64,000 nucleotides of DNA from Candidatus Latescibacterota bacterium (lineage in GTDB: Bacteria; Latescibacterota; UBA2968; UBA8231): positions 1,920,001 to 1,984,000 of the forward strand of contig OZ244561.1 in NCBI GenBank assembly GCA_965217585.1, read 5' to 3'. The translations under genes were made by a program, and so were the position numbers. Shown piece after piece: positions 1-64,000 of this stretch. Numbering within the stretch: position 1 is the first letter of the stretch; each line of letters opens with the position of its first letter. The notes under the pieces were generated by a model. The model worked only from the letters and a program-made list of their open reading frames with translations. It made no database searches and was not told the DNA's origin.

Positions 1-1092
1 GTCACCGAAGTAAGCCAGCACCACGACGTTTCCCCACTCGTCCTCGTCTGGATCGAAGGTAGGGATCAGGTCAACTTGGTCGAATACCTGCCGGAGGGTC
101 TTCACGATCGAGGCAGTCATCAGGGTTTTCCCCTTCAACGTCGCCACCAGATTGATGCCGAGTACGCCCTCGTCGCTGAGATTCCGGCCGATCAACTCGA
201 AGGCCTCGAGGCTGATCACGTGCGAGGGTGTCGTATCGCCGTTAAAGACATCGAGGATGATAAAATTCCCGCCCTGTACCAACCCGTCGATGATCAGTTC
301 GCGATTGCGCTTATTCTTGAACACATACTGCACGACCTTCACGTTGCCGTAGTAGCTATCCTGGTGTGCCAATAGCTCGATGCGAGCACCGTTCGGCAGG
401 CTGCGGACCGCCGCATCGCTCTCGTCGTGCGCCCAGAGTAGCGCCAAGAAGAAGACCGCAGCCGCAGCCCAAGCAGCGCGCCGAAAGAAGAAGAAGTAAC
501 ATCCGGCCAGCAGAATCAGCAGGCAGCCTACCAAGAGGAAGATGTGGCTGACCTCCATGTAGGCGATGAGGACGAAGCCGGTGAGCACGGTGCCGCAGAC
601 GCTGCCAATGGTCGATACAGCATAGAAGGCACCCACCGTCCGTCCAATGTTAGAGACTTCCCTGGCCACGATCTTGATCAGGAAAGGGGATACGCAGCCG
701 AGCAGGAACAGGGATGGCCCAAACAGAACCATGGTGCTAAAAAACGCACCTGCCCGCAGGCCGAGCGCTACGCCCAACTTCAGAACGGGAACCTTAACGA
801 AGGGAATGGGTAGGACCGCAAGGCCGGCCAGAAAGATGATGCCGTAGAGAAATCGGGCGTCGGCGTGCCGGTCGGCGAAGATCCCACCTGCCGCGTAGCC
901 AGCGGCCAAGGAGATCATGGCGACCGCAATCAGCGACGTCCAGACAAACAGACTGACGCCGAAGAAGGGACCAATGACCCGCGAGCCCAGAACCTCGATC
1001 ACCATGATCAACAAACCGCAGCAGAAGGCGGTTGCCACGAGAAAGACTAGGTAGATCCGGGAATGTGTCGGGCTTGTGCTCTCGGCTTTCAC
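1..1092 (-). CDS. Fused MFS-like/spermidine synthase family membrane protein, partial (runs off the window), apparently internally deleted
   Basis: Hand translation from GTG 1092: MKAEST...LLIMVIEVLGSRVIGPFFGVSLFVWTSLIAV...GYAAGGIFADR, then DSYYGNVKVV...ELIIDGLVQGG|NFIILDVFNGDTTPSH. The frame is open to base 1, so it is missing from the ORF track. Confidence 0.8.
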   Translation of the reverse strand, partial: MKAESTSPTHSRIYLVFLVATAFCCGLLIMVIEVLGSRVIGPFFGVSLFVWTSLIAVAMISLAAGYAAGGIFADRHADARFLYGIIFLAGLAVLPIPFVKVPVLKLGVALGLRAGAFFSTMVLFGPSLFLLGCVSPFLIKIVAREVSNIGRTVGAFYAVSTIGSVCGTVLTGFVLIAYMEVSHIFLLVGCLLILLAGCYFFFFRRAAWAAAAVFFLALLWAHDESDAAVRSLPNGARIELLAHQDSYYGNVKVVQYVFKNKRNRELIIDGLVQGGNFIILDVFNGDTTPSHVISLEAFELIGRNLSDEGVLGINLVATLKGKTLMTASIVKTLRQVFDQVDLIPTFDPDEDEWGNVVVLAYFGD

Positions 1093-1193
1093 GTTTACCT
1101 CTCGTCTTCATCCACTAGGCCATCGGCAATGAATTGAGTTCGTCCGTGACAGACGTTTCGGTCCAAGGCATAAAAGGACCCCTTCTGAGATTT

Positions 1194-2897
1194 TCAGCCC
1201 GTCGGCAGAGCATCCAGCACGTGCTGGTAAATCACGATCTGGGGGGCGTATTGCTGGCGGAGCGTCTCCATGTACTGTTCGAATGCGATCTCAATTTCCC
1301 TGTAGCGTTCGGCCCTGACTTTGCGGCGCACCGTCTGCTGGACCTCGGACGCGGTGAAAGGAAGGATATGGGACGGTCGCATCTCCAACAGTTTGAGAAC
1401 GACAAAGCCTGTCTGATTATTTGCAAAGCGGATCACCACCGGGCCACGGATCTCGCCTAGTACCATCCCGTCTGCCGCCTCGACCATAGCATCCCGAGCA
1501 CCTGTCGTGTCGCCGGGGGCGATGGTGAACACGTCGTACTTGCGGAACTCTCCCAGAAACAGGGGATAGTCCGCCATGATCTCGAAGAGATCTTCGCCGG
1601 CTTTTGCTCGCGCGGCGACGGCCGTCGCCTGCTGGCTTGAAGACAGGATGCCACCTTCGACGACGGTACGTGCTTCGACTCGAAACTCATCCTGGTGATC
1701 GTCGTAGTAGGAACGAAGCAAGGGCTCGCCGAGGAAGGGCTCTTCCACCTCGACGCGACGAAGGCGGTCCACCAGCAGTTCCTCGAGCTTCTGCGCTAGG
1801 GCCCGACGCATCTGCCGCTCCTCCAGCCAGCCCCGTTCTCTGGCGATCTGCGGGAGGATGTGGGTTATGAGTGCTTCGGTCCGTACGAAATGAGTGATGT
1901 CCGCGCTATCGACGGGCGAGGGGCGGCGACGAGCGGAGACGGCCCGGAGCATCTCCACGTATTCGGCCAGCCCGATCGAGCCGCCGTCGAAGCGGCATAG
2001 AACCCGCTGCCCGTCCTGCGGCGCCACAGTGGGGATCAAGTCCTGGGCACGTCGCCCCTGTTGGATCAGAAAATCGAGCGTGCTCTGGTCGATCTCAAAT
2101 CCAGATCGCTCTGCTTGTGTATCGAGGTAGGTGCGCCAACGCGCGTCCTTTTTCTGCCGTTCAAGGGACCGCTGGATCCCTGCGGCCTGCCGCTCGAATC
2201 CGACGAGTTGCTCCTCCGTGGCCTGGATCAGGTGATAGCCGCCCCGCGCGTCTCGGTACGGCTCGGATATTTCCCCGATGTCGAGCGCGAAGAGGGTCTC
2301 GACGAATCCACTGCGCTGGGCATCCTGCTCTTGCCAGAATCCCATATCGCCGCCCTTGGCAGCCGAGGCCGAATCAAGCGAGGACTGCCGGGCCAGTTCG
2401 GCAAAGTCCGCGCCGTTTTGCAACTGCTCCAGCATCCGCGCGGCCTCTCCTTCGGTGGCCACGGCGATGTGGCGGCCACGGACTTCCCTCTTGCGATCCA
2501 AGCCGAGGGCTTGGTACTGCGCACGGATTTCGGCTTCCGACACAGAGATCGACTGGGATACTTCCTGTAGATACAGGCGATCGACGAGACGCTGGTTCCT
2601 GGCGGCCTCAAGCTGTGCCAAAACTAGCGAGTCGGCAGCCAATCCCCGCGCTTCGGCTTCTAGGAACAGGATCTTCCGGTCAATCAGGGGGCGCAAAGCC
2701 TGCGCCGGAGATAGCTGATCGCGACCCAATCGCAGGAGGCGTTTTCGGATCCGGGCCACATCGTCCGTGGTAATCGCTTGGTCTGCTACCCGGGCGACGA
2801 CGGTCGTGTCGGGCACGAGAGAGCCGTGGGGGTCTGCCCAGCCCATCACAGCGGTCCAACCGAATAGAGGGGAGTGGAGAAGCAAGCGGAACAGCAT
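1194..2897 (-). CDS. Parvulin/PpiC-type peptidyl-prolyl isomerase (SurA/PrsA-like chaperone)
   Basis: RGRHIAV...GADFAELARQSSLD...KGGDMGF rotamase motif. Start uncertain (ORF open to 2984). Confidence 0.85.
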   Translation of the reverse strand: MLFRLLLHSPLFGWTAVMGWADPHGSLVPDTTVVARVADQAITTDDVARIRKRLLRLGRDQLSPAQALRPLIDRKILFLEAEARGLAADSLVLAQLEAARNQRLVDRLYLQEVSQSISVSEAEIRAQYQALGLDRKREVRGRHIAVATEGEAARMLEQLQNGADFAELARQSSLDSASAAKGGDMGFWQEQDAQRSGFVETLFALDIGEISEPYRDARGGYHLIQATEEQLVGFERQAAGIQRSLERQKKDARWRTYLDTQAERSGFEIDQSTLDFLIQQGRRAQDLIPTVAPQDGQRVLCRFDGGSIGLAEYVEMLRAVSARRRPSPVDSADITHFVRTEALITHILPQIARERGWLEERQMRRALAQKLEELLVDRLRRVEVEEPFLGEPLLRSYYDDHQDEFRVEARTVVEGGILSSSQQATAVAARAKAGEDLFEIMADYPLFLGEFRKYDVFTIAPGDTTGARDAMVEAADGMVLGEIRGPVVIRFANNQTGFVVLKLLEMRPSHILPFTASEVQQTVRRKVRAERYREIEIAFEQYMETLRQQYAPQIVIYQHVLDALPTG

Positions 2898-3109
2898 GCG
2901 GTTCGCTCCAGTCGCGGCGCAACAATGAGCGGGAATCCGGAAGAATGCCCGCTCGAGATGGTCTAATGCCCTCAGAAAGGGCATTTTATAGTTATAGTAA
3001 CATCCACTTCTATCGCAAGAGTCTGCGCTATTCCTGCCGCCAGGGGTTAGGGGCCATTACACGGCCGGTTATCTCGCGGCAATTAATATAATACCTTATT
3101 TATCTTATC

Positions 3110-3139
3110 TTGACATTCGTCGGATATCTTACTTATTTT
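3110..3139 (+). promoter_or_regulatory. Putative sigma70 promoter for the 3257 operon
   Basis: TTGACA (3110) -N18- TATTTT in an AT-rich divergent intergenic region. Confidence 0.35.
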
Positions 3140-3256
3140 GGCCCTTTCTTGCACGAAGATGTGCCTTAGCACCGAGAGACGGTGCTGGGATTAATTCGTC
3201 CAAGCTATGGGCGATGTATCTGAAGCCTACCCATAGCGAAACGAAGGAGAAGAAGT

Positions 3257-4162
3257 ATGTTGCTGAGGAAAGCTATCCTCCTAGCTGCCGCGCTGCTAAT
3301 AGGAGCATCCGCCAGCTTTGCCGGTAATGCCAACGGTATCGGTTACTTCGCCTTGGAGATTCCGACTGGTGCCACCATTACCATCGATGGTAATGGTGAC
3401 GACTGGGCTTGGTTCGACCAGACCTTTGCCTATGGTCCCGACGATATGATCGAGATCATCACCGGTGAAATTCCCTCCAAGGCTGACATCGATGTCATCG
3501 TCATGACGGGCTGGACGGGTGCGGATCGCGACAACCGCCTCTATGGTTTCGCCCGCGTCACCGATGATACGCTGCATATAGCGCAGACCGAGTCGGACAA
3601 CGGCTGGCTCGACGATGACCTTGAGATCATTCCCGACGCCGACAACAGCGGCGGCCCAATGAAGGGCGAGGGTCTCGTCCACAGCGCCAACGGTCAGCAG
3701 TTCACGATGCATATTTCGGAGCCAGGCGGCTACGACACGGGGTACGGCAACGGCACGTGGTGGCTGCGCCACCAAGCACCGCCCGAGATGCACTGGGTTG
3801 ACGCCCTGGCGGAGGCCAACATCGTCGTGGAACCAGCCGGGGCCACGAATCTGACGCCGAACGTGATCGTCAGCTACGAGTACGCGATGCCGATCTTCGA
3901 CGACCTCTCGCTCGAGGGCGAGGCCGCCAGTGTTCGGCATATCCTGACCGCTGGCGAGACGATCGGTCTCACCTACCAGTTGAACGAAGCCGACACCGGA
4001 AACCGCGATGTGCAGCTATCGACTGCAGCCGAGAACGGTGCTGCTTGGGATGCTACCTTCGCCTCCGACTACACCCTGCTGGCCGTCGGCGAATACGACA
4101 TGATGGCCACGGCGGTGGAGAACAACAGTTGGGGGATGATCAAGGCATCGTTCGACAAGTAG
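3257..4162 (+). CDS. Secreted acidic protein, CBM9/DOMON-like sugar-binding fold, C-terminal SWGxIK motif
   Basis: Signal peptide; TIDGNGDDW, ARVTDD, DDLEI..DADNSGG; ends VENNSWGMIKASFDK; AAGGAG RBS. Confidence 0.6.
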   Translation: MLLRKAILLAAALLIGASASFAGNANGIGYFALEIPTGATITIDGNGDDWAWFDQTFAYGPDDMIEIITGEIPSKADIDVIVMTGWTGADRDNRLYGFARVTDDTLHIAQTESDNGWLDDDLEIIPDADNSGGPMKGEGLVHSANGQQFTMHISEPGGYDTGYGNGTWWLRHQAPPEMHWVDALAEANIVVEPAGATNLTPNVIVSYEYAMPIFDDLSLEGEAASVRHILTAGETIGLTYQLNEADTGNRDVQLSTAAENGAAWDATFASDYTLLAVGEYDMMATAVENNSWGMIKASFDK

Positions 4163-4172
4163 TGCCTCTGAT

Positions 4173-4218
4173 CTGGCTAGATGGACCAGAGGTATCTTGA
4201 CTGCGTCCATCTAGCCGG
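4173..4218 (+). terminator. Strong intergenic stem-loop (terminator or mRNA stabiliser)
   Basis: GGCTAGATGGAC ... GTCCATCTAGCC inverted repeat just after the 4162 stop. A second GC hairpin lies at about 4276-4300. Confidence 0.5.
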
Positions 4219-4339
4219 CAAGTCTGCTTCCGGTGGTGATCTCGTGTCGCCGCCGCGCTCCACAATTGCCTCCCGGCCCGGCCCGCACAAACGGGCCGGG
4301 CTGGATTTCCTTAAGGATCGACTCCCGACGAAAGCGGCC

Positions 4340-5074
4340 ATGAAACAGTTCCGCGTACTGCAACTGTCATTCCTAGTGCTCCTGGCCGGCTGTGGCAGAT
4401 ACTTCGGCGGGCCGATCCATCCGGTTCCCGAAGCCTCGCAAGAAGCCCACATGGTCGTGGGAGACGACGGCTCGGTTACCTACGTCTTTGAACGTCTGGA
4501 GATCGGCCTGCGGCCGATGACGGACGAGGAGCTGAACAGACAGTTCCCTGCCCACTCCACGGGAGGGGCGACGGCTACCAATCCCTTCACCTACGGCGAC
4601 TGGAAACCTCTCGGTGAGAGCTTCACGCCACCGAAGTACACGGTGTTCCTCTTGTCGGTGAAGAATTATGCCTATCCGAAGGTCCGCGTTGATCCTGCGC
4701 GGATGGAACTGGTGTCCTCCACGAGTCGCCGCACCTACAAAGCCCTCACCTTCGCGGAAGTGGTTGAGTACTACTACTCCCAGGCCCAAGCATACACCGG
4801 CAACAACTACAACGACTATCAGGAGCGGCGGGACCTACTGCGCCGCAACCTCTACACGGCAGATGTCGTGTTCAGCGGTCTGGACTTGGCAGGCTACGTC
4901 CTGTTCCCCAAGCTGGACCACGACGTCACTGAGTTCGCCGTGCATATCGATGATGTCGCCGTGCGTTTCGACTACCGCAACGAGCCCACGGAAACCATCG
5001 ATCTGACCTTCCGCTACCAGCGCGAAGTGCACAGAGGATACCAACCTCCTCCTGAACTCACCGCCCAGAGGTGA
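4340..5074 (+). CDS. Hypothetical lipoprotein
   Basis: MKQFRVLQLSFLVLLAG-C lipobox; GTGA overlap with the next gene. Confidence 0.75.
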   Translation: MKQFRVLQLSFLVLLAGCGRYFGGPIHPVPEASQEAHMVVGDDGSVTYVFERLEIGLRPMTDEELNRQFPAHSTGGATATNPFTYGDWKPLGESFTPPKYTVFLLSVKNYAYPKVRVDPARMELVSSTSRRTYKALTFAEVVEYYYSQAQAYTGNNYNDYQERRDLLRRNLYTADVVFSGLDLAGYVLFPKLDHDVTEFAVHIDDVAVRFDYRNEPTETIDLTFRYQREVHRGYQPPPELTAQR

Positions 5075-6993
5075 GCAGGTTCGCGATGCGCGTCCGTTGG
5101 GTCCTACTCGTGGCGGGCATCGCCATCTCGGCGCACGCTCAGACAGAGATCTGGCTTGTCGACCGAGGCGGTGCCAGTTGGTCCACGCACGCGGACATCG
5201 CCGCCGGCATCGATCTCACGACGCCCGAGATTCTGAGCCCAGTCGTCTTCTCCCTCGCAGACAACGTGACCCAAGCTGTCCAGTGGAAGAACTCTCCGCC
5301 GAAGGACTTCGTCTCCGATGGGAGCGGCCATATCTGGGACAACGCGGCCTTGACGGGTGCCGCCGAGAACCGCAGCACCATCCTCGTCGATGGAGATGTC
5401 ACTACCTCGACGGGCGATCGGTTCAAGACCTTCGGCGTCAACCAAGAGGGGCGGATCTTCTTCATGGATCTGGGAACCTCCTTCCCTGCCAGCAGCATCA
5501 TCTTCTACCCGCGACCAACAGCGCAGGAAGACTTTATTCGCTCCTACGAGATTGCCGTTAGCGATGGTCGCAGCTACAGCAAGGAAGGCGCGCCGCTCTA
5601 CGAGATCGTCCGGCAGGTGCAGCTAAGCCGCAACTGGCGGGCCCAGATCGACTTCCCCACGCAGTTGCTACGCTTCGTGCGCCTGCGAGTTCTGTCGGCC
5701 AATCCCTTTGAACTAGCTGAAATCGAAATCCACGGCGAAGGGTTTGTGCCCAAGGGAACCTACCAATCTTCTCTCATCCAGCTACCGACAGTGGTCAACT
5801 TTGGGACGCTCTCTTTCCGAGTGACAAAGGTCCGCCGGCAGGAGGACGGGACGCTGGTTCCGACCCCTGACGCAGAGGCCCGCGTGACGCTGCAACTGCA
5901 CAACGGACAAGACGACACGCCCCTTCGCTACTACGAGATCGTCGACGAGAGGACGGGCCGTGAGGAAGAGACCACCGGCTCCGCCTACGCGGGTCTTTCG
6001 GACAGAGTCAAGGGGTCCATCGTGCAGGATCTCGTGAATTGGAGCAACTGGACCGATCCGATCGAAGCGGACTCCACCGGTTTGTATTCCACGAAGCTCG
6101 ACCACCTGCCCGGCCCGCGTGACTACTTCCGGTTTAACTTGCAGTTCGCCAGCACCACGTCGGACGCCATGCAGGTGGACAGCCTCGCAATCACCTACTC
6201 CACACCAGTCGCAGCAGGTGCAGTGGGGGAGGTCGCCCTCCTCGAGGAGCCCAATCCACCACTCGGACGGACCTCCGTCCGGGCCGGAGTCGACACGACG
6301 CTGACCTACGACATCCGCGTAGATATGGGGGATCCCCCCTTCTCGGGCTTCGACGGAGTGCGGATCGTCACGCCCGCCCGCCCGGAGTTCCTGCAACTGC
6401 AGATCGGTTCTCCTCTAAGCAACGTCGAGCCGGACAGCGTCCGGGAAGAAGATGGCGGGCTGAGGGTATATTTCCCCAGCAATCGCGTCGAGCAAGGTCG
6501 GGACGAACGACTTCGAGTGACCTTCCGTACCCGTTCGCTCCTGTTCACGACGTTCCTCGAAGGGCAGCTAATCGATACGAGGGGCAGGTTGCCGCAGAAC
6601 ATCGCCGAGGGCGACGCCAATGAGGAAGTTAGCACTAACTCCCTGAGAATCTTCTTCTCCGGTAGCGGTGGGAGCGTCATCAATGCCTTCACTATGGCTC
6701 CCGCCGTGATCTCGCCCAATGGGGATGGCATAAACGACGAGGGCGTCTTCTCCTCCTCGATCATCCGCCTCGTAGAAGCGACGGATGTTAGCCTAGCTAT
6801 CTACGATCTGTCCGGCCGCGTCGTCCGCGAAGTGTCCAACACCCCGCGTCGTGCTGGCTCGTTCGAGGATCCTTGGGATGGCAGGGACCAAGCCGGCAAT
6901 CTCGTCGTAGCGGGAATTTACGTGGCTCGCCTCACGGTGATGACCGGACAAGAAGGACTCAGCCAAGTGAGGATAGTCCATGTCGTTTATTGA
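5071..6993 (+). CDS. Secreted protein: discoidin/galactose-binding-like domain plus C-terminal FlgD-Ig/CHU-C domain
   Basis: Signal peptide; MDLG...RFVRLRV...ELAEIEIHG; C-terminal ISPNGDGIND...IYDLSGRVV...WDGRD..G..V.AGIY. Confidence 0.75.
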   Translation: MSRFAMRVRWVLLVAGIAISAHAQTEIWLVDRGGASWSTHADIAAGIDLTTPEILSPVVFSLADNVTQAVQWKNSPPKDFVSDGSGHIWDNAALTGAAENRSTILVDGDVTTSTGDRFKTFGVNQEGRIFFMDLGTSFPASSIIFYPRPTAQEDFIRSYEIAVSDGRSYSKEGAPLYEIVRQVQLSRNWRAQIDFPTQLLRFVRLRVLSANPFELAEIEIHGEGFVPKGTYQSSLIQLPTVVNFGTLSFRVTKVRRQEDGTLVPTPDAEARVTLQLHNGQDDTPLRYYEIVDERTGREEETTGSAYAGLSDRVKGSIVQDLVNWSNWTDPIEADSTGLYSTKLDHLPGPRDYFRFNLQFASTTSDAMQVDSLAITYSTPVAAGAVGEVALLEEPNPPLGRTSVRAGVDTTLTYDIRVDMGDPPFSGFDGVRIVTPARPEFLQLQIGSPLSNVEPDSVREEDGGLRVYFPSNRVEQGRDERLRVTFRTRSLLFTTFLEGQLIDTRGRLPQNIAEGDANEEVSTNSLRIFFSGSGGSVINAFTMAPAVISPNGDGINDEGVFSSSIIRLVEATDVSLAIYDLSGRVVREVSNTPRRAGSFEDPWDGRDQAGNLVVAGIYVARLTVMTGQEGLSQVRIVHVVY

Positions 6994-8995
6994 ATTTGGA
7001 CCTAGACGAGTCGCATGGGGCCTGTGGGGTGTGTTCCTCGCTATGGCTTGGACGACGGTCGTCACAGCCGAGGTGCGTCACTTGGTCATCGGCCAAGGGG
7101 GTGTGCCTTGGGCGGACGTCGCGCAGGAGATCGCCGCCCTCGAGGATACGACCGCCCAGGGCAGTCTACAGCCGCGTCGGTTCCTGCCGGAGGAGAACAT
7201 CCTCCACGGAGGGACCGGCGATCTGGGACAAATCATCAACCTCCTCGGATTCACTTGGACGACTAGAAAGTCGGGGCAGGGCACCTCGGGGTTCAAGCTC
7301 AACCTGACGCCCCGCTTCTGGCGGATCCAAAGCGGGATACGGGGTGGCAACCCCTTGTTGATTGACGGGGATCCTCTCGGTGCTCTCACTCCTTTCTTCA
7401 CCCAGTGGACCTTCGATCTGGGCGTACCCATGCCCGTTTGGCGCATAGTCTTCTATGCGCCAAACGCAGGATACTCGGTCGCAGGAGAGGAGTTCAAGAA
7501 CTTGTTCCCGCGAGGCTACGAGATCACCGGCGCCCTCGAACCCACGGATCTGCTCCTGCTGGCCAATGAAACGTCCTACCACCCTCTGGACATCGAGATC
7601 GCCAAGAGCTTCAATAACCAACAACGGGTCGTCGATCTGTCGCTGCCGCCTACCATGATGCGCTTTCTTCGCTTCAATTTTAGCCTAGGCGTCTCTGGCG
7701 GGTTCACGGAGACCCTCTCCGAAATCGAGGCCTACGCCGACGGATATCCGACGCGAACCTGGTTCGTATCTTACCTACTCGATATGGGTGGGCCGTTCAA
7801 TTTCGGCCGCGTCAACTGGGACCTGACGCCCTTCCGGCAAATCGGTGACGAGGCCCTACTCGACTCCACGGCTCAGGTTCACCTGTCAATGCAAACGCGA
7901 ACCGGCCACGACGATACGCCTCTGGTCTACCACGTCATCACGCAGATCGGCCGCGAGCGCGAGGTCACCGAGGCGGAGTTCAACAAGGCCCTCCCGCCAA
8001 CCGCCACCGGGGTAGTACGTCCCGGACTCCGGGGCTCTGTAGTCAACGATGTCGACAACTGGTCCTTCTGGTCTTCGCCGAGCCGGACGTCCGGAGCACC
8101 CGTCCAGTCTCCTGATGGGCGTCGCTTCCTGCAGTTTCAGTTCACCATCGAGAGCGAGGATGTCCAGACCTTCGGCCGTCTCAATTCCATCGACTTTGAA
8201 ATCTCCGAGCTGCTGGCGAGCCGAGTCGTTGGGGAAGTGGCTCTACGGGACGATCCTCAACCGCTGGCCGGTATCGCCAGGACCGAGGTGGGTCGCGACA
8301 CGGTGTTCACCTTCGACCTGCGCGCCAGCTTCGCAGGCGACCAAGAAGGCTTCGACGCCGTACGGCTCTTCACGCCGTCAACGCCCGAATTCGTCGGCTT
8401 CGAAATGGGTGATCCCCTCGTTCCGGTTGAACCGGACAGCTTTCGTACGGCACCTCAGGAGTTGACCGTCTACTTCCCCTCTCACCGCGTCCAGCCGTCG
8501 GATAACCCGCCGGTGCGCATTCTCTTCCGAGGGGCGTCTTTGAGTTTCAGTTCGCACTTCACGGGAACTGTGCTCTCGACGACCGGCGAGGTGCTGCCGC
8601 AGTCGATCGATCCGGGTGATGCGAATCCCGACGTAACGACGAACGACATCGAGGTGCAGTCCGAGATCACCCGACTCGAAGTGATACCTAGTCTAGAATT
8701 GATTCCATCGGTGCTGACGCCAAACGGCGACGGGGTCAACGACGCAACGACGGTCTCCTTTGCGCTGCTCGGGGTCAAGGGGGTGAGAGTGAGTGTCGGC
8801 ATCTATGATCTGTCTGGCCGACTAGTACGCTCGTTGCTCGAGGACCAGCTAGATCAGGAGATCTACGGGATCAACTGGGACGGCATGTTGGACGATGGCC
8901 GCCTGGCGATGCCCGGACTCTACGCCTGTCGCGTGCGGGTCGAGACCCACGCGGGTCCGGTCGATAAACTGCGCATTGTCGCCGTGGCGTACTGA
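6980..8995 (+). CDS. Secreted paralogue: discoidin-like plus FlgD-Ig/CHU-C domain
   Basis: Same architecture: FDLG, RFLRF, LSEIEAY, RTGHDDTP, LTPNGDGVND, IYDLSGRLV, WDG. Confidence 0.75.
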   Translation: MSFIEFGPRRVAWGLWGVFLAMAWTTVVTAEVRHLVIGQGGVPWADVAQEIAALEDTTAQGSLQPRRFLPEENILHGGTGDLGQIINLLGFTWTTRKSGQGTSGFKLNLTPRFWRIQSGIRGGNPLLIDGDPLGALTPFFTQWTFDLGVPMPVWRIVFYAPNAGYSVAGEEFKNLFPRGYEITGALEPTDLLLLANETSYHPLDIEIAKSFNNQQRVVDLSLPPTMMRFLRFNFSLGVSGGFTETLSEIEAYADGYPTRTWFVSYLLDMGGPFNFGRVNWDLTPFRQIGDEALLDSTAQVHLSMQTRTGHDDTPLVYHVITQIGREREVTEAEFNKALPPTATGVVRPGLRGSVVNDVDNWSFWSSPSRTSGAPVQSPDGRRFLQFQFTIESEDVQTFGRLNSIDFEISELLASRVVGEVALRDDPQPLAGIARTEVGRDTVFTFDLRASFAGDQEGFDAVRLFTPSTPEFVGFEMGDPLVPVEPDSFRTAPQELTVYFPSHRVQPSDNPPVRILFRGASLSFSSHFTGTVLSTTGEVLPQSIDPGDANPDVTTNDIEVQSEITRLEVIPSLELIPSVLTPNGDGVNDATTVSFALLGVKGVRVSVGIYDLSGRLVRSLLEDQLDQEIYGINWDGMLDDGRLAMPGLYACRVRVETHAGPVDKLRIVAVAY

Positions 8996-9008
8996 GAGAG
9001 ATCATAAG

Positions 9009-11342
9009 ATGAACTATCGACATGGTACATGGACGCTGGCGCTGCTGTTTTTCCTGACTGCCCTAGGGCAGAGCGTCGAAGCGGGGACGTACCGGATCCA
9101 GAGTCGCGCCGCCTGGAAGACCTGGAGCCTGCCCGGCGACGCGGTGGTGCTGGCAAACGATGGCAGTATCCGTCTGCGTCGCTATCGGCACAGCATCAAT
9201 GCCGCGGCCAACGCCTTCGAGTTCGAGCACCTGACCAAGGATGATGGGCTGGTCTTCGGCGGGGTGCGACGGGTGGGGTCGGGCCAGACGACGGCGTCGC
9301 GCGTCATCGACAGCGACATCACGACCTGGTGGCAACCCTCGCCAAGTGACGATCTGGAGGACCTGTGGCTCGAAGTGGATCTCGGTCGGACTGTGATCGC
9401 CAACAGAATCCGGCTGGTGTTCCCAGATACCAGCGGTGCCCGTCCCTTTCGGGACTTCACGCTGTACACCGCCGAGGGCGCACGGACCAGTCTTAAAAAC
9501 GACGTCTTCCTGTTCACCCGAATCGGCAGTACGATTGAGCCCAACACCAAGACCGTCATCGACTACGACTTGAGCATCATTGATCCAGCCGGCGCGACCG
9601 GCGCGTATCTAGCCACGGGCGACACCCTGAGCTTCAATGTCGTGCAGTATATCCGCTTCGTGGTTGACAAGGCGCAGGCTGACGCCGCCTTGGCAGAGAT
9701 CGAAGTGTGGACGCCGGGCGATAACATTGCCCTCGGCACCCTGAACCGCGGCGGCAACATCGTCTCCGGGACCGACACGGAAGGCGTCGCTAGTGTAATG
9801 GACGGCGATATGAATGAATGGTGGTCGGTGACTGCCGAGCGGGACGCGGCGGGAGACTGGGAGTTTTCGGGAGCCTGGTACGAGTGGGACCTCGGCGCGA
9901 CCTTCTGGCTCGATCGCCACGTGGCGATCAGCTTCCGCGAAGGCTTCGGCACCTCCGGCGGCGGGAGCAACCGTCAACACGGCTTCATCATGTTCACGTC
10001 CGACGGCGAAGAACTGACCGGCTTCTCAGGGGATCGCGTCGAGAGCAACTTCGACTATGAGGAACTGACCGAGGTCGACAACCTCTTGGTCGCCCCGCCC
10101 CGTTACATCTATGACTTCCAGTTCCCAATGCGGCCGGTGCGCTACGTGTTCTACCACGTGGTCAACAAGTTCAACGCGAATGGGGATCCCTACAACCACT
10201 TCATCCGGCTCTGGGAGCACCTGTGGTTCGGTGGGGGGTACCCGGCGACCGTGGAGATGACCTCCGACTACATCAACCTCGGGGCGACCAAGAGCATCAC
10301 CAGCATCGAGTGGGATCTGGACGCGCCGCCGGAAGCATCCATCGAGCTGCGCTCCCGGACGGGGGATACCTTCATCATAGAAAGCAAGTACTACAACAAG
10401 GCGGGGGTGGAGATTCCCGTTGCGCTGTGGAACAAACTGCCCAAGTCGCAGAAGCAGCCCGTCGTGGAGATCAGACGCCCTGGTTCCGACTGGAGCACCT
10501 GGAGTCGCACCTACTTGCGGTCTGGTCAACCGTTCCTCTCGCCGAGCCCACGTAGCTTCGTGCAGTTGCAGGTTCGGTTGCTCAGCGACACTCCCGACAC
10601 CGCGGCGACCCTGCGGTCTATCGCCATCAACTTCGAGGATCCCCTCCTGCGCGGCGGCGTGACCGGCCGGATCCTACCCCGCGAGGCAGGACTCGACTCG
10701 CTCCAACGCTTCGACTACCTCATCAAGCCGGCTATCGGCGCCGGGCCGGGCTTCAATCAGGTCCTCATCCTCGTGCCCCGCCCGGTCGATAATGTGACGA
10801 TCCGCATCGGGGAAAACGACGCAGAACCGATCGCCGTTGAGATGCGGGACGACTCCCTGAGCGTCACCTTGCCGACATTCAATCGCCGCGACCCGGTGAC
10901 GATCTCCTTTGCAACCCGGCTGATCGAGGCCGCGACCCGCTTCGACGCCTGGGTGCGGAATTCGGACACGGGTGTTTTGCAGGGCGTGCGAGAAGAGGAG
11001 GCGGGCCTGACATCCGTGTACGTACCCGCCGCTGCGGGGGGCCGCTTGATCCGCAACCTCGACCTGAGTCCTAACCTTGTGACGCCAAACGGAGATGGGG
11101 TCAACGATCAGCTCGAGATCCGCTTCCTCCTGACCAAGGTCCGCGCCGAACCCGACGTCGAGATCTTCTCGTTGAGTGGGCAGTTGGTTCGCGTCCTCGA
11201 GGCAGCCGATGGGATCCATGCCTGGGACGGGAGGAATCAGGCGGGCAAGTTAGTACCTCCAGGCGCGTATATCTGCCAGCTTCGCGTCTCTGCTGATGCC
11301 GGCGATGAGGTTCTGCACCGAATCATCGATGTAGCCTACTGA
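9009..11342 (+). CDS. Secreted paralogue: two discoidin-like domains plus FlgD-Ig/CHU-C domain
   Basis: Signal peptide from ATG 9009; IDSDITTWW..WLEVDLG; MDGDMNEWW..WDLG; VTPNGDGVND; WDGRN..G.LVPPGAY. Confidence 0.75.
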   Translation: MNYRHGTWTLALLFFLTALGQSVEAGTYRIQSRAAWKTWSLPGDAVVLANDGSIRLRRYRHSINAAANAFEFEHLTKDDGLVFGGVRRVGSGQTTASRVIDSDITTWWQPSPSDDLEDLWLEVDLGRTVIANRIRLVFPDTSGARPFRDFTLYTAEGARTSLKNDVFLFTRIGSTIEPNTKTVIDYDLSIIDPAGATGAYLATGDTLSFNVVQYIRFVVDKAQADAALAEIEVWTPGDNIALGTLNRGGNIVSGTDTEGVASVMDGDMNEWWSVTAERDAAGDWEFSGAWYEWDLGATFWLDRHVAISFREGFGTSGGGSNRQHGFIMFTSDGEELTGFSGDRVESNFDYEELTEVDNLLVAPPRYIYDFQFPMRPVRYVFYHVVNKFNANGDPYNHFIRLWEHLWFGGGYPATVEMTSDYINLGATKSITSIEWDLDAPPEASIELRSRTGDTFIIESKYYNKAGVEIPVALWNKLPKSQKQPVVEIRRPGSDWSTWSRTYLRSGQPFLSPSPRSFVQLQVRLLSDTPDTAATLRSIAINFEDPLLRGGVTGRILPREAGLDSLQRFDYLIKPAIGAGPGFNQVLILVPRPVDNVTIRIGENDAEPIAVEMRDDSLSVTLPTFNRRDPVTISFATRLIEAATRFDAWVRNSDTGVLQGVREEEAGLTSVYVPAAAGGRLIRNLDLSPNLVTPNGDGVNDQLEIRFLLTKVRAEPDVEIFSLSGQLVRVLEAADGIHAWDGRNQAGKLVPPGAYICQLRVSADAGDEVLHRIIDVAY

Positions 11343-11347
11343 GAGAG

Positions 11348-14005
11348 ATGGTCATGGGTATAGGTAAAAAGACTCGGTCAACGGTCATTGCAGCCGTTTT
11401 GATGTTATTAGTTCTGCAGGGGCGAGTTGCCGCTGACTTAGCGGCAGGTTTTTTCGACCCCTATGTCACGTCCGGTCCGCGCGTCTCTGCGGAGACGATC
11501 GCCCCTGTGCTGCGGAAGTGGTATCTGCCCCAGACCCTCTACCAGATGTATGAGTGGAAGAACTGGGAGTACACCAACTACGCGCGCCGCCAGTACAGCC
11601 GCTACGTGAATACCGAACTCGAGGGTGATCGCTACTACGATCTCTACGGCAACTACATCACCCGGGGCTGGCGAATTTACGAGTGGAGCCAGGCGCAGCC
11701 GACGGAGCTCGGAAGCGGCGTGTTCAAGTCGCCAGAGTTTGGCTCTTGGTTCAACCGTCTCGTGGTCTCGTCCACTTCTCAAGGGCAGTTCCATTCGTCC
11801 TTCATGGTAGGTGAGTTGATACGAACAACCCTGACACCGATGACTTTCTCGAAGCCTCTCTTTGACGGTGTCCAGTGGGATTTGGCGACGGACAAGTACG
11901 AGATGACTCTGCTGGCTTCTCGTGCCAACAATCCAGCGCCCGTGGCTATCTCGCGCGACAATCCGTCCTCGGCGACGACGGTATTCACCAATCTGCTCGG
12001 CTGGCGTGGTATCATGCAGATGGGGGACTTCCTGAAGCTTGGCGGTACCTACGTGAACGCCGGGCACTGGAACAGCAACCTCAACGTGACACAGAATTCG
12101 ATGAAGGGGACGCTCTCGGGCCGTCTGAATACGGGAAATGTCCGCCGTCTCGTCGTGCGTCTGTCCGATGATTCACCCGAGGACGGAGTCGGTGGCACCC
12201 TTCTGTACCGCGAGCGAATCTTCATCGACGGCGTCGAGCATCCGGAGATCAAGCCCCTCGTCGACGGCGGCGTACAGCGGCGGGGGCTCATCGAGGCCAG
12301 CGGTGGCGATGTCGTTCTGCTGACATACGACATCGAGCGCGACTTCTTCCCGACCCTTGAGGACTCGATCACGGATCTCAAGGAGATCCGCCGGATTGAG
12401 GTCGAGTTGGTCGTGGCCAACGATTACTTCGTGGAGATGACGTCGAACCTGCAGACGAACAACACCGGCGAGCCGGTGTTCCTGCCCCAGGCGAGGGCCG
12501 CCGGCAACATCCGGGACGGGTCGAATCAGCAAGTCCTGCGCTTCGACTATGGACTGCCGACAGCCAACGAGATCCTTGGGATGACTTTCGAGGTCTCGGA
12601 CCTGGCCGGATTCAACCTGCGAGGCGAGTTCGACCTCAACCGCCGGTTCCGCCGGTTCCCGAATGAGGGCATCACTCGCAATCAGCAACTAGCCAAGAAC
12701 CAAGCTCAGGCCTACTACGTGACGGCTTCGCAGATGCGGTATCCGTGGTTCGTCTATGGCGAAGCCTTCAGTATGGACCCCGACTATAACACGAGCATGT
12801 TCATCCCCGACTCTCGCGGCGTCGTAAACTACGAGAACGAACTCGTGTACTTGTACGAGTTCATCGACGACAACGATGACCAGGACCGGTACCCTGATTG
12901 GAAACGGCGCTACACCGGGGGCGGAAGCTCCGATACGGATTTGCAGTTCTCCGATCGCGAAGTCTTTCCCGGGTACGACGAGAACAACGATCTCGTGTCC
13001 GACTTCAACCAGAACGACAACTCCCAGCCTGACTACGTGGAGCCCTTCATTCGCTACCGAGTAGATCCGTTGGAGTTCCTGTTTGGCACGGACATGAACA
13101 ACAACACGATCATCGACCGGTTCGAGAACGACCGCGAGCCCGACTTTCCCTACAAGCGGGATCACGAGGGCTACAATGTCTACGTCGGCGTCGAGATCAC
13201 GCCGGGCAGCCGCGTGATGATCGGTCGTTTCCGAGAGGACCAGTTGGGCAGTAACCGACGCAGCAAGTCGACCTATGGCATGCTGACCTGGGCAGCAGAC
13301 TATCCAAGTCACGGCCTAGAGCTCCAGTACTTCGACTTCCTGCGGAGCGTCCAAGACAACATCCCCGACGACGTGATCATGTGGGTCCAGCCCCCTCTGT
13401 CTGGCGGCGGGATGGAGGATGTTCTCGACCCGCTGATCGCTCAGGATGCCCTGACCAACACGGCTTATCTGCAGGCCGACTACCTGCGTTGGGCACCGCT
13501 GAACCTGCACGCGAAGCTGAAGCACGAGGTCTACCATCAGCGCGGGGATCAGGGGGAAATTAATCGGGATCAGCATCTGCTCGGTCTGGTCACCAAGGCC
13601 GACTACAATATCGACATAGGTCCGCTATGGAAAATTCAGCCCAAGTGGAAACAGCTCTACATGCGCAAGACGCCCGCCCAGCGCGACCAGCTCAAAACGC
13701 AGGAGTTGGCACAGATCTTCTTCCTCGTGAGCCAGAACGAGCTTACGAATACGCTCTGGCTCGAGTCTGGCCTCGAGTACGAGATTTTCCGCAATCTCAG
13801 GTCGCGGCCGGACCCAGTACCGGTGGGCTATCTCGATGACTTCAGGCAGTTTGTGCTAGCAGCGCAGTTCACGAACGCGTCCGCCTACCTCGGATACCAA
13901 CTCACGGCGAATATCGGATGCCGCTGGGAACGGCGCGATTTCCGCGACGAGTCAGAGTCGAACACGGTGATCTTTCTGAGGATGATTGCCGGCCTCCAAG
14001 AGTGA
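11348..14005 (+). CDS. Large exported protein, probable outer-membrane beta-barrel with Asp/Asn-rich Ca-binding-like loops
   Basis: Signal peptide; alternating aromatic beta-strand pattern in the C-terminal third; DDNDDQD, DENND, DFNQNDN, DMNNN motifs. Confidence 0.55.
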   Translation: MVMGIGKKTRSTVIAAVLMLLVLQGRVAADLAAGFFDPYVTSGPRVSAETIAPVLRKWYLPQTLYQMYEWKNWEYTNYARRQYSRYVNTELEGDRYYDLYGNYITRGWRIYEWSQAQPTELGSGVFKSPEFGSWFNRLVVSSTSQGQFHSSFMVGELIRTTLTPMTFSKPLFDGVQWDLATDKYEMTLLASRANNPAPVAISRDNPSSATTVFTNLLGWRGIMQMGDFLKLGGTYVNAGHWNSNLNVTQNSMKGTLSGRLNTGNVRRLVVRLSDDSPEDGVGGTLLYRERIFIDGVEHPEIKPLVDGGVQRRGLIEASGGDVVLLTYDIERDFFPTLEDSITDLKEIRRIEVELVVANDYFVEMTSNLQTNNTGEPVFLPQARAAGNIRDGSNQQVLRFDYGLPTANEILGMTFEVSDLAGFNLRGEFDLNRRFRRFPNEGITRNQQLAKNQAQAYYVTASQMRYPWFVYGEAFSMDPDYNTSMFIPDSRGVVNYENELVYLYEFIDDNDDQDRYPDWKRRYTGGGSSDTDLQFSDREVFPGYDENNDLVSDFNQNDNSQPDYVEPFIRYRVDPLEFLFGTDMNNNTIIDRFENDREPDFPYKRDHEGYNVYVGVEITPGSRVMIGRFREDQLGSNRRSKSTYGMLTWAADYPSHGLELQYFDFLRSVQDNIPDDVIMWVQPPLSGGGMEDVLDPLIAQDALTNTAYLQADYLRWAPLNLHAKLKHEVYHQRGDQGEINRDQHLLGLVTKADYNIDIGPLWKIQPKWKQLYMRKTPAQRDQLKTQELAQIFFLVSQNELTNTLWLESGLEYEIFRNLRSRPDPVPVGYLDDFRQFVLAAQFTNASAYLGYQLTANIGCRWERRDFRDESESNTVIFLRMIAGLQE

Positions 14006-14078
14006 GAGGCATGCCGCTGCGTTTGGTTGACTACCTGCTGCCCAACCTAGTGGACTCCTAGCAAAATTCAGGGGGCGT

Positions 14079-15872
14079 TTGCACCTGCCAGCCAAAGTGA
14101 TCGGACCCCCGCCAAGCCGCCGACAGCCCGCCAGTTGGTTGTTCGGGGGGCTCCTGCTTGCCAGTCTGGTGGGAGGCGGATGTGGGGACGAGGACGCAGA
14201 ACCGGAAGCGGACGGGGACGAGCTAATTGGGGCCCAGTACGTGGACATAACCGCCGAGGCTGGGATCGATTTCTCCCACGTAAATGGAGCCAGTGGTCGT
14301 TATTATTACGTGGAGACGTACGGGTCGGGCGCTGCCTTCCTCGACTTTGATGCAGACGGTCATCAGGATCTCTACGTCGTCAACAGCGGCCCTCTGCCGG
14401 GTTTTGCGGTTGAGGGCGAGGGCGAGCCGCCGGCAAATGTCCTCTACCGCAACGACGGGGCTGGATCGTTCCAAAATGTGACAGCCGCCGCCGGCGTAGG
14501 GGATCGATCATACGGGATGGGAACATGTGCCGGGGACATCGACAACGACGGCTACGTGGACCTGTATGTCACGAACTTCGGTGCCAATGTCCTCTACCGG
14601 AACCACGGGAACGGTACGTTCACCGATGTCACCGACGACGCCGGTGTCGGTGACGAGCGCGTCGGTTCAAGCGCTGCTTTCGCCGATTGGGACCGGGACG
14701 GCGACCTCGATCTCTACGTGGCGAACTACGCCAAGTTCTCCGTGGACGCGGATCAGGCCTGTTTTCAGGGGAAGATCCGGGTCTACTGTGATCCAGCGCA
14801 ATACGAGGGAGACTCGGGCGTGTTCTACCGGAACGACGGTACCTGGCGCTTTGCCGACGTGACGCGGGAAGTGGGTGGCTACACCGAGGCGGGCCGACAA
14901 CTCGGAGTCGTCTTCGGCGACTACGATGATGACGGGGACGCGGACCTCTACGTTGCCAACGACGGCATGGCCAACTTCCTCTTCAACAACGACGGGAAGG
15001 GCTTCTTCACGGAGGTGGGAATGGTCTCGGGCGTGGCCCTGAACAATGGAGGACGTCCCGAGGCCGGCATGGGGACCGACTTCGGGGACTACGACGGCGA
15101 TGGCGATTTCGATCTGGTTGTCTGCAACTTTCAATGGGAGAACAACCGGCTCTACCGCAACGAAGGCAAGGGGTTCTTCTTTGATGCCACGGCCCTGACC
15201 CGGGTCGGCGCGGCAACGCTTCCCGTGCTGACCTTCGGGACGGATTTCTATGACTACGACAACGACGGCGACCTCGATCTTTTCATGGCCAACGGGCACG
15301 TGAACGACAAGGCCCAACTCTTTGACCAAGCCGTCACGTTCGCGCAACAGGACCAGTTGTTTCGCAACGAGGGAGACGGCACCTTCACCGACGTGACACA
15401 GCAGTCGGGGCCCGGCCTGCAATGGCAGCTCGTCGGACGCGGTGCGGCCCTGAGCGACTACGACAACGACGGTGACACGGACCTCTACGTATGCAACAAC
15501 AATGGCCCTGGTATCCTGCTGCAGAATGACGGCGGCAACCGCGGCCACTGGATCACGGTGAAGACGGTCGGTACAGTGAGCAATCGCGACGGGATCGGCG
15601 CGCGGATCACTGTGCGGGCCGGAGACCTAGTGATGATCGAGGAGGTGCGCAGCGGCAGCGGTTATCTGTCGCAGAACGATCTCAGGGTTCACTTCGGCCT
15701 AGGCGAGAGGACGATGGTCGATGAGATCTGCATCCGCTGGCCCAGCGGGATCGTACAGACGATTGGGCCGGTGCGCGTTGACCAATTCCTCATCGCCACT
15801 GAGCCGGCGGGGATAGAGCCCTATTCGGTCCACGCAGCCGGCCGAGAGCCTTCGTGTCATCCTTCCCGCTAG
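14079..15872 (+). CDS. CRTAC1/ASPIC-UnbV family FG-GAP repeat protein (probable lipoprotein)
   Basis: Repeated DYDNDGDLDLYV and FTDVT motifs; C-terminal SNRDGIGARI..SGSGYLSQND..HFGLG..IRWPSG. Start approximate. Confidence 0.9.
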   Translation: MHLPAKVIGPPPSRRQPASWLFGGLLLASLVGGGCGDEDAEPEADGDELIGAQYVDITAEAGIDFSHVNGASGRYYYVETYGSGAAFLDFDADGHQDLYVVNSGPLPGFAVEGEGEPPANVLYRNDGAGSFQNVTAAAGVGDRSYGMGTCAGDIDNDGYVDLYVTNFGANVLYRNHGNGTFTDVTDDAGVGDERVGSSAAFADWDRDGDLDLYVANYAKFSVDADQACFQGKIRVYCDPAQYEGDSGVFYRNDGTWRFADVTREVGGYTEAGRQLGVVFGDYDDDGDADLYVANDGMANFLFNNDGKGFFTEVGMVSGVALNNGGRPEAGMGTDFGDYDGDGDFDLVVCNFQWENNRLYRNEGKGFFFDATALTRVGAATLPVLTFGTDFYDYDNDGDLDLFMANGHVNDKAQLFDQAVTFAQQDQLFRNEGDGTFTDVTQQSGPGLQWQLVGRGAALSDYDNDGDTDLYVCNNNGPGILLQNDGGNRGHWITVKTVGTVSNRDGIGARITVRAGDLVMIEEVRSGSGYLSQNDLRVHFGLGERTMVDEICIRWPSGIVQTIGPVRVDQFLIATEPAGIEPYSVHAAGREPSCHPSR

Positions 15873-17389
15873 TCGTTTGTTGCATGGCAGGGGTCCTAAC
15901 CCTGCTGGCCGGGCTCGGATGCGAAACGGAGCCGGCTGACCCCGCGGTCCATCTAGCCGCCAGTCGGCAGGCCGTCGAGAGCGACCCGGACGACCTCGAT
16001 GCTCGCTACGAGTTAGGTGTGGCAGCGCTGGAGGCCGGCTCCCATCGCGAAGCGCTGGCTTACTTTGATCGCATTCTGCGCGCGGATTCGAGTCACGTCG
16101 GGTCGTGGTCTGGCACTGGCCAAGTCCTGTCCCTCCTTGGCCAGGAGGATAGGGCTATGGCTGCCTTCCGCCGTGCCCTCTCTCTTAATCCCGACGATGT
16201 GGCCGCTCACCGCGGACTGGGACTGATCGCTCTGCACCAACAGCGATACGCAGAAGCGCGCCAGTCGTATGGCCGTGCCGTCGAACTGATGCCCGGACAC
16301 GCACCGTCCCGCTACAATCTTGGAGTGGCCTACTCCAAGGCGAGCGCCTACGAAGAGGCCGTGCGTCAGATGCGGCAGGCGATCGAACTGGACGAGGAGT
16401 ATGTCCTGCCCTACATCGCCCTCGGCAGGATATACTGCGCCAAGCTGGGAGACTGTGAGGAAGGTATCCGACTTCTGCGGCAGGCGCTGGAACACCTCCC
16501 CGACGAGCCCCTGCTGCACACGGAGTTCGGTAGTGCCGAGTTGCAGCTCGGACGCGCCGATCAGGCGGTGGCGGCCTTCCAGCGGGCCCTGCGTCTGGAT
16601 TCGGTCGCCGTCGAGGCCCACGTCGGCCTCGGGACAGCGCAGGCGCAACTCGGCCAGTGGGCGGCGTCCGAGGCGGCTCTGCAGCGCGCCGTCGAGTTGA
16701 ACCCAGTCTTCCCGGAGGCTCACTATCAGCTCTCCCTGCTTTTCATGAGACAGGGCCGGACCACCGAGGCGAAACGGAAGATGGAGACTTTCGAGCGCAT
16801 CAATGTCTACTTCGATCGGATCCGCCACTACCGCTCCCTGCTGGCCGACGATGCGCGTAACGTCGATGCCCTGATCGGCTTGGGCACGATCCTATCGCGA
16901 CTCGGCATGCCGGCACGGGCGGCCGCGCAGTACGAAAAGGCACTGGCCGTTGCGCCAAGCCACGCCGAGGCCTGGCACAACTTGGGCAGCGCCTACTTCC
17001 GTCTCGGCCGGCTGGAGGAGGCGATCCAAGCCTATCGGCGGGCAGTGGACCTAGTGGATGGGTACGCCCAAGCTTGGACCAATCTGGGAACCGCGCAGCT
17101 AGTAGCGGGAGAGACGGTGGCGGCACGCAGCTCGTTTCAACGAGCCCTTGCCTTGGCACCCGATGCTGCCGATGCCTACAGCGGCCTAGGAAACGCGCAT
17201 CTACGCGAAGGGGATCCCCGTGCGGCGATCAGACGCTTCCAAGAGGCGCTGCGGCTAGATTCCGCCCTGACCAGCGGGCACTACGGCTTGGCGATGGCGT
17301 ATGGTGCGTTGGGCGATACGGTCCGGGCGGCACAGCAGCTACGGTTCTTCCAGCGATATGCAGAACTGCAGCCAGCAAGCGCGCCTTGA
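15854..17389 (+). CDS. Tetratricopeptide repeat lipoprotein
   Basis: Many TPR units (AWHNLGSAY..G..EEAI..YRRAV); LAGLG-C lipobox. Confidence 0.9.
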   Translation: MSSFPLVVCCMAGVLTLLAGLGCETEPADPAVHLAASRQAVESDPDDLDARYELGVAALEAGSHREALAYFDRILRADSSHVGSWSGTGQVLSLLGQEDRAMAAFRRALSLNPDDVAAHRGLGLIALHQQRYAEARQSYGRAVELMPGHAPSRYNLGVAYSKASAYEEAVRQMRQAIELDEEYVLPYIALGRIYCAKLGDCEEGIRLLRQALEHLPDEPLLHTEFGSAELQLGRADQAVAAFQRALRLDSVAVEAHVGLGTAQAQLGQWAASEAALQRAVELNPVFPEAHYQLSLLFMRQGRTTEAKRKMETFERINVYFDRIRHYRSLLADDARNVDALIGLGTILSRLGMPARAAAQYEKALAVAPSHAEAWHNLGSAYFRLGRLEEAIQAYRRAVDLVDGYAQAWTNLGTAQLVAGETVAARSSFQRALALAPDAADAYSGLGNAHLREGDPRAAIRRFQEALRLDSALTSGHYGLAMAYGALGDTVRAAQQLRFFQRYAELQPASAP

Positions 17390-17461
17390 ACGCCTTGTTT
17401 CTAGGCTCTGATCCGTGGTGCCACCTATCTCTGGATATAACACAGACTAAGAGGACGCAGT

Positions 17462-19399
17462 ATGGATCACGCCACACACGTGCGTCATTCGGTCTCGCTA
17501 AGAGCAGCCCTAATGGGGCTGGTTTGCTGCCTAGTGATCGCCGCGGGCGAACCATATGGCGTGCTCTTTCTGAGGGGATCCGCGCTGGCTGCCGATTTCT
17601 CCACCGGGGCGGCCCTCTGCCTCTTTCTCCTGCTCACCCTGTTGCTCAATCCCGCCGCCAGGCTGTTGACCGGTTCCCAGTTGCGGAGTGGCGAACTGGC
17701 CACCGTGTACATCATGATGATCGTGGCCTCGGCCATCCCTTCTTGGGGACTCACCATGAACCTGATTCCCCTGCTGGGAGGTTTCTTCTATTACGCCACC
17801 CCTGAAAATGAGTGGACCTCGTCAATCGTGCCGCATCTGCCCGAGTGGCTGGTTCCCACGGATCGCGAGGCCCTGTGGAAACTCTTCGAGGGAAGCGCAC
17901 GCGGCGAGGGGGTGCCGTGGGAGGCGTGGGGCACACCGCTGCTGGCCTGGTCTCTGTTCAGTACCACCATCTACTTCGTCACCCTCTGCTTGCTGGTCAT
18001 CCTGCGCAAGCAGTGGGTTGAGCACGAGCGGCTGCTGTTCCCGCTGGCCATCCTCCCCTTGGAGATGAGCACCCGGCAGGAAGATAGGTGGCTGCCGGCC
18101 TTCTTGCGCAACCCTTTGATGTGGATCGGTTTCCTGATCCCCGCCGCGATCAACAGCATCAATGCCCTGCATGCCTACTTCAACTTCATCCCCCGGATCA
18201 ACTTGAATGTTTCTCTGCCGATCCTGCGCGATTCCGTCAGTCTCAACTTCACGCCGCGGTTCGAGGTGATCGGTCTTTCCTATCTGCTCAGCCTAGACGT
18301 CTCCTTCGGAGTGTGGTTCTTCGCCTTCCTGGCCCATCTGCAAACGGGCATCGAGCGGATGATGGGCTGGAGCATCGGGCCTATCCAGCCTTTTTCCGAT
18401 CCGGGGACTCCCAGCGTCGCGCATCTGGCCCTAGGGGCTCTGTTTTTCCTCGTTGGCGCGAGTTTCTGGAATGGCCGGCAGCATCTCAGGGACGTGTTGC
18501 GCAAGGCTTTCCGAGGCGATCTGCAAGTCGACGACAGCGTCGAACTGCTCTCCTATCGGACGGCGGTGTTCGGCACTTTCCTGGGCAGTCTGCTGGCGCT
18601 GGCCTGGCTCCTAATCGCTGGTCTGAACCTGCTGCCCGCGTTGATTTTCCTGATCTCGGCCCTAGTGATCTTCGTCGGCCTGGCGCGCATCATCTCTCAG
18701 ACCGGCCTGGCCTATGCTCGGGCTCCGGTGACAGCCCCGGTTTTGACAGTCAATACCCTCGGCTCCTCGCTGGTGGGACCGGGCGGTCTGGCCATTCTCG
18801 GTCTGAACTTCGCCTGGGCAGCCGACGTCAGGACTTTTGTCATGGCTTCGGCTGCCACCGGTCTGAAGATAGCCGAGGTGATGCGCCTAGAATATCGCCG
18901 TCTGTTTTGGGTGATCATGGTGGCTATCGTTGCCAGCCTCATCGGTTCGATCTGGTCCGTCGTCACGCTAGCCTATACCTATGGAGGAATTAATCTGGAT
19001 GGGTGGTTCTTCAATGGTCTGTCCCACTATGCCGGCGACTGGATCACCCGGAACATCAACAATCCCCAACCGATACACGGTTGGCACTTGGGGTTTGCCG
19101 GAATCGGGGCGGTATTGATGGGCTGCATGACCTACATCAAAAGCCATTTCGTCGGTTTTCCCATCCATCCAGTGGGCATGGCTCTCGGCCTGACGGCACC
19201 TATCTACCAAGTGTGGTTTTCCATTTTCATCGCCTGGCTCCTCAAGGTTTTCATCCTCAAATACGGCGGTGTTAAGCTCTATCGGCATCTGCGTCCATTC
19301 TTTTTAGGTATGACGCTGGGGATGTTTACCTCGGCAGGGCTGTGGCTGATTATCGATTTCTGGAACGGCATGTCGGGGAATCGCCTTACCGTGGGATGA
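17462..19399 (+). CDS. DUF6785/DUF6784-type polytopic membrane protein (putative OPT-like transporter)
   Basis: YYATPENEW, LRKQWVEHERLLFPL, FPIHPVG, ILKYGG..Y..LRPFFLG; many TM segments. Confidence 0.75.
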   Translation: MDHATHVRHSVSLRAALMGLVCCLVIAAGEPYGVLFLRGSALAADFSTGAALCLFLLLTLLLNPAARLLTGSQLRSGELATVYIMMIVASAIPSWGLTMNLIPLLGGFFYYATPENEWTSSIVPHLPEWLVPTDREALWKLFEGSARGEGVPWEAWGTPLLAWSLFSTTIYFVTLCLLVILRKQWVEHERLLFPLAILPLEMSTRQEDRWLPAFLRNPLMWIGFLIPAAINSINALHAYFNFIPRINLNVSLPILRDSVSLNFTPRFEVIGLSYLLSLDVSFGVWFFAFLAHLQTGIERMMGWSIGPIQPFSDPGTPSVAHLALGALFFLVGASFWNGRQHLRDVLRKAFRGDLQVDDSVELLSYRTAVFGTFLGSLLALAWLLIAGLNLLPALIFLISALVIFVGLARIISQTGLAYARAPVTAPVLTVNTLGSSLVGPGGLAILGLNFAWAADVRTFVMASAATGLKIAEVMRLEYRRLFWVIMVAIVASLIGSIWSVVTLAYTYGGINLDGWFFNGLSHYAGDWITRNINNPQPIHGWHLGFAGIGAVLMGCMTYIKSHFVGFPIHPVGMALGLTAPIYQVWFSIFIAWLLKVFILKYGGVKLYRHLRPFFLGMTLGMFTSAGLWLIIDFWNGMSGNRLTVG

Positions 19400-19504
19400 G
19401 GCTGAAGCGCGAAGTCAAACAGAAGACGGAAAGTCCATAGCCGACCGCAAGATCGCGGCACTTGGCCAAAGAGCGGGATCTGTACTTGGGGCTTTAAGTA
19501 GGAG

Positions 19505-20239
19505 TTAAGGACTAGTGCGGCGCATGATGCTGAGGATCTGGCCGGTCATGCCGCTGGCCGGGGGTTGCGCGGCGAGGAAAAGTGCCGAGGCAACGACCTG
19601 TTCTGGCTCCTTCCACGGGTCGCTCGCGGCGCGGAAGCTGCTAGCTGCTTGCCAAGATGGTTTTGACAGCTCCGTCTTGACCGGGCCGGGTATGAGCACA
19701 TTGGCGATGATGCCCTCGCTCCACACTTCTTCTGCAATGGCTTGGGTCAACCCGTGCAAGGCCGCTTTGGACGCGCAATAGACGCTGAGATCCGCGTGGC
19801 CGACTTGGCCCATGCCGGAGCCGACGTTGATGATGTTCCCGCTGCCCTGTCGCTGCATAATGGGCAATACCGCGCGGCAACAGCGGACGACGCCCATGAC
19901 GTTAATTTGCCACGCTTGCTCCCACTCATCATCCGTCGCGTCTAAAAACAGCCCGCGCGGATTGACGCCGGCGTTGTTGACGAGAATATCGATCCGACCG
20001 AACCGCTCTACTGTTTTCTGCACGAGGCGTTCCACCTCTGCGCTCACCCGCAAATCGGTCGGCACAGTGAAGGATTCACCGCCCTGCGCGGCAATCGCCG
20101 CGGCGACTTCGTCGAGCTGAGCCGTGCTGCGCGCGGCAATGGCGACCTGCGCACCCTCGGCAGCGTAGCCCATAGCAATAGCGCGGCCAATGCCGCGACC
20201 CCCGCCCGTGATGAGAGCGACCTTGTCTTTGAGTTGCAT
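19505..20239 (-). CDS. Short-chain dehydrogenase/reductase
   Basis: TGGGRGIG, NNAG, YCASK. Confidence 0.95.
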   Translation of the reverse strand: MQLKDKVALITGGGRGIGRAIAMGYAAEGAQVAIAARSTAQLDEVAAAIAAQGGESFTVPTDLRVSAEVERLVQKTVERFGRIDILVNNAGVNPRGLFLDATDDEWEQAWQINVMGVVRCCRAVLPIMQRQGSGNIINVGSGMGQVGHADLSVYCASKAALHGLTQAIAEEVWSEGIIANVLIPGPVKTELSKPSWQAASSFRAASDPWKEPEQVVASALFLAAQPPASGMTGQILSIMRRTSP

Positions 20240-20246
20240 GGTTGAG

Positions 20247-21218
20247 TTATCCGCGCAAGTACCCAGCGACCTCTTTGGCGAAATAAGTCAAGATCATATC
20301 CGCGCCGGCCCGCTTGATCCCGGTCAACACTTCCATAACGGCCTGCTCGCGCTGGACCCACCCCCGCTCCGCAGCCGCCACAATCATCCCATACTCGCCG
20401 GAGACATTGTACGCGGCAATCGGCACGTCAAAGTCTTGGCGAGCGGCGGCGATTACGTCGAGATAGGCCAGCGCCGGCTTGACCATCACCACATCGGCTC
20501 CTTCCTCAATGTCGAGCGCGATCTCCACGAGTGCCTCGCGGCCATTGGCCGGATCCATCTGATAGGTCTTCTTGTCGCCCTTCTTGGGGGCCGACTGGAG
20601 CGCGTCGCGGAACGGGCCGTAAAAGCACGAGGCATATTTAGCCGAATACGCCAAGATGCCGACGTTTTTATAACCAGCCGCGTCGAGCGCGCGGCGGATG
20701 CCGCCGACTCGGCCATCCATCATGTCTGAGGGCGCGACCCAATCGACGCCCGCTTCGGCGTGCGAAAGGGCCATCCTGCACAGCACCTCTATGGTCTCGT
20801 CGTTGACGACCTCGCCATCGACGACCAAGCCGTCGTGGCCGTGGTGGGTATAGGGGTCGAGGGCCACATCGGTCTGCACGCAGAGTTCGGGCACCGCGGC
20901 TTTGATACTGCGGATCGCTCGTTGGATCAAGCCCTGCGGGTCGTAGGACTGGGTGGCCTGATCGTCTTTTTGGGTCGAGTAGCCGAAGAGATTGACCGCT
21001 GGGATGCCTAACTCCCACAACTCGCGGCATTCATCGACCAGCTCGTCGACCGAGAAGCGGTATTGGCCGGGCATGTCGTCGATGGGCGCGCGCGTTTTTT
21101 CGCCTTCGGTGACAAACAGCGGGCAGATCAGATCATCGACGTGCAAATGGGTCTCGCGCACTAAGCTGCGCGCCGCTTCTGAACGCCTGAGTCGTCGGGG
21201 CCTCTTGGTCAATTCCAC
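20247..21218 (-). CDS. hemB: Porphobilinogen synthase (Asp-rich, non-Zn-Cys type)
   Basis: RPRRLR, DVALDPYTHHGHDG, APSDMMDGR, SAKYAS.FYGPFRDA, VMVKPAL, AYNVSGEY. Confidence 0.97.
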   Translation of the reverse strand: MELTKRPRRLRRSEAARSLVRETHLHVDDLICPLFVTEGEKTRAPIDDMPGQYRFSVDELVDECRELWELGIPAVNLFGYSTQKDDQATQSYDPQGLIQRAIRSIKAAVPELCVQTDVALDPYTHHGHDGLVVDGEVVNDETIEVLCRMALSHAEAGVDWVAPSDMMDGRVGGIRRALDAAGYKNVGILAYSAKYASCFYGPFRDALQSAPKKGDKKTYQMDPANGREALVEIALDIEEGADVVMVKPALAYLDVIAAARQDFDVPIAAYNVSGEYGMIVAAAERGWVQREQAVMEVLTGIKRAGADMILTYFAKEVAGYLRG

Positions 21219-21245
21219 GGCAGTCTCCTAGTCAAATTTCTCATT

Positions 21246-22526
21246 TCAGAAACTCGTCCTCTGTTTTTTGCACCATGCTCGCAGGCGACGGCGATGGTCG
21301 TCGAGTTCGTCCTTGAACCGCGCGTTGACGGCGAGGTTGACCATTTCGCCCGGGTCTGTTTGCAAATCGACGAGCTGCTCGCGGTAGCGGCCCATGGGAT
21401 AGGCGCTGTATTTGTAGCGGTCGGTAAGCACGGCGCGCGAAGCACCGCCACCGCCTGGACCGGGGCCAATGTCCATGATGGTCTCAACGACGAGCTCCCT
21501 GCGCCACTCGTCGGGCGCGTCGCCCTCGGCAAGCGGTCGCAAACTCAGCCCTTCGAGACCATCGGGCACGCTCGCACCGCCGACATCGCATAGCGTGGGC
21601 AGCAAGTCGAGACCGAGGGAGACCAGATGGGTGTTGTCAACGCCACCGGCTCGTGTAATCCCTTTGTGACTGATAATAAAAGGGATGTTGATGACTTCCT
21701 CGTAGAGGCTGGTTTTTTGATTCCAGTTGTGGGCACCGTGTCCGTCACCGTGATCCGAGGTGAAAACGATATAGGTATCTTCTTCGAGGCCGAGGTCGCG
21801 CAGGCCATTGAGCAGCACGCCGATTTCAGCATCGACTTTTTCGCACAGGCGATAATATAAAAAGCGGAGCCGTCGCCAGTCGTCTTCAGTGTATTCGATG
21901 GTGGGATAGACGCGGCGATTGGCCTGTCGCAGCATCTGCAGGATGTCGGGTGCATAGGGTGGGATGGCGAAGTTTGCGGGCAGACTCGGGCATTCTTCGA
22001 CAGTGGCCGGTTCTGGTACCGGGCCTTGTGGCAGTGGCTGATTGCGGGCGACTTGGCAGATGTCGTGGGGATTGATGAATGACGCGAAAAGGAAGAAGGG
22101 ATTGTCGCGGTCGCGTTGCATGAATTCGATGGCGCGCAGAGGCACCTCGTCGTCCCGACTGCCGCAGATGACTTCGAGGCCGCTCTCTTCGGGCGTGGTG
22201 CCGGGGACGTGCCATTTTCCCGACAGGGCGCAGTCATACCCCGCGTTGGCGAGGAAGTTGCCGAGCGTTCGGCCTCTGTATTCGGGCTTGATTGGTGTGT
22301 TATTGCTGGTCGCGCCATTTTGATGGGGAAAAAGACCGGTCATAAAGCTGGCGCGCTGGGGACCGCATAAGGGATGCGTGCAATAGGCGCGGGTGAACCG
22401 CACCCCCGTTGCGGCGAGGCGGTCCATATTGGGGGTGGACACGTCGGGGTTGCCGGCACAGGACATGACTCCGGCGTATTGCTGGTCCGTGATGATGAAA
22501 AGAATATTGGGACGACGCTCTGGCAT
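21246..22526 (-). CDS. Sulfatase (Cys/FGly type)
   Basis: PNILFIITDQ, CGPQRAS, GKWH, FTSDHGD. Confidence 0.93.
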   Translation of the reverse strand: MPERRPNILFIITDQQYAGVMSCAGNPDVSTPNMDRLAATGVRFTRAYCTHPLCGPQRASFMTGLFPHQNGATSNNTPIKPEYRGRTLGNFLANAGYDCALSGKWHVPGTTPEESGLEVICGSRDDEVPLRAIEFMQRDRDNPFFLFASFINPHDICQVARNQPLPQGPVPEPATVEECPSLPANFAIPPYAPDILQMLRQANRRVYPTIEYTEDDWRRLRFLYYRLCEKVDAEIGVLLNGLRDLGLEEDTYIVFTSDHGDGHGAHNWNQKTSLYEEVINIPFIISHKGITRAGGVDNTHLVSLGLDLLPTLCDVGGASVPDGLEGLSLRPLAEGDAPDEWRRELVVETIMDIGPGPGGGGASRAVLTDRYKYSAYPMGRYREQLVDLQTDPGEMVNLAVNARFKDELDDHRRRLRAWCKKQRTSF

Positions 22527-22601
22527 ACTTTCTTTGCTCCTAGATAGTCTTCAGTCTGAAGGCGAAAATACGAATCAGCAGATGGAACGTCCAACACCGA
22601 A

Positions 22602-22630
22602 GTAACAAACCGCCCTCGACATCGTTCTAT
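22602..22630 (+). promoter_or_regulatory. Putative autoregulatory ECF sigma promoter
   Basis: GTAAC -N16- CGTTCTA about 50 nt upstream of the ECF gene; fits the AAC/CGT ECF pattern. Confidence 0.5.
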
Positions 22631-22679
22631 AAGCGTGTGCACACGAGAATTGTCCAACACCTGACATCATGGAGATGCA

Positions 22680-23201
22680 ATGCACGTAGAACAGGCGGTT
22701 GAAAGATTCGGGCCGCTGGTCATGAGTCTGATCTGGCGGATCAACGGAAACCAAGAAGAGACAGCCGACCTCTACCAAGAAGTATTCGTGAAGTTCCACG
22801 AGACTACGAGCGAGCGCGGTCCGCTGCAACAGCCCAAGGCGTGGTTGTGCCGCACGGCGATCAACTCTGCTATTGACTCCAACCGCCAGCGAGCGCGATT
22901 TGTCTCTTGGAGCGAATCGGCGGAGAAACCTCACAACTGGGAGACGAACAATGCACTCGATAATGGTCTTATGGTCGAAAAAATTCGCCATCTCGCTGTG
23001 GATTTGCCCGAGCGCCGCAGAGAAGTCTTCGTCCTCCGCTACTTCCAAGGCTGTTCCTTCGCGCAGATCGCCCAGTTGCTAAATTGCTCTCCAGGAGCAG
23101 CGCGAGCCGCAGCGTTCCAAGCCGCAAAACAGATTCGCGCGTGGCTCACCTGCGACAGTCCATCCGCAACGACATCAAACCCCAAGGAAGCTAACCAATG
23201 A
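22680..23201 (+). CDS. ECF RNA polymerase sigma factor
   Basis: ADLYQEVF, AWLCRTAINSAID, LPERRREVFVLRYFQG.SF.QIA..L. Confidence 0.9.
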   Translation: MHVEQAVERFGPLVMSLIWRINGNQEETADLYQEVFVKFHETTSERGPLQQPKAWLCRTAINSAIDSNRQRARFVSWSESAEKPHNWETNNALDNGLMVEKIRHLAVDLPERRREVFVLRYFQGCSFAQIAQLLNCSPGAARAAAFQAAKQIRAWLTCDSPSATTSNPKEANQ

Positions 23202-24019
23202 TTACGACTAAGCAGTTTGAACACAAACTCATCGAATACCTCGACGGCGAGCTGTCCGACGCCGAAAAGCGAGAAGTAGAGGAGTACCTGCAGGCCCATC
23301 CCGAAGCCATCGAGCTCAAAGGCGATTTCTCCCTGCTGTGCGCGGCCGGAAAATCAATCCGCGAGTCCGCCTTTCCCGCGGATTTGCTCTTGGAAGCCAA
23401 TCGCAAGCTCGCCGCTCGCTTGGCCGATTCGCGACGCGAGAATGTGGCTTCTCCACGCGGATCAACTCCCGTCGCGTCCGACAACGGATCGCCAGAGACC
23501 GTCCCCAGCCGGACCTGGCTGCCGAACCTCCGGCGGCGGTTGCGGCCGCCCGTACTCGCCGCCGTACTCGCCGCACTAGCGATCCTCCTAGTAGGTGCTG
23601 TCACTCAGAGGGCGGCCCTCGCCGACATTGCCAGCAGCCTGCTGCAGCGAATCACGGTGACCTTCAACGACGAGCCCCTGTCCGATAGCCAACAGCAGGC
23701 GTTCGACGAGGTTGTTGAGATTACGGAAACCTTGGATGAGAATGGCGATCAGGTCGTCACCGTCAACGTGGAGGCCGATCAGATGCCCCAGGAGTTTAGA
23801 GACGGTGTCCTGAAAATGGTGGTCAGCGGCGATGAAAGCAGTGAAGCAGTAAGCGTGAGCGCATCGGCGCACGTTTTCGCCGACTCAGACCCTATTGTAG
23901 TGAACCTCGATTCGCTGCGCGCTGCGAAGATCGGCTCTCAGTCTCCAAACGTCGCCGAGGATAAGAGCTGGGGCGACATCAAGAGAGCCGCCGGTTCCAC
24001 CACCGACGACTCTCCCTGA
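23198..24019 (+). CDS. Membrane-anchored anti-sigma factor
   Basis: ATGA overlap with sigma; LIEYLDGELS....EVEEYL (degenerate zf-HC2, no Cys pair); one TM helix; ends EDKSWGDIK. Confidence 0.75.
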   Translation: MITTKQFEHKLIEYLDGELSDAEKREVEEYLQAHPEAIELKGDFSLLCAAGKSIRESAFPADLLLEANRKLAARLADSRRENVASPRGSTPVASDNGSPETVPSRTWLPNLRRRLRPPVLAAVLAALAILLVGAVTQRAALADIASSLLQRITVTFNDEPLSDSQQQAFDEVVEITETLDENGDQVVTVNVEADQMPQEFRDGVLKMVVSGDESSEAVSVSASAHVFADSDPIVVNLDSLRAAKIGSQSPNVAEDKSWGDIKRAAGSTTDDSP

Positions 24020-24058
24020 TCAAGCGGATTGCTCGGCTTCAAGCCAAGCCTTCAAAGA

Positions 24059-24095
24059 GAACGGGCCCTAGGTCGTCATCGACCGGGGCCCGTTC
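24059..24095. terminator. Hairpin between convergent genes
   Basis: GAACGGGCCC..GTCG-TCAT-CGAC..GGGCCCGTTC. Confidence 0.55.
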
Positions 24096-24118
24096 GTCAT
24101 CTCCAAGGGGGGATCCTA

Positions 24119-24373
24119 TCATTGAATCAGCTTATCGTATTCTGCGTGTGTTCCAATCCAGAACCAAACCAAGCCTTCCTCAACCTCCACGGCGACAGTC
24201 CGATATTTGATTCCTACTCTTGCAGACCAATACCTTTCGACTTTCTTCAAATGTAAGGATGGATGTCTCGTATCTCGTTTCATCAATTTGAAATTTTCAT
24301 CTGCTAGGTTCTGAATATTTTGCGGGAGTTTTCGATAACACTCCCAAAACGAAGGAGCTGCAAAGTGATTCAC
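24119..24373 (-). CDS. RelE/ParE-superfamily toxin
   Basis: FW..Y..LP..IQ.LA...F.L......HPSLHLKKV..YWSARVG..YR......WFWIG.HAEYD; GTGA-coupled to the upstream gene. Confidence 0.8.
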   Translation of the reverse strand: MNHFAAPSFWECYRKLPQNIQNLADENFKLMKRDTRHPSLHLKKVERYWSARVGIKYRTVAVEVEEGLVWFWIGTHAEYDKLIQ

Positions 24374-24570
24374 AATTCTTTGCACTTCCCTGCCCGAAAA
24401 TCCACAATTGCTTGATTGGCAAGTTGATCTAACCTTCCTGATTTCGCATCTTTTTCAAACTGTCGATCCCAAACTTCGGCATCGAATTCATCAAACCATT
24501 CCCTGAAACGGGCAAGTTCATCCGCCGAAAGTTGGGAAACGGCTGATTGAAGTTCTTGCACAGCTTGCAT
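24370..24570 (-). CDS. Putative antitoxin (66 aa, acidic)
   Basis: QLS.DELARFREWF.EFD...WDRQFE.D..SGRLD.LA..A; directly upstream of the toxin. Confidence 0.75.
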   Translation of the reverse strand: MQAVQELQSAVSQLSADELARFREWFDEFDAEVWDRQFEKDAKSGRLDQLANQAIVDFRAGKCKEL

Positions 24571-24842
24571 GACTAAATCCCCTTTTTTACTAAAGTCTCT
24601 TCGATCTGATGCTTTCACCCGACGTGCCACCTCAAACTCGCTTTCAGTTCCAAGAGCGAAACGTCGCTCACCCCACCCGGATCCATTGAGAATTTTCCAC
24701 TCTGCCGCGCCATTTCGTCCTTCACAATAATCGTTCCTTCTGATAGCCTCACGGCCTTCCGGCCGGGGATGGTCGTTTTAAGATACCCAAAACAGACGAC
24801 CCCACAACGACGGCCACCACACAAAGGTCCACTATAAAGCCG

Positions 24843-25532
24843 ATGAGCCATTCCGTCCGACGCCATCTGCGCCTTGAAATCGAGGCATACGATAAGACCA
24901 TCCGCGCTTTCATTCCCGCCTACGAAGAAATGCTGGCGCGAGCCGCAGACGCCGTTGCCGAAACCAAGCCGAAAAAAGTAATCGATCTCGGCGCTGGCAC
25001 GGGCGCCTTGGCACAAGCCGTATTGCAGCGATGCGAAGGAGCCAAAGTCGAACTAATTGACGCCGACGCCGAGATGCTCGATCAGGCCCGCGAGCGACTC
25101 GCGCCCTTTGCTACCCGAGTGCAGTACACCGTGCGAGCGTTCCAAGGCCCGCTACCCGCCTGCGACGCGGTGGTCGCCTCCCTCGCGCTGCACCACGTTC
25201 CCACAATGACCGAAAAACGGACGATCTTCAGCGCGATTCACGCCGCGTTGCGCCCGGGCGGCGTGTTCGTCAACGCGGATGCGACCATGCCCGCCGATCC
25301 GTCCGTCCGCCAAGCCGAATACGAGACTTGGGCGGCCCACCTCGTCTCCTGCGGCATCGCCGAAGAACGCGCCTATAGCCATTTCGAAGAATGGGCCGAC
25401 GAAGACACCTACTTTCCAGTGGAAGACGAACTCGCCGCGCTGACAGACGCTGGTTTTGACGCGACCTGTCTGTGGCGCGTCGTACCCGTCACAGTCATAA
25501 AAGCGGTTAAAGCCGCAGCACGGGATGAGTAA
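24843..25532 (+). CDS. Class I SAM-dependent methyltransferase
   Basis: VIDLGAGTG, SLALHH, LRPGGVFVNAD. Confidence 0.9.
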   Translation: MSHSVRRHLRLEIEAYDKTIRAFIPAYEEMLARAADAVAETKPKKVIDLGAGTGALAQAVLQRCEGAKVELIDADAEMLDQARERLAPFATRVQYTVRAFQGPLPACDAVVASLALHHVPTMTEKRTIFSAIHAALRPGGVFVNADATMPADPSVRQAEYETWAAHLVSCGIAEERAYSHFEEWADEDTYFPVEDELAALTDAGFDATCLWRVVPVTVIKAVKAAARDE

Positions 25533-25630
25533 CGAGTCGCGGCAAGAGACTACCGTGCGGCTTGGTACCGTCCGTCGATGATCGGCCGCAATCAATCAGG
25601 AGGCGTTGGCGAGCCCCAGATGCCGAGCGG

Positions 25631-26569
25631 CTACAGCAGCTTGGGCAGCAGTAGGGCGAGGGCGACGCTGACGAGGAGGCCAGCGAAGATCTTCGTGAGG
25701 TCGGAGAGCACCAGCCGGGACACCTCCTGACGGCTGCGGTGCTTCTCGTTCCAAGCAATGGCGATCTCGCGTCCAGCTAGCAGACCGACGAAGACCCAAG
25801 TCGTGCTCATCGGGATGTGGCTGACCTCCTTAAACAGGAACAGCACGATGCCGTAGATCAGGTCCACGAACGTCGCCGAGCGGATGTCGGTGGTGTTCGT
25901 CTTAGTCAGCACCACCTTCTGGATGGCACCGCCATGGGAGTAAAAGATGAAGCCGAGCAAGCCGAGCATGAAGACGATGGACACGAAGAACCATCCCGCA
26001 GGCAACTCGCGCGGCAGGAAAACATAGATGTTCGCCAGATCCTGTATAAGCCACTGGCTCCAGAGGAAACCAGTCGAGCACCACTGAGCCACGATCCACC
26101 AAGGACTCGTCGGTCCCTCCGTGCGGTTGAAGCGAGACTCGAGACTCCGGGTGATCAACTTGTACACGACGATGGCGACCACGAAGGCCGTCGCATACCC
26201 CAGCAACGACTTGAGCAGCATGCTCGACAGGGCCTTCGGCGCGAAGATCGTTAGCGTCAGGAAGGTGGTGCTGACCGGGATGCCCCAGCGGGTCAGCAAG
26301 AGCAGAACGAAAGGCGGGACGCAGTAAATCCAGCTAAAGTGATCCGGTACTGGGATCGCCTGCAGCCTGCCGTAGGAGACATCGCCGTGAACCATCCACC
26401 CATATACTAGGACTACTGTCGGGATGCTGCCGGCAAAGAGCCAGAGCACCCACCACGGACGGTGGTCGTTGGAACTGAGAAAGGTCCCCAAGGTCTGAAT
26501 TGCGTCGTTGCCGACGATCGAATACGAGCCGAGCAAGAACCCGACGATCATCAGTACTTCCTGACTCAT
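25631..26569 (-). CDS. PiT-like (phosphate/sulfate permease-related) membrane protein
   Basis: GNDAIQTLG, GIPVSTT, QDLAN, IPMSTTW internal pseudo-repeat; hydrophobic. Confidence 0.65.
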   Translation of the reverse strand: MSQEVLMIVGFLLGSYSIVGNDAIQTLGTFLSSNDHRPWWVLWLFAGSIPTVVLVYGWMVHGDVSYGRLQAIPVPDHFSWIYCVPPFVLLLLTRWGIPVSTTFLTLTIFAPKALSSMLLKSLLGYATAFVVAIVVYKLITRSLESRFNRTEGPTSPWWIVAQWCSTGFLWSQWLIQDLANIYVFLPRELPAGWFFVSIVFMLGLLGFIFYSHGGAIQKVVLTKTNTTDIRSATFVDLIYGIVLFLFKEVSHIPMSTTWVFVGLLAGREIAIAWNEKHRSRQEVSRLVLSDLTKIFAGLLVSVALALLLPKLL

Positions 26570-26762
26570 TTTTAAATACTCTTCGGGAGTTTCCGATAAT
26601 ATTCAGGAAATGAAAATCAACCACCTCGGCGAGCGAATGTATCTACTCGGCCGCAACCGAGCAATGACCGCACCTGTTCTGCACTCGGCAAAGAAAGTTT
26701 TTGCCTTGGCCCACTGCGCCATTATTTTCTCAGGCCACCATTCACCGCAGCCCCGAGCTATT

Positions 26763-28511
26763 ATGACCGCTAAAATCCTCGCCGTCCTCCTCCTATTCGC
26801 CTTACCTATTCAAGCCAAAACTCGCATCGAAGCGGCCTACGCAGCCGGCGAACTCGACTTGGAGACGGCCCTGATCTACCAAGTCCTCAGCGTGCGCGCT
26901 CCCGACCAACTGCCGGCCATTTACCGAGAGTCTGGCGGGCTGGCGGTTTGCGGAACCCCACACCTAGTCCAAGCTATGAGCGCGGCCCCAACACTGAGCC
27001 CCGACTACCAAGCGCGCTTGGCCAAGCTGGTAAAAAACCGGCCGGACGCCCAGCACACTCTCCTCTCGCCATCAGGGCACTTTCGCGTCCACTACGATAC
27101 CGCAGGAGTCAACGCGGTTTCGTCTAGAGACGACGACGCCAACGACATCCCGGACTACATCGACCGCACGCTCTCCATCCTCGACAGCACTTGGGTGCTC
27201 GAAATCGAGCAACTCGGCTACCATCCGCCCCCTTCGGACAACGGCTTGGGCGGTGGAGACGAATACGACGTTCATGTTGTCGAGCTAGGAGTCGGCAGGA
27301 GTTTTTATGGGTTCGCCTATCCTGGGACGTCCGGCGTGACCACCTACAGCCACCTCGAAATTGACAACGACTTCACCGACCCAGGCTATAAGCAGACCCG
27401 CGGCCTGGACGCCCTGCGAGTGACCATCGCCCACGAGTTCCACCACGCCCTTCAGTTTGGCTACTACGCAACATTCGACGGCAGTTGGTGGCAGGAGTCA
27501 ACCTCGACGTGGATGGAGGAAGTGGCCTATCCACACATCGACGATTATCTCCAGTACTTGACCTACTTCCTCAGCGAACCCCAACGCGCCCTCAACTCCG
27601 GCAAGTATGGCACTCTCCACACTTACGGCAGTGCGATCTTTTCTCACTTCCTCGATCAGCGCTACAGCCGCGAGCTCAACCGCCTGATCTGGGAAGAAGT
27701 GGGCCGGCGCAAAAGCGTCAATCTCGATCATTTCGACCGCGTCATCCGCCAAGTTGAGCCGGGGGGGCTAGGGGTCGTCGTGGGCGAATTTGCCGTCTGG
27801 AACTATTTCACGGGGATTCACTACCGCGACCAATACTATGCCGAAGGGGACAAATACCCGCCCGTCCCCACTCGCGACATCACCGTCGCCGCCGAGACCG
27901 TCGTCCGCGACACCAGCCTAGTAGTCGAAGCCACCGGCAGCGTCTATCTGCGCCTTGAACCGCAACTGCGCCCGGGCGGGGTCGATCTGTTCTTTGACGC
28001 AGACCAAGGGGCGTGGCGTCGCCACTTGCTCTTAGTCGGCCCAGATAGCGTCTCCGTGCAGCTAGTTTCCGAATCGCCAATCCGCGTCACCGGCTGGGAT
28101 CAGTTCGACGAGGTCGTCCTCGTCGCTACCTCGGCCGAGCACACGGGCCTCGCCTACGAGCACCTGTTTACTGCGCAATTCGATCCCGACCTAACCGACA
28201 TGCCGGCCGCCCTAGCCACCCTGCTCAAGCCCAACTACCCCAATCCATTCCGCCCCGGCCAACACCCGCACACCCGGCTGGCTTTCGACTTAGCCTTCCC
28301 CAGCACCCAGACCCGTCTGTCGATCTTTTCGGCCAATGGCGATTTGGTTTGGTGGGATGACTTAGGCCCACGCGCGGCACGCGCAGGCTATGAGGAGGAG
28401 TGGGACGGCCGCAACGCCGCTGGCAACCTCGTGGCCAGCGGCATCTATCACCTGCTCCTCGAAGCCGACGGCACAGCGGCCAAGCGCACGCTGGCAGTGG
28501 TGCGAGATTGA
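26763..28511 (+). CDS. Secreted zinc metallopeptidase (MXAN_6640-like) with FlgD-Ig C-terminus
   Basis: Signal peptide; CGTP; HFRVHYD; AHEFHHALQ; WWQESTSTWME; NYPNPF...WDGRN..G..VASGIY. Confidence 0.8.
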   Translation: MTAKILAVLLLFALPIQAKTRIEAAYAAGELDLETALIYQVLSVRAPDQLPAIYRESGGLAVCGTPHLVQAMSAAPTLSPDYQARLAKLVKNRPDAQHTLLSPSGHFRVHYDTAGVNAVSSRDDDANDIPDYIDRTLSILDSTWVLEIEQLGYHPPPSDNGLGGGDEYDVHVVELGVGRSFYGFAYPGTSGVTTYSHLEIDNDFTDPGYKQTRGLDALRVTIAHEFHHALQFGYYATFDGSWWQESTSTWMEEVAYPHIDDYLQYLTYFLSEPQRALNSGKYGTLHTYGSAIFSHFLDQRYSRELNRLIWEEVGRRKSVNLDHFDRVIRQVEPGGLGVVVGEFAVWNYFTGIHYRDQYYAEGDKYPPVPTRDITVAAETVVRDTSLVVEATGSVYLRLEPQLRPGGVDLFFDADQGAWRRHLLLVGPDSVSVQLVSESPIRVTGWDQFDEVVLVATSAEHTGLAYEHLFTAQFDPDLTDMPAALATLLKPNYPNPFRPGQHPHTRLAFDLAFPSTQTRLSIFSANGDLVWWDDLGPRAARAGYEEEWDGRNAAGNLVASGIYHLLLEADGTAAKRTLAVVRD

Positions 28512-28566
28512 AGGACCCAACGGTGCAGCACTCCCCGCCAGCCGACGCCTAAAGGGGAGTTGTTTT

Positions 28567-29955
28567 ATGATCTTGACGCTAGCTATCGGAATATTGCTAT
28601 CTACAGTACACGACAATCACGCAGAAACACCGACACAGCGCGCCCCGACCGCACTGCGCTGCGGCACCCCCTACTTGCTCCAAGCCATGGACGCAAGCAC
28701 CGAGCACCAGCGTCTAAAACTTGTGCAGCGCCGGCCTAGCACGCAGCACCAACTATTAACGCCTTCCGGCCATTTCCGCGTCCACTACGACACCGAAGGC
28801 CGCGACGCGATTGATCTCACGGACGACGACGCGAATGGCATCCCGGACTACATCGACCTAGCCGTCACCGTCCTCGATAGCATCTGGGTGTTGGAAGTAG
28901 AACAACTCGGCTACTATGCACACGGAGACGGCAGTTGGTGGCAGGAATCAACCTCGACTTGGATGGAGGAAGTCGCCTATCCGCACATCGACGATTATCT
29001 CCAGTACTTGACCTACTTCCTCGGCGAGCCCCAACGCGCCCTCAACTCCGGCCGTCCCAAAGAACTTCATCTCTACGGCACCTCGATCTTTTCCCACTTT
29101 CTCGATCAGCACTATAGCCGCGATCTCAATCGCCTGATCTGGGAAGAACTCAAGGAGCGCGGAAGCGTCAATCTCGATCATTTCGACCGCGTCCTCCGCC
29201 AAGTTGAGCCGGGGGGGCTAGGGGTCGTCGCGGGCGAATTTGCCGTCTGGAACTACTTCACCGGCACTCGCCACCGCGACGAATACTATGCCGAAGGAGA
29301 TAAATACCCGTCCGTCCTCATCCGCGACATGGATGTTGCCGCAGCGGTCGTCCGCGACACCAGCCTGATAGATGCCACCGGCAGCGTCTATCTGCGCCTT
29401 CAGCCGCAACTGCGCCCAGGCGGAGTCGATTTATTCTTAGACTCGATCCGTGGAGCGTGGCGTCGCCATTTGCTCTTAGTCGGCCCCGACACCCTCTCCG
29501 TGCAGCTAGTCTCCGAGCCGACGATCCGCATCAGCGGCTGGGATCAGTTCGACGAGATCGTCCTCGTCGCCTCCTCAGCCGAGCGCACTGGCTTGGCCTA
29601 CCAGCACCTCTTTACCGCGCAATTCGACCCCAACCTAACCGACCGCCCGGCCGCCCTCGCCACCCTGCTCAAGCCCAACTACCCCAACCCGTTCCGCCCC
29701 GGCCAACACGCGCACACCCGGCTGGCGTTCGACTTAGCCTTCCCCAGCATGGAAACCCGCCTCGCGCTCTTTACTGCCAACGGCACGCTCGTCTGGGAGC
29801 AAGACTTAGGCGAGCGTGCAGCGCGCGAAGACCACGCTGTACTGTGGGATGGCCGCAACCTCGCCGGCAACCTCGTGGCCAGCGGCATCTATCATCTGCT
29901 CCTCGAAGCCGACGGCACGGCGGCCAAGCGCTCGCTAGCGGTGGTGCGCCATTGA
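28567..29955 (+). CDS. Tandem paralogue of the metallopeptidase lacking the HExxH segment (pseudoenzyme or pseudogene)
   Basis: Colinear with the upstream gene, but reads EQLGY|YAHGDGSWW where the paralogue has 81 additional residues. Confidence 0.75.
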   Translation: MILTLAIGILLSTVHDNHAETPTQRAPTALRCGTPYLLQAMDASTEHQRLKLVQRRPSTQHQLLTPSGHFRVHYDTEGRDAIDLTDDDANGIPDYIDLAVTVLDSIWVLEVEQLGYYAHGDGSWWQESTSTWMEEVAYPHIDDYLQYLTYFLGEPQRALNSGRPKELHLYGTSIFSHFLDQHYSRDLNRLIWEELKERGSVNLDHFDRVLRQVEPGGLGVVAGEFAVWNYFTGTRHRDEYYAEGDKYPSVLIRDMDVAAAVVRDTSLIDATGSVYLRLQPQLRPGGVDLFLDSIRGAWRRHLLLVGPDTLSVQLVSEPTIRISGWDQFDEIVLVASSAERTGLAYQHLFTAQFDPNLTDRPAALATLLKPNYPNPFRPGQHAHTRLAFDLAFPSMETRLALFTANGTLVWEQDLGERAAREDHAVLWDGRNLAGNLVASGIYHLLLEADGTAAKRSLAVVRH

Positions 29956-31886
29956 TACCTTCATCCCCGCGCCGCGTCTCCCTCCGCGCCATCGCCATCG
30001 GGGCCATCGGCTGCCTCGCCATCGCCGCGGGCGAACCGTTTGGCGTCTTGGTGATGCGAAGCTCGCCCATGGCCGCCGACTACTCAACCGGCGCGGCCCT
30101 GTTCTTGTTTTTTCTTTTTACCTTACTAATCAACCCGCTCGCCCAATGGCTCACCGGTACCAGCCTGCACACCGGCGAGCTGGCCACCGTGTACATAATG
30201 ATGGTCGTGGGGGCCGCCATTCCCTCTTGGGGCCTGACCATGAACCTGATCCCGCTCCTCGGCGGGTTCTTTTACTACGCCACTCCGGAAAACGACTGGG
30301 CCAATACCATCCAGCCCTATATATCGCAGCTCCTCGTGCCGGAAGACAGCGCCGCCATCCAAAAGCTGTTCGAAGGCAACGCCCAAGGCGAACGCATCCC
30401 TTGGGGAGCTTGGGCGACGCCGCTGATGGCGTGGAGCCTGTTTGTCGTCAACATGTACTTCACCACGCTGTGCGTGCTCGTCGTACTGCGCAAACAGTGG
30501 GTCGAGCGCGAGCGGCTCAACTTCCCGCTGGCCACCTTGCCCATCGAAATGAGCGCCCGCACCAAGGACCAAGCCGTCGCACCCTTTTACCGCAATTACC
30601 TGACCTGGGTCGGCTTTGCCATTCCCGCGCTCATCGGCTCGGTCAACGCCCTGCACCGCTATTTCAACTTCGTCCCACAGATTGACCTAAACCTCTGGGT
30701 GCCCCTTTTGCGCCGCTCCATCTGGGTCAACTTTCGCCCGCACTTCGAGGTCGTCGGCCTGTCTTACTTGCTCAATCTCGACATCTCCATGGGCGTGTGG
30801 TTTTTTGCCTTCCTCAACATGGTGGCCATCGGCTTGTGCCGCATGGCAGGGTGGAACATCGGCCCAGAGCAACCCTATTCCTCGCCCTCCCCGCCCAGCC
30901 TCGCCCACATCGCCCTCGGTGCGTTGTTTTTTCTCGTGCTGTCCAGCTTGTGGAGCGGGCGTCAGCACTTGCGCCAGGTCTGGCGCAAGGCCCTGCGCGG
31001 CGACGACTCCATCGACGACAGCGGGGAATTGCTCTCGTACCGGGTGGCGGTATTCGGCTTTCTCATCAGCTTTTTGCTCGGCCTAACCGCTCTCTACGCC
31101 ACCAACATGAACCTGCCGACCGCCTTTGTCTTTCAGCTTTCGGCCCTCGTGATCTTCGTCGGCCTGGCCCGCATCATCTCGCAGGCCGGGCTGGCCTATT
31201 GTCGCGCTCCAGTGGCTCCGGCCGTGTTTACCGTCAACACCCTTGGGTCGTCGTCGGTGGGAGCCCCGGGCCTGACGGCACTGGCGCTCAACTTCCCGTG
31301 GTCGGCCGACATCCGCACCTTTGTCATGGCCTCGGCCGCTACGGGCCTCAAGCTAGCGGAAGTGACGCGCCTCGAATACCGCCGCTTGTTCTGGGCCATT
31401 GCCGCGGCCATTGTCGTCACTATGGTCGGCTCGATCACCGCGGTCATCCACCTCGCTTACTCCTACGGCGGCATCAATCTGAGCAGTTGGCAGTTCGGCT
31501 ATATGACGACCTATACCGGCAACTGGATCACCAACAACCTCAACAACCTCCAGCCCACCCACGTTTGGCATTTGTCCTTTGCCGGCCTCGGCGCGCTGTT
31601 GATGGGCCTGTTGACGTTTATAAAAAACCGCTTCGTCGGCTTTCCCATTCACCCCATCGGCTTGGCCATCGGGCTGCCGCATCCCGTGCAGCTAATCTGG
31701 CCGTCGGTCTTTATGGCTTGGCTGCTCAAGGCGCTCATTCTCAAATACGGCGGCCCCCGGCTCTACACCCGCCTGCGCCCGTTCTTTTTGGGGCTAGTGC
31801 TGGGCGCGTTTGGCACGGCCGGCCTCTGGCTCATCATCGACTCCTTCACCGGCCTGACGGGCAACCGGCTGATTAACATCGGCTGA
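29952..31886 (+). CDS. DUF6785/DUF6784-type membrane protein, paralogue of 17462..19399
   Basis: Same motifs (YYATPEND, LRKQWVERERL.FPL, ILKYGG); TTG start overlapping the previous stop. Confidence 0.75.
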   Translation: MIPSSPRRVSLRAIAIGAIGCLAIAAGEPFGVLVMRSSPMAADYSTGAALFLFFLFTLLINPLAQWLTGTSLHTGELATVYIMMVVGAAIPSWGLTMNLIPLLGGFFYYATPENDWANTIQPYISQLLVPEDSAAIQKLFEGNAQGERIPWGAWATPLMAWSLFVVNMYFTTLCVLVVLRKQWVERERLNFPLATLPIEMSARTKDQAVAPFYRNYLTWVGFAIPALIGSVNALHRYFNFVPQIDLNLWVPLLRRSIWVNFRPHFEVVGLSYLLNLDISMGVWFFAFLNMVAIGLCRMAGWNIGPEQPYSSPSPPSLAHIALGALFFLVLSSLWSGRQHLRQVWRKALRGDDSIDDSGELLSYRVAVFGFLISFLLGLTALYATNMNLPTAFVFQLSALVIFVGLARIISQAGLAYCRAPVAPAVFTVNTLGSSSVGAPGLTALALNFPWSADIRTFVMASAATGLKLAEVTRLEYRRLFWAIAAAIVVTMVGSITAVIHLAYSYGGINLSSWQFGYMTTYTGNWITNNLNNLQPTHVWHLSFAGLGALLMGLLTFIKNRFVGFPIHPIGLAIGLPHPVQLIWPSVFMAWLLKALILKYGGPRLYTRLRPFFLGLVLGAFGTAGLWLIIDSFTGLTGNRLINIG

Positions 31887-32918
31887 TTACAACTCGTGAT
31901 CGATGCCGAGCTTGATCGAACGCTCGGGATGCTGGTCGATCTCCATGTAGGCGTCGGCCGCCTGCGCAAAGGGCACAATCGGGTCAATGAGGTCGTCGGC
32001 TTGCAGACGGCCTTCGACCAACAGGGCCAGTGACTCCTCGCGGATGCGGGCGAAATTCCAGCTCGCCTGCGGCAACGGCTCGCTGCAAGCGCGGCTGGAG
32101 ATGACCTGAATGCGGTTGCGGTGCCACTCGCCGGCCAAGCGCAAGCCCTGCTCCCCGTGGTAATACGCGGTCGAGACCAAGGTGCCGGCGTAGCAGGTCG
32201 CGCGCATGGCGTCTTCAAACGCGCGGTAGGAACCGCTCGTTTCAAAGGCGATGTCCGCGCCGATTTTGTCGGTATGCTGCTTGATCTCCAAGCCAGCGTC
32301 CAGTGCCACCGGGTCCAGCGCCAAATCGGCACCGTGGCGCAGGGCCGCGGCGCGTCGCCGCTCAATGGGATCGACAACCGCCACCCAGCGCGCACCGCAC
32401 AGACGCGCGGCCTGCGCGACCATCAGCCCGATAGCACCGAGTCCAAAGACGGCGACGCGGTCCCCCAAACGCACCGCGCCATCGCGCACCGCGCCGACGG
32501 CAAAGTCGGCCGGATCCCAATACATAATGGCTTGCGGCGAGATTCCGTCTGGGGCCTTTTGCACGCGCGCCGCCGCTATCGTATGTGTTTCGCGGATGGG
32601 CAAATGCGCGAACACCCGGTCGCCTTCGCGCAGCGCGGTGACCTCGGCACCCACTTGGACGACCGCGCCCAAGCACATGTTGCCGAGGCGGCGGGGGAAG
32701 CCACTGGCCACCGATTCGCCGCGGCGGTGCAGGCGCAGTTCGCCGTCCCAGCGGTCGGAGGCGTCGGGCGTGTCGGCGCGGAAGCCGCGCAGCTCAGTGC
32801 CGTGCTTGACCGAACTGAAGAGGCTTTGGACGCGGATTTCGTCCGGGGCTAAGGACGGTTCTTGGTATGAACTGAGGACAGCGTGGCCGGGACGATCGGC
32901 AATCAATTCGAGCGGCAT
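31887..32918 (-). CDS. MDR/zinc-binding alcohol dehydrogenase-like oxidoreductase
   Basis: SSVKHGTE, GDRVAVFGLGAIG, GADIAFETSG; AGGAG RBS before ATG 32918. Confidence 0.85.
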   Translation of the reverse strand: MPLELIADRPGHAVLSSYQEPSLAPDEIRVQSLFSSVKHGTELRGFRADTPDASDRWDGELRLHRRGESVASGFPRRLGNMCLGAVVQVGAEVTALREGDRVFAHLPIRETHTIAAARVQKAPDGISPQAIMYWDPADFAVGAVRDGAVRLGDRVAVFGLGAIGLMVAQAARLCGARWVAVVDPIERRRAAALRHGADLALDPVALDAGLEIKQHTDKIGADIAFETSGSYRAFEDAMRATCYAGTLVSTAYYHGEQGLRLAGEWHRNRIQVISSRACSEPLPQASWNFARIREESLALLVEGRLQADDLIDPIVPFAQAADAYMEIDQHPERSIKLGIDHEL

Positions 32919-32950
32919 GAGGTAAACTCCTATGAGAGAGGTCAAGTCGC

Positions 32951-33040
32951 GTTGACATGAACGGGCGGTTGCAACCATTGGACGTTGACATGAACGGGCA
33001 TTTGCAATCATGTTGACATGAATGGACGGGTTGCATATCA
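32951..33040. repeat. Three imperfect ~28-bp direct repeats
   Basis: GTTGACATGAAYGG.C..TTGCA units at 32951, 32984 and 33012. Confidence 0.85.
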
Positions 33041-33042
33041 GA

Positions 33043-33072
33043 TGTAGGGGCGACCGGCCGGTCGCCCCTACA
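33043..33072. repeat. GTAG-family REP-like perfect palindrome
   Basis: TGTAGGGGCGACCGGCCGGTCGCCCCTACA. Confidence 0.8.
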
Positions 33073-33107
33073 AATATGTATCTGTCAACACAACCTGATT
33101 ATAATTA

Positions 33108-34217
33108 ATGAACGCATACCAACGCTTCGTCCGCCCCCTCCTATTCCGCTGTGATCCAGAGCGCATCCACGAGCAGGCCCTCGCGCTTGGCGAGCGGGTC
33201 GGTTCTTCCGCGCTTGGCCGCCATCTGCTTTCCAGCCTCTTTGCCTTTGCGGACGCGCGGTTGGCAACCCAAGTGGGCGGCTTGCGCTTTGCCAATCCGC
33301 TGGGCATGGCGGCGGGGTTCGACAAAAACGGTCGGGTGATCCAAGCGCTGGCGGCCATGGGCTTTGGGTTCGTGGAGGTGGGGTCGGTATCGGCGCATCC
33401 TTCGGCTGGGAATCCGCGGCCTCGCTTGTTCCGCTTGCCGTTAGACGAGGCCATTGTAGTCAACTACGGGGTGCCCAACGACGGGGCCGTGGTCGTAGCA
33501 GATCGCGTGTCTCAGCGGCCGACGACCGTGCCCCTAGGCATCAACCTAGTCGAAACCAATACCGGGCAGCCTATTGCACCCGATGCGGTCGTGGCGGAGC
33601 TCGCCGCGGCCCTAGTGCCCTTTGTCGGGCGGGCCGATTACATCGCGTTCAACCTCAATTGTCCGAACACCACCGGCGGCGTCAGCCCATTCACCGGCGG
33701 GGATCACCTGCGCGACCTGCTGCGCGAATGCGCTGCCATCGACGACCTGCCCCCGATCTTTCTCAAGCTCACGGCGCACACCGATCCGGCGCGGCTGGAC
33801 TGGATGCTGGAGGCGGTCGATCCGTTTGCTTTCGTCAAGGGCTTCATCTTCAACCTGCCGCCGGGAACGAACTATCCCCTCAAGTCGCCAGCCCACCTCC
33901 TAGCCTCCCTGCCCGGAACCTTGTGCGGCCGGCCCGTTCAAGCCCTGATCGACGAAACCGTGCGCTTCTGGTACGGGCGGATTGACCGCCAGCGGCACGC
34001 GATCATCGGCGTGGGGGGGATTTCATCGGCCCGCGACGCCTACCGCAAAATTCGCCTCGGGGCTTCGCTCTTGCAGCTATACTCAGCGTTGGTTTTCAGG
34101 GGGCCGGGAGTCGTGCGGCAAATCAACGCGGGGCTAGCGCACCTGTTGGAGCGCGATGGGTTTGCCCAGGTGGCAGACGCAGTCGGCATCGACAACCAAG
34201 CAAAAGCAGCGGTGTAG
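33108..34217 (+). CDS. pyrD: Quinone-type dihydroorotate dehydrogenase (divergent)
   Basis: DPERIHE, NPLGMAAGFDKNG, GNPRPRLFRL, NLNCPNT, IIGVGGI, GASLLQLYSAL.F.GP. Confidence 0.8.
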   Translation: MNAYQRFVRPLLFRCDPERIHEQALALGERVGSSALGRHLLSSLFAFADARLATQVGGLRFANPLGMAAGFDKNGRVIQALAAMGFGFVEVGSVSAHPSAGNPRPRLFRLPLDEAIVVNYGVPNDGAVVVADRVSQRPTTVPLGINLVETNTGQPIAPDAVVAELAAALVPFVGRADYIAFNLNCPNTTGGVSPFTGGDHLRDLLRECAAIDDLPPIFLKLTAHTDPARLDWMLEAVDPFAFVKGFIFNLPPGTNYPLKSPAHLLASLPGTLCGRPVQALIDETVRFWYGRIDRQRHAIIGVGGISSARDAYRKIRLGASLLQLYSALVFRGPGVVRQINAGLAHLLERDGFAQVADAVGIDNQAKAAV

Positions 34218-34223
34218 CGATCC

Positions 34224-35111
34224 CTACCGAATGCGGGGGTTGATCTGCAAATCCCACGCACGCCAGTAGTACTTGAGCGGGTCGTCCGCGTCCCATTTGG
34301 CGTAAATGTCCTCCCAATCCGTAAAGTTCATGTGCGGCTCCAGCGAATCTTCGCGGACGGGGTGGCTCATGGGCTGATAGCGGTAGTCGAGCGAGATGCG
34401 CAGGCGATCGCCGCTTTCGTTGTCCTGGCCCTGATGAGCGGTGAGGCTATGGCATATCAGCACGTCGCCAGCGCAAAAGTCGCCGCCCGCCCACAGCGTA
34501 TCCTCGGGCAGCTCGACGGCGTTACCGCCGGCACCGGTCGCCTTTTTGACCCCTAGCTTGCCCAGCTTGTGGCTGCCCGGTGCCAGCGCCAAGCTGCCCA
34601 GTGTGGCCGGACAGTCGCCAGCCGGGATCCAAGCGGTCCACGTCTCGTCGGTGCCGCCGATGTAGAAATTGTCTTGGTGCGGCGGGGTGGTGTGCGTTAG
34701 GGCGTTGGGAAAAATTACCCGGCAGATATTGCGGCTGTGGGGCAGGGCATCCTCGCCGAAGAGCGCTGCAAACATCGCCAAAATCGCCGGGTGCAGAGCC
34801 AAGGAGTTGAAGGCGCGCAATCGCTGGACATCGGTGTAAAAGGCGATCCACTCGGGCGAGAGGCCTTCGATGAAAAGCTGCCCGTCGCGGGAGATTCCGT
34901 CCATCAAGGGCGCGTCGTCGTCGAGCCAGCCGTGCTTTTGGCATACTTCGAGGATCTGGCGGCGCAGGTCGAGCACCGACTCTGTATCCAACAGCGATCG
35001 GAAGAACAAATAGCCCTGCTCGGCCGCGCGCTCGCGCAATGCGTCGGGCGCGTCGAGCAGAGGGGTGGAATCGACGAAAGGTTCGAGGTTGAGCATGGTT
35101 TGCTGGGCCAT
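34224..35111 (-). CDS. PhyH family Fe(II)/2OG dioxygenase
   Basis: TPPHQD, TAWIP, PGSHK, AGDVLI.HSLTAH, RISLDYRY. Confidence 0.9.
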   Translation of the reverse strand: MAQQTMLNLEPFVDSTPLLDAPDALRERAAEQGYLFFRSLLDTESVLDLRRQILEVCQKHGWLDDDAPLMDGISRDGQLFIEGLSPEWIAFYTDVQRLRAFNSLALHPAILAMFAALFGEDALPHSRNICRVIFPNALTHTTPPHQDNFYIGGTDETWTAWIPAGDCPATLGSLALAPGSHKLGKLGVKKATGAGGNAVELPEDTLWAGGDFCAGDVLICHSLTAHQGQDNESGDRLRISLDYRYQPMSHPVREDSLEPHMNFTDWEDIYAKWDADDPLKYYWRAWDLQINPRIR

Positions 35112-35115
35112 TGAA

Positions 35116-35568
35116 TCACTCCTGTTCTTTGTCCCAAAAGGCTTGTAAAATGTCGATGTACTCGGCGGAAAGTCCGTGTTCGGTAGCTCCCTGAATCACG
35201 GCCTTGAGGTATTCTTTCGAGGGCGGATAGTGGTGCCCGGCGTCGAGACGAGAAAGATAAGTCCAAACTTCGCCGAGCTTAGGTATCGTTATCTTGTCCC
35301 GCCGGTACTTGGTGCCCTCGCTTTCGTAGTGGTCGAGGCGTCTGAAGTCGTCCGCCGTCATTTCGTATATGACACCCTCGACGTAAGCGTCCTCGTTGGG
35401 CCGGATGCTGGCCACGCCCATACCGCTGCGTGTGAAGGAGATCATCGGAAAACATAGCTCATAGCCTTCTACGCGCACCACAGAGTGGAGACGGGCACCC
35501 GGGCAGCGGGCCTGCATCTGGTGCTTGAGCAAGTTGGACCCATAGGTGAAGTAGAGCATTTCGGCCAT
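35116..35568 (-). CDS. Gamma-glutamylcyclotransferase (AIG2-like)
   Basis: YFTYGSNL, VEGVIYE, LDHYE, PS.EYL..V..GA.EHGL. Confidence 0.88.
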   Translation of the reverse strand: MAEMLYFTYGSNLLKHQMQARCPGARLHSVVRVEGYELCFPMISFTRSGMGVASIRPNEDAYVEGVIYEMTADDFRRLDHYESEGTKYRRDKITIPKLGEVWTYLSRLDAGHHYPPSKEYLKAVIQGATEHGLSAEYIDILQAFWDKEQE

Positions 35569-35610
35569 TACCCGACCTCTTTCTGTTGGAGGAGAGCCAT
35601 ACCGTGCACG

Positions 35611-36783
35611 CTACCACCCCTTCCACGAGCCATCGGCGTGCCGATACTGGCGATAGGCCATCGGCTGGTAGGGCAGCGCAGCCAGATCGGCTTCCTTGAC
35701 CTCAACGCCGAGGCCGGGCGCGTCGGAGAGGGCAATATGGCCACCCTCGACGCGCCAATCGTGCTCGACATAGCGGTCGTAGATCGAAAGCCAGAAGTGG
35801 TTGGTCTCTTGGATGAGGAAATTGCCCATCAGCGCATCGGCCTGCAGGGTCGCCGCCGTGCAGAGGGGGCCGCCGGCGTTGTGCGGAGCCATCAGCATCT
35901 GTTCGGCTGCGGCGGCGCGGGCGATTTCAAGCAGATGCGCGATGCCGAAACAGTGGGTGAGATCCGGCTGCAAATAGGCGCAGGCGCGCTCGGCGATTAG
36001 AGGACGGAATTGTTCCAATGTAAACAGCTTCTCTCCGGTGGCGATGGGGACGGGGCTTTTGCGAGCCACTTCTAAGAGGGCGGCCACCGAGCCGGTCTTG
36101 ACCGGCTCTTCGAGTAGCAGCGGGCGGCAGGCCGCGGTGCGCCGCGCGAATTCGACGCTCATTTCGGGGGTGGGACTGCCGTGGGCGTCGAGGAGGATGT
36201 CGAACTCGGCACCCACTTCCCGCCGCATCGCTTCAACGCAAGCGACCGAGTGGTCGATGGCCGCGCCATCCATTGGCCACGTGCGGCTCTCCAGGGGATT
36301 GCCTTTGACGCCGGCAAAGCCCTGATCTTGGATCTGACGCGCGCCCGCAGCGGCTTCTTCCGGCGAGGCAAAGCTGCCGCCGTTACTATAGACGCGGATT
36401 TTGTCGCGCCGCTGGCCGCCCAACAGGGCATGGACCGGCACGCCATAGGCTTTGCCCACTAGGTCGTGCAGGGCGGCGTCAATGGCGGCGATGGCCGTGC
36501 CGAAGACGGGGCCGCCCTTCCACGGCAGGCGGTTTTGGATATCCTCGGTTAGCGCGCGGTAATGGAGCGGATCGCGGTCCAAGAGCAGCTCTTGCCACTC
36601 GGCGAGCGTGGCCTCGACCGAGGGCACCAGCCACTCGCCACTGCCCTCGCCCCAGCCACTGAGGCCGACATCCGTCTCGATCTTGAAGAACAGCCACGTC
36701 TTGGAAGAACTGGCAATCAGCGCGGCGGTGTCTTGGCCCGTGGGGACACTGAATTTGTAGGTTTTGGTTGCGGTAATTTTCAC
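35611..36783 (-). CDS. Mandelate racemase/galactonate dehydratase-like enolase superfamily enzyme
   Basis: KIETD.G.SGWGE, AID.AL.D..GK, LLDAHG, EEP, PIATGE, QPD, APHN; GTG start. Confidence 0.9.
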   Translation of the reverse strand: MKITATKTYKFSVPTGQDTAALIASSSKTWLFFKIETDVGLSGWGEGSGEWLVPSVEATLAEWQELLLDRDPLHYRALTEDIQNRLPWKGGPVFGTAIAAIDAALHDLVGKAYGVPVHALLGGQRRDKIRVYSNGGSFASPEEAAAGARQIQDQGFAGVKGNPLESRTWPMDGAAIDHSVACVEAMRREVGAEFDILLDAHGSPTPEMSVEFARRTAACRPLLLEEPVKTGSVAALLEVARKSPVPIATGEKLFTLEQFRPLIAERACAYLQPDLTHCFGIAHLLEIARAAAAEQMLMAPHNAGGPLCTAATLQADALMGNFLIQETNHFWLSIYDRYVEHDWRVEGGHIALSDAPGLGVEVKEADLAALPYQPMAYRQYRHADGSWKGW

Positions 36784-36871
36784 GGCCGCATCCTGTGGAT
36801 TTTGACAAGCAGTGCGGATATAGTACCATTCAGGCTCGCCGCACGCAAACCCTCGTCTCCTCGGAGGAATC

Positions 36872-37960
36872 ATGGCCCAACAACGCTTTCAACGCACCGC
36901 GCCCAGCGACCTGCTCCGCGTAGGAATGATCACCGGCCCCGGCGGCCACTCTTACAATATCTGGGGCGAAAAGATGAATCCTCCGCCCGGCACCCTCCGC
37001 ACGACGGGCATGATGATGACCTGCGCTTGGTGCCTCGACGCGGAGATGCGCCAGCGCTTTGCGGAAAAGTACCCGGAGGTCCGCATGGTCGCCGATCCTC
37101 GGGACATGATCGGCCAAATCGACGGGGTGTACATCGACGACATCAACGCGATTTCGCTCTATCCCCTGTTGGCGCGGCCCTTTCTGGAGGCCGGCATTCC
37201 GACCTTTGTCAATCGTCCCTTTGCCACCTCTATGGCCAAGGGGCGGGAGATGGTGGAAACAGCCGCCCAACACGGCACGGCACTGTTGACCGCCTCGACT
37301 TGGGAGTTTTCCGAGAGCGTCGGCGATTTGCGCGCCAAGGCCGCGGATCTGCCCGACATCAAGGGCTATGTGGCTCATAACTCCATGAGCGACTACTACT
37401 CCCACGGCCTGCACGGCGTCTGGTACATCCACTCAATTTTGCGCGACGAGATGGCCAAGGGGCGGGGGCGGCTACGCGCCGCCGCGTACCACACCCCCAA
37501 TTGGCGGGTGCCTGGCGGGATGATCGTCTATGAGCACGAGAGTCCGATGCGCCCGTACTACGGGGCGCTGCACATGAGTTCGGGTGCCGACGGCAACGCC
37601 TATCTGCGGATCTTCGGCGACCACCGAGGCGATGCCGAGGGGCGGATTCCGGGCCGGGCCGGTTACTTCATGTACAACGCTTGGAACGCGCTCCAGCTCG
37701 GCATTCAGGAGATGTTCGAGACCGGCCAGTCGCCGGAGACGGGCGAGCAGCTTTTGGAGAAGCTGATGATGTTTCTCCTGCCCTTTTATTCGGTGTTGGA
37801 GCGCGGCGGCGGGCTAGTGCCGCGGGAGGAATTGGGCGACTGGGAGTTGCCGCCACCGTCCGCCGTGCTCATGGAAGACGGCCAGCCAACCGACAGCGCC
37901 TTTGCATCTCCCTACACCCAAGCCCAGTTCGAAGAAGCAGCGCGGACGCTGGGCGGGTAA
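36872..37960 (+). CDS. Gfo/Idh/MocA-like oxidoreductase (divergent)
   Basis: LRVGMI, PFLEAGIPTFVNRPFA, YYSHG.H; GGAGG RBS. Confidence 0.6.
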   Translation: MAQQRFQRTAPSDLLRVGMITGPGGHSYNIWGEKMNPPPGTLRTTGMMMTCAWCLDAEMRQRFAEKYPEVRMVADPRDMIGQIDGVYIDDINAISLYPLLARPFLEAGIPTFVNRPFATSMAKGREMVETAAQHGTALLTASTWEFSESVGDLRAKAADLPDIKGYVAHNSMSDYYSHGLHGVWYIHSILRDEMAKGRGRLRAAAYHTPNWRVPGGMIVYEHESPMRPYYGALHMSSGADGNAYLRIFGDHRGDAEGRIPGRAGYFMYNAWNALQLGIQEMFETGQSPETGEQLLEKLMMFLLPFYSVLERGGGLVPREELGDWELPPPSAVLMEDGQPTDSAFASPYTQAQFEEAARTLGG

Positions 37961-37980
37961 TCCCAGCGGAGGATGCGTCC

Positions 37981-39555
37981 ATGAACAAACGAAGACTACC
38001 CATCGGCATTCAGACCTTCCGCAAAATTCGGGAAGATGACTGCTACTACGTCGATAAAACCGCCTACATCCGGCGGCTACTCGACGAGGGTACGCACTAT
38101 TTCCTGTCGCGCCCGCGGCGCTTTGGCAAGAGTCTGTTCTTGGACACGTTGAAGGAGGTATTCGAGGGCAATGAGCCGCTGTTCAAGGGGCTTTACATCC
38201 ACGATCACTGGGATTGGTCGGTGAGCTATCCGGTCCTGCGGCTCAGCTTTGGCAGCGGCAACTTCAAGGTGCCTGGCTACGTGGAGACGAACCTGATGGC
38301 GCAATTGGACGCCGTCGAACGTCGAACCGGTGTGGCGTCGGACTACGCCACCGGACCGGAGCGATTTGCTCACCTGCTGGAGGCGCTGCACGACCAAGCC
38401 GAGCAGCCGGTCGCCGTGCTAATCGACGAATACGACAAGCCGATTCTCGATGCGCTGGAGGTGCCAGACATAGCCCGCGCCAACCGCGACTTTCTGCGCG
38501 GCCTCTACGCAGTCATCAAGGACTGCGACGCGCACGTCCGCTTCACATTCATCACCGGGGTAAGCAAGTTTTCCAAAGTGCGCCTGTTTTCGGGCCTCAA
38601 CAATCTCACCGACATCACTTTAGACCCACGCTACTCAGCTATCTGCGGCTATACGGAACGCGACTTGGACGCGGTGTTCGCGCCGGAACTCCCCGGCTTG
38701 GACCGGAACCAGATTCGCAACTGGTATAATGGCTACAGTTGGGCTTCGACGTTGAGCTCAGCCGAAACGCTCAGCGACGAGAAGGTGTACAATCCCTTCG
38801 ACATCCTGCTGCTGTTCGACAAGCGCACCTTCGGGGCCTACTGGTTTGAGACCGGCACGCCGACGTTTCTGGTCGAAACGCTGTTCAAGAGGCAGGTGAG
38901 TTCCCTCGAACTCGACGCTATGATCGGCAGCGACGAGTTGCTCTCGACCTTTGACGTGGATGACATAGCGACCGAGGCCCTGCTGTTCCAGACTGGCTAC
39001 CTGACCATCAAGAGTGCCGAAGATCTGGGGGGCAAGCGGCTCTATCAATTGGGCTATCCCAACCAAGAGGTGCTACAGAGTCTCAACGAGAGCCTGCTGC
39101 GCTACCTCGTGCAGGATTCGACTCAGCAGATGGCCAACAGCGTCCGGCTGTATCGGCTGTTGGAAGCCAACGACTTCGCCGGGCTGGAGACGCTGTTCCA
39201 CGCTTTCTTCGCCAGCATCCCCTACGAGTGGTACACCAACAACGACATCGCCCGTTACGAGGGCTACTACGCCAGCGTGTTCTACTCCTATTTCGCGGGG
39301 CTGGGGCTGGACATCGCGGTAGAGGACAGCAGCAGCCACGGCCGGCTGGACATGGCGGTTCTGTTTAACGGCAACGTCTATCTGTTTGAGTTCAAGGTGG
39401 TCGAGATGGCGTCTGCGGGTGCGGCGATGGCGCAGTTGCAGGAGCGGCGCTACGCGGACAAGTACCGCGCCTTGGGCCAGCCGATTTACCTGATTGGCGT
39501 GGAGTTCAGCAAGGACACCCGCAACCTAGTGGCGTTTGAGATGGAACGCGCCTGA
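37981..39555 (+). CDS. AAA-ATPase-like plus PD-(D/E)XK nuclease protein, copy 1
   Basis: LPIGIQTF, YYVDKT, RPRRFGKS (Walker A), LIDEYDKP, GRLDM..FEFK..A..QL..R.YA.KY. Confidence 0.92.
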   Translation: MNKRRLPIGIQTFRKIREDDCYYVDKTAYIRRLLDEGTHYFLSRPRRFGKSLFLDTLKEVFEGNEPLFKGLYIHDHWDWSVSYPVLRLSFGSGNFKVPGYVETNLMAQLDAVERRTGVASDYATGPERFAHLLEALHDQAEQPVAVLIDEYDKPILDALEVPDIARANRDFLRGLYAVIKDCDAHVRFTFITGVSKFSKVRLFSGLNNLTDITLDPRYSAICGYTERDLDAVFAPELPGLDRNQIRNWYNGYSWASTLSSAETLSDEKVYNPFDILLLFDKRTFGAYWFETGTPTFLVETLFKRQVSSLELDAMIGSDELLSTFDVDDIATEALLFQTGYLTIKSAEDLGGKRLYQLGYPNQEVLQSLNESLLRYLVQDSTQQMANSVRLYRLLEANDFAGLETLFHAFFASIPYEWYTNNDIARYEGYYASVFYSYFAGLGLDIAVEDSSSHGRLDMAVLFNGNVYLFEFKVVEMASAGAAMAQLQERRYADKYRALGQPIYLIGVEFSKDTRNLVAFEMERA

Positions 39556-39658
39556 CAGGGGTTCAGATGTCTAGTACGATTTATATTCGCGGCTGTCTCC
39601 CTCACTACTCGCCAAATATGAGATAGCATAGTACAATAGAAAATAAAAGGAGGCCATC

Positions 39659-39898
39659 ATGAGCACTTCTCCATTTGAATTTACCCCTGAGCAGAAGGCC
39701 GTACTAGAGCAGCTTTCTCAAAAAACCGGGGAAGATATATGCAGCCTGATTGCTCGTGCCTTGGAAAAGTTACAGGAAGAGGAACAGGACGAGACAGACT
39801 ACCTGCTCTCCTCACCCAATAATGCTGCCCATCTCCGCAAGGCATTAGAGGACTTCCAACAAGGCCAGCGCAATTTTGCTTCTCGCTATCACTATTAA
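39659..39898 (+). CDS. Orphan YefM-like antitoxin
   Basis: ETDYLLSSPNNAAHLRKAL resembles the YefM C-terminal toxin-binding motif; GGAGG RBS; no toxin follows. Confidence 0.6.
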   Translation: MSTSPFEFTPEQKAVLEQLSQKTGEDICSLIARALEKLQEEEQDETDYLLSSPNNAAHLRKALEDFQQGQRNFASRYHY

Positions 39899-39914
39899 AT
39901 CTGGGAAAACACCC

Positions 39915-40073
39915 GTGAAAGCTTGGCGTTTCTATGCCTTCGGCGACATGCGGCTCGACGACATTGAGCTGGCGGCCTGCCCACCCGATCACGTGCTAGT
40001 CGAACCGCTAGTAGTCCAACCCAGCGCGACCGAAGCCCAGCTCGCAGAAGCAGCGCAGACGCTGGGTGGCTAA
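39915..40073 (+). pseudogene. Chimeric fragment: 5' end of the 58748 dehydrogenase fused to the 3' end of the 36872 oxidoreductase
   Basis: 39904-40045 matches 58737-58878; 40046-40084 matches 37933-37971. Confidence 0.88.
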
Positions 40074-40103
40074 TCCCAGCAGAGACTGACAGGCGAGGTA
40101 GAT

Positions 40104-41054
40104 ATGCTGGACGAACTGCGCAAAATCCGCTACGCCCGCTTCCGCCTAGCAATGACCGCAGCTAGCCAATTGCGGTTGCCTCCCTACAAGGGATCCACCT
40201 TTAGGGGAGCCTTTGGCCATACCTTCAAACAGCTAGTCTGTGTTAAGCGGGATCTGGACTGTTCCACCTGTCTGATCAGCGACCGGTGCGTGTATTACTA
40301 TGTCTTCGAGACCCCGTCCAGTGGTGAGGGAGAGAAGGACAGCCGCGGATATACTTTTGCGCCGCATCCTTTTGTGATTGAACCACCCGAGGAAACGCGG
40401 GAAATCTACGAGCCGGGAGCCGAACTGCGGGTCGGACTGGTTTTGGTGGGGCGTGCCTTGGACTACCTACCCTACTTCATCTACGCCTTTGAGGAAATAG
40501 GGCAGCGAGGGTTAGGGGCCGGGCGCGGCAAAACCGCTTTGCAGCGAGTTATCGCCCTCGGTCCTGAGCCTAGCGACGATAGGTGCATCTATCAGACCGG
40601 TACCGGACAACTGGAGTCGGACTATCCGGTCGGCGTTGGTGCTCCTGACATCGCGGCCGTTGGAACGCGGCTGCGGCTGCGGCTGCACACGCCGCTGCGG
40701 CTCAAAAACGAGGGGCGCTATACTCGCCAGCTTGACTTTTCTCTATTGGTGCGATCCTTGTTGCGGCGCGCTTCGGATCTGGCCCGCTTTCACTGCGGGG
40801 CCGAACTGGACCTGGACTACCGGCAGTGGATTAAGCGGGCAGAGGGGGTATCGGCGGTGGCAGCGACACTGCGCTGGCACGACTGGGAGCGGTATTCGCA
40901 GCGGCAGGATCGGAGAATGAAGTTAGGTGGCTTGGTCGGCGAAGTGGAGTTCGCTGGCGAGTGGCAACCCTTCATGCCGCTGTTGCGGCTGGGCGCGGAT
41001 CTGCACGTGGGTAAGGGGACAGGTTTTGGGCTGGGACGCTACGAGATTTTGTAA
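40104..41054 (+). CDS. cas6: CRISPR pre-crRNA endoribonuclease Cas6
   Basis: LPPYKGSTFRGAFG, PHPFV, RYSQRQ...M.LGG..G, HVGKGTGFGLGRY Gly-rich loop. Confidence 0.93.
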   Translation: MLDELRKIRYARFRLAMTAASQLRLPPYKGSTFRGAFGHTFKQLVCVKRDLDCSTCLISDRCVYYYVFETPSSGEGEKDSRGYTFAPHPFVIEPPEETREIYEPGAELRVGLVLVGRALDYLPYFIYAFEEIGQRGLGAGRGKTALQRVIALGPEPSDDRCIYQTGTGQLESDYPVGVGAPDIAAVGTRLRLRLHTPLRLKNEGRYTRQLDFSLLVRSLLRRASDLARFHCGAELDLDYRQWIKRAEGVSAVAATLRWHDWERYSQRQDRRMKLGGLVGEVEFAGEWQPFMPLLRLGADLHVGKGTGFGLGRYEIL

Positions 41055-41071
41055 AGGAGCAGGATGAAGAC

Positions 41072-42775
41072 ATGCAACACAAAGAAGACATGCAACACAA
41101 ACTAATCGCTGTGATCGGCAACACACCGCAAGTTATGACAGAAACTTTCTGGGCATTGCGTGTCCAGCGCCATGCGCCCATCGACGAAGTGTTTGTGATG
41201 ACGACAACCATGGGCAAAGAAACCTGTCAGCAACGCCTCTTGGACGAAGGCCGGTTTGCAAAGATGTTGTCGGACTACGATATCGACCTCAATACGGTCG
41301 AGTTCGACGCCGATCATATCCTTGTATTTGAAGATGCCAAGGGCAATAATTTGGATGACATCCGAACCTCAGAAGAGAATCGTTTAGCCCGAGATCAAAT
41401 TTTCAACAAAATTGAAGAGTGGACAAGAGATCCTAACGTCGCTTTGCATTGTTCTCTAGCGGGCGGGCGAAAGTCAATGGGTTTTATACTGGGTGCGGCT
41501 ATTCACTTTTTCGGTCGGCCGCAAGACCGGCTCTATCACGTTTTGGTTTCCGTGCCTGAGATAGAACGAAGCGATGCGTCCTATTATTATCCACCAAAGA
41601 AGCCAGAACCTATTGTTGTCTTTAATCGCAGCACGGGCCGAGAGGAGCCTCTGGTTGTCAGGGGTCGGGAGGTCATGAGCGATGCTGTGAGCATTGAGTT
41701 GGCTGAGGTGCCATTTTGTCGACTGCGCGATGTGGTACAATTTGTGGCCCCCGGACAATATACCGAAGACACGCTGAGCCTGACACAGCAAGCTTTAAAT
41801 AATTACGCAAAGCAGATGCAGGAGCAGTATATGACGCAAATCGCGTCAGGCGCAGAAGATCGGTTTCCAGAAATTATTGGTCAGAGTAGCGGTATTTTGG
41901 GTGTTAAGGATAAGATCAAACTATACGCGCCTTATGATCGTTCGGTGTTGATTACAGGTCCTACCGGGTCTGGCAAAGAACTGGTTGCTGAGGCGCTGCA
42001 CAAAGCAAATGAGAGGTCGGAAGTATATATCTCCCAAAATTGCGCGACGCTGGGAGATTTGGCGGAGAGTCAATTGTTTGGTCATGAAAAGGGGGCATTT
42101 ACGGACGCTAAAGAGGAGCATCGAGGGCTCTTCGAACAAGCGGATGGAGGCACGCTATTTCTCGATGAAATCAATTCGCTTCGATCCGATGTGCAGGCGA
42201 TGCTTTTGCGGGTTCTGGAAGACGGGAAGATACGGCGAATGAAAAGCGAGAAAGATATATCAGTGAAGGTACGTGTTGTTGCCGCGACTAATGAAGACCT
42301 AGATGCAAAGGAGAGCACGTTTCGCCGCGATCTCAGAAGTCGTTTTTCTTTTGAGATTGCGTTGCCAGCGCTCAAGGACCAGCGGGAAGATATTCCATTG
42401 CTTGCCCATCACTTTTTGAAAGCTTTTTCAGACGAAGAGGGAAAGTCTTTTGCGGGTTTTACGGACGAAGCTATGTGTGCGCTGCAAGCCTATGATTGGC
42501 CCCGCAATATCCGACAGTTAAAGTCTGCTATCGAAAATGCAGCTATTCTGACGCCAGAGAATCAATTGATTGTACCCGATGTTTTATTTGATCAAGAGGG
42601 TTCTGATACATTTCATGGCACGTTTAAAGAGGGCATGACGCAGATTGCAAGAAAGAGAATTCAAGACGCGCTGGCACAAACGGGGGGCAATATTACACAA
42701 GCCGCAAAGATTCTTGGTGCTAATCGGTCAACGCTGAGCAAAATAATAAAAAAATATAGGTTGAAAGAGTCGTAA
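41072..42775 (+). CDS. Cas_NE0113-type CARF domain fused to sigma54-dependent AAA+ activator and Fis HTH
   Basis: N-terminus GNTPQVMTET, DDIRT..EN, LHCSLAGGRKSM, GRPQDRLYHVLV; GPTGSGKE, ESQLFGHEKGAFTDA, GGTLFLDEI, VVAATN, WPRNIRQL; GNITQAAKILG.NRSTL. Confidence 0.9.
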   Translation: MQHKEDMQHKLIAVIGNTPQVMTETFWALRVQRHAPIDEVFVMTTTMGKETCQQRLLDEGRFAKMLSDYDIDLNTVEFDADHILVFEDAKGNNLDDIRTSEENRLARDQIFNKIEEWTRDPNVALHCSLAGGRKSMGFILGAAIHFFGRPQDRLYHVLVSVPEIERSDASYYYPPKKPEPIVVFNRSTGREEPLVVRGREVMSDAVSIELAEVPFCRLRDVVQFVAPGQYTEDTLSLTQQALNNYAKQMQEQYMTQIASGAEDRFPEIIGQSSGILGVKDKIKLYAPYDRSVLITGPTGSGKELVAEALHKANERSEVYISQNCATLGDLAESQLFGHEKGAFTDAKEEHRGLFEQADGGTLFLDEINSLRSDVQAMLLRVLEDGKIRRMKSEKDISVKVRVVAATNEDLDAKESTFRRDLRSRFSFEIALPALKDQREDIPLLAHHFLKAFSDEEGKSFAGFTDEAMCALQAYDWPRNIRQLKSAIENAAILTPENQLIVPDVLFDQEGSDTFHGTFKEGMTQIARKRIQDALAQTGGNITQAAKILGANRSTLSKIIKKYRLKES

Positions 42776-42792
42776 ACGTCGTGTGGGGAGAG

Positions 42793-42965
42793 TGTGCAGA
42801 ATTGCACGCACGCCGTGCAATTCTGCACAGTGGTCTGATATGCTTTGGCGGCAACCGGATAATTCACTGATTTTTAACAACTTAAGAGAGCGCCGTTTGC
42901 CGAGTTAGGCCGAAAATCGCAAAAAGTGCCCGAACTATTGCCATAACAGCGTGCAGAATTGCACG
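42793..42965. promoter_or_regulatory. Putative enhancer (UAS) sites, GTGCAGAATTGCAC x3
   Basis: Copies at 42794-42807, 42815-42828 (inverted; 16-bp arms, 5-nt loop) and 42951-42964. Confidence 0.75.
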
Positions 42966-43053
42966 ACTGGACATGTTGTCGTCCATCTCCTGTTTTCAAA
43001 AAATATTACATAACCTATTGTTTTTATTTATTTTTTGAGAATAACAGAAGGTT

Positions 43054-43070
43054 TGGCACGCAGATTGCAT
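43054..43070 (+). promoter_or_regulatory. Sigma54 (-24/-12) promoter
   Basis: TGGCACG-CAGA-TTGCAT with consensus spacing; preceded by an AT-rich IHF-like tract (TAACCTATTGTTT near 43010); AGGAGG RBS follows. Confidence 0.9.
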
Positions 43071-43101
43071 ATAAAGAACCAAACCTTAAAGGAGGAACAG
43101 C

Positions 43102-43452
43102 ATGAACACTATAATCAATCAAGGGGATGAGCAATATTATTCTCAGGGCGGCTTCTGGAATAAGTTGCGCAACTTCGCGCGTACCGCGGGTCGGGAAGTC
43201 GTCGAGAATGCCCTGTCGCTCTACTACACCGCACAGGCCCCTGAAACACCGGCCTGGGCCAAGACGATTATCTATGGGGTACTGGGATACTTCATTCTGC
43301 CGGTCGATGCAATTCCCGACCTAATCCCAGTCGTCGGCTTCAGCGACGATTTGGCTGCGTTGGTCGCTGCACTCGCTACCGTGGGGATCCATGTGACGCC
43401 TGAGATTAAAAACCGCGCCAAGAAGAAAGCAGCCGAGTGGTTTGGAGATTAA
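43102..43452 (+). CDS. YkvA/DUF1232 family membrane protein
   Basis: FW.KL..FA..AG, TP.WAK..I.G.LGYFI.P.DAIPD.IP.VG.SDD. Confidence 0.88.
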   Translation: MNTIINQGDEQYYSQGGFWNKLRNFARTAGREVVENALSLYYTAQAPETPAWAKTIIYGVLGYFILPVDAIPDLIPVVGFSDDLAALVAALATVGIHVTPEIKNRAKKKAAEWFGD

Positions 43453-43525
43453 TGGATAATCACATCCGAGTCGAGCCGACGGCAAAGGCCGTCTCCGCCG
43501 CGATGTTAGAAGGGGAGTATCTATA

Positions 43526-44155
43526 ATGAACAGAGAATTATCAGAAGGCAAGATGGTGCCCGTATTGAATTGGGCTTATGATAAAGCGGTCAATGGTGTT
43601 GCCGGCTTAGATTCTGCCGGGGAGCTTGCAGAGAGCTATATGAGCAGGGGAGGCTCACGAGTCGATCAAGTCAATTCACTTATACGGTGGCAGAATACTA
43701 AGGCTGGAACCTCCGGCTTCGTGACTGGGTTCGGTGGCTTATTAACTATGCCGGTCACAGTCCCTGCTAGTATTTCGAGCGTACTGTACATCCAAGTGAG
43801 AATGATTGCTGCTATTGCGCATATAGGTAGTCATGACTTAACAGATGATCGTGTTAAAACACTTGTGTATGTCTGCTTAACGGGAAACGCGGCCAGAGAG
43901 GTTCTCAAAGACGTTGGGGTTGTTATTGGTACAAAGCTTACAACAAACGCAATTAAGCGTATTTCAGGGAGAACACTAGCTGCAATCAATCGAAAAGTAG
44001 GATTTCGGTTGTTTACTAAGTTTGGCGAAAAAGGTGCTATCAATTTAGGTAAAGCAGTCCCGTTTGTAGGTGCGGTAATAGGAGCTACTGTTGACTCTGT
44101 CTCCACAAATACTATCGGAAATGTTGCGAGGGACACGTTTGTCACCTTGAAATGA
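43526..44155 (+). CDS. EcsC family protein
   Basis: LIRWQ..KAGTSGFVTG.GG...PV, Q.RMIAAIA..G, INRKVGFRL.TKFG.KG.INLGK.VP.VG..IG. Confidence 0.8.
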   Translation: MNRELSEGKMVPVLNWAYDKAVNGVAGLDSAGELAESYMSRGGSRVDQVNSLIRWQNTKAGTSGFVTGFGGLLTMPVTVPASISSVLYIQVRMIAAIAHIGSHDLTDDRVKTLVYVCLTGNAAREVLKDVGVVIGTKLTTNAIKRISGRTLAAINRKVGFRLFTKFGEKGAINLGKAVPFVGAVIGATVDSVSTNTIGNVARDTFVTLK

Positions 44156-44176
44156 GCAATAGAAAAGGAGAATAAA

Positions 44177-46804
44177 ATGGAAACGGGCAAGATCAAAAAG
44201 TGGATCGAGGATAAAGGCTACGGGTTCATTGTGAATGATCTTGAAGAAGATGTCTTCTTTCACATCAGCGGCAGTCAAGCCTTAAAGGGCAAGGAAGAAT
44301 CTCTGGTCGAGGGAGCAGTCGTTGTTTTCGACAAACGGCCCTCCCCGAGACACGCAGGCCGGTACGAGGCAAAGAATGTCCGTTTACAAGACCACATAGT
44401 TTCTTCCACAGCGCAAGAAGCCGTAGAGTCCAGTCCGTCAAGCGCCGAAACACACGACCACTTTCACAATCCATATACCTTCGTCCCTTCTCCGCCGCGT
44501 CAGGATGCAATAAAAACTGGCGGATTTGCAGGCGATTTTGATCCGTTGGAATGTGGCCGGGGCCTCAGCCATGCATCTCTAAAGCCTGACCTGTGGACAG
44601 GGTACCTGCCCATCAAGCTGACCACCGTCACACCCTTGGTATTGCCCAAAACTGATGGCAAAGAACGTTCGTCAACTGAGCACCATACTTATGATGTACT
44701 CAACCATTTGCCGGAGTCGTCCGTGCGCGGCATGCTGCGCAGCACATACGAGGTAGTGACAAACTCGCGCTATAGTTGTTTTAGGAACGACGACCGACTG
44801 GCCTATCGCATGGAAACTAGGGAAGCTCTGAAGCTCATTCCAGCGGTTATCGAAAATGGCAAAGGGGCTGGGGAATTGGTGGCGCGTTTGTATACTGGAA
44901 CCAGCCATGCCACGGCTCAAAAGCCTAATGGACACGGAGAAAAAGGTGCAATGTATGCAGCAATGCTGACACGCTATCACAAGAATTCAAATCTGAATTC
45001 GGAGTGTGTAGGGGGGTATGATCCTCGGACTGGGGACGAAGTTTGGGCGGAGATCGAGCTTTGTCAGCACCGGCGAGGCTACCGGTTCTGGAAGGCAATC
45101 AGAGTTTGGCCAAAGAGCGGGCATCCCAAAGAACCATCGACTACAGGAAAAATCGTCGAAGGGCGCGTTTTGGTCACCAATCAAAACATGGGCAACAAAC
45201 ATGATGAGCGGATTTTCTTCAATCCCAAACCAGATACGTTTGAAGTGACCGACCATCTCAAAGAGTCTTGGCGCATGCGCATCAAAAGCTATAGGGAAGC
45301 ACACCCTGAGAACGATATTTTTAAGCGGCCACGAGGTGCGAAGCCCTGGGGGAAAATCGGCAATAACCCTGGAGAAACAGCATGGTCGCCGCATTTATAT
45401 CAGGATGGTAAACACCGGGACCGCTGGGGCAGAAACACACATGACGCAATGGAATTGCAAGCGGGAGATCTGGTGTATGCCCGCGGCAAATTCGATACAA
45501 AGGGGAATATCACGGATATTGAAGATCTTTTCCCAGTCATGATCTCCCGTGAGTTGTATGACAATAGCCCCAAAGACCTTCTCGATTCCTCACTAAACGA
45601 TTCCTTACTAAAGCCAGCGAGTAAGAGAAGTGAGTTGTCTCCCGCGGATCGTCTATTCGGGTGGGTACCTCAGAAATCCGGTAGCGACCAAGGCTACAGG
45701 GGTCGCATACGAGTCGTCTGTGAGGATGGCGCACGACCAGAAATCATCGAGGACTTTGCTGGTAAGTCCTTGCCCCTTGCTATCCTGGGACAACCGAAAC
45801 CCGCACAGGGCCGTTTTTATGTAGCCAAGGATGATCAAGGCAGGCCGCAAGAAGATGGCCTTGACAAGAAACAGGCAGGCTATAGTAAAGGCAAGGGCCT
45901 ACGAGGCCGTAAGCAGTACTGGCATCATAAAGGACTGGAAGCCGATAAGGCATCGGACTATTGGAAGCCGTCAGTTGAGGACCGAACACAGCAACAAAGT
46001 AATGGTCGGCACCAAGAATATCGCCGTCCTGATGGAGAGTCTCAAACCGATCCTCAAAATCGCAGCATTCGAGGGTGGATCAAGCCCAATACCGTTTTTA
46101 AGGTATCCCTGTATGTGCAAAATCTGCAAACTGAAGAGATTGGCGCATTGCTTTGGCTACTGTCGCTTCCCGAAGGCCATTATTTTCGGCTAGGCTACGG
46201 CAAGCCATTGGGTTTTGGGAGTGTGAGGATGGAAGTAGATGAGGAGCGATGCGTAAATGGGGGTCTGCCACTTGGCACCGGAGAAGAGTGGAAAAACTAC
46301 TATGCGGCTTTCGATGCATCCTCCCCGGCAACGCTGGATGAAGGGCAACGAAACAACTGTATTCAGAAATTTAAGGCCAGTATGGTGACCGCGTACAAGC
46401 CTCTTCCAGCTAATGACGAAGCCATCAATAGGAGTGAAGGCCAGGAAGCATCTGATAAGTCCCACCGAATTACGTCCTTTGCTGATCTCAAACATGTTCC
46501 TATCAAGACAATTCCGACCACTCCAGAAGATCGGAAGAAGTCCGAGGAACAGCGCTTTGACGAATTGCCTTTTATCAGTGGATTTCTGCAAGTCCTAAGC
46601 GGTCCGAAAAATGACGCACCCATTCACTATCCACGTCTGGAACGCAAACCGAACCCAGAGGGTGAGAATTTCAAATGGTTTGTCGATAATGAGAAAGGGC
46701 AAGGTAAGAAGGTCACGCTTCCAGCGGCTACGGACGAGAAGGGGTTACCTTATCAGCCATCAAGCGGTGCCGTTCACAGTTCACGCACAAAGAGGAGACG
46801 ATAA
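44177..46804 (+). CDS. Cold-shock domain fused to large Cas7-with-insertion RAMP (TIGR03986-like)
   Basis: METGKIKKW..DKGYGFI...VFFHIS (RNP1/RNP2); FHNPYTFVP, SSVRGMLRS.YE, SPADRLFGWV, LRGRKQYWH, LGYGKPLGFGSV. Confidence 0.88.
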   Translation: METGKIKKWIEDKGYGFIVNDLEEDVFFHISGSQALKGKEESLVEGAVVVFDKRPSPRHAGRYEAKNVRLQDHIVSSTAQEAVESSPSSAETHDHFHNPYTFVPSPPRQDAIKTGGFAGDFDPLECGRGLSHASLKPDLWTGYLPIKLTTVTPLVLPKTDGKERSSTEHHTYDVLNHLPESSVRGMLRSTYEVVTNSRYSCFRNDDRLAYRMETREALKLIPAVIENGKGAGELVARLYTGTSHATAQKPNGHGEKGAMYAAMLTRYHKNSNLNSECVGGYDPRTGDEVWAEIELCQHRRGYRFWKAIRVWPKSGHPKEPSTTGKIVEGRVLVTNQNMGNKHDERIFFNPKPDTFEVTDHLKESWRMRIKSYREAHPENDIFKRPRGAKPWGKIGNNPGETAWSPHLYQDGKHRDRWGRNTHDAMELQAGDLVYARGKFDTKGNITDIEDLFPVMISRELYDNSPKDLLDSSLNDSLLKPASKRSELSPADRLFGWVPQKSGSDQGYRGRIRVVCEDGARPEIIEDFAGKSLPLAILGQPKPAQGRFYVAKDDQGRPQEDGLDKKQAGYSKGKGLRGRKQYWHHKGLEADKASDYWKPSVEDRTQQQSNGRHQEYRRPDGESQTDPQNRSIRGWIKPNTVFKVSLYVQNLQTEEIGALLWLLSLPEGHYFRLGYGKPLGFGSVRMEVDEERCVNGGLPLGTGEEWKNYYAAFDASSPATLDEGQRNNCIQKFKASMVTAYKPLPANDEAINRSEGQEASDKSHRITSFADLKHVPIKTIPTTPEDRKKSEEQRFDELPFISGFLQVLSGPKNDAPIHYPRLERKPNPEGENFKWFVDNEKGQGKKVTLPAATDEKGLPYQPSSGAVHSSRTKRRR

Positions 46805-46806
46805 CC

Positions 46807-47898
46807 ATGGGAACACAACTCATTCTTACAATTGGAACTAATCCACTACCAGTGTGGGTGGCGTGGCATCATTTGAAAGAGAAACTGCAAGAACCGATCA
46901 AGGTTCGATTTGTGCATACTGCAGGCACGGTGGACGAAACAGACCGACTACAGAAGTATTGTCAAGGTGCGTCTCTCCTTGATCCCATTCAAACGTCGGC
47001 GGGTAATCCAGGGACTGTACGCGGTGATATCAGGCATATATTAAAAGATTTATCAGCTGAGACAACTGATCTTCACGTCCACTACACCGGCGGCACTAAG
47101 GTGATGGGCGTTGAAACGGTTTCCGCTATTGAAGCCCACCTACGAGCGGAGCAGAACATTCGCCTACAAACCTCCTATCTTGATCCACGTGGCGCATCAG
47201 GCCCGATTATCGTAAGTCGGAGCGGTCCTCTCGTAGAGGATACCCGTCGGGGAATTGATCCTTGTCTTAGTCGCATCGCCGAACTCGACGGCTTTACGAT
47301 TGGACCATTTGAATACCGATACTGGGATAGCTCAATTAAAGACCATAAGGTGCAAGAATGCTCGGCCCCCGGAACACCTAGTCAAGATCAACTGGACGAG
47401 GGCCGAGAGGCACTTAAGGCCAGACGTATCGATGATCCCGATCTTCTCGAGTACGGCGCGTATGCTGCCTTTGAGGAAGCTCTGGAGAGAATTTCCGCGA
47501 GCAATTTGGATCGAAAAAACTATGAAATTTTTCACAGAGTGTACGTCCGGCGGGCTGGGAAAAAAGACCCGAATGTTAAGCCTTTTGAACTCGATGTAGT
47601 TGCGGTGCTGGGGTATCAAATTGTCGTTGTTTCGTGTACCGTTGATTCTGTTCACGACCGAATCAAACAAAAAGGTATGGAGGCTATTCTACGGGCACGG
47701 CAACTCGGTGGTGATGAAGCGCGGGCCATTGTTTTTTGTAGCGCTCACCCGAATGACGCTAAACTCATCGAAGATGAGCTAATGGATGAAATGGGTAGTG
47801 CAAGTGAGCCCCTGCAAGTCTGGGGACGTAATAAGAAGAGAGGGCTACCCGGTGAGTTTTATCGATACCTGCGCAATGACCTGCATTGGATGTTATAA
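46807..47898 (+). CDS. CARF plus PD-(D/E)XK nuclease effector (Can2/Card1-like)
   Basis: LTIGTNPLP, HYTGGTKVM, FELDVVAVLGYQIVVVSCT, EAILRARQLGGDEAR. Confidence 0.8.
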   Translation: MGTQLILTIGTNPLPVWVAWHHLKEKLQEPIKVRFVHTAGTVDETDRLQKYCQGASLLDPIQTSAGNPGTVRGDIRHILKDLSAETTDLHVHYTGGTKVMGVETVSAIEAHLRAEQNIRLQTSYLDPRGASGPIIVSRSGPLVEDTRRGIDPCLSRIAELDGFTIGPFEYRYWDSSIKDHKVQECSAPGTPSQDQLDEGREALKARRIDDPDLLEYGAYAAFEEALERISASNLDRKNYEIFHRVYVRRAGKKDPNVKPFELDVVAVLGYQIVVVSCTVDSVHDRIKQKGMEAILRARQLGGDEARAIVFCSAHPNDAKLIEDELMDEMGSASEPLQVWGRNKKRGLPGEFYRYLRNDLHWML

Positions 47899-47913
47899 GA
47901 TAAGGATATAATT

Positions 47914-49557
47914 ATGTCAACTTCTCTTTATACTGGTCAATGTATCGCGGTCTTCGGTACTGCGAGTCTTCAGCGATACATCTTTCAGAGCAATCGCCTG
48001 AAAGAGAACCTCGGCGCGTCCTATCTGGTAAAATACTGGCTCGAAGATGGCTTGCCTGAGTCTATAAAGCAAGCTGGCCACACAATTGATACGACCACAT
48101 GGGATACGTACCAAGAGAATCCTTCGATGTCTCCACCTGAAAAGCCGGTAGACATGACGAAAAGTGCTAATCTCATCTATGTCGGTGGGGGGAATGCCGC
48201 GCTGTTATGCAAAACCCAAGAGATTGCTAAAGATGCTGTCAAATCATGGAGCTGCGAGCTACTCAAAAAAGCTCCTGGACTCCGGGTGGCCGTTGGATAT
48301 GCAGATGTTGAGAACTCTCTGGCTGTGGCATATAGAGACGCATTGGATGATCTCGCCAGTTGCGAGGAGGCACTGCCTTTTGGAGACACCCTGTACGGCT
48401 TACCCGTTGTTCGCACCTGTACCACGACGGGACTCCCAGCAAGCGTGCCCAGCGAGGAAAACAATGCGGAGTGGATATCACTGTCTGCGATGAGCAAGCG
48501 GAATCAAGTCGGCTCCGAACGCGAGCCCGGTGTTGCCCAAAAGGATATCAGGCGGAAATTCAAACCAGTTCTAAAAGAAGACCAATACTTTGCCATAGAA
48601 CTTAACAAATTAGGAGGCCGTAAAGGAGAATCGCATATCGCTGTAGTACATGCCGACGGCAATGGAATGGGCAAACATCTCATAGATGTAGTAAACAGTG
48701 CAGGAGAAGATGCGGACTTCCTCCATCACATCCGGGCGTTTTCTGCCTCTGTGTCGCTTCTGTCCCAGAATGCCCTAAAGGAGACTTTGCAATATCTACG
48801 AGAAGCTTTGCCGAGTCTGAAAGATGATTTGTCGCTGGAAGATGAAAAAATCTTTCCTCTGCGTCCCATCGTGTATGGCGGCGATGATTTGACGTTTGTC
48901 TGCGATGGTCGCTTGGGGCTCGATCTGGCTGCCTTCTATTTGAAGGAGTTTTCCAAGGGCACGATCAATGTCTGCGGTGAGGACAAGCCCGTTGATGCAT
49001 GTGCTGGGGTAGCCATTGTGCCTACGAAATTTCCCTTTGCTCGCGCGTATCATTTTGCCGAAGAACTATGCGGATTGACCAAGTCACACCTTCGCCAAGA
49101 GAATTTAACCGGCAGTTGGCTGGATTTTCAGATCATTCAGGAAGGTTCCACTCGTTCCGTTTCCGCACTCAGAGCCACACAGTATCGCAGCCTCGAAGGG
49201 CAAACGCTCCATCAGCGCCCGTATCAGGTGCCAGAAAAATGGGACGATTTTGTCTCGATTTTGAATAAATTCCAATCCCAACAATGGCCCCGCAGCCGCG
49301 CCAAAGGTCTTTTGCAGGCTCTAACTCAAGGACCGGTCGCAACCCAACGATTTATTGAAGGCACACAATGGCGTGATATAAATTTGCCATACATAGAGGG
49401 CTTGGATGCGAATGCACAAAAAATGGGTTGGACGGGTGGGGATTCCTCGAATAGCAGCACGCCGTATTTCGACCCGCTCGAAGCACTTGATTTCTATTTA
49501 GAAGTGAAGCCAGCAACAGATGGTGAGAGTGCAGGGAAGGAGATAACGAATGACTGA
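47914..49557 (+). CDS. cas10: Cas10, type III-D form (no HD domain, intact GGDD)
   Basis: QRYIFQSNRLKENLGAS, YVGGGNA, VVHADGNGMG, VYGGDDLTFV, PF..AY..AE.L. Confidence 0.93.
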   Translation: MSTSLYTGQCIAVFGTASLQRYIFQSNRLKENLGASYLVKYWLEDGLPESIKQAGHTIDTTTWDTYQENPSMSPPEKPVDMTKSANLIYVGGGNAALLCKTQEIAKDAVKSWSCELLKKAPGLRVAVGYADVENSLAVAYRDALDDLASCEEALPFGDTLYGLPVVRTCTTTGLPASVPSEENNAEWISLSAMSKRNQVGSEREPGVAQKDIRRKFKPVLKEDQYFAIELNKLGGRKGESHIAVVHADGNGMGKHLIDVVNSAGEDADFLHHIRAFSASVSLLSQNALKETLQYLREALPSLKDDLSLEDEKIFPLRPIVYGGDDLTFVCDGRLGLDLAAFYLKEFSKGTINVCGEDKPVDACAGVAIVPTKFPFARAYHFAEELCGLTKSHLRQENLTGSWLDFQIIQEGSTRSVSALRATQYRSLEGQTLHQRPYQVPEKWDDFVSILNKFQSQQWPRSRAKGLLQALTQGPVATQRFIEGTQWRDINLPYIEGLDANAQKMGWTGGDSSNSSTPYFDPLEALDFYLEVKPATDGESAGKEITND

Positions 49558-51955
49558 GTATGTTTTACAGATCAAGCTGCAATCGCCGCTAACCTCTGCC
49601 GCTGGTGAGGGACGTGTAGGTGTGGTTGACCGCGACGTAGCCTTTGACGATCTGGGGTTACCCATTCTTCCCGGTAGGCGACTCAAAGGGCTGTGGCGCG
49701 AAGCCTATCGCGATGTTGCCGATGCGTGGGAGTTGTGCGGTGAATCTCCAATACCAGTAGAGCTTATTTTCGGCAAGTCAGGACAGAGATCCGGCGCTGG
49801 GGATGCTTGCATGTTTATTGCCAATGCAGAGTTGCAAGAGACGCCGTCTTTAAGAGAATGGTTGAAATATTTACAAAATAAAAAACAACTTCATCCTGAC
49901 GATGTGGTGCAACACTTTGCCACTGTGCGCGCCCAGACCGCAATCGACCGCAGGACTGGCGCAGCACTTAAGAATACGCTCCGCCTCACCCGTACCTTAA
50001 AAGCTGGCCTAGTATTTCAGGCACGAGTGCGCTTCTTTGAGTCTCCAGACGACGTGCTGCTCAATGCTCTATCTCTGGGGACTGCGGCTCTGCAACACAT
50101 GGGAACGGCGCGAACCCGCGGTCTCGGAAAGATCTCCTGTCGTTTGCTGGCACACGATGAGAACGGGCAATGCCGAGACTTGACAGACGAAGCCCTGAGC
50201 AACGACGCGCTTCCATCAATTGCCGAAACCAATCTGGCGCAACAAGCACAAACTTCAAAGGGGCAGACGACTACTGCACCCCCCTCAAGTCACCTGGTTC
50301 CCACGCATTTGTTGCGCTATCGGATCACGTTGACAACTCCAGTAGTTATCCCAATGGCGGATGGTGACCCGAATACGGTTATGACCCGGCAGGACGTACC
50401 CGGAAGCAATATATGGGGAGCTGCTGCTTGGCACTATCTTAGCCAATCGAATCGCACTCCTGAAGATGATGAGTTTCGCCACGCCTTCCTCGATGGAGGC
50501 TTGCGGTTCTTGACTGCTTACTTGGAAGCGGACGACTCCGAGGCATCCAATGAAATACCGCAACGCATGATCCCCATTCCCCACTCCATCCGCAAGTTCA
50601 AGGAGGGCGAAGAACCGGTTGATTTTGTGGAACCATCGCCAAGAGGGGAGCCAACAAAGCGCCTCGACCGCAGCTATGCCAGAATCAGTGAAGGGAGTTT
50701 GGAGACGCAGGCTGTCAAGACGGAGTTGAACTACCACCACGCCCGTGCCAAAAACCGCCGCATAGGCCGTGCTCTTGGTGCGGAGGCCACAGAAGGCGCA
50801 GATAGCGGTGCCCTCTTTACGTATGAAGCTATCCAGGCTGGACAGTCGTTTCAAGGTGCTGTCCTAGGTTCTGAGGACGATCTGAAAAATCTGAAAAATT
50901 GGTTACAAGAGGGAGAACTAAGAATCGGAAGGTCTCGCAGCGCGCAGTACGGCGAGGCGGAATTTGAATGGCTTGATGATGCGCCACAGGAATTGAATGG
51001 GCGCGTTGAGTGGGACGGATTCGTTGAGCAGCAGATACATGATGTCCCCGATCCTAGCAACCATCTGATCATTACCACCTTATCCTCTTTGTTGACTGTC
51101 AACGATTACGGACACCCGGACGCGCATTTCCCAAAGGGCGAATTAGCCGAAGCCTTGGGCCTAGAGGCTTCGGAACTAAAACTATGCAGTAGTTATACCC
51201 GCACTGAGGTGATTGGAGGATATAATTCCCATCTGCGCCTGCCTCGGCAGCAATGGCCTGCTATCACCCCCGGTAGTGTTTTTGTGTTTAAGGCTGAGAA
51301 AACTCTCGATCAGGAGTGTCTCTTGAAATTAGAGCACAATGGCCTGGGACTACGTAAGGGAGAGGGGTATGGCCGCATTGCGGTCAATCGACAGGGCAAT
51401 CTCCAGTTGTGGGAAGAAACCCGACTCGACGATCCCGAGAGCCAACATCCTCCCATCGGTCCCGATGCCTCTGAGGTCCCTGAGGCTATTCAAAACATTC
51501 TACTGGATGTGGTGAGATCGCGTTGCCTAGCGGATATGCAACAGCGTGCTATGACCTGCGCTGAGCGGACACAGAAGGTCCCGAGCAATGCCCTTCTCGG
51601 ACGGCTGCGTTTGTTTTTTCAACAAAAGTCTCCTGCCGAAAGTTTGGAGAAGCTACGCGATCCTGCAAAGGAGCAGCTAACGAACTATCAGGTTGACATG
51701 CGTGATGTCGGCCTGCTGAATTTGCCGACCCGAATGACTCTGTATGACTTGTTCAAAAAGGCCTGGACTGAAAAAGAGTCCTTAACTCGGGAATTGATTG
51801 AACGTCGTGTCGAAGATATTGTCGAAGACCGATACGCCGATATGCGCCAAACCATGATTGACAAACTGGTCTCGGATGACAGCGCGAAGATGTGTACAGT
51901 ATTTCTCGATCATCTGCTTACAGCACTGCGCCGTAATAAGTCAAGGGATAAATAA
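49550..51955 (+). CDS. Cas7-Cas5(-Cas11) fusion RAMP (Csx10-like)
   Basis: D..GLPILPGRRLKG, TAIDR.TG, G..RTRGLG; PGS.IWGA, IGRSRSAQYG, PGSVFVF, GLG.R..EGYG; helical C-terminus. Confidence 0.85.
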   Translation: MTEYVLQIKLQSPLTSAAGEGRVGVVDRDVAFDDLGLPILPGRRLKGLWREAYRDVADAWELCGESPIPVELIFGKSGQRSGAGDACMFIANAELQETPSLREWLKYLQNKKQLHPDDVVQHFATVRAQTAIDRRTGAALKNTLRLTRTLKAGLVFQARVRFFESPDDVLLNALSLGTAALQHMGTARTRGLGKISCRLLAHDENGQCRDLTDEALSNDALPSIAETNLAQQAQTSKGQTTTAPPSSHLVPTHLLRYRITLTTPVVIPMADGDPNTVMTRQDVPGSNIWGAAAWHYLSQSNRTPEDDEFRHAFLDGGLRFLTAYLEADDSEASNEIPQRMIPIPHSIRKFKEGEEPVDFVEPSPRGEPTKRLDRSYARISEGSLETQAVKTELNYHHARAKNRRIGRALGAEATEGADSGALFTYEAIQAGQSFQGAVLGSEDDLKNLKNWLQEGELRIGRSRSAQYGEAEFEWLDDAPQELNGRVEWDGFVEQQIHDVPDPSNHLIITTLSSLLTVNDYGHPDAHFPKGELAEALGLEASELKLCSSYTRTEVIGGYNSHLRLPRQQWPAITPGSVFVFKAEKTLDQECLLKLEHNGLGLRKGEGYGRIAVNRQGNLQLWEETRLDDPESQHPPIGPDASEVPEAIQNILLDVVRSRCLADMQQRAMTCAERTQKVPSNALLGRLRLFFQQKSPAESLEKLRDPAKEQLTNYQVDMRDVGLLNLPTRMTLYDLFKKAWTEKESLTRELIERRVEDIVEDRYADMRQTMIDKLVSDDSAKMCTVFLDHLLTALRRNKSRDK

Positions 51956-51966
51956 GGACTAATAGC

Positions 51967-53456
51967 ATGGCAAATGTGAAGACAGAAACATCTGAAGCTA
52001 AGGATGCCATTGTGCGCCGTCTATATGCTCAAGGCCGATGGAAGCTGGACAGTGTAGCACACTTTGGTGGCGACGAAACCGGCATAGCGGATATGTGCCT
52101 CCTGCGGGATGCAGATGATAGTCCCTTTATTCCGGCCGCATCTATCGCTGGCGCGGCGCGGAGTTTTCTGGCCCAGCAGAGTTTACCCTGGGCAGAGTAT
52201 CGGGCGGACTTACCGAAGAACCGATAGGACTCAAGCGGTTCTTCGGAGGAGGAGATAAACCCGACACAAATAAACCCGGTACTGGTACCATGAGTGCCTT
52301 GATCGTTGCCGATGCTGCCTGTGTCAGTGAGCAGGCAACGACAGCAATCCGCGATGGCGTACGCGTGGATGCCTGCTCGGGTTCTGCCGCTGAGGGGAAA
52401 AAATTCGATGTGGAAGTTGTCGAACGCGGGACCGAATTTGAGTTGTGTCTGGAATGCGTTATTCGTGATGGAGACGACAACAGTGAATTGGAAAGGTTGT
52501 TCTTAGCCCTATTGCATGGGTTCCAAGCAGGCGATATCCGATTGGGCGCACGTACCCGCCGGGGCTATGGACGCGGCAAGGTCGCGTCCTGGGAGATACG
52601 CAATTTGCAGATGAACGATCCAGAGGATGTCATGGCCTGGCTACGCGATAGGGTCTGGTGTCGTCCCGCGAGTAATTTGACGCCCCATCCATTGCCATCC
52701 GACCAACGACAATACTTTCGCCTTGAAGCGGATTTTATCCTGCGAACATCCCTGTTAATCCGCAGTTCACCCTCTGATCCAGAAGCTCCAGACATGGTTC
52801 ATCTACACTCTGCTGGAGAGCCTGTCGTCCCCGGCACATCCTTTGCCGGTGCATTCCGACATCGTGCTTCTCTGATCGCGGACACGATTGATTGGCCCAA
52901 GGACGCGGTGAGTGAACTATTCGGCCCTGTCCATGAAAAAGAAGCCAAAGATTCGCAAGAAGGTTTGTGGGCAAGCCGGGTATGGATTGAGGAACGTCTG
53001 GTGAAAAATGTGGAATCGCGGTGGCAGAATCGCGTTGCCATTGATCGGTTTACCGGGGGCAGCTTGCAGAGTGCCTTGTTTAACGAAAAACCGGTTTTCC
53101 CGCAAGAATCTACGTCGCACCTCAAGTTAAGACTGACGTTAGAAGAGCCGGACGACGCGGAAATCGGCTTGTTGTTCTTAACCCTGCGCGACTTCTGGCA
53201 TGGACATGCTGCCCTAGGCGGAGAAACGAGCAACGGACGCGGCACTCTCCAAGGCGTCAAAGCTGGGTTGCAACTGAAGCGGCGCGAATCGTCAGAGGCT
53301 GAGTGGGAGTTTTCGCAGGTTGACAGCGGCATGACTCTTGTCGGATGTAGTGGTGATGCTTCATTCCTCAAATGTTGTGTCGAAAAAGCCCAATCCCCTC
53401 CTGATCGTCCCGATGGATCACGGCGACCCGAAGAAAAGAGGCCCACCGATGCCTAA
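51967..53456 (+). pseudogene. Cas7-Cas7 tandem RAMP, interrupted by an apparent 1-nt frameshift near 52170-52224
   Basis: Frame 1 gives HFGG...D..LLRD...PFIPAAS.AGA.R then TAG 52225. Frame 3 continues EEPIGLKRFFG...MSALIVAD..RDGV..D, G.RTRRGYG and a second Cas7 (PGTS.AGA, AIDRFTGG). Confidence 0.8.
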
Positions 53457-54009
53457 CGAAACGCATATAGAACTCAGTGAAGCCTTGATCTGTTCACATC
53501 TGTCCCATGTGACTACTGATCCAACGGCGTGGATCTTGTTACAGGAGCCCGGCTTTATCGGCTTTGGTGTGGTGCAATCGGATAAAATCTACTGGCCTCC
53601 AGACGTGCAACCGGATTGGGCACGGGTCAGCGACCTTCGTTTATTCGGCGAGGATGGCGAATGGCATGTCTGGCCTCATTGGGATGGAACTTGGCAGAGC
53701 CGTAGGCTGGAATTGCAAAAATTGACCGATACTCTGACGGAGCACCATGCCTTGTGGGGGACCCAAGTGGAAGAACCCGGACCACCGCCTTGGATAAAGT
53801 TGACAGAAGATCGCGGGGCGGAGATTTGGCTGCCGCTGGCAGAATTGGAATTGACAAAAGGGGACTTGCCGCTGCGCCTAGAACTCAAACAGGTGATCGA
53901 CTATGATGACAAAAGCGGCCTAGCTGGTATCGTCGATGCCGGCTTGGTGGCTCTGGTTCGCAGAAGTGGTGAAAAGATAGGAATACCTAGGGCGGTTGCC
54001 CAAAGCTAA
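53449..54009 (+). CDS. csx19: Csx19-like type III-D subunit
   Basis: DLRLFG..GEWHVW, LWGT, IDYD..G; position after cas7-cas7; ATG overlaps the previous stop. Confidence 0.7.
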   Translation: MPNETHIELSEALICSHLSHVTTDPTAWILLQEPGFIGFGVVQSDKIYWPPDVQPDWARVSDLRLFGEDGEWHVWPHWDGTWQSRRLELQKLTDTLTEHHALWGTQVEEPGPPPWIKLTEDRGAEIWLPLAELELTKGDLPLRLELKQVIDYDDKSGLAGIVDAGLVALVRRSGEKIGIPRAVAQS

Positions 54010-54012
54010 TTC

Positions 54013-55044
54013 ATGCCTACCCTGTACGTCACAGAACCCAGATCGGTCGTCCGGCGTTCGGTCGGCTCCGTCGTGGTAACGCTCAACGAAGACCCCGACG
54101 GGCCGGGGCCGCTGCCCGAACGCCAGCGACGCTTGCTCGAAGTCGAGCCGCATCGGCTGGAACTGATCGCCTTGGTAGGTCGCGTTCACATTACCGCCGA
54201 TGCGCTCCAACTCTGCTTGGAGCAGGGCATTGCGGTCGCTTGGTTGCGGGCGAATGGGAACTTTATGGGCCGCCTTGTGCCGGAGTTGTCGCGCACGGCA
54301 GATCTGCGGTTGGCGCAATTTCGCATGGCCGACGACGAGCCGCAGGCGCTTGCACTGGCTCAGACCTTTGTCGCAGCCAAGCTCCACAATGCGGTTGGTC
54401 TGCTAACGGCTTTGCGATCCAACCGCCGCGCTCAACCCGCTTTGGGGCGGGCCATCGGCGAACTCAAGGCCATGGCCGATACCGTATCGAAAGCGACTAG
54501 CCGGGAGGTGCTGCTGGGCTTTGAGGGTGATGCGGCCCGCCGCTACTTTGCTGGGCTACGGCTCGGTTTCACTGGGGCGATTGGCTTTGCCGGCCGCGCT
54601 CGTCGGCCACCGCCGGACCCGGCCAATGCCTTGCTGTCGTTTGGCTATGTGTTGCTGGCTAATGTCTTAGCGAGTTTGCTGGAGGCCTGCGGCTTCGATC
54701 CCTACCTCGGCTTTATGCACACGGTCCGCTCTGGTCGGCCCAGCTTGGCACTCGACCTTTTGGAGGAATTGCGGCATCCGGTCGTAGATCGCTTTGTGCT
54801 GCGGGTGTGCAATCGGGGACAATTGCGTCCCGAGCATTTTGAGGCTGATGACGAGCGGGGTGGTGTGCGCCTTACGCGTGCGGGGATGCGGATTTTCTTT
54901 CGCACTTGGGAAGCCTTTATGGACGCCCCGCTGCCGGGGATTGGAGAAGAGATGTCACCAGAAGAATTGCTTCGCCGTCAGGTTGATCGTCTAGCGGCCC
55001 ACGTGCGAGATCGTGCACCGTACCAACCCTTGCTTCTACGCTGA
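54013..55044 (+). CDS. cas1: CRISPR-associated integrase Cas1
   Basis: TLYVTE, LLG.EG.AAR.YF, R.RRPP.DPANALLSFGY, DPYLGF.H, SLALDL.EE.R.P.VDR. Confidence 0.95.
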   Translation: MPTLYVTEPRSVVRRSVGSVVVTLNEDPDGPGPLPERQRRLLEVEPHRLELIALVGRVHITADALQLCLEQGIAVAWLRANGNFMGRLVPELSRTADLRLAQFRMADDEPQALALAQTFVAAKLHNAVGLLTALRSNRRAQPALGRAIGELKAMADTVSKATSREVLLGFEGDAARRYFAGLRLGFTGAIGFAGRARRPPPDPANALLSFGYVLLANVLASLLEACGFDPYLGFMHTVRSGRPSLALDLLEELRHPVVDRFVLRVCNRGQLRPEHFEADDERGGVRLTRAGMRIFFRTWEAFMDAPLPGIGEEMSPEELLRRQVDRLAAHVRDRAPYQPLLLR

Positions 55045-55056
55045 GGAGGCTTGCCC

Positions 55057-55344
55057 ATGTCCCGCTTTGTTGTGTGCTACGATATAGCCGACAATAAACG
55101 TCGCTACAAGGTAGCCGCCTGCCTAGATGGGTATGGAGACCGCGTACAGGGCAGCGTATTCGAGTTGCGGGTCGAGCGCATCCTTCTCGATCGGTGCTTA
55201 GCCGAGGTATCCGGCCTGATCGATGCGGCTGAGGACAGTGTGGTCGTCTATCGCCTTTGCGCGGCCTGCGAGAAAGAGCGGGTTTATTTGGGTGTGGGCG
55301 AACAGGTTGCCCATATTGGCGAGGAAGATGTATTTATCGCATGA
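55057..55344 (+). CDS. cas2: CRISPR-associated Cas2
   Basis: VVCYDIAD.KRR.KVA..L..YG.RVQ.SVFE...EDSV..Y.LC..C. Confidence 0.95.
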   Translation: MSRFVVCYDIADNKRRYKVAACLDGYGDRVQGSVFELRVERILLDRCLAEVSGLIDAAEDSVVVYRLCAACEKERVYLGVGEQVAHIGEEDVFIA

Positions 55345-55537
55345 ACAGTCGTAACCTCGGATAGCCCGTCTATTGCTCTGGAGTTACGAATTTGGCTAAC
55401 CGATTGAAATTACTGCAATTCGGCATTACCTGCCGGATCGGAGACAGCCGTGATAGGTGTCGTTGGCCGCTCTGGCCATTGGGTTACGAAAAGTGTTCTC
55501 GCAACCTATTGCAAGACAAGGAGAACTATGGCATACG
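55345..55537 (+). promoter_or_regulatory. CRISPR leader
   Basis: Non-coding, between cas2 and repeat 1; TCGTAACC/GTTACGA motifs; TTGCAA-N17-CATACG abutting the first repeat. Confidence 0.75.
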
Positions 55538-56575
55538 GTTTGGAATATTGACCCGATTACTAGGGGATTGAAACCACAAATAGGCCCATCGCGCTCAAGC
55601 AATTCTTCCCATGTTTGGAATATTGACCCGATTACTAGGGGATTGAAACCATCAATTAACTTTTTCTCTTCTTTTGTAAATTCTTCCATAGTTTGGAATA
55701 TTGACCCGATTACTAGGGGATTGAAACAGGGCGAATAGTGCGATTAGGCCGGCGTAGACCCAGCGTGTTGTTTGGAATATTGACCCGATTACTAGGGGAT
55801 TGAAACCTTTCTCAGAATTCCTTCTAGAACATGAATAGCATTGTTTGGAATATTGACCCGATTACTAGGGGATTGAAACTTCTTGGCCTTGCCGCTCGAA
55901 ACGTCGATACTGATAGGAGTTTGGAATATTGACCCGATTACTAGGGGATTGAAACTGCACTATTGCAGCTGCTTCTTGTGAATCGACGTCGATCTGTTTG
56001 GAATATTGACCCGATTACTAGGGGATTGAAACGCCTACAGACCTGTTGTCGAGCGCCCGCTGCATAGTCGAGGTTTGGAATATTGACCCGATTACTAGGG
56101 GATTGAAACCTTATAGTGGCTGGGCGAGTACGGCCGATTAGCGATGATACGTTTGGAATATTGACCCGATTACTAGGGGATTGAAACCCTGGCGTGGCGT
56201 CGGCTTTGTATTTTTTGAGCACGACCATGTTTGGAATATTGACCCGATTACTAGGGGATTGAAACTTACTGACCTGCCTTACCTTGTGTTCAAATCGACA
56301 AGCGTCGTTTGGAATATTGACCCGATTACTAGGGGATTGAAACCAAAACAGGGTTCGGGCTTAGCCGCCCATCCCGCTAGGAGGTTTGGAATATTGACCC
56401 GATTACTAGGGGATTGAAACCCAATGTCTCCGGCTCCTTGGCGATGGACTGGGCGATCCGGTGTTTGGAATATTGACCCGATTACTAGGGGATTGAAACT
56501 TCGGGGCCGTTTACCACAGCCTAAGCCTAGGGTGGAATGTTTGGAATATTGACCCGATTACTAGGGGATTGAAAC
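55538..56575 (+). CRISPR. CRISPR array: 14 identical 37-bp repeats, 13 spacers of 36-42 nt
   Basis: GTTTGGAATATTGACCCGATTACTAGGGGATTGAAAC at 55538, 55613, 55691, 55770, 55843, 55919, 55996, 56073, 56151, 56229, 56307, 56384, 56463, 56539; ATTGAAAC handle. Confidence 0.99.
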
Positions 56576-56733
56576 ATGTAGGCGAGCGAATCGCACACAT
56601 TGAGGGTGCACTTGACCCTAAACACCGAAGGAAGGAGACTTGAGCGAGCAACAGAAACCCACTCCGATCATGGATTATTTCGAGTAGTCGGCGATCACAA
56701 AAAACCTAAGCTCAAACCGCAGAGAGGATCATC

Positions 56734-57033
56734 ATGAGCTTTGAACAAGCAGTAGACAAAGTGCTGGACCACGAAGGAGGCTTCGTGGATGACCCCGCCG
56801 ACCGGGGTGGCATGACCTTCATGGGCATTTCGCGCCGATGGTTCTCCGACGAGCCCCTCATCGACGAGGATGGCCTTACCGGCCCCGCCACCCGTCGAGC
56901 CATCGAGGCACTGGGCAATCTCGGCGAGGACATGCAAGAGATTCTACCAATTGCGTACCGCTCCCTGCAGGGCGTTCACTTCCTCGACATCTACAAGTCC
57001 AATCGCAGTCAAGTCCGATTCATTCGTGGCTAG
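56734..57033 (+). pseudogene. Internally deleted GH108 lysozyme/endolysin remnant
   Basis: FE.A...VL.HEGGFVDDP.D.GG.T.MGI joined directly to DG..GP.T..A...Q.RF.RG*; TAG stands where the W of GWLNR is expected. Confidence 0.7.
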
Positions 57034-57081
57034 CCACTCAATCGAGCCAGCTAACGCCCACCCTGCTGTGGGCCTCGCAAA

Positions 57082-57170
57082 ACGCAAAGTTGTTCCCGTA
57101 ATCTCTTGCAAGACAAGGAGAACTATGGCATACTTTTTGGACTAGGACCCGATCTCTAGAGAAAGGAGTC
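57082..57170 (+). promoter_or_regulatory. Copy of the CRISPR leader 3' end plus a degenerate repeat, in the promoter/RBS position of the AAA gene
   Basis: 57106-57133 is identical to 55509-55536; 57135-57170 matches the repeat at 25/37 positions with one gap. Confidence 0.8.
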
Positions 57171-57171
57171 C

Positions 57172-58719
57172 ATGAACAAACGCAGATTACCCATCGGCAT
57201 TCAGACCTTCCGCAAAATTCGGGAAGAGGACTACTACTACGTCGATAAAACCGCCTATATCCGGCGGCTGCTCGACGAGGGCACGCACTACTTCCTGTCG
57301 CGCCCCCGGCGCTTCGGCAAAAGCCTATTCTTGGACACGCTCAAGGAAGTGTTCGAAGGCAACGAACCGCTGTTCGCGGGGCTGGACATTCACGACCGCT
57401 GGGATTGGTCGGTGCGTCATCCGGTGCTGCGGCTCGACTTCAGCAGTGGCACCTACCAGGGGCCGGACGACTTGCGGAAGGAAGTGGCGGCGCAATTAAA
57501 CACCTTGGAGGCCGAAGCGGAGATCGTCCCGCGCGACGACGAAGCGCCCGTCCGCTTCCGCCACTTGATGAAGGTGCTGCACGAGCGCAGCGGTCAGCGC
57601 GTTGCGGTGCTGGTTGATGAGTACGACAAGCCGATTCTCGATGCGCTGGAAGTACCGGAGGTCGCCCGCGCCAACCGCGACTTTCTGCGCGGCCTGTATT
57701 CGACCGTGAAGTTTGCCGACGCGCACATCCGCTTCACGTTCATCACCGGGGTGAGCAAGTTTTCCAAGGTCAGCCTGTTTTCCGGCCTCAACAACCTCAC
57801 CGATATCACCTTCGAACCCGAATACTCGGCCCTCTGCGGCTACACCGACGCCGATCTAGACGCCGTGTTCGCCCCGGAGTTGCCCGGCTTAGACCGGGAC
57901 CAGATCCGCGACTGGTACAACGGCTATAGCTGGCTCGGCGACGAGAAGGTGTACAACCCTTTTGACATCCTCCTGCTGTTTCGCCGCCGCCGATTCGCCG
58001 CCTATTGGTTTGAAACCGGCACGCCGACGTTTCTGATCGAAACGCTGTTCAAGCGCCGCGTCAGTTCCCTAGCCCTCGATGAGATGGTCGGCAGCGACGA
58101 ACTACTATCGACTTTTGATGTCGATGACATCGCAACCGAGGCACTGCTGTTCCAGACCGGCTACCTGACGATAACCGACGAGGAAGACGTTGGCGGCGAG
58201 CCCGTCTATCGCTTGGGCTATCCCAACCGGGAGGTGCGGCAGAGCCTGAACCGCAGCATGCTGCGCTACTTGGTGCGGGATTCAACGCGGCAGATGGCCA
58301 ACAGCGTGCAACTCTACCGGCTGCTGGAAGCCAACGACTTCGCCGGGCTAGAGACGCTGTTCCACGCTTTCTTCGCCAGCATCCCCTACGAGTGGTACAC
58401 CAACAACGACATCGCCCGTTACGAGGGTTACTACGCGAGTGTGTTCTACTCCTATTTCGCGGGGCTGGGGCTGAACATCGCGGTGGAGGACAGCAGTAGC
58501 CACGGGCGCTTGGACATGGCGGTTCTGTTCAACGGCAACGTCTATCTGTTCGAGTTCAAGGTGGTCGAGATGGCGTCTGCGGGTGCGGCGATGGCGCAGT
58601 TGCAGGAGCGGCGCTACGCGGACAAGTACCGCGCCTTGGGCCAGCCGATTTACCTGATCGCCGTCGAGTTCAGCAAGGATGCCCGCAACCTAGCGGCGTT
58701 TGAAGTGGAACGACTCTGA
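57172..58719 (+). CDS. AAA-ATPase-like plus PD-(D/E)XK nuclease protein, copy 2
   Basis: Same motifs as 37981..39555; C-terminal part nearly identical at DNA level. Confidence 0.92.
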   Translation: MNKRRLPIGIQTFRKIREEDYYYVDKTAYIRRLLDEGTHYFLSRPRRFGKSLFLDTLKEVFEGNEPLFAGLDIHDRWDWSVRHPVLRLDFSSGTYQGPDDLRKEVAAQLNTLEAEAEIVPRDDEAPVRFRHLMKVLHERSGQRVAVLVDEYDKPILDALEVPEVARANRDFLRGLYSTVKFADAHIRFTFITGVSKFSKVSLFSGLNNLTDITFEPEYSALCGYTDADLDAVFAPELPGLDRDQIRDWYNGYSWLGDEKVYNPFDILLLFRRRRFAAYWFETGTPTFLIETLFKRRVSSLALDEMVGSDELLSTFDVDDIATEALLFQTGYLTITDEEDVGGEPVYRLGYPNREVRQSLNRSMLRYLVRDSTRQMANSVQLYRLLEANDFAGLETLFHAFFASIPYEWYTNNDIARYEGYYASVFYSYFAGLGLNIAVEDSSSHGRLDMAVLFNGNVYLFEFKVVEMASAGAAMAQLQERRYADKYRALGQPIYLIAVEFSKDARNLAAFEVERL

Positions 58720-58747
58720 CAGCAAACCAAAACAAAGGAAAACACCC

Positions 58748-59839
58748 GTGAAAGCTTGGCGTTTCTATGCCTTCGGCGACATGCGGCTCGACGACATTGA
58801 GCTGGCAGCCTGCCCACCCGACCACGTGCTAGTCGAGCCGCTGGTAGTCCAGCCCAGCGCGACCGAAGCCCAGCTCGCCTTTGGAATTCCAACCTTGGCG
58901 TACGACCACGTCAAGAGCCGGCTGGAGACAGACGCGCCGCTCCAGCTCTTCGGCCACGAGTTTTGCGCCCGGATCGTAGAGGTCGGGTCAGCGGTCACCG
59001 GATACGCACCCGGCGACCGCGTAGCGGCCCGCGCCAAGCTCCCCTGCGGCGACTGCTCCCTATGCCACTCCCAGCGCAGCGATGACTGCCGGCGCGGCCC
59101 AATCATCGGCTTCCAACTACCCGGCTGCTTTGCCGAGCGCGCCCTGCTCCCGGCCATCGCGCTGGTCAAAGTCGATGACCGCATCTCCGACAGCGAGGCC
59201 GCCACCCTGCAATCGCTGAGCGACAGCATCGCCGGAGTCGAGACCGCACAGATCCGACCGGGCGATTCCGTCGCCGTCTTTGGCCAAGGCAGTATGGGCA
59301 TAGAAAGTATGCAGGCCGCGCGTGCCTGCGGAGCGGGCCAGCTCATCACCGTGGATGTGCGGCCCGAGGCTTGCGAGATCTCGCTCGCGCTGGGTGCTGA
59401 TCACACAATCAACGCCCGTGAGGACGATCCGGTCGAGGCAATCCGCGACCTGACCGGCGGCGAGGGTGCAGACGTGGTATTCGAGTGCGCCGGCGGCAGC
59501 GTCAAGCAGGGGCTGGCCGGCGACCGGGCGCTCAAACAGGCCATGCACGCGGTGCGCTCCGGCGGCAAGCTGGTGGGCGTTTCTTGGTTTGGGGCACCCC
59601 TAGAACTGGATATAGACCTGATGCGGGAGCGCAGCTTGCGCTACCTCTTCCCAGACATCAGTTCGCAAGCTCATCTAGAGTACACGGTGCGGCTGGTAGC
59701 CTCGGGGCGCATCAGCATGAAACCCACCATCCGGCACGTATTAGAGGGAATTGACAAGGTGCCGGAGGCATTTGAAATCACGGCGCACAAAGCCCAGTAC
59801 CAAGCCATCAATCCCGCGCAGGTCGTGATCGCCACTTAG
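58748..59839 (+). CDS. Zn-dependent (threonine/sorbitol-type) MDR dehydrogenase
   Basis: GHEF, C..C..C.......C structural Zn site, VAVFGQGSMG, GADVVFECAG; GTG start. Confidence 0.9.
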   Translation: MKAWRFYAFGDMRLDDIELAACPPDHVLVEPLVVQPSATEAQLAFGIPTLAYDHVKSRLETDAPLQLFGHEFCARIVEVGSAVTGYAPGDRVAARAKLPCGDCSLCHSQRSDDCRRGPIIGFQLPGCFAERALLPAIALVKVDDRISDSEAATLQSLSDSIAGVETAQIRPGDSVAVFGQGSMGIESMQAARACGAGQLITVDVRPEACEISLALGADHTINAREDDPVEAIRDLTGGEGADVVFECAGGSVKQGLAGDRALKQAMHAVRSGGKLVGVSWFGAPLELDIDLMRERSLRYLFPDISSQAHLEYTVRLVASGRISMKPTIRHVLEGIDKVPEAFEITAHKAQYQAINPAQVVIAT

Positions 59840-59886
59840 TGGTTTTTCAAAAGAGTTAGTTACCATTTTTATTTTGGTCTTTTAGT

Positions 59887-59940
59887 CTGGATTCCCGCTT
59901 TCGCGGGAATGACGTCGCTCCCGCGAAAGCGGGAGTCCAG
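59887..59940. repeat. Inverted pair of GATTCCCGC..CGCGGGAATGAC-type REP-like elements
   Basis: CTGGATTCCCGCTTTCGCGGGAATGAC followed by GTCGCTCCCGCGAAAGCGGGAGTCCAG, between convergent genes. Confidence 0.8.
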
Positions 59941-59974
59941 TGCATTAAGGCAATAAATTTAATTGAAAGACCAC

Positions 59975-60829
59975 TTAGGGAATATCTGGATAGTTCAACG
60001 GCATCCCCGTCTTGCCCAGCTCGTAGTGCGCGATGTGCCAACGCCCCAAGTTGGCGCTGAGAAAAAGCGACCGATCCGGGCCGCAGAAGGCGATATTGGT
60101 CGGGGCCGCCATGGCAGTGCCCTCGTAATCGTCGGCCAAAATGTCGAGTTGGCCGTCGGCATACCGATAAATGCGGTCCGGGCGATAGCAGGAGCAGTAC
60201 AGGGTGCCCTCGTCGTCAAAGGCGAGGCCATCGGGAACGGTCTGCGGCAGATCGAACACAGTTTCGGCGGCACCAGCGCGGCCGTCGGCCTCGATTTTGA
60301 TACGGGCCACGCGGGGTTGGATGCTCATAGCCACATAGAGGTGTTCGCCCGTCGCATCTAGCGCCGTGCCGTTGGGAAATTCCGGTAGGGCGCGGCTCCA
60401 GACCTCGCCTTGGCCTCCCGGGGCGATCCTGCAGATCCAACCGTCGTTTTCGTGCCAGCCCCCAGAATTGGACACATAGAGATTGCCAGCCGTGTCAAAG
60501 ACCGGGTAGTTGGCCGCGCTCAGTGGCACCTCGCCCACGCGGTCGCAATACGTGCTGACCGCACCGTCCGGCTCGACTCGCTTGACGCCGTTGCTACAGA
60601 CATACAGGCGGTGCTGGGCATCCTGACAGATCCCGCCGACAAAGCCGCCGACTTGGGCGAACTCCTCGAATTCGCGCCGGGCCAAGTCGATGCGGTAGAT
60701 CTGGCCTGCTTCGCCGCCGGCATAGGCATAGCCATCGCAGCCCCAAGCAATGCACTCGGGATGGTCGAGACCGCTGCCAAAGTCGCCGATAATAGCTGAA
60801 ATTTGGGTGTGGGTATCGAGAAGGGCCAT
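59975..60829 (-). CDS. SMP-30/gluconolactonase family protein
   Basis: LDHPE, AN...FD..GNLYVS, FPNG.ALD, PDGLAFD..G.LY, PTNIAFCG. Confidence 0.9.
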   Translation of the reverse strand: MALLDTHTQISAIIGDFGSGLDHPECIAWGCDGYAYAGGEAGQIYRIDLARREFEEFAQVGGFVGGICQDAQHRLYVCSNGVKRVEPDGAVSTYCDRVGEVPLSAANYPVFDTAGNLYVSNSGGWHENDGWICRIAPGGQGEVWSRALPEFPNGTALDATGEHLYVAMSIQPRVARIKIEADGRAGAAETVFDLPQTVPDGLAFDDEGTLYCSCYRPDRIYRYADGQLDILADDYEGTAMAAPTNIAFCGPDRSLFLSANLGRWHIAHYELGKTGMPLNYPDIP

Positions 60830-60903
60830 AACGTTCCTTTCGCAATAGGGTGCAAGGTCGGCACCGACGGTAATTCAAAGTCGCCGCGCCGACAAGCCCC
60901 TTA

Positions 60904-60932
60904 TTGACAGCCACCCACGGGTGCGCTATGGT
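60904..60932 (+). promoter_or_regulatory. Putative sigma70 promoter
   Basis: TTGACA-N17-TATGGT upstream of the 60966 gene. Confidence 0.55.
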
Positions 60933-60965
60933 CTGCTCGCCCAACATTCACCCCAAGAGGTTCCC

Positions 60966-62099
60966 GTGAAAGCCACTAAAATCGAACGCTTGGAGCCTAT
61001 CCTCTGGGACCGCTGGCTCCTCCTGAAAATCCACTGCGAAGACGGCACTACCGGCATCGGCGAGGGCGGCGTCCACGGCTGGCAGCGGCCCACCAAAACC
61101 ATGCTCGAAACCATGGCCCCGGCCCTCGTTGGCCAGGACCCTGCCCGCATCGAGCACCACTACCAGTGGCTCTACCGCTCGTCGCACTTTATGGGATCGG
61201 TCGTCCAAGGGGCGCTCTCGGCCATTGACATCGCCCTCTGGGACATCAAGGGCAAGCGCCTCGACGTGCCGATCTACGATCTGATGGGCGGCAAAACCCG
61301 CGACAAGGTCCGCTGCTACATGCACGTCGGCGGCGATACGCTCGACGCGCTCGTCGCCGATGGCTTGGCCAAGGTGCAGCAGGGCTTTACCGCCCTCCGC
61401 TTCTCGCCCTTTGCGCCCAACTACTACCTGCACAAGTCGTACGCCGAGTGGGCCGACGAAGCCGTGCGCCGCGTCGGCGCGCTGCGCGAAGCCGTCGGCA
61501 ATGGCATCGACCTCTGCGTCGAGATCCACCGCCAGATGAATCCCGCCGAGTCGATTTGGCTCGGCCGCCGCCTCGAACAATTTCACCCGTATTTCTACGA
61601 AGACCCCATGCTGCCCGACAGCCCGGCGATCATGGGCGAAGTCCAAGCCCAGTGCAATATCCCCATCGCCACCGGCGAGCGCTTTTCCAGCATCTTCGAG
61701 TACCAACAACTCCTCGATGCTAAGGCCACATCCTATATCCGGCCGGACGTCTGCCTCTGCAGCGGCTTGACCGGATCCAAGAAGGTCGCGGCCATGGCCG
61801 AAGCCCGCCACGTCAAAGTCATTCCGCACAATCCCCTCAGCCCGGTCAGCACGGCCGCCTGCATCCAGCTCGACGCCTGCATCCCCAACTTCGCCTTGCA
61901 GGAGTACACCGGTGAAGCCGAGCCGCCCAAGAGCGAACTGTTGATCGAACCGCTCAAACTAGCAGCAGGCTACTTGATCGTGCCCGAGGGGCCCGGCCTC
62001 GGGATCGCGCTCGACGAGGATGCCTTGCGCCGCCATCCAGTCCAAGACAAGGTCCTCGACACGCCCATCGGCTACGACGGGTCGGTGCAAGACCGCTAA
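60966..62099 (+). CDS. Galactonate dehydratase-like enolase superfamily enzyme
   Basis: RWLLLKI..EDG..GIGE, ALSAIDIALWDIKGK, PIATGERF, RPD, PHNPL.P; GTG start. Confidence 0.88.
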   Translation: MKATKIERLEPILWDRWLLLKIHCEDGTTGIGEGGVHGWQRPTKTMLETMAPALVGQDPARIEHHYQWLYRSSHFMGSVVQGALSAIDIALWDIKGKRLDVPIYDLMGGKTRDKVRCYMHVGGDTLDALVADGLAKVQQGFTALRFSPFAPNYYLHKSYAEWADEAVRRVGALREAVGNGIDLCVEIHRQMNPAESIWLGRRLEQFHPYFYEDPMLPDSPAIMGEVQAQCNIPIATGERFSSIFEYQQLLDAKATSYIRPDVCLCSGLTGSKKVAAMAEARHVKVIPHNPLSPVSTAACIQLDACIPNFALQEYTGEAEPPKSELLIEPLKLAAGYLIVPEGPGLGIALDEDALRRHPVQDKVLDTPIGYDGSVQDR

Positions 62100-62108
62100 G
62101 GATACACC

Positions 62109-62960
62109 ATGGATTTTGCAAAATTAGCAGACGAACAACGCGACTTTTTCGACGCCAACGGCTATCTCATCGTCCCCGATGCGCTCGACCCGGAGACCAT
62201 TGAACAGGTCGCCGCCGCCGCCGACCGCCTGATGGACGACTTCGCCTACGAAGGCTATTACCAGCACCGCCGCGATGGCCTAGTCCAAGACCCGACCCTC
62301 GCCAAGCTGGCCACCGCCTCAGCGATCGTCCCACTCGTCATCCAGGTCCTCGGCACCCATATCCACATCACCAACACAGCCCTGATCTACAAACACCCCC
62401 AGCCCGCCGACGACCCCGGCGACTGCACTTGGCACCGCGACGTCGGCGTCCACCTCGACTTGGGGCACGCCCGTATTCCGCGCGTCGGCCTCAAGGTTGG
62501 CTACTGCCTCACCGACATGGACGGTCCCCATACCGGTGCCACGCTCTTCGCGCCCAGCAGCAATCGCCTCGCCGAACCCCTCGTCATCCCCAAAGACCGG
62601 ATCCATCCCGCAGAATACCTCGAACCCCGCCTCAAAGCCGGCGACGCCTTTTTCTTTGAAAGCCGCATCTACCACGGCGCGGCGATCAACAGCCAGGACC
62701 ACATCTCCAAGGTCGCGATGTTCGGTTACCACTACTGCTGGGTCCGCCCCGATTACTATCTGCGCTACTACGCCGACGAGGTACAGCCGAGCGCGGCCGT
62801 GGTCGCCAATCTCGACGACGTCGGCCGCCAACTCCTAGGGGCCACCGCCGACGCGCAGGGACGCGAAGACCCCAACGGCATCCACTGGCCCATCGCCGAA
62901 TGGACCGCAGAGCACGGCTTGTCTTTGGAAAGAGCACCGCAGCGAATCGACGCGGTGTGA
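62109..62960 (+). CDS. PhyH family dioxygenase
   Basis: FF..NGYL...D.L, WHRD, KVGY.LTD, KAGDA.FF..R.YH. Confidence 0.88.
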   Translation: MDFAKLADEQRDFFDANGYLIVPDALDPETIEQVAAAADRLMDDFAYEGYYQHRRDGLVQDPTLAKLATASAIVPLVIQVLGTHIHITNTALIYKHPQPADDPGDCTWHRDVGVHLDLGHARIPRVGLKVGYCLTDMDGPHTGATLFAPSSNRLAEPLVIPKDRIHPAEYLEPRLKAGDAFFFESRIYHGAAINSQDHISKVAMFGYHYCWVRPDYYLRYYADEVQPSAAVVANLDDVGRQLLGATADAQGREDPNGIHWPIAEWTAEHGLSLERAPQRIDAV

Positions 62961-63164
62961 GGTCAGATATACAGTCACGCATTCTCGGTAAATATCCATG
63001 CAATTTGCTAATAGCCTTTAGCTTTTTACATGGATCATAGCCGAACTAAGATATTTTAAGTAGAGCATCTACCTGCTCGGCAAGACCGCGCAGGAACTTA
63101 AATTCAGTGCCATATGTCGCATATTTAAGAAATCGCACCCCAATAGAAAGGTTCAAGTACCACT

Positions 63165-64000
63165 ATGAAAATCCGCCCCTTCAGCGCTAGCCACCTCTCG
63201 CGCTGCATCTTGACCATCCTCATCACAGGCTGCAACTCATTGCCCATGACCCAAGTTCAATCCGGCCTCGACCGCATCCAGCCCTATCCGGCCAATCCGC
63301 GCTACTGGCAGTACAAAGGCCAACCAGTGCTCTTGCTCGGCGGCACGATCAAAGACTGCCTCTTCCAAATACCCGATCTCGAAGCCCATCTCGACCTGCT
63401 GCAATCGGTCGGCGGCAACTACGTGCGCAATACCATGAGCGACCGCCGCGTCTACGGCTATGAGGTCCCAGCCTTCCACCAAAATGCCGACGGCCAGTAC
63501 GACCTCAACCGCTGGAACCCGACGTATTGGCAGCGCTTTGCCGATTTTCTGCGCTGGACCGCCGAGCGCGACATCATCGTCCAGATAGAAATGTGGGACC
63601 GCTTTGACCACAGCCAAATACATTGGCAAGAAGGCCCCCTCAATCCGGCCAACAATATCAACTATACCGTCGAGGAATCGGGCCTAAAGACAGACTATCC
63701 CGCCCACCCCGGCGGCAATTGGCAGCCCTTTTTCTTTACGGTTCCCACCTTGCGTAACAACCAAGTCGTGCTGCCCTACCAACAAGCTTTCGTCGATCAA
63801 GTCCTCAAGCATTCCCTCGCCTACGACCACGTGCTCTACTGCATGGACAACGAAACCAGCGGCGACCCAGCGTGGGGGGCCTATTGGAACGACTATATCA
63901 AGGAGCGGGCACAGCAGGCGGGCAAAACCGTTGAAACCACCGAAATGTGGGACGAGTGGGACGTGCGCGGGCAGACCCATCGCGCCACCTTCGATCACCC
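63165..64000 (+). CDS. Lipoprotein, putative clan-A-like glycoside hydrolase (partial)
   Basis: Hand translation: ILITG-C lipobox; [17 protein letters not shown]; [10 protein letters not shown]; YCMDNE. Open to the window end. Confidence 0.6.

Follow-up and report, generated by a model that had tools for sequence, protein, structure and literature searches.

A CRISPR leader fossil with a conserved leader part in front of a DUF1703 gene in a Candidatus Latescibacterota lineage

A short element directly upstream of a DUF1703 gene in Candidatus Latescibacterota bacterium is probably a fossil of the leader and first repeat of a second CRISPR array, conserved for a function that would not depend on Cas proteins, most likely as a promoter or promoter-proximal site for the gene downstream. 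The window, meaning the whole 64,000-nt stretch that was analysed (contig OZ244561.1, positions 1,920,001 to 1,984,000), supplies the coordinates used here and in Table 1. Judged by comparison among eight related species, the two parts of the element have had different fates: the leader part (the pseudo-leader) is under purifying selection, and the repeat part (the pseudo-repeat) is decaying neutrally at a synonymous-like rate.

Table 1. Positions, strand and properties of the element and of the features around it
Feature	Position	Strand	Remarks
DUF1703 paralogue AAA1 (AAA-ATPase_like + PD-(D/E)XK), left flank of the island	37981..39549	+	82% aa identity to AAA2
17.08-kb segment: type III-D cas genes, leader, array, 63-nt trailer	39558..56639	+	Pfam, PADLOC
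True CRISPR leader, cas2 stop to first repeat	55345..55537	+	aligned with G001, G019 and G070 leaders
Leader-proximal block duplicated at 57082-57133	55486..55536	+	
CRISPR array, 14 repeats of 37 nt	55538..56576	+	
GH108/PG_binding_3 gene remnant	56734..57033	+	99 aa here vs ~180 aa in relatives
Pseudo-leader	57082..57133	+	52 nt; 3/52 sites variable in 8 species
Candidate -35 hexamer TTGCAA	57106..57111	+	invariant in 8/8 pseudo-leaders
Candidate -10 hexamer TACTTT, across leader/repeat junction	57131..57136	+	TACTGT in G014
Pseudo-repeat	57135..57170	+	25/37 to repeat; 13/38 sites variable in 8 species
Shine-Dalgarno-like AAGGAG, former handle position	57163..57168	+	
DUF1703 gene AAA2	57172..58719	+	PF09820 AAA-ATPase_like 1.1e-64; PF08011 PDDEXK_9 2.6e-20

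An exact 28-mer occurs twice in the window, at the end of the true leader (55509-55536) and at 57106-57133, and the match was absent from 100 of 100 shuffles. Local alignment lengthens the similarity to 78 nt (55486-55563 against 57082-57159), with the core flanked on either side by a single 1-nt gap, so that 57082-57159 corresponds to the terminal ~52 nt of the type III-D leader and the first ~26 nt of the repeat. In a search of the whole 7.3-Mb genome this was the sole other leader-like copy (84% identity, E = 3.5e-15), and the remaining strong matches were the 14 array repeats only. The first-pass annotation had reported the 28-nt identity to the leader end and some further similarity upstream of it, and the alignment, which begins at 57082, bears this out. 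It had also described a degenerate repeat in the same register, followed by a start codon in the place of a spacer. Our recount gives the same 25 identical positions out of 37, with one deletion, and finds AAGGAGTC at the 8-nt handle position and the ATG (57172) 2 nt further on. Past repeat position ~26 (after CTAG, 57159) only 5 of 11 positions match, which is near chance, and repeat origin can thus be demonstrated for no more than the first two thirds of the pseudo-repeat.

The proposal that the repeat handle had become the ribosome-binding site of the gene therefore stands as to position but not as to origin, which is ambiguous because neither repeat homology nor paralogue homology is demonstrable there. 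BLAST similarity to the DUF1703 paralogues starts at ~57168-57172, and the earlier caveat that the final GTCC is shared with the flank of AAA1 was well placed: two paralogues are preceded by ...GCGTCC-ATG and a third by ...GCCCCC-ATG. The Shine-Dalgarno-like motif differs by species (AAGGAG, AAGGCG, AAAGAG or AAGAAG) and is intact in only three of the seven species in which the element is fused to a DUF1703 gene.

The neighbouring locus is of type III-D, with PADLOC matches to PDLC02057 (a model named Cas10d; 3.8e-119), Cas7_IIId, Cas5_IIId (7.9e-101) and Csx19 (1.1e-17); one of its cas7 genes is split into two frames. The 17.08-kb segment that carries it is cleanly missing from G013, as seen in a boundary alignment to the empty site of that genome, and DUF1703 genes lie at both flanks of the island. 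Orthologues of AAA1 in relatives lie to the left of GH108. The locus is a recombination hot spot with relics of several kinds, among them solitary repeats, a cas6 stub and a 5' fragment of ADH. One relative (G021) retains a solitary repeat that lies beyond the DUF1703 gene and before ADH, while in another (G001) the run of cas genes, leader and array leads directly into ADH, and the variant GATTGCTAGGG is common to the terminal degenerate repeats of the latter and the solitary repeat of the former. Further, G002 retains the first 26 nt of cas6 and one repeat beside AAA1, and G012 and G014 each retain one repeat between AAA1 and GH108. From the solitary repeats and array-to-ADH junctions in these relatives we infer that the element is what remains, as a fossil, of a second leader-array unit: its leader and first repeat. 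The relic of a second array, which had been offered earlier as an alternative to function, is thus right as an account of origin and is not a rival to function. By this account the second array would once have been headed by 57082-57170, downstream of the type III-D locus, and its interior would have been replaced by the DUF1703 gene, the ATG of which now stands at the place of the first spacer. The repeat part would have decayed neutrally ever since an ancestor shared by at least eight species and would no longer be a substrate for Cas6 or Cas1-Cas2, and the 52-nt leader part would have been held near-invariant, even in genomes that lost the cas genes and the array.

The pseudo-leader and pseudo-repeat are found at the same locus in 8 of the 31 genomes of the genus that were searched, in the syntenic order GH108 - element - DUF1703 - ADH - SGL - PhyH. 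In seven of these (G000, which is the source genome, G002, G013, G022, G021, G012 and G014) the element is joined to a DUF1703 gene and keeps one and the same register to the ATG, and in the eighth (G003) the DUF1703 gene has been deleted. A scan of genome contigs with the core gave nine stretches only, all from this lineage; two metagenome scans with a wider scope gave no matches in one case and one chance match in the other. The cas locus is missing at the site in G002, G013, G012, G014, G021 and G003, and most carriers are without an array of this repeat. The arrangement is conserved among relatives, so that what the first-pass annotation had named as the sign of a neutral relic, an unconserved fusion, does not hold.

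Constraint was measured over 52 nt in eight related species. Only 3 of the 52 pseudo-leader sites vary, against 145 of 369 third-codon positions of ADH in the same eight species (Fisher p = 2.6e-7); had the block changed as fast as the synonymous sites of the flanking genes, ~20 of its sites would be expected to vary. Third-codon positions of GH108 vary at 24 of 55 sites in these species. The three variable sites (57117, 57118 and 57125) all lie between the two candidate hexamers, and the upstream 24 nt (57082-57105) are invariant in every species having them. The pseudo-repeat, with 13 of 38 sites variable, is indistinguishable from ADH third positions (p = 0.60) and differs from the pseudo-leader (p = 6.7e-4). 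As the leader part is near-invariant even where the cas genes and the array are gone, it would seem to serve a Cas-independent function that is read by the host machinery. Two coding explanations for the element were considered and rejected. The ATG and Shine-Dalgarno sequence of a mini-ORF in the core (SD + ATG GCA TAC ...) are not kept in G050, G066 or G014, and a longer alternative-frame ORF (56870-57145) is broken by indels of 24-26 nt in relatives.

A promoter is the function that we consider most likely, and it was evaluated with the genome's own promoter consensus, TTGAC(A/G)-N17-TAnnTT, derived from 17 of 38 tRNA transcription units. TTGCAA-N19-TACTTT is the top-scoring site across the whole intergenic region between GH108 and DUF1703. 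It reaches 6.6 bits (~0.11 such sites expected by chance) compared with 16.6-23.9 bits for the tRNA promoters, and has a spacer of 19 nt compared with 17 nt in 13 of the 17 training promoters; a generic sigma-70 scan of 55300-57300 returned no site. The promoter proposed previously, TTGCAA-N17-CATACT, finds no support, with -2.0 bits under the genome's model and 8/12 on the generic scan, which is below threshold; by the genome's consensus TTGCAA-N19-TACTTT is the better, and the best, candidate. The paralogue p7127k has a strong TTGACC-N17-TACTTT (19.6 bits), and the distance from the end of the -10 to the ATG is 34 nt there and 35 nt at AAA2. We infer that the leader part would serve the DUF1703 paralogue that happens to follow it as a promoter or promoter-proximal regulatory site; transcription would begin near 57143, and the ~28-nt 5' UTR of the mRNA would be the decayed repeat. 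Not all true leaders keep the -10 candidate, which is TACGGT in the source genome's own and TTCGCT in G066, so the block, if it is an array promoter, is not a universal one. Transcripts initiated from this -10 candidate in true arrays would begin within repeat 1, an awkward start for the maturation of the first crRNA. A candidate further up the true leader, TTGAAA-N17-TACCTG at 55404 (8.7 bits), was discarded, as its -10 is kept only in G001.

RNA data came from four metatranscriptome runs of one study, compared as assembled contigs, which show neither transcription starts nor levels. Contigs from these libraries (X1, X2 and X4) cover 57087-57186 without mismatch and extend upstream into unlike sequence resembling the PIN-like gene of G021, and contig joints connect a repeat directly to 58722 in a G001-like arrangement. 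The joints and the upstream sequence indicate that related strains are present in those libraries. Contigs of the four runs left cas2, the leader, the array and GH108 uncovered.

It is also conceivable, though we think it unlikely, that selection acts on the pseudo-leader as an operator bound by a nucleoid protein or by a transcription factor of the host, or as part of a transcribed 5' UTR or read-through region controlling the DUF1703 gene. The constraint data fit such a role as they fit a promoter; the block contains the 10-nt palindrome TCTTGCAAGA, a candidate operator, and the invariant stretch at 57082-57105 exceeds what a bare -35/-10 pair needs. Moreover, the motifs TTGC-AGACA, AGAA and GGCAT, which are conserved in all 14 leaders and pseudo-leaders, lie off the -10 candidate, and the RNA-library contigs cross the element from upstream. 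An RNA role is weakened, however, by the absence of compensatory change in all 25 predicted RNA pairs and by the loss of the predicted hairpin in 5 of the 14 leader and pseudo-leader sequences, on which grounds a conserved hairpin was rejected. Folding z-scores of -0.2 to -0.6 likewise led us to set aside a pseudo-leader hairpin and sequestration of the Shine-Dalgarno sequence in the pseudo-repeat. Rfam gave no match at the pseudo-leader, its single match, a sub-threshold one to sR19, being elsewhere. As for an operator, the upstream activating sequence (UAS) of the CARF-sigma54 activator occurs only at 42794-42964, and no candidate binding protein emerged.

That the element is a neutral relic, similar among species because they diverged recently or because mutation is slow at this place, we regard as decidedly improbable. 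Its repeat part does decay neutrally, and it lies in a recombination hot spot full of other relics. Against this, the leader part has three variable sites where ~20 are expected and differs significantly from the pseudo-repeat that adjoins it, and the intergenic DNA between ADH and SGL nearby has turned over so completely that no alignment was possible among the species. Compared with the functional leaders of G019 and G070, moreover, the block shows 1 difference in 42 nt, whereas the repeat attached to it has diverged at 12 of 37 positions.

The least credible reading, to which we give very little chance, is that of the full earlier model, in which the DUF1703 gene is tied to CRISPR, its 5' UTR is bound or cut by Cas6, its regulation is shared with the array and the site may still take up spacers: the identical 28-nt core common to the true leader and pseudo-leader of the source genome, the Cas6 (40104-41054), Cas1 and Cas2 genes 2-17 kb away and the DUF1703 genes at both flanks speak for it, but the pseudo-repeat changes at the synonymous rate (13/38) and has lost the GGGG run that belongs to the one stem predicted in the repeat, and in no carrier has the pseudo-repeat been duplicated or a spacer been added. 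The five other carrier genomes searched yielded no homologue of this Cas6, and Cas1 is missing from G021 and present only as fragments in G002 and G012, from which it follows that Cas6 processing and array co-regulation are not what is conserved. The exaptation proposed in the first-pass annotation is thus supported in part, by the conservation, by the strong purifying selection on the leader part and as a plausible promoter, whereas co-regulation with the array and the involvement of Cas6 are not supported. Control of both leaders through sigma-54 and the CARF activator was rejected as well. The sigma-54 consensus has GG at -24 and GC at -12 (TGGCAC-N5-TTGCW); the -24/-12-like string of the leader, TGGCATACTTTTTGGA, departs from it by two mismatches, the -12 C among them, and matches at no more than two mismatches occur at the chance rate (33 found, 29.8 expected). 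The locus's signal-responsive regulator has its perfect sigma-54 promoter (43054-43069) and three copies of its UAS, GTGCAGAATTGCAC, elsewhere, within 42794-43069, and neither leader has a sigma-54 promoter or UAS nearby.

The gene downstream has the DUF1703 architecture, with PF09820 at residues 7-203 and PF08011 at residues 417-507, and is one of nine DUF1703 paralogues in the genome (72-100% aa identity); no PADLOC model matched it. The same combination of AAA-ATPase_like (PF09820) and PDDEXK_9 (PF08011) defines the family as outlined in PMC6387759, where DUF1703 expansions are described in a Cardinium symbiont, and the expanded set of nine copies here is alike. The DUF1703 genes behind the element fall into two different clades, and hence there is no single conserved target gene. 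Next to such paralogues, relatives have lost the island or carry something else in its place. A literature search found no link of DUF1703 to a CRISPR leader fossil; if the end of the leader is a host-read module domesticated to drive these paralogues, the fossil would hint at a functional tie between DUF1703 genes and the defence island. The practical consequence is small, as the lineage is uncultured and the promoter role is a predicted one.

Among known systems, the element may be set beside the standalone repeat-like elements and mini-arrays outlined by Shmakov et al. 2023 (doi 10.1101/2023.03.03.530964), including CreA of CreTA, who describe repeat-like sequences in excess at the flanks of type III operons. 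Like these, it is repeat-like, lies outside an array beside a cas locus and is conserved. In that outline (10.1101/2023.03.03.530964) the standalone elements usually consist of two repeat-like units around a promoter-pairing spacer, yield crRNA-like guides used with a Cas effector and lack the leader region needed for acquisition, whereas here there is one decayed repeat with an ORF in the spacer place, and the leader rather than the repeat is conserved and persists without cas genes. A crRNA-like mini-array would have a second repeat unit, a spacer, and a cognate Cas effector with Cas6; the element has a single repeat unit, DUF1703 coding sequence in the spacer position, and Cas6 in 0/5 carriers. 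Neither does it amount to a functional array, of at least two repeats with spacers: it has a leader homologue beside a first repeat, as the definition of an array asks, but in the source genome no second repeat is found near the pseudo-leader and the degenerate repeat runs straight into the ORF, G021 alone keeps one further repeat, beyond the gene, and the repeat is not maintained by selection. Our literature search found no other case of such leader reuse, though the standalone-repeat lists of Shmakov et al. might hold comparable ones; this would then be a documented case of a CRISPR leader apparently reused as a regulatory element for another gene.

In its origin by array decay or deletion, with solitary repeats in relatives, the element is like degenerate terminal repeats, orphan arrays and CRISPR remnants. 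Such remnants are normally taken as neutral, whereas in this element purifying selection acts on the leader half, and the fusion keeps a fixed register to the gene start in seven species. A CRISPR leader holds both the promoter of the array and the signals for integration, and the block is the leader-proximal ~52 nt of such a leader; it differs from CRISPR leader promoters in that it lies apart from arrays and adaptation genes. That it has been retained would point to a role in transcription or host-factor binding rather than integration. It may even be, although we put this forward tentatively and would sooner bet against it, that the last ~52 nt of the leader form a self-contained promoter or regulator module read by the host, which survived the loss of its array and was recruited to drive DUF1703 paralogues. 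Leaders are hard to dissect, as their transcription and integration signals overlap, and if this module reading holds, the fossil would be a natural separation-of-function experiment on the part of a type III leader that serves transcription as opposed to spacer integration. The frozen leader half beside the drifting repeat half, in species that lack the cognate Cas6 and in one case Cas1 as well, offers a cheap comparative handle on the leader positions that the host reads.

The 28-mer shared by the end of the true CRISPR leader and the sequence ahead of the DUF1703 gene is present in exactly two copies, and 0 of 100 shuffles produced a match. Similarity extends beyond this core (55486-55563 versus 57082-57159). 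Apart from the true leader, G000, the 7.3-Mb single-contig genome of the window, contains no leader-like sequence but this element (84% identity, E 3.5e-15). As the first-pass annotation had described, the attached pseudo-repeat agrees with the CRISPR repeat in 25 of 37 positions, with the ATG 2 nt beyond it. Demonstrable repeat homology ends at CTAG (57159), the final 11 nt matching at 5 of 11 positions. Similarity to the 5' flanks of DUF1703 paralogues begins at about 57168, which agrees with the earlier caveat that the last bases are shared with such a flank; because AAGGAG at 57163-57168 lies between the two homologies, the ancestry of this stretch is uncertain. The element is real, a fossil of a leader-repeat unit.

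Features of the CRISPR-Cas island and its right flank
Feature	Position	Remarks
Type III-D CRISPR-Cas locus	40104-55344	
True CRISPR leader	55345-55537	193 nt
CRISPR array	55538-56576	14 repeats x 37 nt
GH108/PG_binding_3 gene	56734-57033	shortened
Pseudo-leader	57082-57133	
Pseudo-repeat	57135-57170	
DUF1703 gene	57172-58719	AAA-ATPase_like 1.1e-64, PDDEXK_9 2.6e-20

The element was sought in 76 genomes of the family, 31 in the genus and 45 from other genera, and it was found in 8 of the former and none of the latter; the records sharing it are Candidatus Latescibacterota MAGs, one of them labelled Gemmatimonadetes. Whether relatives have the same fusion had been left as a question by the annotation; the element is conserved, and in seven genomes (G000, G002, G022, G012, G013, G021 and G014) pseudo-leader and pseudo-repeat are joined to the DUF1703 start in identical register. 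In the eighth carrier, G003, the pseudo-leader is followed by 27 nt of pseudo-repeat and then by a DUF433 gene. Synteny in the carriers runs from AAA1, the DUF1703 paralogue left of the island, through a variable interval to GH108, the element, DUF1703, ADH, SGL and PhyH. True leaders with the same block stand ahead of arrays in G000, G001, G019 and G070, and in more diverged form in G066. G050, from another genus, contains a more diverged orphan leader with one degenerate repeat (match at 1517, minus strand), some 33 nt ahead of a gene judged haloacid-dehalogenase-like from its first residues only; here a fossil leader may have come to stand before a gene independently.

The two halves of the element have fared differently. 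Among the same eight species, 3 of 52 pseudo-leader sites are variable versus 13 of 38 in the pseudo-repeat, 145 of 369 third-codon positions in ADH and 24 of 55 in GH108; the comparison is fair in that every class of sites is scored on one set of species, but it sets site counts side by side, over a short block in eight related species, rather than rates on a tree. By Fisher tests the pseudo-leader differs from ADH third positions (p = 2.6e-7) and from the pseudo-repeat (p = 6.7e-4), while the pseudo-repeat does not differ from ADH third positions (p = 0.60). The nearby ADH-SGL intergenic region is not alignable among the species. Compared with the functional leaders of G019 and G070 the pseudo-leader differs at 1 of 42 nt, and the attached repeat at 12 of 37. 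Since the decay of the pseudo-repeat is common to all carriers, the leader block has been retained ever since their last shared ancestor with no usable repeat beside it. The leader half is very probably functional, in a Cas-independent manner.

A promoter is the leading reading of the leader half. In G000, the motif TTGAC(A/G)-N16-19-TAnnTT precedes the tRNA by 4-39 nt (median 15) in 17 of 38 tRNA transcription units, with a 17-nt spacer in 13 of the 17. When a weight matrix built from these 17 motifs was scanned over 57034-57172, the best candidate was TTGCAA (57106)-N19-TACTTT (57131-57136), at 6.6 bits, with about 0.11 such sites expected by chance. The promoter proposed previously, TTGCAA-N17-CATACT, scores -2.0 bits with this matrix and is not upheld; a generic promoter scan found no site. 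Both candidate hexamers are unchanged across the pseudo-leaders except for TACTGT in G014, and all three substitutions in the leader block fall within the spacer between them. A strong TTGACC-N17-TACTTT (19.6 bits) stands ahead of the paralogue p7127k; its end is 34 nt from the ATG there, versus 35 nt at the element. Against a promoter, the candidate is weak and its spacer unusual, and the -10 reads TACGGT in the true leader of G000 and TTCGCT in that of G066; a regulator-binding site is the runner-up. Contigs assembled from RNA libraries that cover 57087-57186 continue upstream into other sequence and carry no information on starts.

Other causes of the constraint fare worse. The first-pass annotation had suggested co-regulation of the DUF1703 gene with the array, perhaps with Cas6 binding or processing, and neither part is supported: a Cas6 homologue was found in none of five carriers (G002, G013, G012, G014 and G021), and the repeat's stem is only 3 bp and is lost from the pseudo-repeat. 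Nor does spacer integration explain the constraint: there is no Cas1 match in G021 and only Cas1 fragments in G002 and G012, and no carrier has a duplicated pseudo-repeat. The CARF-sigma54 activator of the locus does not explain it either: TGGCAT-N5-TTGGA in the leader is a match at chance level, and the activator has an obvious target elsewhere. A coding function was ruled out, and no supported RNA structure or Rfam membership was found.

That target is a textbook sigma-54 promoter directly 3' of the CARF-sigma54-HTH (RtcR/PspF-like) gene, within 42794-43110. A perfect TGGCACGCAGATTGCA at 43054-43069 is accompanied by three exact copies of GTGCAGAATTGCAC, at 42794, at 42951 and, on the minus strand, at 42815 (together 42794-42964), and is followed by an AAGGAGG RBS, a DUF1232 gene (43102) and EcsC. 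The arrangement looks like one by which cyclic-oligoadenylate signals of the type III system control the transcription of two genes for membrane proteins, and perhaps of the effector operon that follows them.

The III-D locus encodes Cas6, the activator, DUF1232, EcsC, a fused Cas7, a CARF-PD-(D/E)XK protein, Cas10, Cas7-Cas5 (Csx10), a split Cas7, Csx19, Cas1 and Cas2; the GH108/PG_binding_3 gene, the element and the DUF1703 gene follow the array. The split cas7 occupies two ORFs in different frames, 51967-52227 and 52290-53456 (PADLOC Cas7_IIId model positions 3-63 and 81-398), which reflects either a frameshift in a pseudogene or a mistake in the assembly. GH108/PG_binding_3 encodes 99 aa, versus about 180 aa in relatives; with part of its interior deleted and an earlier stop codon, it has the look of a lysozyme-like gene in decay. 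Between AAA1 and cas6, a small ORF is followed by a 142-nt copy of the ADH 5' end (39904-40045; 137/142 identical to 58737-58878) and then by 56 nt resembling the sequence immediately upstream of AAA1 (40029-40084; 49/56). As cas6 directly follows AAA1 in G002, this patch of about 0.5 kb is an extra rearrangement in G000.

Array relics are scattered throughout the locus. The stretch 39558-56639 (cas genes, leader, array and trailer; 17.08 kb) shows clean presence/absence versus G013, straight after the AAA1 stop. At that stop G002 has the first 26 nt of cas6 fused to one repeat. A single repeat is left between AAA1 and GH108 in G012 and G014, and in G022 the same place is occupied by another type III locus (30-39% aa identity). 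The place is a hot spot between DUF1703 paralogues, where loss or replacement of CRISPR-Cas has happened several times. In G021 the DUF1703 gene is flanked by the pseudo-repeat and by a well-preserved solitary repeat before ADH. In G001 cas genes, leader and array run straight to ADH, without GH108, pseudo-leader or DUF1703 gene; the GATTGCTAGGG variant of the solitary repeat of G021 recurs in both of the degenerate repeats that end the G001 array. These relics are most simply explained, we infer, by two leader-array units that lay in tandem in an ancestor; a DUF1703 gene would have taken the place of the interior of the second unit, and deletions, from repeat to repeat or from one DUF1703 paralogue to another, would have come later. 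G000 has nine DUF1703 loci (72-100% aa identity). The element-linked genes form two well-supported clades, one of G000, G014, G002 and G013, which the second gene of G022 joins, the other of G022, G021 and G012, and thus the gene body has been exchanged or tandemly duplicated among paralogues with the junction unchanged. G021 also has a toxin-antitoxin-like DUF433 and PIN-like pair, named by eye from translation, between its solitary repeat and ADH; in G003 the pseudo-repeat runs into the sequence upstream of this same DUF433 gene, and RNA-library contigs show a further junction, from the PIN-like gene to 57087.

No paper describing such a reuse of a fossil leader was found in the literature searched, mostly non-subscription papers without supplements. 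Standalone repeat-like elements and mini-arrays are in print; the element differs from them in that the leader is conserved instead of the repeat, and in that its conserved leader outlasts the loss of the cas genes.
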